Assembly: GCA_050084985.1 (NCBI GenBank)
Contig: JBITNC010000001.1
Coordinates: 157,356,001-157,420,000 of the forward strand
Source: Nageia nagi
Taxonomy: Eukaryota; Plantae; Pinophyta
Length of the DNA stretch: 64,000 bases
Reading direction: 5' to 3'
The position numbers were made by a program, and so were the translations under genes. This document shows, in pieces, positions 1-64,000 of the stretch (the first letter of the stretch is position 1; the number at the start of each line of letters is the position of its first letter). Below the pieces are notes generated by a model, which ran no database searches, was not told where the DNA came from, and was given only the letters and a program-made list of their open reading frames with translations.

Positions 1-686
1 AGTGAAAGCAATAGAATTGTACCATAGGGCAATGAGCGCTATATAAGTTTATTTATTGTTACTAGCAGTAGTCTCATTCATGGGTGGTATGAAATGAGGT
101 AACTGTATCAATAGGTGATGGTGTCATATAAAATTACTTATCGGGGAACGATATGATATTATTTGAAAAAGCGCAATCTTTGGTGATATGGGCCCCAAGA
201 GGAACCCAATCAACACCGTGATCAAAATGTTTGCAATTACGAATCTGGTAACGAGAAATGGATTGATCACCTTAAAGCATGTCTTCTAATGGATGAAGTT
301 AGTTGAGTAAATTTGGGAAACTCATGTCAACTATGGGGTTTGATCAACTCATTCAACTTGGATGGTCATTTGCAACAACTATTAATCCAAAAGTGGGGAT
401 TGTCTTGTTCAATTCATAGGTGTATGATAAATCATAAAACAACCCATATAGCCTTTTGACTATATTGACAGTGATTAATCAAAGGTTGATCATAAGCAAA
501 AGCATGGGTGATAAGGACTAACCATTATGATCAGTATGGTAAGGTTATAATCAAATTAAATAAATCATAGCTGAAAAATCATATTGTTTAGGGTAGTGAT
601 TAACCTAAGGTTGATTCCAAGTGGAAGCATGGGTGATAGGGGTTAACTATTAAGCTGGTATGATATGGCCTAAATGAAGTTAAGCA

Positions 687-726
687 TATTTTATCATATA
701 TATATATATATATATATGATAAAATA
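687..726. repeat. (AT)11 microsatellite inside a perfect 40-bp palindrome
   Basis: tattttatc-(at)11-gataaaata. Confidence 0.9.
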
Positions 727-2957
727 AAAAGATAAGAAAGAATGTAGGCCAAGGATATCCCACTTGTTTGTTTTGGCATTGTTTGCTTTCACTACACTTG
801 GTAAGGACATTTTGGATGGAGTTGCTTCTCTTTTCATAGAGTCACACATTTTGGATGTTCTTGTGTCGCAGACCTAACCTGAGGTCTATTGTTAGAAAGG
901 CATATTTCTGTTTCGTACTTGTAGGATTACCGGCCAAAACATGATTGCCAATTTCCCAACACAAGGAGCAACTTAGAATTCTCCAGCAATAGCAATGTCA
1001 ATATCAATTTTAACATCTGAGTTATTTTACATTTTTTCAAAAATAAGGAATTAACATAAGCGACACCTCAGCATGAATATAACAATTTTGCAGGGTAAAC
1101 GCAATTTTAGCATTTTTGTAGTTTTTAATCTAACACTTTTTGCTTTAAGTTGACTGTTCAACATTGGTCTTCACATGTAGCCCAAAGCAAGAATGGGCAA
1201 TCAATATCTTTTCACTTTAAAAAGAATGTGCTCATCCATTCTTTTTCCTGCCCTTTTCAGCCCTTGGGGCAAGGACAAGTCTTTGATCATATTATTACGA
1301 GCTTTTCGAAAGTTGTTTTTTTGGCTAATGCCATCTTGTAGGATCTTAACAAGGGCAATTGTCCAAGGTTTTATCATATATCCTTTTATGTTTTAGCCAT
1401 TTGAAATGACTTTAGTTGAGCGTTTTATTTGATATAAGCAAAATGTCTTTTTGGGATCCAGTTGGGGTAATTTTTCAAAATTGAGTAATATGTTCTAATA
1501 TTGAATTATCTTATGTGCACATCAACTTAAGTGAATTCAAAATTATACTTTTCAGAATCTATATAAGGCAAGGAGCAAAGGCTCATTTAATAGAAAAATA
1601 TGATTGGAATCTCTTGAAACAAATGAGGAATGTATCGAACAACTCTTTGGCATGCTCTAACGCTATTATCTTTTTCAAGACTTGTTTTCTTCCAAACTTT
1701 TCCTTAAGCCCTATTTGTAGGTACCAAGACTCACTATGCTTAGAATGTGCGCATTTTAGACCATATGCCCTAAAATTCTTGGATGTTTTGGAACCTTTGT
1801 CCTAGAACGTGGGTGATATGGTTTTTGAGCCAGATAGACCCAGAAACAGTTGTAGGAGCCGAGGCAGCCTAGTATAATACAAGTTAGTCATTCATCTTTC
1901 AAGGTCACAAGCTGCCCATCAATCTATCTTCGATTCATAGATTCTAGATAATTCTTCTCCTTATATCCTCTTGTAAACTTGCATGATCTAAATTGATAAA
2001 TCCTATACTGCATGTAGCTATTTATCTATTTTCATTCCTTAGACATAATTATCTGCCATATTTTAATACAATGTTCTCTTTTGTGTGCCAACAATTGTAA
2101 AAGAATGGATAGAATATGGTTGAATCTCAACTGGCCTATTTTTATATGATTTGCCTAATGACTTGCGTGTGGATTTTGTTCAACTGGCCTATTTTTTAAA
2201 TATATTTTAAACCCTTGTTTTTAATTTCAAAGAAGGGCACTTAAACTCTGTCCTAACTGGCCAAGTTTGAAAGGTAGTGTAGAAATATTAAGGGAAAGGA
2301 TGTTAGGTTTTGAGCTTCAGCCTTCAGTATGGAAATTACCAACTTTACTAATCCACCTTATGTGGGCAGGCTTATTCATGTGGCTTATTGGTCCCTTATA
2401 ATTTGGTAAATGCAACTAACTAGCTTTGAAAATTGCGCTTCAAATATTGTGTCAGATTTCATCTCATGTTAAGGATGTCCAACTTTTTCTACATTAACTT
2501 TTATGTGTGCCATTCAGCATCCTTTTTCTGCTTTGTTTACTGCTGGTTCTAAAGATCGAGTAGAATAGTCAGTATCTTTGTAGTATTGTTAATTGTCATT
2601 TTCTTTCTTGAAGCATATGATTCTTGAACTAGACAGTCTTTGCCTGCAGTACAGAAGAGTAATATTGTTATTGTATCTTCTTAAGCAAACTAGAGCGTGG
2701 TTCATTTACCTCTGCCTTTTGTTTGCAAGTAAGATATGCTTATTACTGCAGTTTGATGATAGAGAAATATGCAGTCTCAAGATTTACTCTTGTATTCTTG
2801 TGTCCTAAATAGATTTGCTAGTTCATGGGATTGATTTGTTACTGATACATATTTTTAGAAGCTGTTCGTGTTGAAGGAAAGGCTTCTTCTCATTTTAAAG
2901 GGTATGCCGATGGATCCTGTTTGTAGAGACCAGTTGAATAGAGATGTTTTGATTGAC

Positions 2958-3305
2958 TTTCATTTTTGATGTTTTACTACTATGACAGCATTTGAGCAGT
3001 TGGGTTAGGCCTTGAGGACATGTTTGTTAAACATCAATATTTAAATCAGTAGCATAACTATTTTAGCTATTTGGAAATATTTATGTGGTGACTTATCAAT
3101 CTTGCTATATTCTTTGTGCTTGCATTCAAGTGTTTCATTTTTGATGTTTTATTACTATGACAGCATATGAACAGTTGGGATCGGCCTCAAGGACATGTTT
3201 GCTTATTATCAATATTTAAATTAGTAGTATAAATATTTTAGCTATTTGGAAATATTTATGTGGTGACTTATCCATCATGCTATTATCTTTTTGTATGCGT
3301 TAAGT
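2958..3305 (+). repeat. Two-copy tandem duplication, ~175-bp unit
   Basis: tttcatttttgatgtttta...ttggaaatatttatgtggtgacttatc repeated at 2958 and 3133. Confidence 0.9.
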
Positions 3306-3343
3306 ATATCATATGCAGTCCTTAAGGCTATTTATTTTACCAG

Positions 3344-3523
3344 GCAATGGTGCGAGAGCAACAAGTGCATCCTATGTGGGGATCATATGCACAGCGACTC
3401 CTTAACTCTGAAGAAAATCTTTGGCGAAATCCTAGTAATGGAGGCCATGATGACAAAGCACATCCACCTATTCACCCTACAAAGTTTTCTGCAGGAGAAA
3501 ACAATTGGAGTGCAGATCACAAG
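3344..3523 (+). CDS. TOP3A: DNA topoisomerase 3-alpha, internal exon ([20 protein letters not shown]...[16 protein letters not shown]...DHK)
   Basis: Acceptor ttttaccag at 3341-3343; 180 nt. Peptide matches plant TOP3A ([26 protein letters not shown]). Ends at a GC donor AAG|GCAAGT. Upstream exons, including the catalytic Tyr, are not in the window. Confidence 0.97.
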
Positions 3524-3706
3524 GCAAGTAACATGCTTGTATTAGGTATTTAAATCAGATTACAAGAGGAAGATTAAAGCAGATTGTGTGTAACGGTTGT
3601 TAGGTGTGAAGAGCAAAAGGTTTTAAAGAATTAGGCACTATTCTACTATTATGAAAATCCATATAAATATTGTCTGTTGATTGTGATCCAAGGCTATCTT
3701 TTTCAG

Positions 3707-3835
3707 AGGCTTTACGAGTTGGTTGTCCGCCATTTTCTTGCATGTGTATCACAACCTGCTCTAGGTGCCGGAACAACAGTTGACATTGATATTGCTGGTG
3801 AAAAGTTCTCGGTTTCTGGGCTTATGGTTATAATG
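3707..3835 (+). CDS. TOP3A: TOP3A internal exon ([18 protein letters not shown]...SGLMVIM)
   Basis: tttttcag acceptor, gtaag donor at 3836; 129 nt, phase 0; matches plant TOP3[17 protein letters not shown]. Confidence 0.97.
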
Positions 3836-4736
3836 GTAAGGATTATTCAATTTCTTTTCTTGTTTATTTTGAAAACTGAAGCTACTTTAAAAAAAAATAT
3901 ATTATTGTACATGAGGGCTACCTAATTCCTACTTGGCATGAAAAAAAGTAATGATTACAGCATAATTGATTGCATCCCCAATCAACATTAATATTAAACT
4001 GTCAATGCAGAAAATACGTATGTCTAAACTAAGTACAAACATCATCTAAACATGAGAAACACATGTCAATAAATTATGTTTTCAAGCCTTCGTAAATATT
4101 CTTACATCTCGTCTTTGAAGGGAAAATTAAGCATAATACTGTATCACATATTAGTGGGTCCAAGCAGGCCATTCAGATTGAAGTGCAATTATTAGGCTAA
4201 CAAAAAATGGTTGAGATCCATAAGTTGGTTATTATCATGAATGTCTTTATAGCCTTTTGTGATTTAATTCTCCTTGTGCAGCCCATATTTCTAATGTTGG
4301 ATACAGCAAGGCTGCTATTAAAATACTTTATGCTTCTAATTTGTGAAAAGCAAGGATAATGAAATTTTGTGTCTGTTTGTTGTTGAATTATTTTGACATT
4401 CCACTCATCCTAAATAATAATTATATTGGTTTTAGGGTGACAACAGTGATAAAATTAAATTGGAATTCTCTTTTCTCTATGCTAGTGAAATATTTTCTGA
4501 AACTGTTGTTTCGTTTCTCATAGCTTGCTTCATGAAAGACTTGTTATCAGCTGAGCCTCGTTAAGGGACTATTGTGATGTTTGATGTATGCGTTTTATGT
4601 TGTGTGTTCTTCATGGATTTCATACTTAAAAAGAGTAATATATGATAATAATGCAAATACTTGGGAATTCTTTGTCCATGTATTATGCCTATGTGGCTTT
4701 TGAACTGTATTTAACATCTATTTTCCATTGTTGCAG

Positions 4737-4811
4737 AAAAACTACTTAGAGATTTACAAGTACGAAAGTTGGGGAGGCTCAACTATTCCGACATTTCTTC
4801 CTGGACAGCAG
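4737..4811 (+). CDS. TOP3A: TOP3A internal exon (KNYLEIYKYESWGGSTIPTFLPGQQ)
   Basis: ttgcag acceptor, gtgaat donor; 75 nt; matches plant TOP3A KNYLEVYRFESWGG...GQQ. Confidence 0.96.
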
Positions 4812-5199
4812 GTGAATGTTTGGTTTGTAGTTAATACCTTTGCTAGCATAGTCATTTCTCTCTTCAGAATTGTAAATAATGGTTGACATATAAAAAAGAA
4901 CATCTTTTGTTAGTTTATTTACCATAGGAGAAGGTTTCTGATTTATGTTCCTTAGAAACTGATTTGTACCAGTAGCCAAATTTATGTGCTGCAATAATGA
5001 TCTAGACAAGGTAGTGTCAGGTTGCCATGAGAGACTTGCTGCCACCAGCCAGAATGCATAAATTATGATGAAATTGACATAATGTGCTGTAGCTTTACAA
5101 ATGTAATCAATATGAAAAACACAATAACATGTATGACGCAAAGTAATGATAAGTCAGGCCTGCACACTGAAAGTTGCACTGCAGCTCTGTAGGATGGAC

Positions 5200-5739
5200 C
5201 AGGGGTGACCAAAAAGGTTAAAGAGACTTGGAAATACAACTAATTGAAATAGAATTAAACTAGGGAAAAAGACTCTAGAGAATGAAAGTTTACTAAACAA
5301 AACAAATGGGTAAGGATGTAAAGGGAGATAGAAAGCTCCGAACCTTAACCGTAAAATTTCATAAGTGAGAGGGGAGGGGGTCTCTAGTACTAAAGTGAAG
5401 AAAGGGGAAAGAAAGTATATTAATGTCCACAGATGACCAATAGTGGTAAATGGGACTAATGAATACAATCATTTGTTATGAGCCAATGTAACAGTTAATG
5501 GGTCCAATCTAAGAAAAGCATGTAGAAAACGACATAAGTACAAATAAATCTTAACAACAAGAATCTAACCCAAAATGCGAGAGATATACAAAGGGAAGGT
5601 CAAGTAAGGGTTGGCTCGGGTCTCTTAAGGGAGGAGGCCATGGATGCTTTCGGCCTTGGGGAGAGATCTCACTCATTCGTAGGGGTCACCCTGAAGACCT
5701 ATTGTTGGAAGGGAAGAAAGATGAGATCTGACATGACCT
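5200..5739 (-). repeat. Dispersed repeat, probable LINE 3' region remnant (approximate bounds)
   Basis: 5410-5460 is homologous to 57605-57660 (aagtatattaatgtccacagatgaccaatagtggtaaatgggacta vs aattctattaatgtccatgggtgaccaaaagtagtcaatgggacta). LINE assignment is inference. Confidence 0.4.
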
Positions 5740-8395
5740 TGTGATGCTCCCAAATTATTCTTATTCCAAAATATTAGTGAATCAAGCAATGAAACAAGAA
5801 ATAATGAAAAACAACGAATCAATGCCACAAAACATCCAATGCACAAGCCAAAATGGAGAAATAATGCCAACATCTCAAATTATGTCATTGACGGAGCAAG
5901 ATACAACCAAATGGTCCAAGAGGGCTGACGTTTGGCTCAATGGACTAGATCTAGTGCACAATACTCTCCAAATGCTGGTGTCACATTTATAGGGCCTTCA
6001 ACCTCGTATTTGAATTGCAAAGTTAGTTTGACTAAGGGTTTTCGTCCTTAGCCAAGATCTAGTGAGGGCTACATCCCACTAAACCCTTCTCCATGTTGGG
6101 TTTCTATCCAACAAGAGGCCCAAGAGATGGCATTGCTAGTACGAAGATAGAAGATGTCAAATGTACTCAATGCCATCCTACTCTTGCGCCAACCTTATAA
6201 ATAGGATTCCCTCAAGGATGGGTTCCTACACACCCATTATGGAGACGTCATGGTTGGGCGTCCACATCATGCCTCGAGATCACATCAAATCATGCACTCA
6301 TCCTCTAATAATGCGTCATGCCTTGGGATTCACAATATTACACTTAAATGCTCCTAATCTATTTCTAGGAGGGAGACGTCCCACTTTGGGGCTCACAATT
6401 GGTCCTTGGGACCCATAAGTCTCCTATCCCAAGTTACAATGATGCCTAAGAATACATGCAACTAATAATTAAATACTCCTAGCTACAAATTACCCCTAAA
6501 AGGAACGACTTCAAGAAGGGAACATCACAGTCTTGCCTTCTCTATTTGCTTGACCTCAAGGAATACAAGATTATTGCATACCATAATTTCTTCAAAGTGA
6601 TGAAGTTTTGTCTTCAATGTATCATTGGCAACATCAATATCCATACATGCCGTGAATGATTTCTAAAGTACCATCTTCATCATATCAGCTTCATCCTTCA
6701 TGTCTTGCAAATAAGCATATATGAAATCTACTAAATCATGTCTCCCATGCTTAGCTCTGATGCATAACTGATCACAAACTGAGAAAGCAAGGGATGTAAC
6801 AACTTTTCTTCTTCCCTCCTTGTCAATTACCGAACAACCCACAACCCTTAAGCATGTGTGAACGTTTGGCAAGGGGAGTGCCAATGTTGGGTCTTCACCC
6901 ATCTCTCCCAAAAATGCAAGGGATCTCATCCACAACCGAGCTCTAATGACAGAAAACAAATCAGTCCCAATGACGCTTATGGAAGCCCACACAATGCCTC
7001 CTTCTCTTCCACACTGTATTGTTGTTATGCTCCCCTTTGACGCAGCCCATGGAGAGTGGAAGGAAGCTTTCACAACTTTGCCAAGGAACTCCCAAACTAA
7101 CCCTTCTCCAATGGCAGCCAAACCATCATCATGTGCAGCCATAATATAACCAAAAGCCACCAACGAGTTTGCTTCATCCTTGACACCTTCAATCCTATAG
7201 TGAAAATTTCTCCAAGTAATCTTGAAGAAGATCATTAATGCCCTCTTTGAAGCTGCTAGCAAGGCATGATTATGTGCTGAGCTTGGAGCATTAATATCCT
7301 CCAATGTCACCCAAACTCCCTTGATTTTGCCAGCAATCAATGCAGTCCTCCACGCATGCATTTTAGTGTCGAAACATGTGTACACAAGTTTACCAAGTGT
7401 AGCCATTGTGGTTGCTATTAACTTCTCAATGCTACCGACCTTTTCCCAACCTTGATTGTGAACCAAACTCAAAATACAATTAGAAATCAATAAAGCAAAA
7501 TCATCATTCATGACATACCTCCAACCAAGGCCTTCAAGGTCACCACTAGTTCCCCAATTTGTAGAAGAGGCATCAAAGGGTGGACGTACGGTGCCAAGAC
7601 AAGGTTTGGCTGTTCTAGCCTCACCAAACTCCTCTCTATGCATCCCAACTCATGATATCCTCTCCCCGTTGCTGCAGATGACTCGACGTTGTCACGTGGT
7701 TCCTCTAGGGCGTCATTCTTCCTAACGATTGTGACATCCTCTTGGTCAAGTGGTTTGCCTCCCCATACTTTCTCCAAATGGCTAGATGAAGCCTGAGGAA
7801 AGTAGTCCTTGATACCTTGCATTGTGTACTCCTTCCCATCTACTTCACACTTCATCACCAACTTTTGAGAATTTGAGCGGATGTCTCCCAGGTTTTTCAA
7901 CCGTTGCACTCCAAAAATCAAATGTGGAATACCATCCAAGGGGTATACGTAGAAGTCTTCCCTAGCCACATAGTTGTGGACCCTTACTCCAAACTTCTCC
8001 ATTATCTTGTCCACCAATGTGAATTTCCCATTGGCGTTGGTCATATGAAATCCCTCAAACTCCTTGGTCTTGAGTCCCTTCTTGTGCACAAATTTATCAT
8101 CAATGAATTTGTGTGTGGTACTCAGATCTATCAAGACCATCACCTCTTGGTTTGCAACCATCCCTTCACCTTAAGCGTGAAATATTTAGGTAGTTCACAA
8201 AGTGATGCAATCATATCTCCTATAGCATCCTTACTATCAGGAGTAAGGCATTCCAGCTTCAAATCCAAACCTCCCAAGTCTAGCAACAAATCTGAATCAT
8301 CATCCTTCGAAAGCATCTAAATGTAGTGAAGTTGACCCTTGCCCAAGCACCTAAGGCCATGCTCCCAAGTTTTCTTGCAACTGAGACATAGGTTC
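5740..8395 (-). mobile_element. Element A: 3' part of a non-autonomous Ty3/gypsy element (gag C-terminus, protease, unknown ORF, PPT, 3' LTR 5740-6529)
   Basis: LTR with tgtgatg...catcaca termini. Purine-rich tract agagaaggcaagac (minus strand) just 5' of the LTR. Gag Cys motif NLCLSCKKTWEHGLRC at ~8345-8395. Interrupted at 8396 by element H1; 5' half not found. Confidence 0.85.
7810..8161 (-). pseudogene. Ty3/gypsy aspartic protease remnant (VLIDLSTTHKFID...HLIFGVQRL)
   Basis: Degenerate LIDSGATHNFI and ILGxxWL retropepsin motifs; not followed by RT. Confidence 0.85.
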
Positions 8396-9504
8396 TATTG
8401 ATGTGAGTTTCTTTCCCCCCATGGGAAACAATGCCGTAGAGGTGAGATAGCATGACCTACCCCTACTTGAAAGGATTCTAACCCCAAGGTTTACTTTATG
8501 GTTTGGCAAATGTTCAGTAATGGTGGCTTAATGGTTGTGTGTTTCTCTCCTTTGTCACAAGATAACTCTGGTGAGGATGTGCTCGGGTGATTAACTCACA
8601 ATTTGTTACGGACCTATTGGGCTCTTTACAATATAATGTTCTCGTGGTTGTACGTAAAAGCAAAAAATGGTGATTGAATTGACTGGTTGATGGAAGTGAT
8701 AAATGATGGCTTGTAATTGTTGTGTAACGTCTAGTGTTTTATTTCTTGGATTTATTATGATGCTTCACAAACTAGCAGGCAAGGAGGATAATGACTGAGT
8801 TCTAATCCCCTCCAAGCAAGAGCATGGGGAAACAATCAAGGTGGACAACGAGTGAAATGAATTGTTCATTTATCATCCCAATGAAGCATTCTAATCAAAT
8901 GACATAGGAATAAAGGATCCTAGAATACAAGTCATGTGCAAATCGTAGAAACAACTATTCATATGCTTAAGAAAGACATTCAACTGTCTTTTCCTAAAAT
9001 GCAAAACTTTCAAAGAGAATGATCATAAACATACAAATAACCAACTAGACAACATACCAAATATGTTATATAGCGAATCCACTATCCCACGAAATAAAAG
9101 GCATCACTTGCATTAGCATTAATACCAGAGCTTCCTTGAAATGACAAAGCAATGTATACAACTGGAAGCTTCAACTCCAAAAGCCCTTCCTACAAAATGA
9201 TCCAACTCGAGTACTTATAGCATCAAGTTTGACACCCTCATTAAATGAGGTGTTGCAGTGTTTCCCGAAAATAGCAAAAGGAAAACCTAATACTATCAAA
9301 GCAAATACCATCAATTATAAAACTGTCAAACATCATGAAACCGAGACCACAAAATACTGCTATCACACCACATCAAACTTTCTTGTGGTTGTGGAGCAAA
9401 AACTCATCCTTCATAGCACAAGTAAAAGAAAGTTTCATATGAATTTAAGATATAAAGTCTTTTGAAAAACTTCCTCTCCAACTAACAAATATGCATTTTT
9501 CCCA

Positions 9505-12500
9505 TTATGCATTGGCATCTCCATCATGCATGGCAAGAAAGGCTTCCTCTGGAATTCCATTTGAATCATCGTTGAAGAAAGTCTTTGCCTTGGAGAATCC
9601 TACGGCAAGTGCTCTTGGCAAGTAATCATCCTTCCTGGTATGGAAATTTGCGATGCAACGAGAGGTACATTCCATCTGGAATTTCCAAATGAAAAGCTTT
9701 TGTTGGTTTTCAACGTATCTTCCCACCTTGAGCAAGTTCACATCCTTGGTGAAGAGAAGCTCTCGGACAATGTTCTGGACTCTATGGGTGATAAGCTCAA
9801 TCTTCCTTGTGCTCCCATCTTCATTGATGTACTGGATTTGTTTAGTGAACTGACCCATCTCAAAAGCTTGGGTTATCAACAAGTTTGACCTTGTTTTAGT
9901 CAATTTCATGCATTCATCCTCTACATATTTTAGCCAGCGCAAATGGTAGGAGAACTCCTAACAATACTGTATCATATCCGGATGACTCATCGACATATTC
10001 CTTAGATTGTGCATGGTTTGCTCGTGAGTTTTCATTGATTCTAATAGCTAGGACATCGCGGCAGACATATTCTCGTCTTCCTTTTTCTCGTCTATGTAAT
10101 ATCCCTTTTGTAATATATTTATTATTGCGTTATACTTTAAGTTAATACTTGGGATAGAAGACTTAATGGGTCAATAGACCCTAGTGTGAGCCCCAAAGTG
10201 GGACGTCTTCCTCTCAAGCATAGAATGGCTATTTCAATATACTTGGAGATCCGAGTCATGATTATGGGAATCCCAATGTCTATTCAGCACTTAGATCGAT
10301 GGATGAGCACTTGTATACATGCGCTAGCCTTGGGGAGACTCTTAGATCCCCACGTTGGCCCATGATGACAACTAGCCCCCACACATGGCTCCTATTCCCA
10401 CGTTGGGCATGCGTGGCACTCCAGATAGCCACGTTGGCACTCAGGTTCCCCACGTTGGCATGCTTGACCCCTAGGCACCCACACTAGGCATTCTGTGCCC
10501 TCCTACCCTTTAGGAGGCACACTTTGGTTTAGAGGAGCTAGTAATGTTTCCTAGGTGAGATCCAGATCCAGCCAAGTGTTATAAAAGGACATTTGAGCCT
10601 TATTACTGGATATACTTGATCATTATACTTTCATATCGTCCAGAGGACAACAAGTCTTAGCGGTGCTAAGCAACCTTCCTAGGCGCAACATCTAGAGGGC
10701 ATTCAGACTGAGGGATCCTGTCTGTCTATGACATTGGCACAATGCCCTTGTCCACCCGGTGGTATTCCGAGGTATTGGTTCTATCATTCAGTTGGTTATC
10801 CAGGATAAGAGAAGGGCTCCTTCGCTGGAGAGGATTTGGGTTCTAAGGGAGCGTACTGTCCCATTATGCCAATATTGTTCCAGATAGAGGCATTTGTGTT
10901 ATGCCCTAGTTGGCTCCTTAGAGGCCATTGTTAGCCCTCCTAAGCTTTGTATTGTATTGCATTATTTCATATCATTTGTATACTGTCAAGGACAATTGGA
11001 TCTCATACTCGTGTTGTGTTTATTCATCTTGTGCATGTGTTGGATCGTCATTGTTGTATATGCTTGTATTTATCAGACGTTAGCATTATGGTGTACAGTT
11101 GATCGGATAGTGAATGTTCTAGCCAGACGTGGGTTTATTAATGTTGTGTATGTGGAATATTGATTCCCTAATGCTAATGTTGTCGTCTTTAGAGTTTGAA
11201 TGCTTATTGTGGATGCCCTAGGCTTGAAGTCATGGTGATTGAGGTTGAATTTGCCTATTTTGTATCCGAATTGCATTTTGGATCATCGTAGTCCATGGGA
11301 TTGCAACTTGGAGGGAAAGCTTGTTCACTACCTTCATGACCCCATTCACTAGGGCTTCTTTTGTCGGGGTTATGCCAATGTTTAATGAGGCTTGCTGCTT
11401 GATGTCTTCGATGGACATTTTGGTAGCTTCAATCTCTTTCACCATCTTGTTTTTACTAGCAAGCTCTTGCTTTGATTCCTTGATCTTTTGCTCCTTCTCA
11501 ATCTCTTGGTTCACCATCGTGTCTACATTATAGTTGATGGTTTGTTTTCTCCCCGTTCATCAAATTTTCTTGACCTTATATTGCTCGATGTGGACCTGTA
11601 CATCTTGCAAGCCTTGAGGGTGTCTTTGCTTCGAGTTACACCTGTTAATATTCATCGTGTCCTTCTTCATAGAAACAAAGGTCTCAAGCTCTTCAACCAA
11701 GAATTCTTCAGATGCATTTTCCATTCTATGATTGGAATCTTCATCATCTCTTCGATATCTTACTTGCAGATTTTTTATAACTGCATCAATGTCGAAATTG
11801 TATTCTTTGTGGGGACCAGAACTTGCGTATGCGACATTGGCCGAGTTGGTATCTTTGTTTAGGAATGTCTTCGATCCTTAGAGGGTTATCTTGAATACTT
11901 AGGGCTTATGGCTACCATGCTCTAGTTGCTTTCTCTTCTTTCTCTGTTCTTCATTTTCACCCTTGTCCTCCTCATCTACTCCATCACCTCTCAAAGGAGG
12001 AATTATCTTGCTAGGAATTTATGGTTTTTTGGGTGTCGCTTTGTGAGCCTCCTTTCCGAGTGGCGATCTCTTCATCTTGCATGGGATAGTGGACTCAAAG
12101 GAACCGAATTGCTTAATTGGCAGTGATCCTGAATGTACAAGTTCACTTGTAGTCTTAGATTCTCCTTCGACGTCCACAAATTGGATGTCTTGGGAGCTCG
12201 TCTGGGAGTGATCATCATCCTCATGTTCCGTTTCTGCATCATCCTCTTGCTCTATTTCTGCATCATACTCCCATTCTTCTGAGTTGGATTCCGATGAACT
12301 AGAAGAGTGAGAGGATCCCTCAGAACCTGAAGAATAAGTGGATGAAGAATGGTGAGGTGAAGCTGGCTTTTCTGTTTGGTTTGCAATTGGAACTTCAACA
12401 ATATCTTCATCATCCGCAGGAACTTCAACTTCAACTTGGTCTTCCGTAGGTGTTAAGAGATTGGGAATGGTCAAAGCAAGTTCTAGTGTAACAGGAGCAA

Positions 12501-14194
12501 CAAGAATTATGGGAGCATATCTTGGAGTTGCATCCTCGAATTGCTGGAGATGGAAGTCTCAATATCCAATCTCCTCCATCACTTCGACATCTTTCGTTAT
12601 TTCTTGAAACATAGAGTGAATTTTTGGTCTGATGCCATCTAAAGTAGCATGCTCTCTTGATGCCCTTTTCGTCTTCTTACCCGCAAGGAGGAGGTGGATC
12701 TATCATTGGTGTTCATGGAAGGCTTAGTCAAGGTTTGAATTCTCCTGTCAATTCTCGATTCAATAGCTAACATTTGGTGCATGTCTTGGGTCTACCTTTC
12801 TTCCCTCTTGTTTTGGTACCTTTCCTTCTCTTCCAGGGGCTCATGTTCATAAGTGATAGGATTCCTGAAGGCCCTCCGATAGAAAACTAGGATCCTCTCA
12901 TCTGTATCGTAGTGTTTTGCTGCCAATTCTTCGCGCAAAGTGGTAATATGTTAATTCATTCTTCATCTCCTTGGCCTCATTCCAACTTGTGCATGTATAC
13001 TTGCCAATAGAGATAGGCAAATTGATGGTAGCGTCTTTCTTTTAGCATACATTCTCATATAGGAACAACAATTGTTTGCCGAACTCCATCAGGATGAGGC
13101 TATTACTTGCGTATGTAGGTAGGAGATAGGGTCTCTCTTCGAATCCATGGACCCTAATTTAAGTATGAGTTGGGTCCTCAGGGAAGAAGTTGGCATGTCC
13201 CCTGATAGCTTCCACAACAGAATTAGATATTCTTTTTACCAATTGTCTCCCTTTTATTTCTTTGTATATTTGGTACTCCCATTTGTCATTGCTAATGGTG
13301 AAGTTTACTCAACGTGCTTCCAACCATCATTTGGGAGAGGCGGGTCCTTACGGGCTTTGTGGGGTTCGTTAGGATATCCATATCTACTTGGGTTGTCCTT
13401 TTGTTTTTATCGTGGAGGAGGAGATAGATGAGGTATGAATTCATATAAAACCTTTTGGAGGACCCAATATGGGCTAGTTGCTGGAGAAGTGCGTTCTTGA
13501 TCACCACACTCCATCTGATCATTTGTCTATTCCTAATTAAAGCAATGAAACCGGTGAATTCCTTCTTGAATTTCAAGTCGTCTTCTTTTTCCAAGAGCCC
13601 AGATAACATATTGATAATTTTGGAGACGGTGGGGTAGAAGTGTTGTCTTTTTGCATTGATGAACGTGTTCCTTGCAAACTCCTTTTCTTTCATTTTCCAT
13701 CCAATCCCTAATGAGGTCTCCATCCCTGTGAGACTTTCGATAGTAGTCTATAGAGTCTTGGTCAGTGTAATCTACTCCATCCTTACTCCATTTGAAGGCT
13801 TCCTCAATGCCCTTGGGAGAAAAATCAAGGATTTTATTGCCATTGATATTATAGAGGAGTTTATCCTTGGAGTTTTAGTACCTCCCTACTTCACAACATA
13901 GCTTAGGAAAAGGTATTGCAAATGGGAACATGGTGGTGGTGACCAGACCAGATTTGCAAATAATGTCATCGAGCATCTAGGTTTTGCTTCACCTGGCTAT
14001 GGATTGCAACGTATTGTTTGGATCTGTGTGTGACAAGTAGGTGTCTTGGATATTGGCAAGGTTATTTTTGAACGTCGCTTGTTTCAGGGAATCCTCAAGA
14101 TTTTCCTTGGTGAATTCTATCAAACTCAGCCAGGACAATCTAGCTTTTAGCTAGAGCTCTCTAGTTTTTCTAGAGTTTTGAATTAATCTGACAT
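9505..14194 (-). pseudogene. H1 ORF, ~1,160 codons after removing nested LTR 10095-11290; unknown protein (globular N-terminal domain, acidic/Ser-rich linker, coiled coil, conserved C-terminal domain)
   Basis: ATG at 14194-14192, stop at 9505; ORF-track pieces 13292-13723, 12019-12474, 11230-11517 and 9505-9942 match the H2 ORF; several stops and frameshifts. Confidence 0.8.
10095..11290 (+). mobile_element. Solo LTR (family I), 1,196 bp, nested in H1 ORF
   Basis: tgtaatatccc start; TSD gtcta/gtcca; TATA tataaaagg ~10580; homologous to 32006-33296. Confidence 0.85.
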
Positions 14195-14241
14195 GTTGAA
14201 CCTGTAGAAATGAGACACCTGCAAAACAAAAGTAGTTAGTG

Positions 14242-15412
14242 TGTAAAATCTCCAATATAATGTCAAGTGCAAATCATCCAAATAATTATGAAATAATAAA
14301 AAACTACACCCTTAAATAAGCCATGTCTGGACTAGGGCAGCAAACACACGCAAAAACAAGCTAGAAATGCTAACGATCCCCTTAACAAGCAAGAATATCA
14401 CTCAAATGCCCAACGTCATGCACAATGAGATAAGATTGCATCAAATGTACACAATTATGAGATAAGAATGAGATCCAAGTATGCGACAACTTCAATTAGC
14501 AAGATAATGATGAGTACAATACTGTACTAGCCCAAGAGGGCTCAATGTTGGCCTCCAATGAGCCAACTAGGGCATATGAATATGTAAATATGATCACTGC
14601 TGGAATAATGGATGGAACAGCTACACTCCCTCAAGATCTGAATCCTCTCCTCTGAAGGAACTCTCTCCAAACCCTAGAAACTAACTGAATGGTAGGACTG
14701 CAACCTCAGAGTACCATCGGTTGGATTAAGATGCTACTCCTTAAGCGTAGATTAGCAAGATCCCTTAGCCTGCTAACCCTCCTTGATGCTGCACCAAAGG
14801 GAAGATTGCTTGGCGCTGTGTCCAAGACTTATGTCCACTGGATGGTAGGAGAAATAATATCAAATTCAATATATCCATGCAATGATGCTCCAACGCCTAA
14901 TATAACTCAAGTGTGGATCTAGATTATCACTTCGGAATAATCCATGCCTCCCCTATCCAATGTTAGCCTCCTAGAGGTCCTCAAATGCCTCAAACATGTC
15001 ATAAATGCCCATGTGTGGGGTTTGGAGCCTTCCTAAGGTGTGACATGGGCCTCCAAGGGTGATGGCATGCCTCCAAGTCCAACATTGGGGTCCTTGAAGT
15101 CCCCTCATGTCATGCGTCGGGTTTCTAGGAGTCATACATGTGTCTAGATCCTATTTTCATGTCCATACAAGTCCTCGGGATTCCCACAATCAATTCTTGG
15201 GATCTACAAGTACATAAAAGAACATTAAATTATGCTAGCCTACGCTTGGGAGGAAGACATCCCACTTGGGGTCCACAGTGGGGTCCAATGGACCATTATT
15301 ATTTCTATCCCAAGTAGTAACAACAAATACATGAATAAATAAATAAATATTTACTTGGGAGGAATCCTTATGATTCCACATTTAATTATCTTTTACAAGA
15401 GAGGATGTGACA
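14242..15412 (-). mobile_element. Probable solo LTR, ~1.17 kb, nested in H1 leader
   Basis: tgtaaaatc...gatgtgaca termini; U5-side like 22399-23365, U3-side like family I; TSD only 3/5 (tagtg/taatt). Confidence 0.7.
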
Positions 15413-16091
15413 TAATTTGTAAGATTTGACTGGCAAATGCAATGTGGTGATGCAGTGAGGCAATGACTGGACAAGTGAGTGGGACTCATTGACTCTGCTA
15501 GGGTGATGCAAGATGATGTGTCCTTTCCTGAATGATGGGTAAGGTGGGGCCAAAGATGCTTGGCGAACCTGTATGCCTTACACCTTCAATTTAACCTATT
15601 TACTTCAGCACACCTTGAGTGGTGTATTAATAGACAATGTTTGAGACACTAATTTAATTGAAAGGGTGTTCGGCCCCCCCTTTGTCCTTTATGTAAAATT
15701 TTGAATCATGTGCCCTTGATCTTAAATAAAATAGAAATTCCAAAGCTTTTCTTGGCACTTGGTGGGGCCCAATTGATGTGTGAAAACTTAAATAGCGTAC
15801 AAGTGCCTTGGTTACACCAAAATTAGATGTCACCTTTATGTCTCGAAGGGGTCATGCGACTATGGATAAATGCAAAATGGAGGGTGGATGATGGATTTAT
15901 AAGACACGACAAAGGCTTATATGAGACATGGCAAGATGGAATAAAGACAAGTGTTATTATCATGCAAAGAACTAGACATTTGTTGGGTCTCTTGATGAAA
16001 AGCAGTTAGGATTGTATCTTTATAGGGATATGCGACCAAGTGTGGTGACAAGGACTCAACTTAAGTTTGGCTTAGAGTCTCCTATTGGTGT

Positions 16092-17253
16092 TGTAATCTC
16101 CCAAAATATTTTAATTTATGTTTTTTTGTGTTTGTGTGCTTCTAAGGGGTGGGTTAGTGTGTTTTGAAAAGTTTTATTATTAGTATAAGTGTTTAGAGAG
16201 TTGGTTATGTATTTAGAATAGTTTTAAGATGAAAAAATGTATTAATTAATGTCATTGACTTGGTACACATTTTTAGCTTGATGATTGGGATGATAAGACA
16301 ATATTAAATGTCTCTAGTATTTGTAACTACCATTTTGGCAAACGTAATTGTTATGAGGTCAAAGTTTAAGGTATTATTTAATGTTTTTGTAACTGCCATA
16401 TGAGAGGATTTGTAACTGTTATAAGGCAAACTTTTGTAACTGTCAAGAGGCTTAAATTAAGATTTCCAAGACTATTTAAGAGGAATAGTTGGTCATTTGG
16501 AGGTGGTGAATTTGGAAGAGCTTTGCTCTTTTGGACTCTTGCATTCTGTTGGAGTTTTTTGGGATTCCCAATGGAGATCAATTCAATGGAGGCTTGAAGG
16601 ATCAGATCCTAGAGCTATCTACCCAATTGGATTTGACCAATCCACATCAGGGTTGGTGATTTGGGCTTGATTTGAGGAGCATCATTGAAGCTGAAGTGTA
16701 GATCTGCCTATTGGAGGGCAAGTTAGAAGTTTCTGAGTAGAGATCAAGCCTTTTGAGGCTATTGGAGTAAGATGTCAGCCTTGAGAGGACTATTTTGTAG
16801 GTTGTAAGGGCCAAAACTGTCAAGGGAGCCATGTTCATGCTTATCTTTGGTGAAGACAATCTAGTGTTGGCACAATTTTGGGCATATCAGCCTTTGTTTA
16901 GTAGGATAGAGGCTTGAGGGTGTTATTTGCTGAGATAATCGACTGAGGACAACTCTGAGAAGTCTGTCGAGTAGTGGTCTAGCTTGGAGACCATAATACA
17001 ACTGTTTTTCCAGTTCTTGTGGGGTTTGTTTTGAGTTTTGAAGGTGTTACAGCTGTTTGAACAGCACTTCGAGGTGTGTTTGGTGATCTGTAGTTGTCTT
17101 GCTTACATACAATTGTAACACAATTGTCTCTGTTACCTATAATTTGCTGTAGTTGCAAGCTTTCTTTATTGAAATGACAAAATATATAAGAAATCAGATT
17201 TTTCCCTGTGGAATTATTATTGTTTTGTGTGCATTTGTATTTGGTGTGTTTCA
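16092..17253 (+). mobile_element. LTR-like insertion in H1 (right end approximate)
   Basis: Starts tgtaatctccc; TATA-like ctatttaagagg ~16471; T-rich U5-like tail; interrupts H-type sequence; no TSD confirmed. Confidence 0.45.
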
Positions 17254-17299
17254 TTGGGCGCAAGATCCCTTGGTGTTTGCAAAAATGTCCCTCAAAAAC

Positions 17300-18500
17300 C
17301 ATGTGACCAATCTTGGAGAAAAATGATCAATATGAAATGGGGCTAAGTGCAAGTGCATTTATAGCTTTGAGGAGGACATATGTAATGACAATACATGTTT
17401 AGATGGTGGCTAGAGGACATGTGTCATTCCTTTCCGTGCATGGGTCTTTCTAGCCTGGTCGCACCATTTCCTAGAGATGAAATAGTGACTTTGGTGAACT
17501 ATGCGACCAACCTTAAGGGGAGTGACTGCTTGCAATAGTGAATGCTAAGGCCCACCCTTTTATAACTTGATAGATTGATTAGTGGCATTGCTTGCCTGGA
17601 TGGAAGGGAGGCCTTAAGCAAGTGTTATATTTTCCTTATGCAAATGCAAAACAATGGTGGTCGCTCATCTTCTTATCTTTACAAATGTATCTTTCTTGAA
17701 AGAATCAACCAAGGATGGGGAGAGTCTGTGTCCCACACTTAGGTGAAAATAGGCCTCGAATGGTGGTCGCACCCCTTGAAAATGATGCAATAGTAACCTC
17801 CTTGGAGTAAGTGACCAGCCTAAATGCATTTAAAAGTTTATACTTAGTCAATTTTTTCTCAAGATGGGCCTTGAATGGGGGTGTTCGCACCTTTTTGAAA
17901 TAGTTACATAAGTATCTTTTGGGAGAGGTGTGACCAGCCTTAGAAGTGTTGTGCTTGGCTAATTTGCCAATTAAAATACCAAGAGGGGGCAAGCCACCTT
18001 TCTCAAATTTTAGAATTGTATCTTTCATGTGATATGCGACCTGTCCTTAGAATGAGGAAAGATCCATACTTAACTAAATTTTAGCTCAAATTGACCAAAT
18101 AGGTGGTCGTAGCTACAAAAAGTGTGACCAAAGTATCTTTCTAGATGCATGCGACCATGAAAAGGGAGGATTATTGCTCTTGCACTTAATCAAATTTATC
18201 TCCAAAACTGTCCAATTTGCTAGCTACACCTTTTGGGGAAGTTAGGAAGGTATTGTTTTGTCAGCATCCGACCACTTGTGAAAGCCATAGACTTAATCAT
18301 TTGAAGAAATGAGGCCTATTTATAACCATTTCGTTGCTAGTTGTCTTCCATGCAAGTGTCCCAATTATGCCATGTGGAGCCCAAACATAGAGTGGAGCAA
18401 CGGCCTTAATACCCGGTCTTGACACTAACTTCTCCCTTTGGTTGCACCATATAGAAATGTTAAGAATGTAACTTATTGGGAGCATGCAACCAACTTGAAG
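17300..18500. repeat. Degenerate ~115-120-bp tandem array with TGGTCGCA-N38-TGCGACCA inverted motif pairs (H1)
   Basis: Pairs at 17456/17502, 17764/17810, 18104/18150, each with a 38-nt spacer. Confidence 0.8.
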
Positions 18501-18559
18501 AGACTAGGGGCTTGGCTATAAAATCCCAAAATTTCTCCAAAGCAGGGATTAGCCAAATA

Positions 18560-19290
18560 GAATTAACAAATATCAAATTATTCTTCTAGGCATGCAATGA
18601 ACTGATCTAGAGCATCGAACATTCAAGAAAATAGGCCACAAGGCTCAACATCTCACTTCTCAAGCTAGAATACACCAGAATGAGCGATCATTGCACTAGG
18701 GCATCTGCTTATCATGCAAAATACACCATAAACAAACCTAACAACATGACATCACACTCAAGGAAGCAAGATATCATCAAACACATGTTAGTATGAGGCA
18801 ATAATGGAAGATCAAATGCACCGATGCTTAATTAATGGAGACATGATGAGTACAAAGCAATACTAGGCCCAACATCACACTCAAGGAAGCAAGATATCAT
18901 CAAACACATGGTAGTATGAGGCAATAATGGGAGATCAAATGCACCGATGCTTAATTAATGGAGACATGATGAGTACAAAGCAATACTAGGCCCAAAAGGG
19001 CTCAATGTTGGCCTTCAAGGAGCCAACTAGGTCATATCAATGTGCAAATCTGATCTCTTAAGAGGATATGCTGCAGAACAATCACACTCTCCCAGATCAC
19101 TGACGGGCTTCCTCACATGCTAGCTCCCGACAAAGGGAACAAGTGCAATTCTGGAATGCCATTGGATGGATTCAAAGATGATTACATCTTATGGACGCCT
19201 CAAAGAAGGGCAACCTCACAACACGAACAATCACCTCAACCGCTAATCAAAATGTGTTCCAAGCCTCTTGGACTCTCCCTGGTCTACGTC
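18560..19290 (-). mobile_element. Truncated LTR fragment (R/U5 similar to families I/D) containing a 123-bp tandem duplication (18749-18871, 18872-18994)
   Basis: gggctcaatgttggcc...gagccaactagg shared with ~14540-14570; duplicated units differ at 2 positions. Confidence 0.65.
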
Positions 19291-20434
19291 ATTGGTTTTG
19301 GTGATACTCTACAGCCAGTATTGGTTTGGAAAGTCTTTATTGGCAGCCGATTATTAATATTCTTTAGCAGTATATTGTACGGCCAGCTTGAAAGATTATG
19401 TGGTACAGATCTGATAATTTGTGAGTTGATCTATTTGATGTAAATGTCTTATTTGGAGATCTAATACAAATCAAAATTTATTGGCCACATTTGTTATATC
19501 TATTGTGATTTTGCAAATTTATGCAAAGATTGATTAGATCAGAATTTTATTTCAGTATTTGAAAATTTTGTTATGCAAAAATTTCAATATTTTGTTAGGG
19601 TTTGGTAAAATTATAGAATAGGGACGTGTCAACATTTTCATCATTTTATGCCACATGCTGGATTGTTATCTCTTTTATATTGTGGAGTAATATGCTTCCT
19701 TTCTCTACAGATCTTCTACGGTCGAAAACCTGTAGAAGAATTTATTCAGGGATGAAAACCTCTGGATCTAGAGAGTTAGGAAGAAAATCCTCACTCTCCA
19801 TTTGAGGCAAACCTACCTAGGGTTTCCATTTGAACTTCATTCAATTTAATTGTGGAGCATTCCGTGTGTACTCAACTAGCTAGGGCATCATTGTACCATT
19901 TTAAGAGATCATATTGTTAATCAACATTAGAGTGCTTCTACATGACATTTTTGGATCCCTAGCATTAGATCTAGTATACTAAGTGGAACATCTTGCCTTA
20001 AGAGGCATTTTCCAGCATTTGGATTCATTTTGAAGCTTTGAGCAGGGTCGATCAGCTTGAGAGAAGAAAAGTGATGTTTTTAAGATTTCAAATCATTTTA
20101 ATCTGTTGAAGGCAGTGTTTACACAGTTTGAAGGCTAATCTAGAAATCTATATCATCATTGTATGTTACTGCATCATTAATGTGTGATCTACAACAGGTG
20201 TGATTCATTCTAGTGTTTTTCTTGCCATTACCAGTGTAATTTACTTTGATCTATCAGATCTAGTAAAAAACAATTAGGTTTGCAGATTTATCATTTTTGG
20301 AACTGTCAATTTTACGTGATCTAGTTCTTAGAGTTAGTGAATATCGTGATCTATATGAGATTAAATAAAAATCAGTAAACTTTTTGTGTTTTGAGTAAGA
20401 TTTGCAACTAGGGTTTGAAATTCCCAATTTTGGT
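19290..20434 (+). mobile_element. Probable LTR fragment whose terminal bases (ttgggacattaca) lie at 21782-21794 after the nested F LTR (left bound approximate)
   Basis: Reconstructed end ...ttcccaattttgggacattaca; F insertion flanked by ttggt/ttggg. Confidence 0.4.
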
Positions 20435-21781
20435 TGTGATGATCTAAAATCAGCGGATCATGCTCAAACATGCCCTAGGAGAGGGATGTTTGCCAACAAG
20501 CACCAAAACTGTCCGAACAAGCTCAAAATTGCGCCAAGTATCCAACGTCTAGCTAATTATGGTTAATTCGTAGTATTAAACCAGAAATTCTCAGAAATAC
20601 CTAACGTTGCAATTATGGAGTAGAAACAAGAATTTTAGAAATGAAATGATCACTCCAACCCAACGTCCAACACAAGAGATCAATTACAACAAAATGTAGA
20701 CAAAAATGTAATTGTATTGATATAATAAGAGAATAGTGCAATTACATAAATATATTTTGACCTAAGGAGCTTGCACCTTGACTTCCTCCAATATGGCTAT
20801 TTTGGATGGCTCCAGGGCCTTACCAATCGTAGCGGCGGTAAGACGCTGTCTAGGACTTCCCTACAACTTTTGTGATGGAATTGACAATGTTCCTCTCAAG
20901 AATGCTAGAGTAAGCTTGAGGCTAGCTTCCTATCACCTCAAGATCTCGAATGCAGGTTTCCCTACAAATGGGGAAGATAGAGTTCTCACACTGAATCTGA
21001 TAAAAGGGGTTTATAATCAATAATCAACATATTTTGGAATGTCCAAAAATCCTCTTTTTATAGGCGATGTAGTCTCTCTTCTAATCTTGCATTGAGATGA
21101 TCCAACGGTGGAGAGATGTGATTCGTGTGCTCATGTTGACATCATCCAAGGCGTGGAGCCTTGTGATGGGTGAGATCACATCCAACGGCCTAGAAATGCA
21201 ATGTCCAAGTAGGGGTGTTGCGATGTGCCTTGAGATCAATGCCATGGGTCCAAATACCCAAGAGGGGTGACGTGGGGCCTTGGGATGCCAAATCCTCCAA
21301 CCTGGGGTGAATTTGTCCGTAGATGCCCAACATCCACTTGTGGGAGCCATCGAATACCTTGGGATGCCAAATTCCTCTTTTGTAGTGCATGGTCCAAGCT
21401 GGGAGCTCTTCTAGATTCCTCGTAGTTTGTGTTATTACATTGGGGATGCTCTACCTCGATGAGTGGAGCACTAATGACAAGAGGGCCATGTAAATGCTGA
21501 TATTACATTTGTCAAGGCTAGAAATATGCAATGCCTCATTTAGGGAGATTAATATTGCATTTACAAATATAATTGTTTCGTATCATCAATACATCATCAT
21601 TGGCATTTTAGGCGTTTAACTAAATACAATAAATAAATAAAAAGGCCCATTGTTCCATAATTAGAGCATTTAACTAAGTCTCTAAGTAGAACTTACAATA
21701 ATTTGCCAAAAATTACTAAATAGACAAAATCACACCCAAGCAAATGTTCCCATTTATCAGAGGTGAAATGGGGACATTACA
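20435..21781 (-). mobile_element. Solo LTR (family F), ~1.35 kb
   Basis: tgtgatg...cattaca termini; TSD ttggt/ttggg (4/5); homologous to 25921-27283 and 48947-50105. Confidence 0.8.
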
Positions 21782-22398
21782 TTGGGACATTACAGAGCTA
21801 GTGGGGTGTAGCCCTCACTAGATCTTGGCTAAGGAAGGAAACCCTTAGTTAGACCAACTTTACAGCTTATATCCGGGGGTTGAAAGTCCTAGCAATGAGA
21901 GTCAATATTTGAGGAGATTGTGCCTTAGATCCGGTCTAGTGAGCCAGACGTCAGCCTCCTTGGGTCCATTTGGTTATATCTTGTTCCATCATTGTTCAAT
22001 ATTGAGACGTTGGCATTATTTCTCCTATTTGGCTTGTGCATTGCATATTTTGTGGTATGAATGTTTGATCTTGTTCATTTTCACATTTGTTGCTTAATCG
22101 GCTAATAATTTTGGATCGAAGAATAGTTTGTCAAGATAATTAATTGTGGAATCCTAAGGATTCCCTTTTGTAAATAAATAATTATTTGAGGATAGAGTTC
22201 ACCACAGGCCTTGGAGAGCTGATTTAATTTGTTCATAGGATAGGGCATCTCGTGGGAAACATTTTGATAGGTTACACAACATGGTTTCATCAGGAAACAA
22301 AAGAGTTATGGCCTCTTGAAGTTTGCAAGGTGGACCAATCTTCCATATCGCAGCCGCTCACAAAAATCCAAAAAAATCTCCATATTGACCCCTTGAAA

Positions 22399-25300
22399 TG
22401 TGACGTCCCACTCCTTGGGATATGAGTTAGTTATAGATTGTATTTAGGTGTGAGCTTGATAATTAAGAGTAAATTTAGTATGTTTTATGTGCGCCACTTG
22501 TATGAGTTGTAATACACGATTCCAAGACAATTAATGATTGTAAATGCAATATTAGTCTGCAATAATGAGGTGTTTCATATCTAGCCATTGGATCTTGTAA
22601 TTATTGACATCCCTAGGTAGCGTTGGCATGTGTATGATAGCTAGGACACATCTAACTCCACGTTTCGGCATTTGAGGGCGTTTAGGAGGCTAGCTTTGGA
22701 CTTGGAGGTTGGAGTGATGATTTCTAGGTGATATCTTGATCCAGGGATTGTTATATAAAGGAAATTCACATCATTGTATGGATATACCTGATTTTGTTAT
22801 TTCTCCTACCGTCCATTGGATACAAGACTTGGGACAACGTCAAGCAATCTCCTTAGGTGCAACAACTAGGAGGGTTAGTAGGCTGATGGATCTTGCTAAT
22901 CTATGACTAAGGTGTAGTATCTTAGTCCATCTGGTGGTATTCTGATGTCACACTTCTACCTTCAATGGTTTCTAGCCGTGGGAGTTCTGCAATAGAGCCT
23001 CTAGGCTTGAGGGAGTGAGGCTATCGCATGCATTGTTGTGGTATCAACAGTGATCACATATGTATGTTTGTTGTTCCCTAGTTGTCTCCTTGGCGGCCAA
23101 CGTTGAGCCTTGTGGGCCTGGTATTGTATCATTTGCCATTCTTCATCATTAATACAGCTGTGGGCATATTGGATCTTAGCATTTGTCTTGTATTTGATGT
23201 GTATGCTTCCTTATTCGCAACGTTGAGGTGTATTTATGCTTGTATGTGCAAGATGTTGGCATTGAGGGTTTGTTTATGCTTGAATTTGAGGCTCTACGCC
23301 AGACGTGGGTACATATTTGCTTGTTTTTTATTATTTGTACTTGAGATTGTGATTGGGATCTTACAATGGTGTCAAAGCTTAGATCTGGTTAGCCAGTGTG
23401 GTTAAGATCTAGCTTGAAACAAATTGAATTGGTGGATCAGGATGTTTTGCACTTAAAAAGGTAGATTCTGGGTAAAAATGACATTTTTTTGGAAAATTTT
23501 GAGTTTCTAGACTAAGTAGTCTAGGGTTTAGGGAATGCATTTTTAGATTTGAAGGCCATTTCCAGGTAGAAAAAGTTTTGATGTATTATCTTGGGTAGTT
23601 AGAAAAATTTAATATGAAGATTTAAGCTTTCGTGCTAGGGTTTTTTAAAGTTCGGCCAGATCTACAATCAAGGTAAAGAAATCAGATTTTGGAAAGAAGA
23701 TGTTTCAGAGAATGCTCCATCAATTTGAGGAAAGAAAAATTCCTCAAGAAGAAAGGGAGATGCTCTTATGATACTTGGGTGAAAGGCATGAAAAATGGAT
23801 GCGGAAGAAGAGAGAAGAGACGTGGGAATCTAGATCTCTTCTAGAACATAGAACACCACCAAGAATTGAAGTGTTGCTCCAATTCTACCAAGGGACCTCC
23901 AAAGAGTTCCAGAGAGACATCAATTTTCAGCTATACCAAGATCTTTTGGGGTATGGAATCGTTTAGTGGGAGAAAGCAAAATATGACGTTGAGGGGGAGG
24001 AGGTTAAAACCCCCCAACGGCTAGACTCAAACCTCCCTTGTGCTTTAAGGAGGAGATTGCACCTTTTGATGTAAAGAAGAAGGTGGAGTTCAGGATTCAA
24101 AACATAGAGCATCAAGTGCATAAAGAGGAGACCTGGATCAGCCACAAAAGGTATGAAAGTAATTCTGATTTTTATGACAGTAATTCATAAATTTTGCATG
24201 GTGTTGTTGAAAGTAATAATCTCGCTTTGCTTCTTGCTCATTTAAAGTTGTACTTGAGGCATTCTTGTTGTGAACCTCCTTAACTTGATAGCTACATAAA
24301 GATTCCCGTCAAATACGGATCCTGGATCTTCTAAACGTTGCAATATTGGCAGATTGTCGTCATTTGCACTGAATCTCTGAGTTTCTTCCATTCTCACCCT
24401 TTTTTTTTATTATTTTTTCTTTCTTTTTAACAAACCCTTGTAATTTTCGTTGACGCAAGCCCTGAATAGGTCTGTATAAACTTGTGAGTTAAAATTCCCA
24501 TGACCTGCTCTATTGAGCTGATCAACCTACTATTTTATATTGTCCAGAGGCACGATAGAGCTCTACTAATTCCACGAAGCCAAGTAGCTTCGTAGGGTAG
24601 TCAGTTCCTTAGTGCGGAGATAGGTAATGCTATTTCACCCTATATGTTGGTAAGGTCTCTTTCTCTTGCTAAGCTTGCCTCCGTTGTGGTCTTGCAAGGT
24701 AGGAAATAAATCAACACCAACATAATACACGATTCCAAGGTAATTAATAATTGTAAATGCAATATTAGTCTCCAATAATGAGGCGTTGCATATCTAACCA
24801 TTGGGTCTTGTAATTATTGACATCCCTAGGTAGTGTTGGCATGTGTATGATACCTAGGACACATCTAACTGCACATTTAAGCATTTGAGGGTCTCTTGGA
24901 GGCTAACGTTGGACTTAGAGGTTGGAGTGATGATTTCTAGGTGAGATCTTGATCTAGGGATTGTTATATAAAGGAAATTCACATCATTGCATGGGTATAT
25001 CTGATTATTATTATTTCTCCTACTTTCTAGTGGACACAAGACTTGACACAGCGTCAAGGAATCTCTTCCTAGGTGTAGCATCTAGGAGGGTTAGTAGGCT
25101 GAGGGATCTTGCTAATCTATAACTAAGGTGTAGCATCTTAGTCCATCCGGTGGAATTCCGAGGTCACAATTCAACCTTCAATGTTTTTTAGGCGTGGGAG
25201 TTCTACAATAGAGCATCCATGCTTGAGGTAGTGAGGTTGTTGCATCCATTGTTCCGTTGTACCACCAATGATCACATTTTTATGTTCATTGTGCCCTACT

Positions 25301-25591
25301 TGGCTTCTTGGAGACCAACGTTGAGCCCTGTGGACCTGGTATTGTATCATTTGTCATTCTTCATCATTTCTACAATTGTGGGCATATTGGATCTCAACAT
25401 TTGTCCTGTATTTGATGTGTATGCTTCCTTATTTGCAATGTTGAGGTGTTTCGGTGCATTTATGGTTGTATGTGCAAGACGTTGGCATTGGGGGTTTGTT
25501 TATGCTTGAATTTGAGGCTCTAGGCTAGACGTGGGAACATATTTGCTTGTTTTTGATTATTTGTACTTAAGATTGTGATTGAGATGTTACA
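22399..25591 (+). mobile_element. Element D: LTR 22399-23365, PBS tggtgtcaaagc, short internal region homologous to element C, truncated second LTR 24723-25591
   Basis: Two similar LTR copies; 23775-23966 peptide TPPRIEVLLQFYQG matches element C ORF; internal deletion near 24220; no matching TSD. Confidence 0.75.
24225..24722 (+). mobile_element. 3' end fragment of another LTR (…aaataaatcaacaccaaca), inserted in D's second LTR (left bound approximate)
   Basis: Ends in CAACA exactly where D-LTR homology resumes; terminus resembles those of H and M. Confidence 0.5.
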
Positions 25592-25920
25592 TCATATTAC
25601 AGGGGTATTAGAGCTATCATCCTGCCATCTTGTGGGAGGTTGTGGGATGCACTTAATAGAAAAATTTCATCAAAGGCAAAAGGGCAAAAAGTCTTCCATG
25701 GCTCCCTAAACCAGATCCAGGAGGGACGTAGGGAAGCAACATGGAGAATCAAGTCGAAAGAGCTGGATGAATGTGGCAATGCATGTGGTTGGAGATGATG
25801 AGGATGCGTGTAAGGAGGAGAAAGAAATTTTGCCCAAGGCTTCGGTTGAAAAGAAGTTTGATGATCTGTTAGCCGTGATGAAAACTATTGTGGATCAAAT
25901 GCAGTTTTAGAATGAGGGTG

Positions 25921-27283
25921 TGTAATATCCCCATTGTTAAGTTGTTTTCCCCATTTGACCTCTTATAAAGGGGAACATTAATGTAGGACTGGTTTTATCT
26001 ATTTTTGTAGGATTTGGCCAAAATGATGTAAATTCCACTTAGAGACTTAGTAAAAGCTCTAATTATGGAATAAATGGACCTTTTAATGCATTTAGTTAAT
26101 TACCTAAAATGCCAATAATAATGTATTTGTAATACTAAGAAAATTATATTTGTAAATGCAATATTAGTCTCTCTAAAAGAGGCGTTGCATATTTCTATCC
26201 TTGATAGTTGTAATATTGACATTTACTATATCTTTAGTCATTAGTGCTCCCATCTTTGAGGTATAGCGTTCCCCTAGGTGATTGCATTGACTACGTGGTC
26301 ATTTGGAGCTCCAAGGTTGTAAGTGGCACTTCAAACTAAGTTTCGGCAATCTCAAGGCAAGTGGATGGCTCCCAAGCATGGACGTTGGGCTTGAGAGCAT
26401 CCCAAGACCCCACGTTTGCCCTCCTTGGCAATTGGACCCATGGCATTGATGCCAACGCACTTCGACACCACCCTTTTTGGACATTGGCATTCCTGGCCCT
26501 TAGATGTGATTTCATTTATCCCAAGGCTCTTCGTCTTCAACGTTGTATACTGAGCACATGGATCACATCTCTCCACCGTTGGATGATCACCCTCGCCTCT
26601 AAAAGTAGTACACTTGGTCATTCCAAGATTTGCTCATTATTGATATTAAACCCCTTTGTCGGATTGAGTGTGAGAACTCTTTATTTGCCACCTGTAGTGC
26701 AACCTGCATTTCAGGTATTGAGGTGAGAGAAGGCTAACCTCAAACTTACTCTAGCCATCCTGAGAGGAACGCTTCTGGTTCTATCATAGTTGTTGTAGAG
26801 GAAGACTTGGTCTACGCCTCAGTGCTCCTACGACTAGTCAAGCCCTCGAGCCATCCAACATAAACCTATTGGAGGTAGTCTTGGCACAAGCTTCTTAAGT
26901 AGGCAAAAATATTGTAGTTGTGCTCTCGTCATTGTTATATTATTACAATTACATTTTTTCTATCATGAATTGCTATCTGTCTCTTTGTGCTTGGACGTTG
27001 GATTTGGAGTGGTATTTACATTGTTTATTTACTGTTTTTGCTCCTTGATTGAGTTGTTGGAATACTGGATGCATTGGCTTGTGTTATTTTCGTATATGCT
27101 CATCATAGCTAGACATTGGATTTTTGGAGGTACTTTTGAAAGTTCGAAATTATATTTTGCATTTCTAGCAAATCGTTGGAATAGTTGTGCATTTTGAGGT
27201 TATCTCGCCAGTTTTAGAGCTTGGAGCCAATGTCCCTCTCCTACGGTACGTTTGACGAGTGAGCCCTAGTTCGGCTCATTATA
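25921..27283 (+). mobile_element. Solo LTR (family F), ~1.36 kb, in the 5' region of B
   Basis: tgtaatatc...cattata (decayed CA); homologous to 20435-21781; TSD weak (gggtg/gcatg). Confidence 0.75.
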
Positions 27284-27823
27284 GCATGCGGTCGGAAGAG
27301 AGGCGTAAGAGAAGGATGTAGGGCTTGGAGGAAGTCCTAGAATGCCCCATAGTCAAAGATTTGCCTCTATTCATGAATGGGAGCCAAGAGGGGATGTGCC
27401 TTTGCATAGATCTCGTGAGTGAGATCATGGAGTGATGTCTTTGCATAGATCTCATGAGAGAGATCATGGAGAGGAGGATTTTTTGCATAGATCCAGAGGT
27501 TATGGCATGACCAAGAAGGTTAAGGATTCGAGTGGGGAGAGCTTGTGTTTCAAAGATCTCGGTCAACCATAATGATCGACGGAGGAGGGCCTTCTTTACT
27601 TAGAACGGGATACACTAGGGCCAGAGAGCCATTATGGTAGAAATTCATGGAGAGAGGCGCACAGATAATGGACGCCTCACCTCCCCCTCTACCACGTCCC
27701 AACAAGCCTATGTTCTTGTCAGGTAGGAAAGCAACACGAGCATGATTTCACCGCAGGAGCTCAATCAGTTGTACCGAGAATACGCCTTCAACACAAGAAT
27801 TCAAGAATGATGTCACCTTTTCT

Positions 27824-28404
27824 TTGTGTTTGGAGTTTTTGGCCAAGAGAATCAATGGCAATCAAGTGCATGGTGGTTCTAGGGAGGATAGGATGGATCT
27901 AAAACAACGATTGAGTAGGATGGAAGTGCCCTTGTTCAATGGAACTGGAAAGATGACCGCTAGGGCATGGTTGCAAAAACTACAAACTTATTTCACGCTC
28001 AACCCCATGATAGAGGACGATGTCGTACGGTTTGCTACCTTACATTTGATGACATAGCATATGAGTGGTGGTAGCATGGCATGACCATGCAGAGTCATGG
28101 AGCCATCACCTCTGATGTCTTTGGCTGAATGATGATGGATCAATTTGATAGAAAGGGTTTGTGGAGTATGTGGTAGAGTTTCAACAAATTGTAGTGATGG
28201 TTCCCATTATCTTAGAAAAGAGGGTTACCTTACTCTTCATGAAGGGATTGGCCAAGCTGTTGAGGGGTTTAGTCAAGGCCTTCTCTCCTATGTAGCTACA
28301 TGACACCATCAAGAGGGCGTTAGAACTAGAGCCTAGCATGACAAGGGACAAGGTTGCAGCACCACCTATGATAGGGATATCTAGAAGGGGGATGTTGGAG
28401 ATGG
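27824..28404 (+). pseudogene. Ty3/gypsy gag remnant of element B (continues at 36474-~36640)
   Basis: MEVPLFNGTGKMTARAWLQKLQTYF...FATLHL..AYEWW, typical Retrotrans_gag signature; stops and frameshifts present. Confidence 0.85.
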
Positions 28405-29611
28405 TGTTGACTTGTATTTCTTTTCCCTCCCCGCGGGAAAGGACACCATGGATGAGTGGAGTAGCGTTACTTACCCTCGCTTGAAAGGACTTTAATCCCA
28501 AGGTTCCTTCAAATTATTATGGACTATAGGTTTTTTTTTTATAGCAAATTTTATGCAATGGTTGTTGATAGTCGACATGATAACTTCAGGGGGAGGTATG
28601 TGGTCGAGGATGGTTACTCACAATTTTGTGGACCTATTGGGCTTTATCTCTATCAATGTTCACGTGGAAACACACAAAGCAGAGGGAATATAAAGTGAGA
28701 TACGAAAGTTTTGCCAGTTGAAAGGAGGATAAGTGACATGATCTCACCATTGTGTAGGGTTTGAAGCTTTCATCTCTCGGATTTATTAGGTTATCAAGCA
28801 AGGGAGGAAGCAATTGAGTCTGGATCACTCCCAAGCGAGAGCACAAGGCAGTAGTTAGGGTGGAAAAAGAGGTGAAGTGAAACATTCAGTTATCTATTTC
28901 CCAGTAGAAGATTCCAACCAAATGTTATAAGAGTAAAGTGATTCAAAATACCACAACTTTACCCAAACCATAGAAACGGTCGTTCATGCATCTAAGAAAA
29001 ATATTCAACTATCTTTTCCTAAAGTGCTAGACATCAAAGAAAATGCTTGTAAATGCATAAACAACACAATAACATCATTATGTCATTTACATATCCATGA
29101 TTCCACGAAATGAGAGACTATACTTGCATTTAAAACAAAGTTTTGCAAAATTATAGATCATACATACATTTATAAATCTCAACTCCAAAGTGCTTCCTGA
29201 AAGATTTGCATACAATTCAAAAGACTCCTAAAGAACATGTAACTTTTCATACATCGAAGGATTCTTGATCTATCTGTATATATCCCTTTCTTTCTATTTT
29301 CCTCCCTTTTCAAAAATGACCCAGCTAGGGTATTGATAGCATATGTTTGACAACGTCATTAAATGAAGCTTCATCCTGATATTGATTGCAATGTTGCCCT
29401 AAACAAGACAGCCCTAATACTATTTTGAACTATGTAAACCATCAACAAAACAAAATTGTGGCTACACAATACCGCTCGAATGTCACATCAGTGTCACATC
29501 ACATCACATCAAATCAAGTCTTCTTGCAGCTGTGGGAGCAAAAACTCATCCATCACAATGAACTTAAAATAACAATTGTCTTAAACTGAAAAATAAAATA
29601 GCATTTATCAA

Positions 29612-32600
29612 TCAACCCTCTGTAGGACCGACAGTTAAACTGCGAGCAACATCAAAGACATTGGGAATCCTATAAGACCTTTCATCAAAGAAGGCCTAGC
29701 GTTGGCGAGCCCTACAACAAGTACTCCAAGCAAGTTGTTATCCTTCCTTTTGTGAAAATGCAAGATGTATTGAGAAGTGTATTCCATCTGGAATTTCCAA
29801 ACGGCGAAATGTTGTTGATTTTCAATGTGTCCCTACCCTTAACAAGTTTACGTCCTTGGTGAAGATAAGCTCTCGAATGGTATTCTGGACATCCTGAATC
29901 ACGAGCTCAACTCTCTTGGCACCACCATCTTCATTCAAAAACCTGATTAGTTTCACAAACTGGCTCATCTGGAAGGTTAAGGTAAAAGACAAATCGGTCC
30001 TGGCCTTGGTCAAATTGTCACATTCTACCATTGCAAACCTTAGCCAACGCAGGTGGTAGGTAAATTCTTGGCAGAATTGTATCTTGCTTGTTTGTCTTGT
30101 AGACATTATTTTCAGATTCTGGATGGTCTTCTCATGGTTTTGAAAATCCTGCAGTAAATGGGAAATGGCTGTAGTTGTTTTTTCTTCTCCATTCTACTCG
30201 TTTGCGAGGGCAATCAATCGATGTGAAAGGTCATTGACCACTCTCATTATGCCATTGACCAAGGTTTCTTTGGTGGTTGTGATACCAATATTCAAGGAGG
30301 CCTGTAGCTTAATGTCTTCAAAGGACATTTTAGCAATTTTTGTTTCCTTCACCAATTTATTCTTACCAACCAACTCCTTTAGCTTCTTTATTGTATTCTC
30401 CCTCTCGATACCTTGGTTGACCATCTCATCCACATTATAGTTAATGGCGTGTTTAAGCCCGACCCACCCAATCTTTTTAGTTTTGAATTCTTTTGTGTGG
30501 ACGCTCACGTCTTGAAGGTCTTGTGGATGTTTCTTCTTTGAGTAGCACCTATTGATGGTCACCGTATCCTTTTTCATGAACACGAAAGTGTCGAGTTCTT
30601 CAATGGGGGATTCCTCGAAGGCACTTTCTCTCCTCTGGCTATATTCTTCGTCAACGCTGCAATACCTCATCTTTAGATCCTTGATGATTGCATCAATATC
30701 AAAATCATATTTCTTTTGCGGACCATAACTTGATGCAATATTGGCCAATGTGGTATCTGTATTAGTGGGAGTGGATTCCCTGGGAATCTCCTCGATTATC
30801 AGCTGTTGGTTTTTGACCTCATTTGGCTTATCTTTGATTCTCAATGGTTTGTGGTTGCCATGTTCTAGCTGCTTCCTTTTCTTTCTTTGTTCTTCATCCT
30901 TGCCTTTATCTTCTTCATCTCCTTCGCTAGTTCCTGCATTCGATGTTTTGTTCAGCTTTGAGGGTTTGATGGGGGTCGTACTGGATGCTTCTTTCTTAGG
31001 TGATGACCTCCTATTCCTCCTTGGAGTGGTGGATTCCGAAGAAGTGACTTGTTTCTCGGATACTGATCTAGTTGATAAAGTTTCACTAGCTATCTTAACT
31101 TTGGACTCTCCATCAACGTCCACAATCTGGGTGTCGCTCGTGTGAAGCTACGAGTCTTTGTTATCCTCATGTCCCCTTACAATTTCTTCTTCTTCTCCTG
31201 AACTAGACTCAGATGAGCTAGAAGATTCAAAGGATGTCTCATAATTTGGAGAAGAATTGGAATGAATAGGCGAATCAGGCTCTCTAGACTAATTTATTGC
31301 TGGATTGCTTTGCTCTTCTATTTGGGTGTCCACGTCAATAGGCTCAGGGAACTTAATCTTTGCATGATCTTCTGTGTGTGTCATGAGATTGGGGATAGCC
31401 AAGGGATTTTCGACCCTGATTGGCATGATAGGCGTTATAGGAATATCCTTTGGGGTGGCATCCTCGAGCTGTTGCAATGGGAAATCAAGGCACCCAGTTT
31501 CGACCATGATATGGACATCTTTGGTAATTTCTTTCTCAACAAAATGAATTTCAGGTCCAGAACTGCCTAAGGTAGCATGCTTGCCCACCCGTTCTTGGCG
31601 TCTCCTCACTCTTGTTGAGAAGGTAGATTTCTCACCTGGGGCCGCTTGAGGTTTGCTTAAATTCTGGATTCTTTGGTCAATTCGACCTTCTGCTGCCAAT
31701 ACTTGGTGTACCTCCTGAATTTGCTTATCTTCTCTTTTATTCCTATATCTCTCCTTGTCTCCTAGAGAGCTGTGCTCATAAATTACTGGGTTTTTGAAAG
31801 CTCTCTTGTAGTAGACTTGGATTTGCCCTTCAGGATCATAATGAGAAGATTGTTGCTCCTCACAAAAGTGATAGTAAGACAACTCCGTCATCATTTCTTT
31901 GGCATCCTGCCAAGTTGAACAAGTATATTCCCTCATGGAAATTGGGAGGTTCCTTGTGGCATTCTTCTTTTTCCATATATTTTCATGTAGAAACAACAAT
32001 TGCCTTGTGGTGATCCAAAATGAAATTCTACCACAAACTAGCAATTTCGGAGCATCAAACCTTAACGTTAGGTCTAGGGCATGAAAACTCAAACATAGAA
32101 ACCCTCAAATGCCAACGTTAGGGTCAGAACATTCAATACGAACTACAATAATGGAATTATGCCAATGTCTAAGCTAGGGCATCCATATTACACATACTTA
32201 ACACCAAGATGCCAACTTCTAACTATAGCATGCAATATTCAATCAACAATACATCATAATGCCAACGGATGATAAGTACAAGCATAAACAAACACAATGA
32301 TCCCATGCATGCACAAGATGAGTCAACGCAACACAACCATGAGATACAATTGCCCTTGACGATATATAAATGATATGAAGTAGTGCAATACAATACCAAG
32401 CCCTATGGTGCAGTCGTTGGCCTCTTTGGAGCCAACTAGGGCACAATAATGTATATCCTCGATCACTGGAAAAACAACGAAACAATGGGAGAATAATGCT
32501 CCCTCCAAACCTGAATCCTCTCCACTGAAGGAGCCCTCCTCTAATCCTGGATAACCAATTGAATGGTAGAAGCCATACCTCAGAATGCCATCAGATGGAT

Positions 32601-34413
32601 AAGGCATTGAGCCAATACCATAGACAGATAGGATCCCTTAGCCTGAATGCCTTCTAGAAGCTTCTCCTAGGAATGTTGCTTAGCACCGCTAAGTCTTGAA
32701 GTCCGTGGACGATATAAGAGATTAATAATCAAGCATGTCTAGTAATGAGGCTCCATTGTCTATTTATACATTAGATCTACCACCGTCTCACCTAGATGTC
32801 ATCACCTAGCTCAGCTTATCCAACCTTGACCTCCTGGGGGCCTAGAATACCCAAGGTGGATGTCTAAACGTTAGACATGCCAACGTGGGGTCTAGGGGTG
32901 CATTAAGTGCCAACGAGTGAGCTAAGGGGTGCCATGCATATCCATGTGGGTGAAGGGGGGAATACGTGGGGCCTAGGTGTCATGCTGGGCCAACGTGGGG
33001 TATGGGAATCTCCGCAAGCCTGGCTCAAGCATATAAGTGGCCATCCATCACCTCAATGTACAATAGACCTTGGGATTCTCACAATCAATATCGGGATCTC
33101 CAAGTACACAATAAATGCCTAATTTATCCTTAGGAGGGAGACGTCCCACTTGGGGCTCACAGTGGGGTCCATTGACCCATTAAGTCTCCTATCCTAAGTT
33201 ACAATTGTAAAGTGTAAATACGTGAATAAAGTATATTACAAAGAGGAACCTTTCGAACCCCACAATTAATTACAATTATCCAAAAGGGATATCACATGCC
33301 TTCAGAATTCCATGAGGATCAATCGATTGTTGGCATAGCGGGGCAGGAGATATAGCCTGACTTTAAACCGTAGATGCGAATATATGTATGTGAGGGGTCT
33401 TTTAACAGATAATCCGCATGCGCTCGGATGGCCTCTACAACATAATCTAATATCCATTTCACCATCTGCCTTCCCTTTATCTCCTTGTATATCTAGTATT
33501 GCCATCCGTTGTTCCTCATGGCATAGTGATCCCACCTAGATTCTAGCCACCATTTGGGATAGGCCTTCCATGTAGGCTTCGTTGGGTCGTTCAAAATGTC
33601 TGTATCTTCATATGCTGACTTTCTATTTTTTCCATGGAGAAGGAGAGAGACAAGATACAAATTCATATGGAACTTCTTTGAAGAGCCGATATGAGCCACT
33701 TGTTGAAGGAGGTAGTCTCTGATTACTTTGCTCCATCTGATCCTTTGCGTATTCCTTATTACAACAATGAAAGTGATAAATTCCTTCTTGAACTTGAGGT
33801 AGTCCTCCTTACCAGTTACCCAAGACAACATACTGATGATCATTGAGACTGTGGGATAGAAATGTTGTCTCTTTGCATTAATTAATTTGTTCCTGGTGAA
33901 TTCTTTAATTTTGTTCTCGAGCCAATCTCGGATGAGATCTTTGGTTCGTTGAGATTTCTTGTAATAATCCAGGGAATCCTTTTTTGTGTAGATGACCCCT
34001 TTGCCACTCCAGTTGAAAGCGTCCTCAATGCCCTCCATGGAGAAATTGAGGATCTTATTACCATTTGTGTCATAAAGCGCACGGGTTTTGTAGTTGGCAT
34101 GTCTACCAACTTCATAACAAAGCTTGGGGAAAGGTGTGGCAAACGGGGTAAGGGTGGCCGTGGCCAATCCGTAGGTGCAAATGACCTCGTTGAGCATTTG
34201 ATTCATCTCTAAACTGCTAATGGATTGCAAGGTTCGTTTGGGATCGGTATGTAACTAGTAAGTATCTTGAATATTGGAGAGATTATTTTTGAACTTGGCC
34301 TCCTTTAGGGGATCTTTGGGATTCTCTTTGGCAAACTCAATCCGAGAGGGTTCAGTAAACCTTACTAGTTGAAGTTCCTGAGTCTTTCTTAATTTGGAGT
34401 TTATTTTTGACAT
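29612..34413 (-). pseudogene. H2 ORF, ~1,170 codons after removing nested LTR 32006-33296; unknown protein starting MSKINSKLRKTQELQL
   Basis: ATG 34413-34411, TGA 29614-29612; ORF-track pieces 33493-34230, 31289-32005, 30194-31123 and 29822-30106; homologous to the H1 ORF. Confidence 0.82.
32006..33296 (-). mobile_element. Solo LTR (family I), 1,291 bp, nested in H2 ORF
   Basis: tgtggtgat...gatatcaca; perfect TSD TGCCT (32001-32005, 33297-33301). Confidence 0.92.
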
Positions 34414-34899
34414 AATGACCTTGCTAAACAAATTGAGTTAGTATGGAGTAGACTGACTGATAGACGTAATGGGGATGGTACGGGTAGGACGAGTATGGTG
34501 TATAATGCCTAGCAATCCTGTATGCACTTTGAGATGAGGAAGATGATGCATAAATGTAGGTGAGACTTGAGACTTAATGCTTATGACAAAAGTGGTCAAT
34601 CTCCTTACGTGCAACATCCAAAATATGAGCCTTAAACAATTAATGCATATGCACATCCTTTAGCTAATGGGAACCATATGAATGCACGAAGGGCTTGGTT
34701 GCACGTTTCAAGGATGTTATCTTTCCAACTTAGATGGATGTGTGATCAGTATGGAGATTGACTTGATGGGACATGGCCAAAATGAAGGCATGACGTATAA
34801 ACACAAATAATAGACGACTAAGTAAATAAAACCAAACTTCAACGTGTATCTAAGTGTGGGACCTCTTCCTCAAAATGAGACTTCTTTGATGCATTCGTG

Positions 34900-36200
34900 G
34901 AGAATTTCAAACAAAGATGCAAATGTGACTCATGGATCATGCGACCATGCAATTTTGACTAAAACTTGCAATTCTAATGGGTGCATTGTTTTCAAAAGAT
35001 GGATCCTTATCCTCTTGGCACCTTGCGACCATGCACACCTAGGATGGCTGTTGTAAAATAAAACCAATGCAAATTTTAATGACCAAAAAAGGGTGGCCAA
35101 TAAATATGGACCATTTGACTTTAATGCAAAAAAAGGGGTGGTCACATATTCTAAAAGAGATGCAATTGTGACTTAGCAAAATCATGCAACCAGCCTTGGA
35201 GGGGTAAATGACATGCAAAATTTGACCAAGCCTCCTACTCTTATAGCCATCTTGATTGCCGAGTGGCAATACTTCGGTGGCTGAAGGAAGGATTTTGAAC
35301 AAGTGTGCAATTTCATGCAAAATGCTATGGTCGCATCTCTCCAGAAAGATGCAAATGTATCTTCTTCAAATAATGCAATTAGGGATAGGCGTGCCAAAGT
35401 GCCAAAATGAAGCCAAAAGGGTGGTCACATGTTTCCCAAAAGATGCAAATGTAAAGTTTTCAAACCATGTGACTAGCTGAAAAACCCTCAAAATGGACAA
35501 CTTCAGCTCAAGAGTGCTCAAAAAAGGGTGTTCGCGCCTTTCTCAAAAAATAGAAGAGCTACTTTTCCTGACCATGCGAACAACGTTTAGGGGTGTTAGG
35601 CTAACACTTAGCCAAAGTTCGAAGATCAAAACATAGGAAATGGGGTGGTCGCACCCTAAAAAGAAGATGAAATTGTAACTTTTGCCAACCATGCGACCAC
35701 CTTGGAGCAACACATTAGACCAACTAAAGTAAAATGAAATTTCCCTGCTCTCCTTTTATACTAACTTGTCATGCCATGTGTTTATTGCTAAATGGCTAGA
35801 TTGGAGGTCGAATGAGATCATGAATGCACATTAAATGCCAAAATGGGTATGGTCGCATCTTGTAAATCATGTGGCCAGCTTAGAGGATGAACTTTGGGCA
35901 CACTTAACCAATTTATAGGCTAAAAAATGCTTTGAGGGGGTAGTCCCACCTTTTCTAGATGTGAAGGTGACTTTTTCGAACTATGCAAACGCCTTCGGAG
36001 GGATTGGCTTGGTAGAATTTTAGCCTTTTGCCTTAGTCTCTTGGGATTTTTATAGACCGACGCCAAGTGTCATCAAAGGGGCGGCCATTCTAGAGAAGAA
36101 AATGAGAATTATGATCACAGCCTTAAAAATAGATGAGAATGTATCCTCCCTTAGCCATGCGATCACCACTTTTGATTTGAAAACTTGGAGATTTTGCACA
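34900..36200. repeat. Degenerate tandem array with TGGTCGCA-N38-TGCGACCA pairs (H2)
   Basis: Exact pair at 35646-35653/35692-35699; degenerate pairs near 35139, 35422, 35528. Confidence 0.8.
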
Positions 36201-38135
36201 TTCTTCAAAACATGATTGGACCTTCATTGGATGGCTTTATTTCCTTCGTTTTTTACTTGCATGGATACTTAGAAAGTATTCCTTCATCTGTTGTAAGTAT
36301 TCCGGGTGAATTTTAAAGTTGCACTTCGGGTTCATCTGACTAGGTTGTTGTCGCGACACTTTGAAAAGTGGTTCAACAAAGCTTAATTCTTGTTGAGCTC
36401 CATTATCATCCTTTGACTGAGGGTCCACAAATTTTCAAAAATTAAGGGTGGGAGTTGCTTTGTCAGCAGATGGGGCCCCACCTGCCGTAACTAGCCAGAT
36501 GTCAGGTGGCAACAAGGGCAGCTTGTAATCCAGGAATGAGCTAAGGAACAAGAATTTGTTCTTAGTTGCAAGCAACCTTGGGAGCATGGTCATAGATATT
36601 TGGGCAAGGCACAAGTCCATTACATCAAAGTAATCTCAAAGAATGCTAATGCAAAGTTGCAGTTGGAGTTGGGACGGTTGAGTTAGGAACCAAAACTCCC
36701 TACTTGGGATAGCAAGAGCGCAATTGGAGGGATGATTGTGTCATTTTGTGTAGTACCCAAGTAGTTCACGTTGAAGGTGAAAGGGTTAGATGTCGGCCAA
36801 GAAGTGATGGCTTTGATAGACCGAGGAGTGACACACAACTTCATCGATGAGGAGTTTGTGAAGACCTGTGACGTACCCCTTGTACTTTTGATAGGGCTTG
36901 TTGGGTCATGTTGTACTATATGTATTTCATGTATTTGCATTTACCTTGTTGTAACTCAGGATAGGAGTTTTAATGGGACATGTGGACCCCATTGTGAGCC
37001 CCAAGTGGGACATCTCCCTCCTGTGTAGTAGAATAGGTTTGTGTGATGTGTGGAGATCCCGGATTGTGGGAATCCCAAGGTATATTAATGCATTTATGGA
37101 TTGGATGGACACTAGCATGCTTGCATAACATTGGGGAGGGCCCCACACCCCCATGTTGGTATGGTTGACCTTCGGGAAAAGAGTCTTAATGGTGCTAAGC
37201 AACTCTTCCTAGGTGGGTTGTCTAGAGTGTAGGCAGGCGTTGGGATCCTGACTATCTACGGATTTGGTGGGTCACCAAGCCCAACCAATGGCATTCCGAT
37301 GAAACACTTCCTTTAGTGGTTATCCAAGGTTCGAGGAGGGTCCTTCAGTGGAGAGGATTCGGAGTCCGAGGGAGTGCATCTATCCTGTGGTTCGGTAGCA
37401 TTTTAGTGAGGGTTTCATATTGTTGTGCCCTAGTTGGCTCCTTGGAGGCCAACGTCCAGCTCTAGGAGCTAGGGTTTGTATTGTATTTCATCTCATATCA
37501 TAATACAGGCCGTTGGGCATAGGATCTCAGTATTGTATTGTTCATATTTGTTTTTGGCATTGTTTTTGTTGGTTTTCCATATTGTGGCCATCGTTGATGT
37601 TGTAGGCTTGTGTAATTATCATTGTGAGCATTCGTTGGGTGTGTAGTGTGTTTGGAAGCCTTGGAGGGTTGACGTTAACATTGTTTGTGTATTTGGTGCC
37701 TTAGAGGCCCAACGTTGGTGTTGCGGATGCATTGTTGAGGGTGTTGGAAGCCCTAGTTTATTGGTTTTGTTTATTGTTACTAAAGTTTGGTTTTAGGTTC
37801 ATTTTGGATCCTTACAAGTTGTATCAGAGCGTGGATTTGCCAGCCTATGAGGTTAAGATCCAACTAGAAGCAAGTTGAACGAGTAGATCGAGAGGTCTTG
37901 CACTTAGAAAGCTAGTTTTGGGGTGAAAACGATAGCTTTTCGGAAAAGTCTGAATTCCTAGACTAAGTTGTCTAGGGTTTGGAGAATATATTTCCTGATT
38001 TGAAGACCAATTCTAGGTATAAAAATTCTTGATCTATTACCCTGACTAGTTAGAAGATTTCAAATCTCGTGTTAGGGTTGTTTTGAAGCTTCAGTCGGAT
38101 TTGCATTCCGCATAAAAAAATCATAATTGGCACCA

Positions 38136-41100
38136 ATGGAAAGAGAAATTTCAGCCAGATCTAAAGTAAGGGTGAAGAAATCTGTGTACGACGCGGTAGT
38201 TTACTTCCATTTACTCCATGAACTTGAATACTACAAGATCTCTCTGGATGAAAGGGAGAGGTTTTTGTGGGTTTTGGGTGAACGGCATGAGGACAAGATG
38301 TGCAAGAAGAGAGGACAGACATGGAAGCCCAGATTTGTTCCACCACATAAGACTCCACCAAGGATCGAAGTTTTGCTCTAGATTTACCAGGGAACCATTG
38401 TAATGTTCCAAATGAAAACTAATGCTAAACTTCAAATTGAATCCGGCTAAGGTTTCTCAAACCCTCACCTAGTCCCCATGTCAAGCCCCTAAGACTTGCG
38501 AGCTCTTGCCAACACCCACGTTGGCCTTCTAGGGCCACCAAGCACTCCCTAGGTCACATGTTGGGCTTCTAGGGCATCCAATGCACCCTCACACCTGACG
38601 TCAACCCTCTCAAGTTGGCATTTGGTCCCAGCAACTCAAAAATGCATGCAACAGTAGTCTACAATGCTAGCTCATTCACCATCACTGGAAAACCAACAAA
38701 AACAAGCATACACATCCAATGCATGCACATATGAGACAATTAAGCAATATGCAATGAGATCCCAAAGCCTCTGGATATATATTATTATTGGTGAGCAATA
38801 CAAATCATACAATCAGCTAATGGGCAACCGTAGGTTTCCCTAGGCAATTTGGACATACACCAAATCAGTGTAGAACAATGGGACAGATCCACTCCCTTTG
38901 TCTTCATCTCCTCCCCACCATAGGGGCTCTCCATGACCACCGGATATCTAATTGAATGGAAGGAACAAACCCTCGGATTTCATCGGATGGGCAAGGTGCT
39001 CCACCTATGCCATAGACAACTAAGATCTGTCAACCCAACTATCCTCTAAATGCTCCGTCTAGGAAAGTATACTTAGCATCGCCAAGTTCGGGTAGTCACA
39101 CGGACAAGTAGTAATATCAATAATTCAGCTATTGTCCAAATGAGCTCCCCTCGAGTATTTATAAGCTCCAGTCAATAGTTGACCTCAAAGTCATCCATAA
39201 GCCTTATATTCCAACGTTGGGCATTCTGAGGGGCCCAACAACTTAACGCACCATTATGATGTCTTGGAATGCCAACGCAACAACATAAGGCCCAGTAATG
39301 CTAATGTGGGGTCCTAGTCGACCTGAAGTGCCAACTTGGGGTTCCTGGAAGCCCAGTAAACCAACGTTGAGGTGTGGGGCCCTCCATGAGGTGGCACAAG
39401 CATGACGACTATCCTGGAACACTTGGACTCGTTGGGATTCCCACAACTCGGGATCTCCAAACTACAACATACTAACATGACTACTTAAGAGGGAGACGTC
39501 CCGCTAGGGCTCACAATTGGGGTCCACATGACCCAGTATGTCTCTTGTCTTTAGCTACAACATGAACATGACCACCTACAAGGGATATCTCTAAGATATC
39601 TGGTTGACAAATATAATTTGGCACTATAGTACAAAAGGGATATCACAACCACCAAAGAATTCTAGAGAGACATCACTTTCCAGGTTTACCAACATCTCTT
39701 GTGATACGGTGTGGCAGGTGAGAGGAAAACCAATGTTGGAAGGGAAAAACTAGCCATACCCCCAACGTCTGGATCTGGGCCTTCCGGAAGCATCAAGGAC
39801 GTAGTCACTCCCTTAGATCTGAAGACAAGGAGTGGACGGAAGCTTTCACTCAGATCCCAAGTAGTGTGTAACAAGATGGAAGCATCACCTATTGTTTGGA
39901 AGGAGAATGCACACTCTCTACAACATTCCTTTCTTCATTGTGAGACTTGGATCAGCCATGTTGACACCCCAAAAAGGTATGGAAGTGATTTTGGTTTTTA
40001 TGACAGTAATTCAGAGATTTTGCATGATGTTGTTGAAAGTGACGATATTGGGAAGAAAGAGGAAAGAGCTATTCTTGTTTCAGATTTTGTTTTGGGAGAT
40101 AGTGATGAGAAAGGAGAAGAGCATGGACCTAGCAAAGAAGAAACTGAAGGAGAAGATACGTTGGGTCTGAGGGAGCCTAGGGAGCCCACATTGGAGGTTG
40201 AAGAGGTTCGTCACCCTACGTTGGGACTGGAGGAGGGAGCTCTTGCTATGTTGGGCTATGAGGAAGTAGGACACCCAACGTTGAGCCTTGAAGAGAGATT
40301 CATGAGTCTAAACTCTTGGAGAGATTTAACACCATGGATCTGTAAGGATCTAAGCTTGGAGAATGAGTATCTTGCTTTGGGAAGGTATGACTTTTCCTTC
40401 AATTCAGTTTGGTTGATTACTAATCTTGTTCTTGGCATGAACAATAGTTGCATACAGAAAAGAAGGACTGTTGATAGCTACATCACTCGCACATTCATTG
40501 GAGGTTTCCCTCTTACAGTTTCAGTCCACAAGAAGACACTTGCTGCCATGAGGATGGAATGTTGTGTTCCAAATGATCACATGAGGTGTTGGAGGGTTGC
40601 TGTCCATTCATCATGGGCTGCATTTGATGATGTTATGGTTGTTGCAAGAGGAGGAGCAAACATTGATGTTTTCATTCATGGGACTGACACACATGATGTA
40701 TTTGAAGCTGCTGTTCACATAAGAAAGGCTGCGTTTGTTGACACTCTTGGGGTTGCCCTTGGAAATGTATTGGTTGCCAAAGTAAAAGGGACTTTTGTTG
40801 CATCCTCTTATGACAATTTGAGGGCTGCCAATTGCTTATTATGGGCTGCATATATTAGTATATTGGCTGATGTTGATAAGGGGACAATTATGGCAGTTTT
40901 GGAGGGTGATTTGAGGGATTCCATTCAGGCCTTAGGAGCTGCACTTGATGACATGTTGACTGTGTTTGATTGGACTGCGTGTGAGGCCACATCTGCCACT
41001 TTTTTGTAGGCTGTGTTTGATGTCATGACAGCAACCATAATGATTGCTGCATTTTGCAAGAATGAAAAGGTGGTTGTTGTCACAAGACGGACTGCAATTC

Positions 41101-41666
41101 CCAGGAAGATTGAGACTGTTGGGCAATACATAGGGACTGTTGTTATTATTTCAGAGGCTGAATTAGGAGCTGTTGTTAACACATCATTGGAGACTTCATG
41201 GACTGCATATCCTACAGATTTTGGGGCTGTATTCATGCCATTTGTTGAGGGCAGAATGATGACAGATTTGGTGTTGGAGAAAAGGGTTGTTTTCATGGCG
41301 CATGGGACTGTCTTTGAATGCTTTGATAATGATACGAAGGCTGTCTTTCATGAATTGAAGACTGAGATTGATGATGCTTTAGTTACTGCTAGTGGGTGTA
41401 TTGTTATTGTATGCCTTGATGTTGGTTTGAGGATTGTTAACTCTGATTTGATGGCATCCTTCATACTGCTTGAAGACCCTACGTTGGAAATCTTTTTGCT
41501 AACTATTGACACATGTTTGTACATTGATTGGGAAGACTTGAGTGAGCCTCTACACCTCATGTTGAGCTTGGAGGCAGCTTGTTACCTCAAGTTGGGCATC
41601 AAAGGAATTTGCGACCAGACGTTAAGTTGTCGGGAGGATTACTATCCCACGTTGAGCATTCAGTAG
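38136..41666 (+). pseudogene. Element C long ORF of unknown function (~760 codons after removing nested LTR; three in-frame stops)
   Basis: 38127-38381, 39711-41009 and 41013-41666 share one frame; nested LTR plus TSD = 1,254 bp, a multiple of 3. Confidence 0.7.
38399..39647 (-). mobile_element. Solo LTR, 1,249 bp, nested in element C ORF
   Basis: tgtaatg...gatatcaca; TSD accat/accac; uninterrupted homologous site seen in D (~23885-23920). Confidence 0.9.
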
Positions 41667-44178
41667 GCTTGTCATGCTACGGCATTCGGGAGGATTATCT
41701 TGCCATGTTGGGTATCCAGGAGGATTGGAGCCCCACGTTGAGGATCATGGAGACTAGAGTTGCTATTGAGAGGTGTCATGGAGATGGGCACCCCACGATG
41801 AGGGTTGGGAGGCCGGAATTGCTGATTTGAGGTTTCTCGAGCTGGAGGTTGGGATGGTTTCTTGCTTCACACTAGCCATGAGTAACTTGGGAGTGCCTGA
41901 GTGGAGCTTAGGCTCTACATGCTTTACACTGATTACTATCTTGCCCTAGTTTTTGCAGGTTTAGTTCAGCCTAGGTGCGCATGTACTTCCATGGCTTTGG
42001 AGGATCCTCACTGAGTATATTATGAGGAGTGATAGTTACAACAAACCAAAGGGTTTGCAAACTGCATTGATATAGGAGCATGGAGTTCCAGCTGTTCACT
42101 TCCCTCCATCCTCCGGTATGAGGCATATTGAGGTTGCATTCTGCCATCATGTGCTCCGGTCGACAGTTCTTGATGATGTATGGGAGACTGGATGTTGTGA
42201 TCTCTTACGATTGCTTGAGGACAAGCAATTCGAGAGGGGAGGCTTTGTGACATCCCCCTTGTACTTTTGATAGGGCCTGTTGCGTCATCTTGTACCATAT
42301 CTATTTCACGTATTTGCATTTACGTTGTTGTAACTCAGTATAGGAGTTTTAATGGGTCATGTGGACCCCATTGTGAGCCCCAAGTGGGACATCTCCCTCC
42401 TGAGAGTAGAATAGGTTTGTGTGATGTGTGGAGATCTTGGATTGTGGGAATCCTGAGGTATATTAATGCATTTATGGATTGGATGGACACTAGCATGCTT
42501 GGGCAACATTGGGGAGGGACCCACACGCCAACGTTGGCAACTTGAGCACTCTAGGACCCCCACGTCAGCTTGATGGGCCTTTATGAACCCCACGTTGGTG
42601 CATTGGCCCATTATGACCCCCATGTTGGTATGGTTGACGTCTTTGATCCCAACGTTGGATTAGATGGGCCTAGGATGATTCCGAGGTAAGATTCAGATAT
42701 GATGTAAAGTATAAATAGACATGAGGTCCTCATTGATACTTACCACTTGATTATTATACACTTTATACGAGACCTTCGGGAAACAAGTCTTAGCGGTGCT
42801 AAGCAACTCTTCCTAGGGAGGTTGTCTTGAGGGTAGGCAGGCGTTGGGATCATGACTATCTACGGCTTTGGTGGGTCACCAAGCCCATCCAGTGGCATTC
42901 TGAGGATACACTTCTTCCTTAAGTGGATATCCAGGGTTCGAGAAGAGCTCCTTTAGTGGAGGGAATTTGGAGTCTGAGGGAGTGCGTCTATTCCATAGTC
43001 CGGCAGCATTTCATTGAGGGTTTCATATTGTTATGCCCTAATTGGCTCTTTGGAGGCCAAAGTTCACCTCTGAGAGCTAGGGTTTGTATTGTATTTCATC
43101 TTATATCATAATACAGGCCGTTGGGCATTGGATCTCAGTATTGTATTGTACATGTGTGTCTGTGGCATTGTTTATGTTGGTTTTCCATATTGTGGCCATC
43201 GTTGCTGTTGTAGACTTGTGTAATTATCATTGTGAGCATTCGTTGCGTGTGTAGTGTGTTTGGAAGCCTTGGAGGGCTGACGTCAACATTATATTTGTAT
43301 TTGGTGCCCTGGAGGGCCAATGTTGGTGTTGTAGATGCATTGTTGAGTGTGTTGGAAGCCCTAATTTACTAGTTTTGTTTATTGTTACTAATATTTGGTT
43401 TGAGGTTCATTTTGGATCCTCACAAGACCAAGGAATTTGAGGGCTTCCGTGTGACAAATGCAAATGGGAAGGTTACACTAGTGGATCAAATTGTGGAGAA
43501 GTTTGGCATGAGGACACAAGATTATGTGGAAAGAGAGGACTTCTACACTTATCCACTGCATGACATTTCCCATTTAATTTTGGGAGTACAATGGCTATAT
43601 AATTTGGGTGACATCCAATCAAACTATCAAAAGTTAGTGATGGAATTTGAGATGGAAGGAATGAAGCATTAATTACAAGGCATCAAGGATTACTCTCCCC
43701 AAGTATCATCCAACTGTTTGGAGGAATTGTATGTAGTTCGACGGCTTGAGCAGGAGGATATCCCACCTATCAAGGAAGGGTGCATATGGAGGAGGTCACA
43801 TGATGATGAGTCGTCTTTAGATGAAGGATGTCAAACCTTTAGATGCATAGAGGAGGATAGATTGATGAAATTGGAGCAACTAATCTTCAACTTGATGAAC
43901 TTCATCCACCCCTTGGCTCACTTGGACATTGCATGTGAAAGGAGCCAAAGGAATAAGAGGATTAAAGCCTCCTCAACGTCCACATGGGGAGGTCGTGGAA
44001 CACATGCTTGGATGTCACACTTATGGAGATTTTGAGGTTGGTTGTTAGTTCCCTTTCAACACTTGTCTCCTTGGAAGACAACATAGACCATGGATTGATT
44101 GCGTGGAGGTGTACATGGAGGATGTTGGGGGTTGACTATTGTCATGTGCCTTTTTCACACTTATGCCTTTTTGTTACA

Positions 44179-45028
44179 TGTAATGAACCATGGGGTCCAC
44201 TTGGAGCTTGACGTCGAACCTTAGGGGGACGTTTAAGCACAAAATAAAGTAATTTAGGAGTGTTTGGCTACTTACGGGTGATTTTGTAGTTAGAGGGGCT
44301 AATGTAGCTATTGCATTTGTACTTAGGCATTTATTGTAACCAAGTGCTGGGTATTAAAGTCAAATTGTGAGCCCCAAAGTTGGATGTCAACCTCCTTGGA
44401 TAGATAGAATTATTTAATGATATTTTGTTTAATAATAATGGTCTAACGACTTGATTATGCTCATCTCATGATGGAATCCTAGCGCCAAGCCTAGGATGAC
44501 TCCTTGTTGTAAATGCATCTCATCCCAAGACCCCCCGCGCATGGATTCTTGTGGCGCTCCATTGGCATGGATTCCTAGGCGATATCTAGGACACCTAGTG
44601 AGACGTTTGGCTATTAAGGGGGTTGGCGCATCATTTGGTAGGTAGCTTTTTATCATATTTGTCATCTTTAATTTGGAGTGTGGTGTGGAGTCATCTCTTG
44701 GGTCTCTTGTGGACGAAACCTTGTAGGCGAAGGATTTAGATTTCAGTTCCAGACGTTAGCCTTCTAGGAGCATATTTGTCATTGTTGAGTTCTATATTTG
44801 GCCTTCCAAGCTAGACTTCAAGTCTATCTTTGCTTATTGCATTGTATTTGCTCCATTTTTGATGATATATTGAGGTGTGGGCCCTTGGATGCCATTTTTG
44901 TGTGATATTTGAGCATCATTATGTGACATTGGTATTTTTGCATTACTTGAGCCTGGAAATTACTCTAGATTGTTCATTGTTTTTTTGGCTTCCTAATTTT
45001 GGCATAAGCAAAATTTCGACACATCACA
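44179..45028 (+). mobile_element. LTR-like insertion (~850 bp) in element B
   Basis: tgtaatg...catcaca termini; carries the shared tgtgagcccc module; absent from the homologous region of A; TSD not matched. Confidence 0.6.
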
Positions 45029-46092
45029 ACTACGCCTTGGTAAAAAAGGCATTAATGATTTTCTTCAAGGTTACCTACGACAAAGGTGGAGACGTCAAGG
45101 ACATGGTAGAAATGTTATATTTGTGGGAGTTTATTGTGGCTGCATTTGATGGTGATTAGTGCTGCATAGCATTCATAGTTATGATTTCTGGTTCTTTGAC
45201 TTCTGACAGGTCGGCTGCCATATTTTGGAAATCTTTTGGCCATGGGTTGCACAAGGGACAAGCATGGTCTGGGCAACCAGGAATGATGATAAAGATGATT
45301 AAGTGGCAACTTAGTTTGGAGATGATGGCGTGAGTGAAGACCCAACGTTGGCTACTTTTCTGCTAAACGTTGGCATATGTTGGACACATGCTTCTTCCTT
45401 AGATGACAGGGGGAGAGGATCCCTTACATCATTTACATTTTCAGTTGGTGATACTTTAGGAAAAGAAAAATGGGTTAGTAGATTTCATATATGACCACGT
45501 GAAGAACATGATGAATGAAGACAACATGACAAAGATGGTACTTCAGAATTCAGTTACAACATGTATGAATCTTGATGTTGCCAATGATGTATTGAAGACA
45601 AACTTTCACCACTTAGCAGAGTTATGGTATGTAATAATGGCGCAATGCTTGGGGTCATGCAATTTTCGGAAGGGAGGATTGTAATGTCCCCTTTTATTGG
45701 ATGTTCTCCTTAGGAGTAATTTTGTAATTAGGAGTGTTTTGTTATTTTTTTCATGTATATTTAGGCTATAATATAACTTAGGATAGGAGACATATGGGTT
45801 CCTTGGACCAATTGTGAGCCCCTAGTGGGACGTTTTCCTCCTAAGAGTAGATTATAGTATTTAAGTATCATATTGTGGATCCCAAGGCACAACGCATGAT
45901 TAGAGGCTGGGCACATGGTTTGGTGTGATCTTGAGGCACAATCCAGGCAACCATGCATGACATCACCTTGAGGGGTGTGTGAGCATCCAACCTTGGAGGA
46001 TTCTACATATAGGGCTAGCGCAATGTTGAGGAGGCATCATTGAGCTATTTTGACATCTTCTATCTTTGGAGTGGCAGTGCCATCTATTGGGC

Positions 46093-47046
46093 TGTGATGT
46101 ACCCTTCTAGGGCTTATGCTAAATATGCACAATTACTCAACCAATTTCTCATTCATTCACAAATTAGGGCATAGTAGTAAATGCTCAGTGACCATCCAAT
46201 CATGCTTTCAAGACTGAAATATTATAACTGTAACCAGATCTGATATATAGCAGTGAACAAGCTCATGCAACATGCGAAACGAACCAAACTAGGGCACAAT
46301 TGCAAATCTGTAACATAATAGTAATATGCATCCAAAATACTCTAATTTGCATACATTCCTATGCACAACGAATGATAAAAGTACAATAGTAGTAGAAAAA
46401 CATTCATTCACATTTGATGAGCCTTATGAGAGCCAAATATCATGAATAATAACCAAGAATAAGTAAAGGGTTGTAACAAGTTCTAAGGCAAAGCCCAAGA
46501 CTCTAAAAATTCACAACAAAGATTTCTAATGGTTGGCGCAATTCTCTAGATAGCTCCCAAGGTCTAACACTAGGGCTAGAAGGTCCTCCAATGTTGGTGC
46601 AAGCTCTCCAAGTGTATGCAATTGCGAATGTGCCACTTCTAGGCTAAGTAGCAGCCCTAGACCTTACAAGGAAGAGAGGGAAGCATCCCCAACTCCAACA
46701 TGATCCGAGATCAAATGGCAAATTATGATGATGCTTAAGTGGTGAATCTTTCCTCCTTTTATAGGTGCCTTTACCTTGAAATCATCAATAATTAAACTCT
46801 TGGACGACTTGGAATAAAATAACTTAACTCTAGTCGATTTTTCCCTAGCCGCGATATTAGAATCTTGGTTTCTTGGGCAAACTTCAAAAGTCCATATCTC
46901 CCTTGTTCCTCCACAGAACTGTCATGTGACCTGTCAAAATGATTGGCATAAGATTCTCCATTCATTCCAAAAGACAAATTAGTGATCAAGGACTTGTGAC
47001 GAAAGTTATGCCTTCTACAAGGTTTGTCAAAATTGAGGGCATTACA
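46093..47046 (-). mobile_element. Solo LTR (family G), 954 bp, nested in B's 3' LTR
   Basis: tgtgatg...cattaca; perfect TSD TGGGC; host LTR sequence resumes on both sides. Confidence 0.92.
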
Positions 47047-47899
47047 TGGGCCTCTAGTTTGATGTAAACCCAACCTTGAGAAGGAGCTAGTGGGACGTGG
47101 CCCTCACTAGATCTTAGGTAAGGACAAAAACCCTTAGTCAGACCAGCTTTGCAGCTTAGATTCGGGGGTTGAAGCCCCTAGCAATGAGATGTCAACATTT
47201 GAGGAGAGTGTGCCCTAGATTTGGTTGAGTGAGCCAGATGTCAACCCTCTTTGGCCCATTTGGTTGTATCTTGTTCCATCATTGTTCAATAATGAGACAT
47301 TGGCATTATTTCTCCTATTTGGCTTGTGCTTGGCATATTTTGTGGTGTGAATGTTTGATTTTGTTCATTTTCACATTTGTTGCTTAATTTGTTTGTCATG
47401 TTACAAAATTGTTGAAGAGCGTGGAGAGGAAGGGTGGGAGGGTGAATTTGGCATGTTTGAGGAATTCGTTTACAAATCAACTAATAAATATAATAAACTA
47501 GTATCTTAATTATATCAATGAACATAATTGTAGAGCAATAGAAGAATAACATCACGTACATTATCAAATGGAAAATATTCTGCAATATCCATATGCAAAT
47601 TATCAATGAATAGAAGTTCAAAGACGATAGCTTCCACCACTTGAAGGGGGTGAACCTCATAGCCACTTCAAGGGTACGACTTCCAAATATTATTATTGAG
47701 CAATTATGATTTTGCAATGATTTTAATGAGTATTGTATGTGCTTGTATTTATATGATAATATTTCTAATAATTTTCTTACCCCACACAAGGTGTAATCAA
47801 CATAGAGTGTAATTTTTAATATCTTTTTACATTGTCCGTATATCTGTTATGCATTAGGAATACTGGGTATTATTTTTAATGATTTGGTATGGAACATGC

Positions 47900-48083
47900 T
47901 AGTGTTTGAAAAATCGGCAAAACAAAAAATCAGCTCTGGGTAAAATTTTTAAAATTGAGAAAAGTCATTTCAAGAATTGGTGAAAAATTGCAGCACTCTA
48001 TAAAAATACAAATGAAAAAAATCACAAAAACAATCACAAAAAATCGACAAAATCACGATTTATCATAAATTTTCTAAACGCTG
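47900..48083. mobile_element. hAT-like MITE, 184 bp
   Basis: Imperfect TIRs tagtgtttgaaaaat / attttctaaacgctg; 8-bp TSD gaacatgc/gaacatac; CAGTGTT-type ends and 8-bp TSD are hAT hallmarks. Confidence 0.75.
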
Positions 48084-48157
48084 GAACATACTAGTTGAAA
48101 CATGGCTATATACCATTTAAATTTACAATGACTCTTGGGTGTTGAATGCGTCTGCAG

Positions 48158-48247
48158 TTCATTCCAACTAGGTTGACTCTTGATGCAAGCATCACCAGAC
48201 CACCCCCACTGTTAAGTGAAGCAGACCTGTTAGGTTGTATGGATAAG
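48158..48247 (+). CDS. TOP3A: TOP3A internal exon ([30 protein letters not shown])
   Basis: ctgcag acceptor, gtacat donor; 90 nt; continues the protein directly after GQQ with no missing residues. Confidence 0.96.
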
Positions 48248-48398
48248 GTACATTCACATTGCGTTTCTTCATTGTAGAATTTCGTTGTAACGAATATTTC
48301 TGAGGTTAATAATGTGATATTTGAGCAATTCTGAATTTATGGTTTATGTGTGATGCATATGGGAATATATTTTCTCATTCTGAGCTTACCAATTGCAG

Positions 48399-48503
48399 GC
48401 TGGTATCGGTACTGATGCAACTATGCATGATCACATAAAAAAGCTACTTGATCGTTGCTATGTAACTAAAGATGCAAATACTCGGTTCTGTCCAACAAAT
48501 CTG
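48399..48503 (+). CDS. TOP3A: TOP3A internal exon ([35 protein letters not shown])
   Basis: ttgcag acceptor, gtatac donor; 105 nt; contains the type IA topoisomerase GIGTDAT motif. Confidence 0.97.
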
Positions 48504-48946
48504 GTATACTATATTGTTGTAAAAAAATATTATTGGCTTGAAATTAATAATTTGGTTGTATACTTTTCAGAAAGTCTTAGGACTAGTAGTTGTTTTCTGT
48601 TTGATAAGTATGTAGTGCGAAATTAAAAGATAAAAGAAACATACAATCAAATCTGCCCTACTGGTATGGCTTAGACTGATTAGCGAGGTTCAAACTAGCA
48701 TGAGCTCTATTGAAGTGTTGATGTTGAATGCGGCATGATATGTGAACAATATATAAAAGGTGGAGTGAATATTTAATTTGTAGCTGCAAGAGGTTGGCAC
48801 AAGCCAATCAGGTGTTCTTGCAAGGTTGGAACCTAAAAGCCACCTTTACCACTAGGGAGCTCTAGTGACCATTTGACATCAACTTTCCTTGGGTATGATA
48901 TATCATGTTACTGAAGACAAAAATAAAAGACAAGTGTTAAAATATG

Positions 48947-50105
48947 TGTGATGATCTCAAACTGGCGGATCATGCTCAAACGTGCCCTAGGAGAGGAACG
49001 TTTACCTTCTAATTTCGGATCTAGCCAAACAAGCCCAAAATGTACACAATACTTCAACATCTAGCTAAGAATGCCGAAATGAACCTTAAACAAACCATAA
49101 ATGCTCACAAATACCCAACGTCGCAACAAGGAAGGAAAAATAGAAATTTAAGCATGAAGTAACAATTCTAGATCCAACTTGCAAGCACAAGAGAACAATT
49201 ACAACAAAATGAACCTAATAATGTAATTGTATTGAGATATAGAATGCAGAAGCACAATTACATAAATATAATTTTTGTGACTAAGGAGCTTACACCAAGG
49301 TTGCCTCCAATAGGGTTATTTTGGATGGCTCTAGGGCCTCACCAATCGCAGCAGCAGGAAGGCTCAACCTAGGGCTTTCCTCCTCATTTGTGATGGAACC
49401 AACATTGTTCCTCTCCTGAAAGGTTAGAGTAAGCTTGAGGCTAGCCTTCTATTACCTTGAGACTTCAAATGCAGACCTGTGCCTACAAATGGCAAAGATA
49501 GAGTTCTCACACTCAATCTGCTAAAAGGGGGTTTAATCAACAATTCAACATATCCCATAATGTCTAGGAGTTCTTCTTTTATAGGTGAGGTAGTCCATCT
49601 TCTAATCTTGCATTGAGATGATCTAACTGTGGAGAGATGTGATTCGTGTGCTCTTGATGACAACTTCGAAGATCAAGAGCCTTGGGATAGATGAGATCAC
49701 ATCCAAGGGTCTAGAAATGAAGCGTTGGGTTTATGGGGCTTCCAATGTGCCTTGGAGTCTGTGCCATGTGTCCAAATGCCTATTGGGATGTGACATGGGG
49801 TCCTAGAGTGCATAAATGCCCAACGTGGGGTCTTGGGATCCTCATAGGCCCAACGTTTAAGGAGGAGAGCTCATAAATGCCTCGTCCAAGCTTGGGTGTC
49901 CTTGCGATGCCTTGAAGTTGGTGTAATCACATAGGGTTATGCTCTATCTCAAAGAGGGGATCATTAATGACAAGAGGACCATCTAAAGCCAATATTACAT
50001 TCATCAAGGCTAGAACTATGCAACGGCTCATTATTGGAGACTAATTTTGCATTTACAAATATAATTGCCTTGGTATCATTAATACAAAATTATTGGCATT
50101 TGGGA
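48947..50105 (-). mobile_element. Family F LTR, truncated on the right
   Basis: Starts tgtgatgatctc, homologous to 20435 onward. Confidence 0.8.
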
Positions 50106-50109
50106 GACA

Positions 50110-50867
50110 TATTGACAAGTTTTGAATGTTATAAAGGCAAGGGATTTGGTCATTTGAAGACATCATCTTGTGCATTCGATCTTGGATCATTCGTAGCTTA
50201 GGGATGCTTCCCTTCTCTACCTTCTAGGGCTTAGGGCTACTCACTAGCTTAGAAGTGACTCTTCTACGCTTCTACAACACTTGAAAAGCTTGCGCCAACC
50301 TTGAGGAACATTCTAGAGTCTTGCGCCAGCCATTCTTGCCACTTGGAAACTTGCGCGAACCATTGAGAGCCATCTTTGGTCTTGTGCCAAGCTTGGGATT
50401 CCCTCTTAGACCTTGCACCAGCCTTTTGGAGTCTTGGTTGAGCATATTCGAAGTCTTGGGCTTGCCCTAAAACTTGTTACAGGCTTTTTACATCCCTATA
50501 CTTATTTTTGGTTGATTATTTATGATATTGGCTCTCATATTGTGTCTCGGATGTGAATGAATGTTGCTACATATTTTTGCTACGCTTCTATCTTTGTTGT
50601 GCATGGGAATGTATGCGAATTGAATACTTTTGGATCTATATTTCTATTATGTTACATATCTGATTTGTGCTCTAGTTATGGTCATATTCGCATGTTATAT
50701 GAGCTTTATAACAGATTTGGATATTGCTGTTATATTCCAGTTTTGAGCGCATGTTTGGATGGTTAATGAGCATGTACTTTGATGGCCTAATTTGTGGATG
50801 AATACGGAATTAATTAAGAAATTGGATAAATGAAGATCTCAATTCATGAACGACAATCGGATGGGGG
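50110..50867 (+). mobile_element. Family G LTR fragment (approximate bounds)
   Basis: Reverse-complement homology to ~46150-46765 (gggatgcttccc...ctagggct..tact). Confidence 0.7.
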
Positions 50868-53574
50868 TGTTGCATTTGAAATGCAACAATTTTAAGTTTA
50901 TTTCATTTCACATAATTTTATTTTTATTTGGACCACAAAACTGTATTCATTTTGATTAAGCCTTGTGATGGATGAGGATTTTCTCCCACAAGTGCTGGAT
51001 TTAATCTTGTAGTGCCATGTGACATGTTTTCATTTGACCGCTAGTAATTAGGTTTTATAAGTAATTTCATCTGAATTTGCATTAAGGTTAGGGCAGCAAT
51101 TAGGGTTGGCACCAAAAACTATTTATAGCCCTTGAAGGCTCATTTGCGGAGGAGGATGGTCACTTGCTCAAGAGGAGCTATTATGAAATTTGCTAAAACA
51201 TTAATACTCTCTTATGTGAATGTAATGCATGACTTAAACAAATCAAGGCTTGTCTCCATTTAATGGGATTGTGAGTTTGAGCACTTGTGCTTTGTGTTTG
51301 CTTGTAGTTGTTACATGACTTGTGTACATTTCTCGCAAGTGTAGGGTTATTAGAAAGATGGTTGAATATCTTATGAAGTGGTGTAATTGCTATATGATGA
51401 CCATGACTTACTTTTTTTGCATGAAGATAAATGAATGTTGGTGAAATTCTTTCTATGTCATTTAGTTTGATGTGCCACTCATGTTGTTGTTCTTTCGCAA
51501 TATTGCTATAGGTTCTTACTTGTTTGCAATTTGGACTTAGTCATTTGTAGCAAGGTGGGATAAGTGAGTATTGCACTTCATAATAAATCCGTTAGGAAGT
51601 TGATCCAATCACTAGTTCATTGTGGGCTTTTCATTGAATGTACCCCTCTCGTGTGCCATCATCCCCATTTTACATTTTTCTTTGCTTTTCCTTTTTTGTT
51701 TTTACTTTCTTTGCCATCAAAAGTCTATACTCTCAATAGGTGTAAGATAACTCCAGTGCCCACAACAAACGTGATGAACAGTCGTTACCTCTACCTTCCC
51801 ACTGAGTATTCCAAGTATAGCTACTATCATTTTCATGAAAGACTTCCTATGATGTTAGAAACCTTGGGGTAACCAGTCCTTTCAAGCGGGGGTTAGTAAC
51901 ACAACCTCACTCACATGTTGGATGTCGTTTCCCAGTTATCACCTAGGTGATCTTCGTAAGTGGAAAGAAAAACACCCCAACATCTAGTCCCGTTTTTAGG
52001 GCATGTATTCATCAAGACATGATTCATGACCTCCCCGAACCATCTGCCAACATTCAAGAGACTCATATAAGCGACAAAGGTGGAAAATGACTCAGTATAA
52101 ATCATGAAAACTATTCTTCTCCATCAGCATATGTTTGCTAAATGACAAGAATTTTGTTTGCCTCATGAGCTGTGCCTGAACTCAAATCATCATGAAGACA
52201 AGCATATGGGGTCAAAAAGACACATTTAACATGAAGAACTCAAAGACAAGTCATTTTAGCCTAGGTGTATGTTTCAAGAAGGACAACATTCATGACTCAT
52301 CAAAATGATATGCCCCAAAGTCGTGACCCTTGATAAGCACATGTGTTGAACATGAAAAGAAAGTGTCTTATACCCCTCCTTGGCGCACATATTCACCAAG
52401 ACAAAAGGGGTGAATCTCCAAACACATGCGCTAGGATCCTAGACAGACATTTCAGCTAAGACACGATCATTGACCTCTTGGAAACCTATGCTAGCCATGC
52501 TTTTCCATATTGGGCACACATCCTTGACATGCAAATGGTGAAGATCCCAGGTCATGTGATGCAGAGGTCAAAGAGGCAAATGAACCCATGATGGAAGGTG
52601 TTGCATGTTGGATTCAATATTTTTAATTTTATTTTATGCATAATCTAGCTATTTTGGACTCCAAATTTTATATATTTCTATTAAAGCATTGTGATGGATG
52701 AGGATTTGCTCCCACAAGTGTTGGATTTAATCTTGTTGCACCATGTGGCATGTTTTTATTGGACCAATGATAATATGGGTTAGTTTAGGTGAATTTGCAT
52801 TAGGGTTAGGGTTTCCTTGCAAAAACTATAAATAGCCCTAAAGGGCTCATTTTTGGGCAGGATGATCATTTTGGTCAAGAGGAGCTATGTTAAGAACTTG
52901 TTAAAATTTTGAACGCTTTGTTAAAATTTTGAATGCTATCTTGTGTGAATGAAGAGCATACTTAATCTAATCAAAAGTTGTTTCCACTCAATAGGATTGT
53001 GAGTTTGGACATTTATGCTTGGTGTTTACTCGTAGCTATTACATGACTTGTGTGCATTTCTCACAAGTGTAGGCTTGTTAGAAAGATGTTTGAATATCTT
53101 ATGAAGTGGTGCAATTGCTATTTGATGAACATTGCTCACTCTTTTGCATGAAGATGAATGAATGTTGGTGAAATTTTTGCTATGTGGTTTGGTTTGATGT
53201 GCTACTCATGTTGTTGTTCCTTCGTAACATTGCTACAGGCTCCCACTTGTTTGCAATTTGGACTTAGTCGTTTGTAGCAAGGTGGGATAAGTGAATGTTG
53301 CACTTCATAATAAACTCGGTAGGAAGGTGATCCAACCCTTGGTTCATCAGTGGGCTTGTGCCATCATCCCCATTTTACACTTTTCTTTTCTTTTCTTTTC
53401 TTTTTTTTACTTTACCATCATAGTTTCACAAAAATCTCTCATGATATTATAAACTTTGGGGTAACCAGTCCTTTCAAGCGGGGGTTAGTAACGCAACCTC
53501 ACTCACATGTTGGATGTCCTTTCCCAGTTATTACCTTGGTGGTCTTCATAAGTGGAAAGAAAAACACCCCAACA
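50868..53574 (+). mobile_element. Element M: small non-coding two-LTR element (LTRs 50868-51982 and 52599-53574; 616-bp internal region with degenerate short repeats)
   Basis: Both LTRs start tgttgcat and end gaaagaaaaacaccccaaca; TSD ggggg/agggg; purine run gatggaagg before 3' LTR. Confidence 0.88.
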
Positions 53575-54164
53575 AGGGGATGATATGCATGTAAGATATT
53601 ACTAAATTAGAACATTTTGTTTGAGTTAGGGTAGAATAACGCAAAATGGGCCTTTTTTACCTTTTTTACATAAATCCAGTAAATCATTTAAATAAGGTAT
53701 TTTTTAATAGTTAAAATACAATTTTAATTGTCTACAGTTTGTTAATGGGCTGGTTACTCTGTTCAAGGAATGTTTATGACCAGCTGTAAATGTTTTTGTG
53801 AAAAAAATGATCTTATATCGCATCTGCGCATAAATGAATTGAAACACATGGTAAATATGGTTAAACTCTAGGAGGAAATGGACGGAAAAAAGGCATCTGA
53901 GCTGTTATTTTGCTCTTTTATTCCACTGGAAAGTTGATATATTAGATACTTTTTGTATATCTAGAACTAGAAGAGTGTTCTTGCTTTTACTATTTTTAAC
54001 CTTGCATTTTTTTCCTATTGTTTGAATGAGTATTTCTTTCTGTTCATTCTTGAGATGCTGAACGCTTTTTACATAAACACTAATTTGTGAAACTAGGATA
54101 CAATCTAGATCTAGTTTAATATCTATCCTATCTTCACTGAACTTTGGTTTTGCATTGTTGACAG

Positions 54165-54199
54165 GGGGAGGCACTCGTTATGGGTTACGATGCTATGGG
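54165..54199 (+). CDS. TOP3A: TOP3A 35-nt exon (GEALVMGYDAMG)
   Basis: tgacag acceptor, gtaact donor at 54200; matches plant GEALVMGYDDMG; phase 2 end fits next exon. Confidence 0.93.
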
Positions 54200-55119
54200 G
54201 TAACTATTGGTTTTTTTTCTTTATTCTACGGTAGTTCAAATGTTCATACAAGAAGATTTTCGTTAGTTATCTTTATTGAATGAAGTTTGCAGTTAGATTC
54301 TATTCATGGGTAATGGATACCTTACTGCCACTTTATGATTTGATGAAGAATGGTTCTGATTCCATTGATTACAGAAACAGTGATCTTATATCATGATTTA
54401 TGACTAAACCACAAAGGCGTATTATACAGTTTCTGAATTTTGGGTGTTTAAACCATTGGGCAAGTTATGTATATTTTGAAAGCAGGAATGAAAAGATTGT
54501 CTTGCTTATGCAGGACATATGAGGATTACACATGATTTCTTCCCTAATTAAATAATATGGTTATATAGATATTCTCTAGCCTTATTCCTTTCATCTTTAT
54601 CTCTAACTCACCAGTAGGCTGAGGATGAAATTTTACTCATGTACATATATAAGTGGGATACAGAGTAGACATTTTTGAAGTGTGTTTTACATAAACAGCT
54701 GATTGACAATGTATAGGACTTCAGTTTACTGTGAAACGAAAAGGAAAGCTGCTACAACTTTTCCGTTACTCATGTTGTGCTGGCCACACACAGTCTTAAG
54801 CATATCAGTCCGTGGATTTTGCTACCTAAAGACTCATCTACGTGGTGTTTCATGTGTGGTTTTTGCTTATCTATAATAAGATGAATAGTTAATGCATATT
54901 ATGATTTCAATTGGTTTGACCTTCGTAGAAATTTCAAACTAGAAATGGTAAAATCTTATGATTTGTTCAACATAGATATTGAATTGTCTCTTCCTACTAG
55001 ATTGCAGAAGCAAGTAATCAATTGTTTGTACTAAATTTGGTCAGGCAATAGTCTTTTAGCAATTTTCTATACATGTGATATTTTCAATCTGTTTTCATGG
55101 TGGATTTTTTCTTGTGTAG

Positions 55120-55249
55120 ATATGAACTCTGGAAGCCATACCTTCGAGCCATGATGGAAAGTGACATGAAAGCTGTGAGCGTTGGTTCGAAGTCAAAAGC
55201 TGAAATGTTGAATACTTGCTTACAACAGATGAAAGAATGCTTTCTAGAT
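55120..55249 (+). CDS. TOP3A: TOP3A internal exon ([22 protein letters not shown]...[11 protein letters not shown])
   Basis: gtgtag acceptor, gtgagt donor; 130 nt; matches plant YELWKPNLRALME...CLQQMKACFLD. Confidence 0.96.
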
Positions 55250-55612
55250 GTGAGTCTTAAAACCTTGGACCTTCTGTGTGATTTGATAATTTTCTCATGC
55301 TAATCTTCACATTAAGTTTTGAATGAATATGCTTCAATTTTAAACTTGTGGTGCGGGCTGCTTAGGACACGAGGTGGAGGCATGATGAATTTCATGAAAT
55401 AATGAATTTATTCTCAACTCTTATCCTTATTGATTTTCTTTTGACGTGATTTATTGTTTTACACTTGAAGTGCAAAACTGGTTCTGTTAGGAATGCTGTA
55501 CCATGAACATTAGTCATCAAAATGGATTTAGGGTGGTGTTTTGAATAGCAGGATGGCATAGTTCAAATGATTGGATAGATTATTTATCTAATAGCTATTA
55601 TTTTAAGAACAG

Positions 55613-55665
55613 GCAAAATCAAACAAAGAGAAACTTTTTGAAGCTATGGAAGTTTTCTTTGAAAG
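55613..55665 (+). CDS. TOP3A: TOP3A internal exon (AKSNKEKLFEAMEVFFER)
   Basis: aacag acceptor, gtagaa donor; 53 nt; matches plant KLLEAMTIFFER. Confidence 0.92.
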
Positions 55666-55774
55666 GTAGAAACCTACATTGAGAATCTCTTTCCTTCCAT
55701 TTTCAGAAGAACTTAGCCTCTAGAGCAATGTTTTATAATATTGTAGGATATCTGATAGAAACCTTTGAACACAG

Positions 55775-55874
55775 GTCACAAAGACTGGGAGTTGAGGAAC
55801 AATACACTGGTGGAGGAATTGTTTGTCGTTGTAAAGTTTGTCAGGTGTCTGACATGGTACTCAAGAAGAAGCCA
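55775..55874 (+). CDS. TOP3A: TOP3A internal exon, start of C-terminal zinc-ribbon region (SQRLGVEEQY...CKVCQVSDMVLKKKP)
   Basis: acacag acceptor, gtatgt donor; 100 nt; CxxC followed by SDMxL as in plant TOP3A. The next exon (expected DGNFMVGC-like) was not found before 64000. Confidence 0.9.
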
Positions 55875-56199
55875 GTATGTTCTCTTCTTTTATTTTCAAG
55901 TATTTTTTTCCTCCGATAAGTTCATATTCTTTTTTGGGTTTGTATGATTACTAATGTTTCCTGTGTAATAATATGGTTGCTTGATTAATTTCAGCATTGT
56001 CAAAGGTATTTAAATGGTATGGAACTGAAGTTGTAAATAAATTATCTGAAGGAGCAAAACATGACATATTTTTGTCTGAATGTAGAGACTCTTGCCTCTC
56101 AGTGATATTTGAGGAATGATCGGATAATCTTCTTACCTGTGAGATTGAATGATGGCTGAAGAATATTTCCTCATAATGAGTAAGCAAAGGATAAAGTAC

Positions 56200-58930
56200 A
56201 TAAGCTCCTAATAAAATGAATAGATTTGAAAGAACACTTGATAACATCAAGGAAAAGTTAGAAGAATGGAATCATAGAGTCCTCATAAATCTCAACAAAG
56301 CTAAGAAGGATATAGCTAACCAAATAAGAGAATTTTCAATTCAACCGCATTTGTAGGTTCAGAAATTTAGTTTTACACAAAAGCTAATTCATCTAGTAAA
56401 GAAAGGGATCTATGAGACAAATCTAGAGCTTTATGAGTTGAAGGGGATACTAGTACTATATTGTTACGCAAAATAGACAAACAAGATGCATATCAACAAA
56501 TTTCAAGTTAGCAAAGCCCTCTAATAACAAATAAGAAATAATTTGAATGATATTCAAGCAGCACAACACATTAAACATTTTCCTGATAGTTCTTGTTAAG
56601 AAGTTTCTTGATTATAATGAAAAGCAAATGAAAATTTTGTCATTAATCATCAAGAGAGGATTTGAAAGAATCCTTAAATCTCCTTTGATAAAGACAAAGC
56701 ACTAGGTTAAAGGTGACCTCATGGAAAATGTGGAGTTGTCACAAAAAAATCTTACATAACAAGTTAACACAATAAATCCAAACATACTTTATTGTGAGAG
56801 GCCTATAACTCTTTGTAACACAATGCAAACAATAATCCTGAAAGAATAGGGGACAAAATTTAATTTCTGCTGCAAGCAATTACATCTCAAGCACAAATAG
56901 GTTTTTGAAAAAGGAAGAAAATTCTCATTTAATAAGCATATCACAATGGAGACACACAAAAAACGAACAATGTATTGAAATGTATACGATTTATTTATGT
57001 CTGCAGAATGAAAGTAGATTATTAGCTGTATGCAATATAAGATCTAGCAATAAGGATCATGTAAACTTTACAAGAGGAGATATAGAAATGGAATGAAATA
57101 TTATTAATGTCCATTGTGGGGAAAAAGTGGCCCAATTTTTGTGAAAAAGGACCTCACATCAACAAGTAGGAGGGCAAAAGTGCCTAACAAAGAAAGAAGT
57201 GTAAGGAAATACAATGCTTCCATCCAAGAAGTGGCTCAAAAAGAGAGAAGAAAGAGGTAAGGGGAGAAGGGGAGAGATTATAATCCATTTCGAGAGCATG
57301 ATGAGTGAGAAAATGGGTGCTTGAAGGGGCAAGGGGTAGTCTTGAGTGGTACGGACCCTAATGTCAATCCCTAGTCTCTCCTAACATTCAAGGCCAAAAA
57401 ATCTCTACTAAGGAAGTTAGTAATTTGTCTTTGACCATCACTCCTCTAAATCCTTGAAGATACATGAGTGTGCTATTAAGTTGTCCTGCCATTGTCTATA
57501 CGGTCCGATGTCGTTTCTAGTGGATGCTCTCTCCTTGACTATCCGTAGAGGTGAAGTATTCCATCATGGGCCAAAAGTGTGAAGGTCAAGATCCTCTAGA
57601 AGAAGAAAGAAAGAAATTCTATTAATGTCCATGGGTGACCAAAAGTAGTCAATGGGACTATGAAGCACAACTATATGATGTAGCATGTGAGGTGCAAAAG
57701 GGTTCTCACTACAAGAAAGCAAACTGAGAATAACAATACATAAGTGCAATAGAGTAGGTAAGCCCTAAAAAATGTAACACATAATCGAATAGCACAATTG
57801 AGTAGTCAAGATTAGTCAAGAGAGAGGACTCCATCCCAACTGAATTCCCCCTATATTGTGGTAACTGTGGTCGCGTCGGTGTAGTTGGAGGTAAAGCAGG
57901 ATGTGATTTGTTGAGGCTATCGAGGCATAGGATCAGCACACAGTCATTGTCTGGTGTGGTATGTAGGTGAAGGAGGACCATCTCTCATTCTCCTACACAC
58001 TCCCTCACTTGACAAAGGCTGAAAAAATGAGGTAATCAGGTAGTCCCCTGTCGAGTGTTGGGTATCGAATAACAAACGTTTCCTGAGGAAGAATGTCTCT
58101 CTGATATAAAGTGCCACACAATGTTGTTTGGTAAAATGGAAGAAGGTCAAGATCAAGTTGTAGGAGTCTCGAAAGAGACAATGGTATTATCCTCAAATCT
58201 CATAATAAACTGAGCAATTGAAGATGCAATGATCCTCGGTCTCTGTCTCCAACGAGCATAATCAACACACTCAAAGCAATAGTGGTTTTTGTTGGTGTTA
58301 ATTAGCAAAGGATATTAAGGTAAAGAAATTGTTTGTGGAGGGATACTTTTTAAATAAAATTAGTTGCCTAAAAGATGGAGCTAAATTAAGTTGGAAGGTG
58401 AAAAGCCTATTTCAAGACACTCTACAGATGTTAGAATCCTTAAAAAATATGAATTTATGTTCTTAGAGAAGGAATCAATGTTGCAAATTGGTTGGCAAAC
58501 TGGGGTATTCTTAGAGAAGAGGATAAGAGATGGATTCCCTTGGATATTTTCCCTTTTAAGCTAATGCTAATTAGGGAAAAGATATCTAACTTAAATGGGA
58601 ATGGAAAGTTTTAACTTCAGATAAATTTATCAAGGAAATCAAATATTTTTCCCAATTTGTTTATAGACATAATCTTTTGGTTTCGATTGATATATGAATC
58701 TCTTTTTGAAAGTGATTGTTGAAAGTTGGCTTTATTCAAGAATTGCTTTATAGCTTTTTGAAGCAAGGACTATAATATTTTGTCGCCTCATTTCAGCTTG
58801 TTTTTGATCTTTTCTTTCGTTGGGTTAGTTAATGGTTTCCAGGTAAGTAATACTAGGCTAGCCTTCTTTTGTATTGTATAAGGCTACGGGCCCTTTTAAA
58901 CATTGTTTTTACCTTAACCTAAAGAAAAAA
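56200..58930 (+). mobile_element. Highly degenerate L1-type LINE remnant (ORF2 pieces, 3' UTR, A-rich tail), interrupted at ~57150-58270 by an opposite-strand repeat
   Basis: Peptide traces KLEEWNHRV (~56255), RPITLCNT (~56800; cf. L1 RT RPISLCN), IYQGNQ (~58625; cf. RNase H-like HIYREGN); ends ...ttttaccttaacctaaagaaaaaa. Confidence 0.65.
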
Positions 58931-60399
58931 CAATCTTTTGCATAAATGATGCAAATAAATAAAGTGATAAGAGGAAAAATGCAAGGATGGTAGTGTTGGG
59001 ATGGAAATCTTTCCTCTAACAAAGATCGTCAAAGAGATGATAGATTGGAAAGGGTCCTAACATTTGGGTGAGATTAGTGTTACCTATCTCCTCTTGTAAG
59101 GACTGAAACCCTAAGGTTTGTTTGAATTCCTGTGTTATAGGTAGCTTAATTTTATAATTGTTTTTCTTATGAATTAGTTCAGTGGATTTAGAGAGGTAGT
59201 GGATGTTAACTCACTCTGTATAAGGGTAATGGAGTGTTAATGCAATGATTAAAAGTTGTGGGTTTTCAAAATTATAAAGGAAGAAAGAGAAATGAAAGCA
59301 AAAAAAAAAGAGAATGACACCACACAATATTGGTTAGGTATCAAAGGAACTATCACAATAAAGCATTATCTAAACAAGTTTCATTCCAAATCAATTAAGA
59401 AGGTTCATTAAGTCAATTTAGTTTGAAGTAAATGACACAAGTCCAAGTTATCTTCAAAGCTAGAGCAAAGAGCTAGGCTGATTGTCGGCACTCCTTTTAT
59501 AGGACCGATTGGCAATCAAAAGAACTTACCTAGAACACACATTCACTAACTTGTTTTGAATGAAAGCTTGTAATCAGATGGCATAGAAAGAAAGTAGATT
59601 CAGAATACGTTTATTTATCATACAAGCAATAGATAAGTAACAATCTTAACGTAATTTGAACACTTTTGAAAATTTTCAACAATTTTTTCCTAGAACTTGG
59701 AAGTTTTCAAAAAAAGGTGCGAAAGCATTCAAATCATATAAGAAAGCTACAAAAAGATCCTATCCACAACTCCATAAATGATATATTTGCTTTGGTCTTT
59801 AAGTTACCACTTTGCATTAACTTTGTAAAAAGAGTTGTACAAAAGTTTCAATTTTGCTCCTGTCTTACAAAAAAATTGTTTTTTCACAAAATTTCATTCC
59901 ACAAAATAAGAAACCCTTTGATCTATTTATAGAATTTCTAGGGCTTACTAGTGTTGCCTTAATTCTAATTTAAAAAATATTTAAAAATTATTTTTCGCTA
60001 AGGTAGCTAACATAGACCAACTTCAAAAGCTAAATCAGCTAACATAGACTAACTTCAAAATTGGATCTTGACTAAATCTAGGGTGGCTGATACACAGATT
60101 GCACAAGTGATGCATCTTCTCCAGTCAACTTCAAGTATGCTCCATTGATCTCTGTGCGTTGTTTTCTTACACAGTCAATTACAGTTCTTAGTCAACCCTT
60201 GTGGCACGTTGTCTAGTTTGTAGCATGTTGAATGACTTGACTTGTACTGACTGACTTGAGCTGATTGATGTTGCTTGGGCTGACTGATATTTTGCTTAGG
60301 CTGATTGATATTTTGCTTGGGCTAACTCCCTTTTTTTTGCATGATCAGTAGCAGTTTTGCCTTGGTAAAAAAAACATGTTTGTGTTCATTTTTGATCAA

Positions 60400-63320
60400 T
60401 TTTGATCCACACTATCCTCAACACAATGGAAATGGATACTCAAATCCAATCTTGAAATTAATTTCTTGGATGGTGCATTTTGCGTGCCCAATAATGGCTT
60501 TTGCATGGCAGATGACTCCATTTAATTCTAAGTGCATATTGTCCTCCTTTGGTGCACCAAACCTCAAAAATGGTTGTCTAGTCTTGGAAGGTAATTTTTT
60601 GATCATTTTGGAGAGCTCCCAAGGTTAATATGTCTTGAAAATTGGTGCTGCATGTCGTCATATGCTCAAATTTTGGATTTCTCAAAGGTAGAAAATGAGT
60701 GCCTTTTGATCTAGGTGCATATTTTTGTCATTTGATGGCATCAAATCTCCAAAACTTGCGCTTGGCTCGGGAGAGTGGGTTCTTGCTCTAATTCACAAAC
60801 TTCCAAGCCTAAATGTGCATGATTTTGGACCCTTTGCAACCTTGTATGCTTAATTTTCATTTTGCATGAACTCAAAATTTGTGCCTTTGTGCTTTAGGCA
60901 CATGTTTTTGGTTTTGAGGGCATTAAACCTTGAAAATGACCATCTAGTCTTGGGAGGTGCAATCTTGGTCCTTTTTCAACACTTCCAAGACCAAATTTGC
61001 TTGAAATTGCATCCTTGATGGCCCCATGTACTCAAAATTTAGATGTAAACTTGGTCAAAATTTGATGTTTTCCCTCTAGGCGCAAATTTCGAGGCTTTGA
61101 TGTCATCAAATTCTAGAAAATGCTGCCTAGGTTTGAGGAAGGGTAAAATTGCACAAATTCACAAATTTCCAAGTCTAAAGGTGCTCAACTTTGGGTCCTT
61201 CACCATCCTATGTACTCAAATTTGATTTTTGCCAACTTCAAAATTTGGTTCCTTTTGCAATAGGCGCATGTTTTTATCCTTTGTTAGCATCAAATCTCAA
61301 AAAATGCCACCTAGTTTTTTGTAGTGCAAATTTGGCTCCTTTTTGAAAGTTTCAAGGTTAAAGTTGCTTGGATTTTGGTCCTCCATAAGCACATGTGCTC
61401 AAATTTTGCATTTGTATGAGATCAAAATCATGCCTTTTAGCTCTAGGCGCATTTTTTCAATCTTTGTGATCATCAAACCTCAAAAATTTATGCCTAGCCT
61501 CAAAGGGTGTGATTTTGGTTATTTTTGCAAACTTCAAAGGTCAAAGTTGCTTGTTTTTGGACCCTTCTTTACCTCATACCCTCAAAATTCCACTTTGCCA
61601 AAGTTCAAACTTGGTCTATTTTCCTCTAGGCATAATTTTCCAAGCTTCGATGGAGACAATGTCCCAAAAATGCTGCCTAGATTTTTGGAGGGGTGAAATT
61701 TGGTCATTTTTCAAAACTTGTGAGGTTAAAGATGATCAAAATTAGGTTCTTCACTAGCTCATATATTCAAAATTCCACTTTGGCGAAATCCAAATTGGTA
61801 AATTTTCCTTAGGCACATGTTTCCACTTATAAATGGGTAATATTGTGTTTTTTCAAGGTCCCTTTCTTGAGCACTTCACTCTCAACAATTATGCCTCATG
61901 ATGTGGGACACATCTCCTCCAGGAGGCATTCTTTGTGATTTAGAGTTATTTTATGTAATTAGAGGTAATTAAGCCATTCTATGGCCTCCCAATGTGGATG
62001 AGCGTTCATCTTGGGTGCAAAAATGTGTTAATTGAGCACTTAAGGTTGGATATCCCTCTTCTAGGGATTTAGGAGTTATTTTTAATTAATTAGGAGTATT
62101 TTATTATTTAATTAGGAGTATTGGGCTATTTTCCACCATCGGATGTAAAAATGTAATTAATGACCTCAATCTATGCTCTTAAAGGGCGACGTCTCACTTA
62201 TGGGACATAATGAGGCCTTAAGTTGTAATTTGGTGGACCCGATAGGTCATTTATGCTAGACATCTCATCTTAGGAGCTAATGAATGTTTTGTAACCCCAA
62301 TGAGGAATAAGGATGTCTAGGTAGCCTTTGAGTGAGAAGCTTCCTATAAATGACCATTAGAGTCTCATTTGAAGATATGCTTGATTATTATTATTTTGTT
62401 GGCGTAAGCTCTCTCTCCATTCCTCTTGTGCACTCAAGGAAGGTACTTAAGATCCACGATTCCTCAAGCCTTAGTTGACTGCTACTTTGAGGCCTAGCAT
62501 TCCTCAAAGGTCCAACGAATGCTACTTAGTGTCGGGCATTCCATAAGATTATTTTAAGATTGCCAACATTGTTGAGGAGTCTTGGAATCCATCAGGGATT
62601 CACTCCAACTATTGTTGTTGAGCTCCACCATTGCTGAGTTTGTGTACACCTCTTTATCTGTTGATGAGGGCTTCCTACCTCTGACATCATACCTTGGGGC
62701 ATCCTGAGAGACTTGCATTGCCAGATTTACACTCTTGGAGAGCCTACTACCAAATGTCTATCTTCTTGAGTCAATTTTAGCACATCTGAGGGTTCTTGAA
62801 GTGAGATCCAGTTTCCCTGGTTGACACGTCTCATTCTTGGGCACATATTTGCTCTTGAGAGGCTTGTAACTTGTTTCTCTTGGTTAGATTTGTTATTCAG
62901 TATTTTAAATATATTTTTCGGCATCATTTCCTTGTGTGTAATTAAGATCTTGCTCTTGGAATTGGACGCGTGCCTTTATGTGATGTAATTTTGAGTATCA
63001 GATTCCTAGGATAATTCATCCTAATTTTAGAATAATTGTGGAGTGATAAGAATTGATTTATGAGCATGATTAGGGCATATTTGAGTTATTTGGAATTTAT
63101 GGAAAATTAAAGAATTAATTCAGTCATTATTTGGGCTATTCCTAGTTTGAGAATATTACAAAATGCCCCCTTCCCATAGATTGTGCAATTTTGATCTTTT
63201 TCGAGAAGTTCCAAGTTTAAATATGCTTGATTTCTCATGCTTCACAACTTGGCATCTTCAATTTTCACATCTGACTTGATAAAAAGTAACTCCATTTTTT
63301 ATAGGCCTTTCCAAGACCCA
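60400..63320 (+). repeat. 183-bp-period degenerate tandem array (at least 7 units), interrupted by a solo LTR at 61836-63160
   Basis: ctaggcgcat-like anchor at 60528, 60711, 60894, 61076, 61260, 61443, 61626, 61809. Confidence 0.85.
61836..63160 (+). mobile_element. Solo LTR, 1,325 bp
   Basis: (g)gtaatatt...aatattaca inverted termini; perfect TSD AAATG; TATA cctataaat ~62344. Confidence 0.85.
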
Positions 63321-64000
63321 GAAACCTGTTCTTAAAATGTTTCCTTGAAATTCTGGTTCCTTATTGCTCCAAACCTAGTGGCTTAGCATTCAGAACTGCC
63401 TCAGGACTTTCCTGAGTAGCCTCTGTGTATCATTTCATCATCTGGCTACTTTAAGTCTTTAGAACCATCTTGATCTAGTCATCGCATAGGCAATCTCGTA
63501 TTTTGAGGGGTGTTGTGCAAGCACAACCGGTAGTAATGTAAAAGGAGAGATATGGTGCCATTGACATTCTTAAAAGACACTATGCAACATTTAAATGTAT
63601 ACACACATTTGCTCCCTTCAGATATGCATCAATCGATAGAAGAGAGTGTAGGCACATATTTTAATAGGAAGACAAAAGGCAGTTGCAAGATAAGCAATTG
63701 TTTAACAAAACAAGGTCTGTGATATAAGAGCAAAGGTTGTTGTGAAATCCATACATTTGGCTATTTGCACCACATTCACATCTGATTCTGGCATCCTGTG
63801 TTAACAATCATATTATTTTAAGTTATCAGCCCACACAGATAGGCAGGAGCTTTTGATGATCAGAAGCCAAGAAACAAGTTACACTTTTGCTCTTGAATTA
63901 AGTTCTCTATCTTGGCAAAGCAAACATTGGCCTATGATTTCTGTCTTCCACGGAGGCTGAGTACAAGGCATTATAAAGTGCAACCTGTAAGGGAGTAGTT

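Follow-up and report, generated by a model that had tools for sequence, protein, structure and literature searches.

Decayed copies of a once-constrained gene beside 3' LTRs in Nageia nagi, and a candidate VANC/PMD-fold anti-silencing protein

What did the two long, broken coding regions, here called H1 and H2, encode when they were intact, and what did their product do for the element that carried them? Both lie in a 64,000-nucleotide stretch of the Nageia nagi genome (the window), and the question touches a wider one, since the role of extra ORFs in plant LTR retrotransposons is long open (PMC7264820, PMC11963269). The reading that we favor, and to which we give an about even chance, is that H is the decayed remnant of a sense extra gene placed before the 3' LTR, whose VANC/PMD-fold and likely nuclear product likely bound motif pairs and acted against silencing. 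An initial annotation had proposed a once-functional, possibly nuclear accessory protein distantly related to PMD, Tat or Athila ORFs. Its outline stood, given the past selection, the adjacent 3' LTR, the lack of a membrane helix, the basic patch and the fold match to VANC21, whereas Pfam membership did not. The 3' LTR, the splice acceptor and the motif array, i.e. the context that tells what H is, had been left out of it.

Two dead copies of a gene under past purifying selection

H1 and H2 are dead copies, and functionality applies to their ancestors (Table 1). Each is frameshifted and contains an LTR of ~1.2-1.3 kb; among aligned codons, H1 has 15 stops and H2 has 4, with further stops in the unaligned parts. 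Once the inserted LTRs are removed, H1 measures 3,476 nt (~1,159 codons) and H2 3,503 nt (~1,168 codons), as worked out by hand from the LTR junctions (provisional ends had given 3,478 and 3,527). The similar lengths first proposed (~1,160-1,170 codons) are thus retained, but not as open frames. Likewise, the shared N-terminus MSKINSKLRKTxEL is correct for H2, where MSKINSKLRKT is literal, whereas in H1 it is read only across two frameshifts. The domain motifs listed at the outset were found in H1 and H2, and an RKKR(K/R) basic patch is common to both copies and to the relative P0058.

Table 1. Features of the H1 and H2 loci (positions in the window)
Feature	Position	Strand	Remark
3' LTR of H1 element	8399..9470	-	Approximate start; terminal ...CA at 8399; preceded directly by a purine-rich tract; leave-one-out E 5.2e-20
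H1 coding, 3' part	9505..10094	-	Up to stop codon
LTR of other family, inserted in H1	10095..11305	+	TG...CA; target-site duplication no longer present
H1 coding, 5' part	11306..14194	-	Pseudogene; N-domain (VANC/PMD fold predicted), acidic/Ser linker, basic patch, C-domain start
Acceptor-like sequence before H1 ATG	14202..14239	-	CTAAC branch point, T-rich tract, two AG acceptors; 1 nt short of strict filter
Second inserted LTR, same foreign family as in H1	14241..15412	-	Splits H1 from its upstream region
H1 upstream degenerate repeats	17255..18492	-	5 inverted pairs of TGGTCGCA type, spacing 46-47 bp; also TATAAATA at ~18324
3' LTR of H2 element	28405..29612	-	Approximate start, ~at H2 stop codon; terminal ...CAACA at 28405; leave-one-out E 1.1e-22
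H2 coding, 3' part	29612..32000	-	N-domain end, linker, basic patch, C-domain
Solo LTR inserted in H2	32006..33296	-	5-bp target-site duplication AGGCA
H2 coding, 5' part	33297..34413	-	Pseudogene; N-domain
Acceptor-like sequence before H2 ATG	34420..34441	-	CTAAC branch point; AG acceptor 6 nt before ATG
H2 upstream degenerate repeats	35131..35963	-	2 inverted pairs of TGGTCGCA type, spacing 46 bp

The ancestral H gene was under strong purifying selection across the whole ORF. The synonymous-biased change noticed between the copies in one block (13622-13660 versus 33844-33882), where all six differences are synonymous, extends over the gene. Indeed, H1 and H2 differ at 27, 24 and 56% of first, second and third codon positions, and NG86 counts over 1,072 gap-free codon pairs give a pN of 0.24 for a saturated pS of 0.76. 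With corrected ends (1,063 codons), a maximum-likelihood codon model yields an omega of 0.105, far from the value of 1 that would have spoken against constraint (2dL of 452 versus omega = 1). The same model gives 0.053 for the N-domain, 0.274 for the linker and 0.094 for the C-domain; for both shifted frames, omega is ~2.

Relatives of H were sought in several collections. A homologous-protein search returned no longer relative among 910 candidates, two scans of IMG/VR gave none, and a protein-atlas search with P0039 had no usable match in named clusters. Among the sequencing runs listed, H occurred in a single DNA run, of which it made up a small share, and in no RNA run. A third copy at ~59-62 kb was considered and ruled out, tblastn with 69 proteins matching nothing outside H1 and H2.

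Position, strand and leader of H

The DNA past both H stop codons matches a profile built from four other LTRs only (E 5e-20 and 1e-22). The polarity of these LTRs is fixed by the TATA sequence CTATAAATAG, which lies on the H strand in three of the four profile LTRs, and by a purine-rich flank before TG that is common to two of the four. Because H ends directly before the 3' LTR and in the sense of the LTR, it is not antisense: it is a sense ORF ending before the PPT and the 3' LTR, with a polarity that rests on the TATA and purine tract of the homologous LTRs. H1 and H2 are colinear throughout, from their upstream repeats across the gene up to a shared LTR end, and an X1 contig runs out of the H-adjacent LTR into the C-terminal region of the H gene.

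This arrangement bears on another origin, namely that H derives from a MULE/VANDAL-like DNA transposon, is a captured host gene that happens to adjoin LTRs, or is an antisense TatIII-type PMD ORF beside an LTR of misread polarity. MuDR elements are known to encode VANC, the search for a pol next to H was negative, gymnosperm TatIII elements have an antisense PMD ORF (PMC4408406), and the TATA is degenerate in the H1 and H2 LTRs themselves. However, the colinearity of both copies up to one LTR end and the contig joining LTR and H argue against it, as do the intron-free coding part of H, the TATA and purine tract on the H strand, and the lack of a transposase among the 78 ORFs scanned. We consider this origin unlikely. 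The gag fragment at 27893-28400 had also been a candidate for a gene to which H is antisense and was rejected: gag stops at the H2 LTR end (28405), and the matching point beside the H1 LTR end is occupied by a different neighbor, namely a piece of gag-PR in the opposite orientation.

The parent was probably a gymnosperm non-chromovirus Ty3/gypsy element. Its pol and PBS were not found in the window or in L001-L003, nor was its 5' LTR found, the contigs aligned on the H2 LTR end displayed no PBS, and the scan for RT and IN motifs gave chance-like matches only. Within H itself, the initial annotation saw no gag, PR, RT, IN or DDE motif, and Pfam agrees on the pieces scanned.

Upstream of the ATG, three of the four gene starts present a CTAAC..AG..ATG geometry that passes a strict filter, the fourth (H1) missing it by 1 nt; as a background, 51 of the 3,169 ATGs in the window pass. 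From this sequence arrangement, H was likely translated from a message spliced at the CTAAC..AG site. In the same vein, the sense orientation, the position directly before the 3' LTR and the putative acceptor before the ATG recall the 'env-like' sense extra ORFs (eORF-3'F) of Athila, Bagy-2 and gymnosperm TatII elements. Splicing of the sense extra ORF is reported for Bagy-2, and Neumann et al. found eORF-3'F in 26% of 27 TatII elements, with 166 ATHILA ORF-1 matches in the 3'F position. Unlike those env-like ORFs, H has neither a membrane helix nor a PF03078 match.

The same likeness invites the view that H is envelope-like in the retroviral sense, with a membrane or cell-to-cell movement function, as proposed for the Athila and Bagy-2 sense ORFs. 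Besides position, orientation and acceptor, a weak feature-space lead to ATHILA ORF-1 (0.86) and the helical C-terminal stretch agree with it, but the N- and C-domains are devoid of any hydrophobic 19-mer above 1.5. A hydropathy scan of eight proteins revealed no transmembrane helix, with top 19-residue values of 1.0-1.5 in N-domain proteins; the sole 19-mer above 1.5 (1.93) belongs to the Pro-rich linker of H1 and is below 1.0 in H2. The conserved basic patch, the VANC-like fold and the lack of a BFVD match at E<=0.001 (with a poor model) also speak against an envelope, which we regard as very improbable. The H protein was likely nuclear instead.

Predicted fold of the N-terminal domain

The N-terminal domain of H is predicted to have a VANC/PMD fold, with a moderate match. 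The good model is that of the N-domain of an intact relative, ~42-43% identical to H2 (alignment A5), and not of H1 or H2 themselves (pLDDT 80, pTM 0.75). VANC21 bound to DNA (PDB 9LNK), set as the test structure before the comparison, ranks first of 48,161 chains, with a Z of 6.1 and an rmsd of 4.8 over 236 aligned residues (model 3-275). The runner-up chain reaches a Z of 3.6 and no other row has more than 107 aligned residues, while the VANC21 match has a sequence identity of 9% and a Z below the tool's advisory value of 8. The structural comparison suggested at the outset thus gave a VANC21 match on the relative's model, but Foldseek on the PDB returned nothing for that model at E<=0.001, 9LNK being absent among the rows shown. 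For H2 itself, whose first model was poorer (pTM 0.39), 9LNK was not among the matches listed; with that model, Foldseek on the PDB had no match and VIA gave helical bundles only (Z<=5.3).

At the sequence level, membership of the Pfam families first suggested is not supported. None of 53 H relatives had a sequence-to-HMM match to PMD, Transposase_28, Transposase_32 or ATHILA; for PF10536 (PMD) and PF04195 (Transposase_28), the count was 0/53 at E<=0.1 and 0/10 in a further Pfam scan. The H pieces and relatives scanned had no Pfam match to DUF1985 and no HMM match to PF03078 (ATHILA ORF-1) or PF20167 (Transposase_32). The feature-space values for Transposase_32 (0.87) and ATHILA ORF-1 were both below the lead threshold of 0.9, and PDB sequence searches gave no match of note.

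Upstream motif pairs and a possible anti-silencing role

The upstream repeats of H2 are homologous to those of H1 at 17453-18243 (E 1.5e-28). All seven inverted TGGTCGCA pairs of the window lie upstream of H1 (five) or H2 (two), with a spacing of 46-47 bp. The relative L001 displays eight pairs at the same 46-47 bp with another core, TAGGCGCA, and none with the TGGTCGCA core. These cores were chosen after their enrichment had been seen; a motif-blind test gave a modest signal, with three, three and six pairs at spacing 46 versus means of 0.4-0.8, a fourth array being without a peak. Since there are only two motif/protein subfamilies, co-evolution of motif and protein is suggested and not shown.

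Under the anti-silencing reading, H would bind the inverted motif pairs in the upstream repeats of its own element, probably as a dimer or larger oligomer that bridges ~46 bp by means of the helical C-terminal part of the protein, and this binding would keep cognate copies unsilenced. The model for such a system comes from VANDAL DNA transposons, for which PMC5735166 describes sequence-specific protein anti-silencing as established, with VANC proteins that recognize motifs specific to their own family within tandem repeats and that co-evolve with these motifs. H resembles VANC21 (DUF1985) of VANDAL MuDR elements in the predicted fold of its N-domain and in the family-specific motifs found within the tandem repeats of its own element; VANC is predicted to have a helical oligomerization region beyond this domain, and such a region is suggested for H. 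Unlike VANC, H resides in an LTR element and not in a MuDR DNA transposon, has ~1,160 residues, is 9% identical and lacks a DUF1985 match; the motifs of its element are inverted pairs 46-47 bp apart, and their binding by H is putative. VANC, moreover, is described as dicot-specific.

The VANC structure has also been reported to resemble MAIN/PMD, and MAIN/MAIL1 are among the known systems closest to H. Like the PMD eORFs of TatIII/Ogre and the Transposase_28 ORFs of Retand, H appears as a retrotransposon accessory ORF near repeat arrays, a class thought to be nuclear and DNA-binding. Those ORFs are mostly antisense, whereas H is sense and is not detected by the Pfam models PF10536 and PF04195. 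PMD-fold proteins act in silencing too, so that the shared fold shows no function (PMC5418596).

This leaves a considerable, if smaller, probability for a VANC/PMD-fold accessory protein with another job (transcription activator, RNA or particle chaperone, integration-targeting factor), the repeats then serving host factors. The selection, context and fold evidence fits such a protein equally, about half of H (the linker and the constrained C-domain) has no assigned fold, and Tat-type elements commonly contain tandem arrays of unknown function in their 3' internal region (PMC11963269). Nevertheless, a common 46-47 bp spacing with a core differing between the two H subfamilies is expected if the element encodes its own specific binder, and the chain that ranks first in the structural comparison is an anti-silencing factor in complex with DNA.

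More broadly, LTR retrotransposons of giant-genome plants might encode a VANC-like anti-silencing system made of a protein and co-evolving inverted motif pairs with a fixed 46-bp spacing, a tentative proposal that we hold at less than even confidence. For TE-borne PMD proteins, anti-silencing is only speculated on in the parts of the literature concerned here, which leave it open for LTR lineages. If true, 'env-like' ORFs would include the VANC/PMD fold, the system would be older than the dicot VANC genes, and these elements could multiply despite heavy methylation. It would also be relevant to the part of LTR elements in the making of very large plant genomes and supply programmable parts for epigenome editing. 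With its two subfamilies, two motif cores and single spacing, H lends itself to a direct test of the idea.

Two decayed gene copies and their relatives

H is a real feature, an extra ORF of an LTR retrotransposon that is dead in the window. Its two copies, H1 and H2, align over their full length and, without the inserted LTRs (hand-corrected from the insertion junctions), span 3,476 and 3,503 nt, respectively. Both are pseudogenes, with 15 stops among the aligned codons in H1, 4 in H2, and frameshifts besides. The initial annotation proposed that the changes between them are biased towards synonymous ones, and this is borne out: all six differences between 13622-13660 (H1) and 33844-33882 (H2) are synonymous, and a maximum-likelihood codon model gives, rather than a value near 1, an omega of 0.105 over 1,063 codons (after removal of stops, gapped positions and the ~30 codons at the end), a figure made imprecise by saturation of synonymous sites (NG-type counts over the ORF: pS 0.76, pN 0.24). 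By part, omega is 0.053 in the N-terminal domain (N-domain), 0.274 in the acidic/Ser linker and 0.094 in the conserved C-terminal domain (C-domain), with ~2 in shifted frames as control. Past purifying selection on H is clear, since decay after its death only raises omega.

Features of the window
Feature	Position	Strand	Remark
H1	14194-9505	-	aligns with H2
H2	34413-29612	-	aligns with H1
Foreign-family LTR inside H1	10095-11305		target-site duplication no longer present
Foreign-family LTR inside H2	32006-33296		target-site duplication AGGCA
Type IA topoisomerase exons	3326-3835, 48146-48503, ~55120-55250	+	Pfam Topoisom_bac
One ~1.2-kb LTR family, at least 8 copies	10095-11305, 14241-15412, 22510-23365, 24723-25591, 32006-33296, 36867-37818, 38560-39650, 42245-43430
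gag and protease fragments of other elements	25921-28400 (+), 7511-8398 (-), 36560-36860 (+), 43373-44035 (+)		RVP_2 E 0.0045

H forms a repeated family, as contigs of DNA run X1 cover 30/30 bins of 27000-36000 and one of 2,098 nt joins the LTR to the C-terminal part of H. With the H2 N-domain as query, phmmer returned, at E<=0.001, 53 cluster representatives, of which 32 pass at 1e-10; the ten looked up are all without a name. A profile search found an open 758-aa relative, P0058 (42% identity over 98% of the query; cluster mate of 838 aa), and on three contigs with relatives the similarity extends into the C-domain. Pfam families of interest had no match in 13 window pieces, the 53 relatives and 10 longer relatives; Atlas gave Transposase_32 (0.87) and ATHILA (0.86) as leads only. 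H is assigned here to none of env, the plant mobile domain (PMD) and VANC, the anti-silencing proteins of VANDAL MuDR transposons. In the literature covered, mostly outside subscription journals, we found neither an account of the H protein family, which Additional files 1 and 3 of PMC6317226 may contain, nor a VANC-like protein/motif module in any LTR element. Related work, represented by excerpts, includes PMC5418596, PMC1142308, PMC2633040, PMC13468544, PMC12844716, PMC6719617, PMC7264820, PMC11963269, bioRxiv 2024.04.02.587720 and bioRxiv 2024.09.27.615353, with Wright & Voytas 2002 and Vicient 2001 represented through citing papers.

Position and polarity in the parent element

Homology between H1 and H2 extends 1.1 kb beyond the stop codons to ...CA ends at 8399 and 28405, beyond which their neighbours differ. 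This stretch aligns with 50868-51982, 52600-53574, ~60000-58994 and one repeat of L002 (L001-L003 being fetched contigs with H relatives), and a profile from those four repeats alone matches both H flanks (E 5.2e-20 and 1.1e-22). As the TATA and purine tract of the LTRs of H1 and H2 are themselves degenerate, polarity was based on the homologous LTRs: CTATAAATAG lies on the H strand in three of the four and a purine-rich flank before TG is common to two, so that H reads in the LTR sense. By these sequence marks, H shares the sense of the adjoining LTR and stops immediately ahead of it, in the position of eORF-3'F in excerpts of Neumann et al. (PMC6317226, where the Athila row of Additional file 5 is shifted by one column). 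A DNA transposon, a host gene or a misread polarity is an unlikely reading.

TatII or Athila parentage would fit by position; parent pol, PBS and 5' LTR were searched for in the window and L001-L003 and none was found. In the covered sections of PMC4408406, Tat lineage III of gymnosperms has a PMD eORF in antisense, and none was seen in lineage II. The two LTRs at 50868-51982 and 52600-53574 (+) are 81% similar to each other and ~50% similar to the H LTRs; both have a purine-rich tract ahead of TG, and neither adjoins an H.

Predicted fold and upstream motif pairs

No membrane helix was found, the best 19-residue hydropathy being 1.0-1.5 in N-domain proteins; a lone window of 1.93 in the H1 linker is absent from H2, and a true envelope protein is very improbable. 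A first H2 model was poor (pTM 0.39) and had no match in structure searches. The N-domain of the intact relative on L001 gave a better-scoring model (387 aa, 61 sequences, pLDDT 80, pTM 0.75), and the VANC21 structure (excerpts of PMC13547354) was set as the test before comparison with it. Foldseek returned no match with this model; VIA placed 9LNK, the complex of VANC21 with the DNA it targets, at the top of 48,161 entries (Z 6.1; 236 residues of model 3-275 aligned at rmsd 4.8), where Z below 8 may reflect a common arrangement only and matches standing clear over most of the domain are trusted, as is the case here (next-ranked Z 3.6). From this comparison, which covers the N-domain of a relative, the H N-domain is predicted to adopt a VANC/PMD fold.

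Upstream of the genes, H1 17453-18243 and H2 35136-35963 share degenerate repeats (E 1.5e-28). At up to one mismatch, and with all spacings from 38 to 55 bp admitted, seven inverted TGGTCGCA pairs occur in the window, five upstream of H1 and two upstream of H2, all spaced 46-47 bp, and 100 shuffles per region gave zero. L001 has no pair of this core and carries a 183-bp array with eight TAGGCGCA pairs, also spaced 46-47 bp. The cores were picked only once enrichment had been noticed; in a motif-blind count, spacing 46 is at or near the top in 3/4 regions (3, 3 and 6 pairs; means 0.4-0.8), without such a peak in the rest of the window. At 58994-61825 (-), an H-related LTR without H coding sequence is preceded by a decayed 183-bp L001-type array (60484-61825; no pairs at one mismatch, five at two, all 47 bp), probably a deletion derivative retaining the motif array.

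CTAAC, a pyrimidine tract and AG precede the ATG in H1, H2, L001 and L002; a strict acceptor filter passes three of these four starts (H1 is short by 1 nt) and 51 of 3,169 window ATGs, the four being two related pairs rather than separate cases. L003 911-1333 repeats, in inverted orientation and at 79%, the region with a TATA that sits ~750 nt ahead of the L001 relative, which suggests an internal promoter in that subfamily.

We see an even chance that H encoded a DNA-binding regulator of VANC/PMD fold keeping copies of its own element open. A spliced message would start either at the LTR or at an internal TATA (18324 in H1; ~2063 in L001) and yield a nuclear protein, whose paired N-domains would read the inverted motifs, and the element would stay open. 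The two H subfamilies differ in core and agree in spacing, which may echo VANC/motif co-evolution (excerpts of PMC5735166), two cases being no proof, and some other regulatory role for H is a possible, less favoured reading. The regulator reading would link H to VANC-type anti-silencing in a testable manner.

Genomic setting

The window comes from a plant nuclear genome and holds nested remains of LTR elements between gene exons. Pfam Topoisom_bac matches at 3635-3922 and 48384-48623 (E 5.7e-07 and 1.4e-08) mark a gene resembling topoisomerase III alpha (TOP3 alpha); H1 and H2 sit antisense to it within a ~44-kb intron full of old LTRs, and such an intron suggests a gymnosperm host. X1 contigs cover the ~1.2-kb LTR family far more deeply than anything else, and a Met-type PBS at 37819 adjoins one copy. 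The gag/protease fragments presumably belong to a chromovirus lineage, and no RT or integrase remnant was found anywhere in the window. Between two LTR copies, a long frame at 39705-41666 (+; 434 + 218 aa around a single stop) has no Pfam match and is possibly just the shadow cast by a decayed gene of the opposite strand. Local tandem duplications lie at 2958-3312 (175 bp, 88%) and 18749-18995 (123 bp, 98%).
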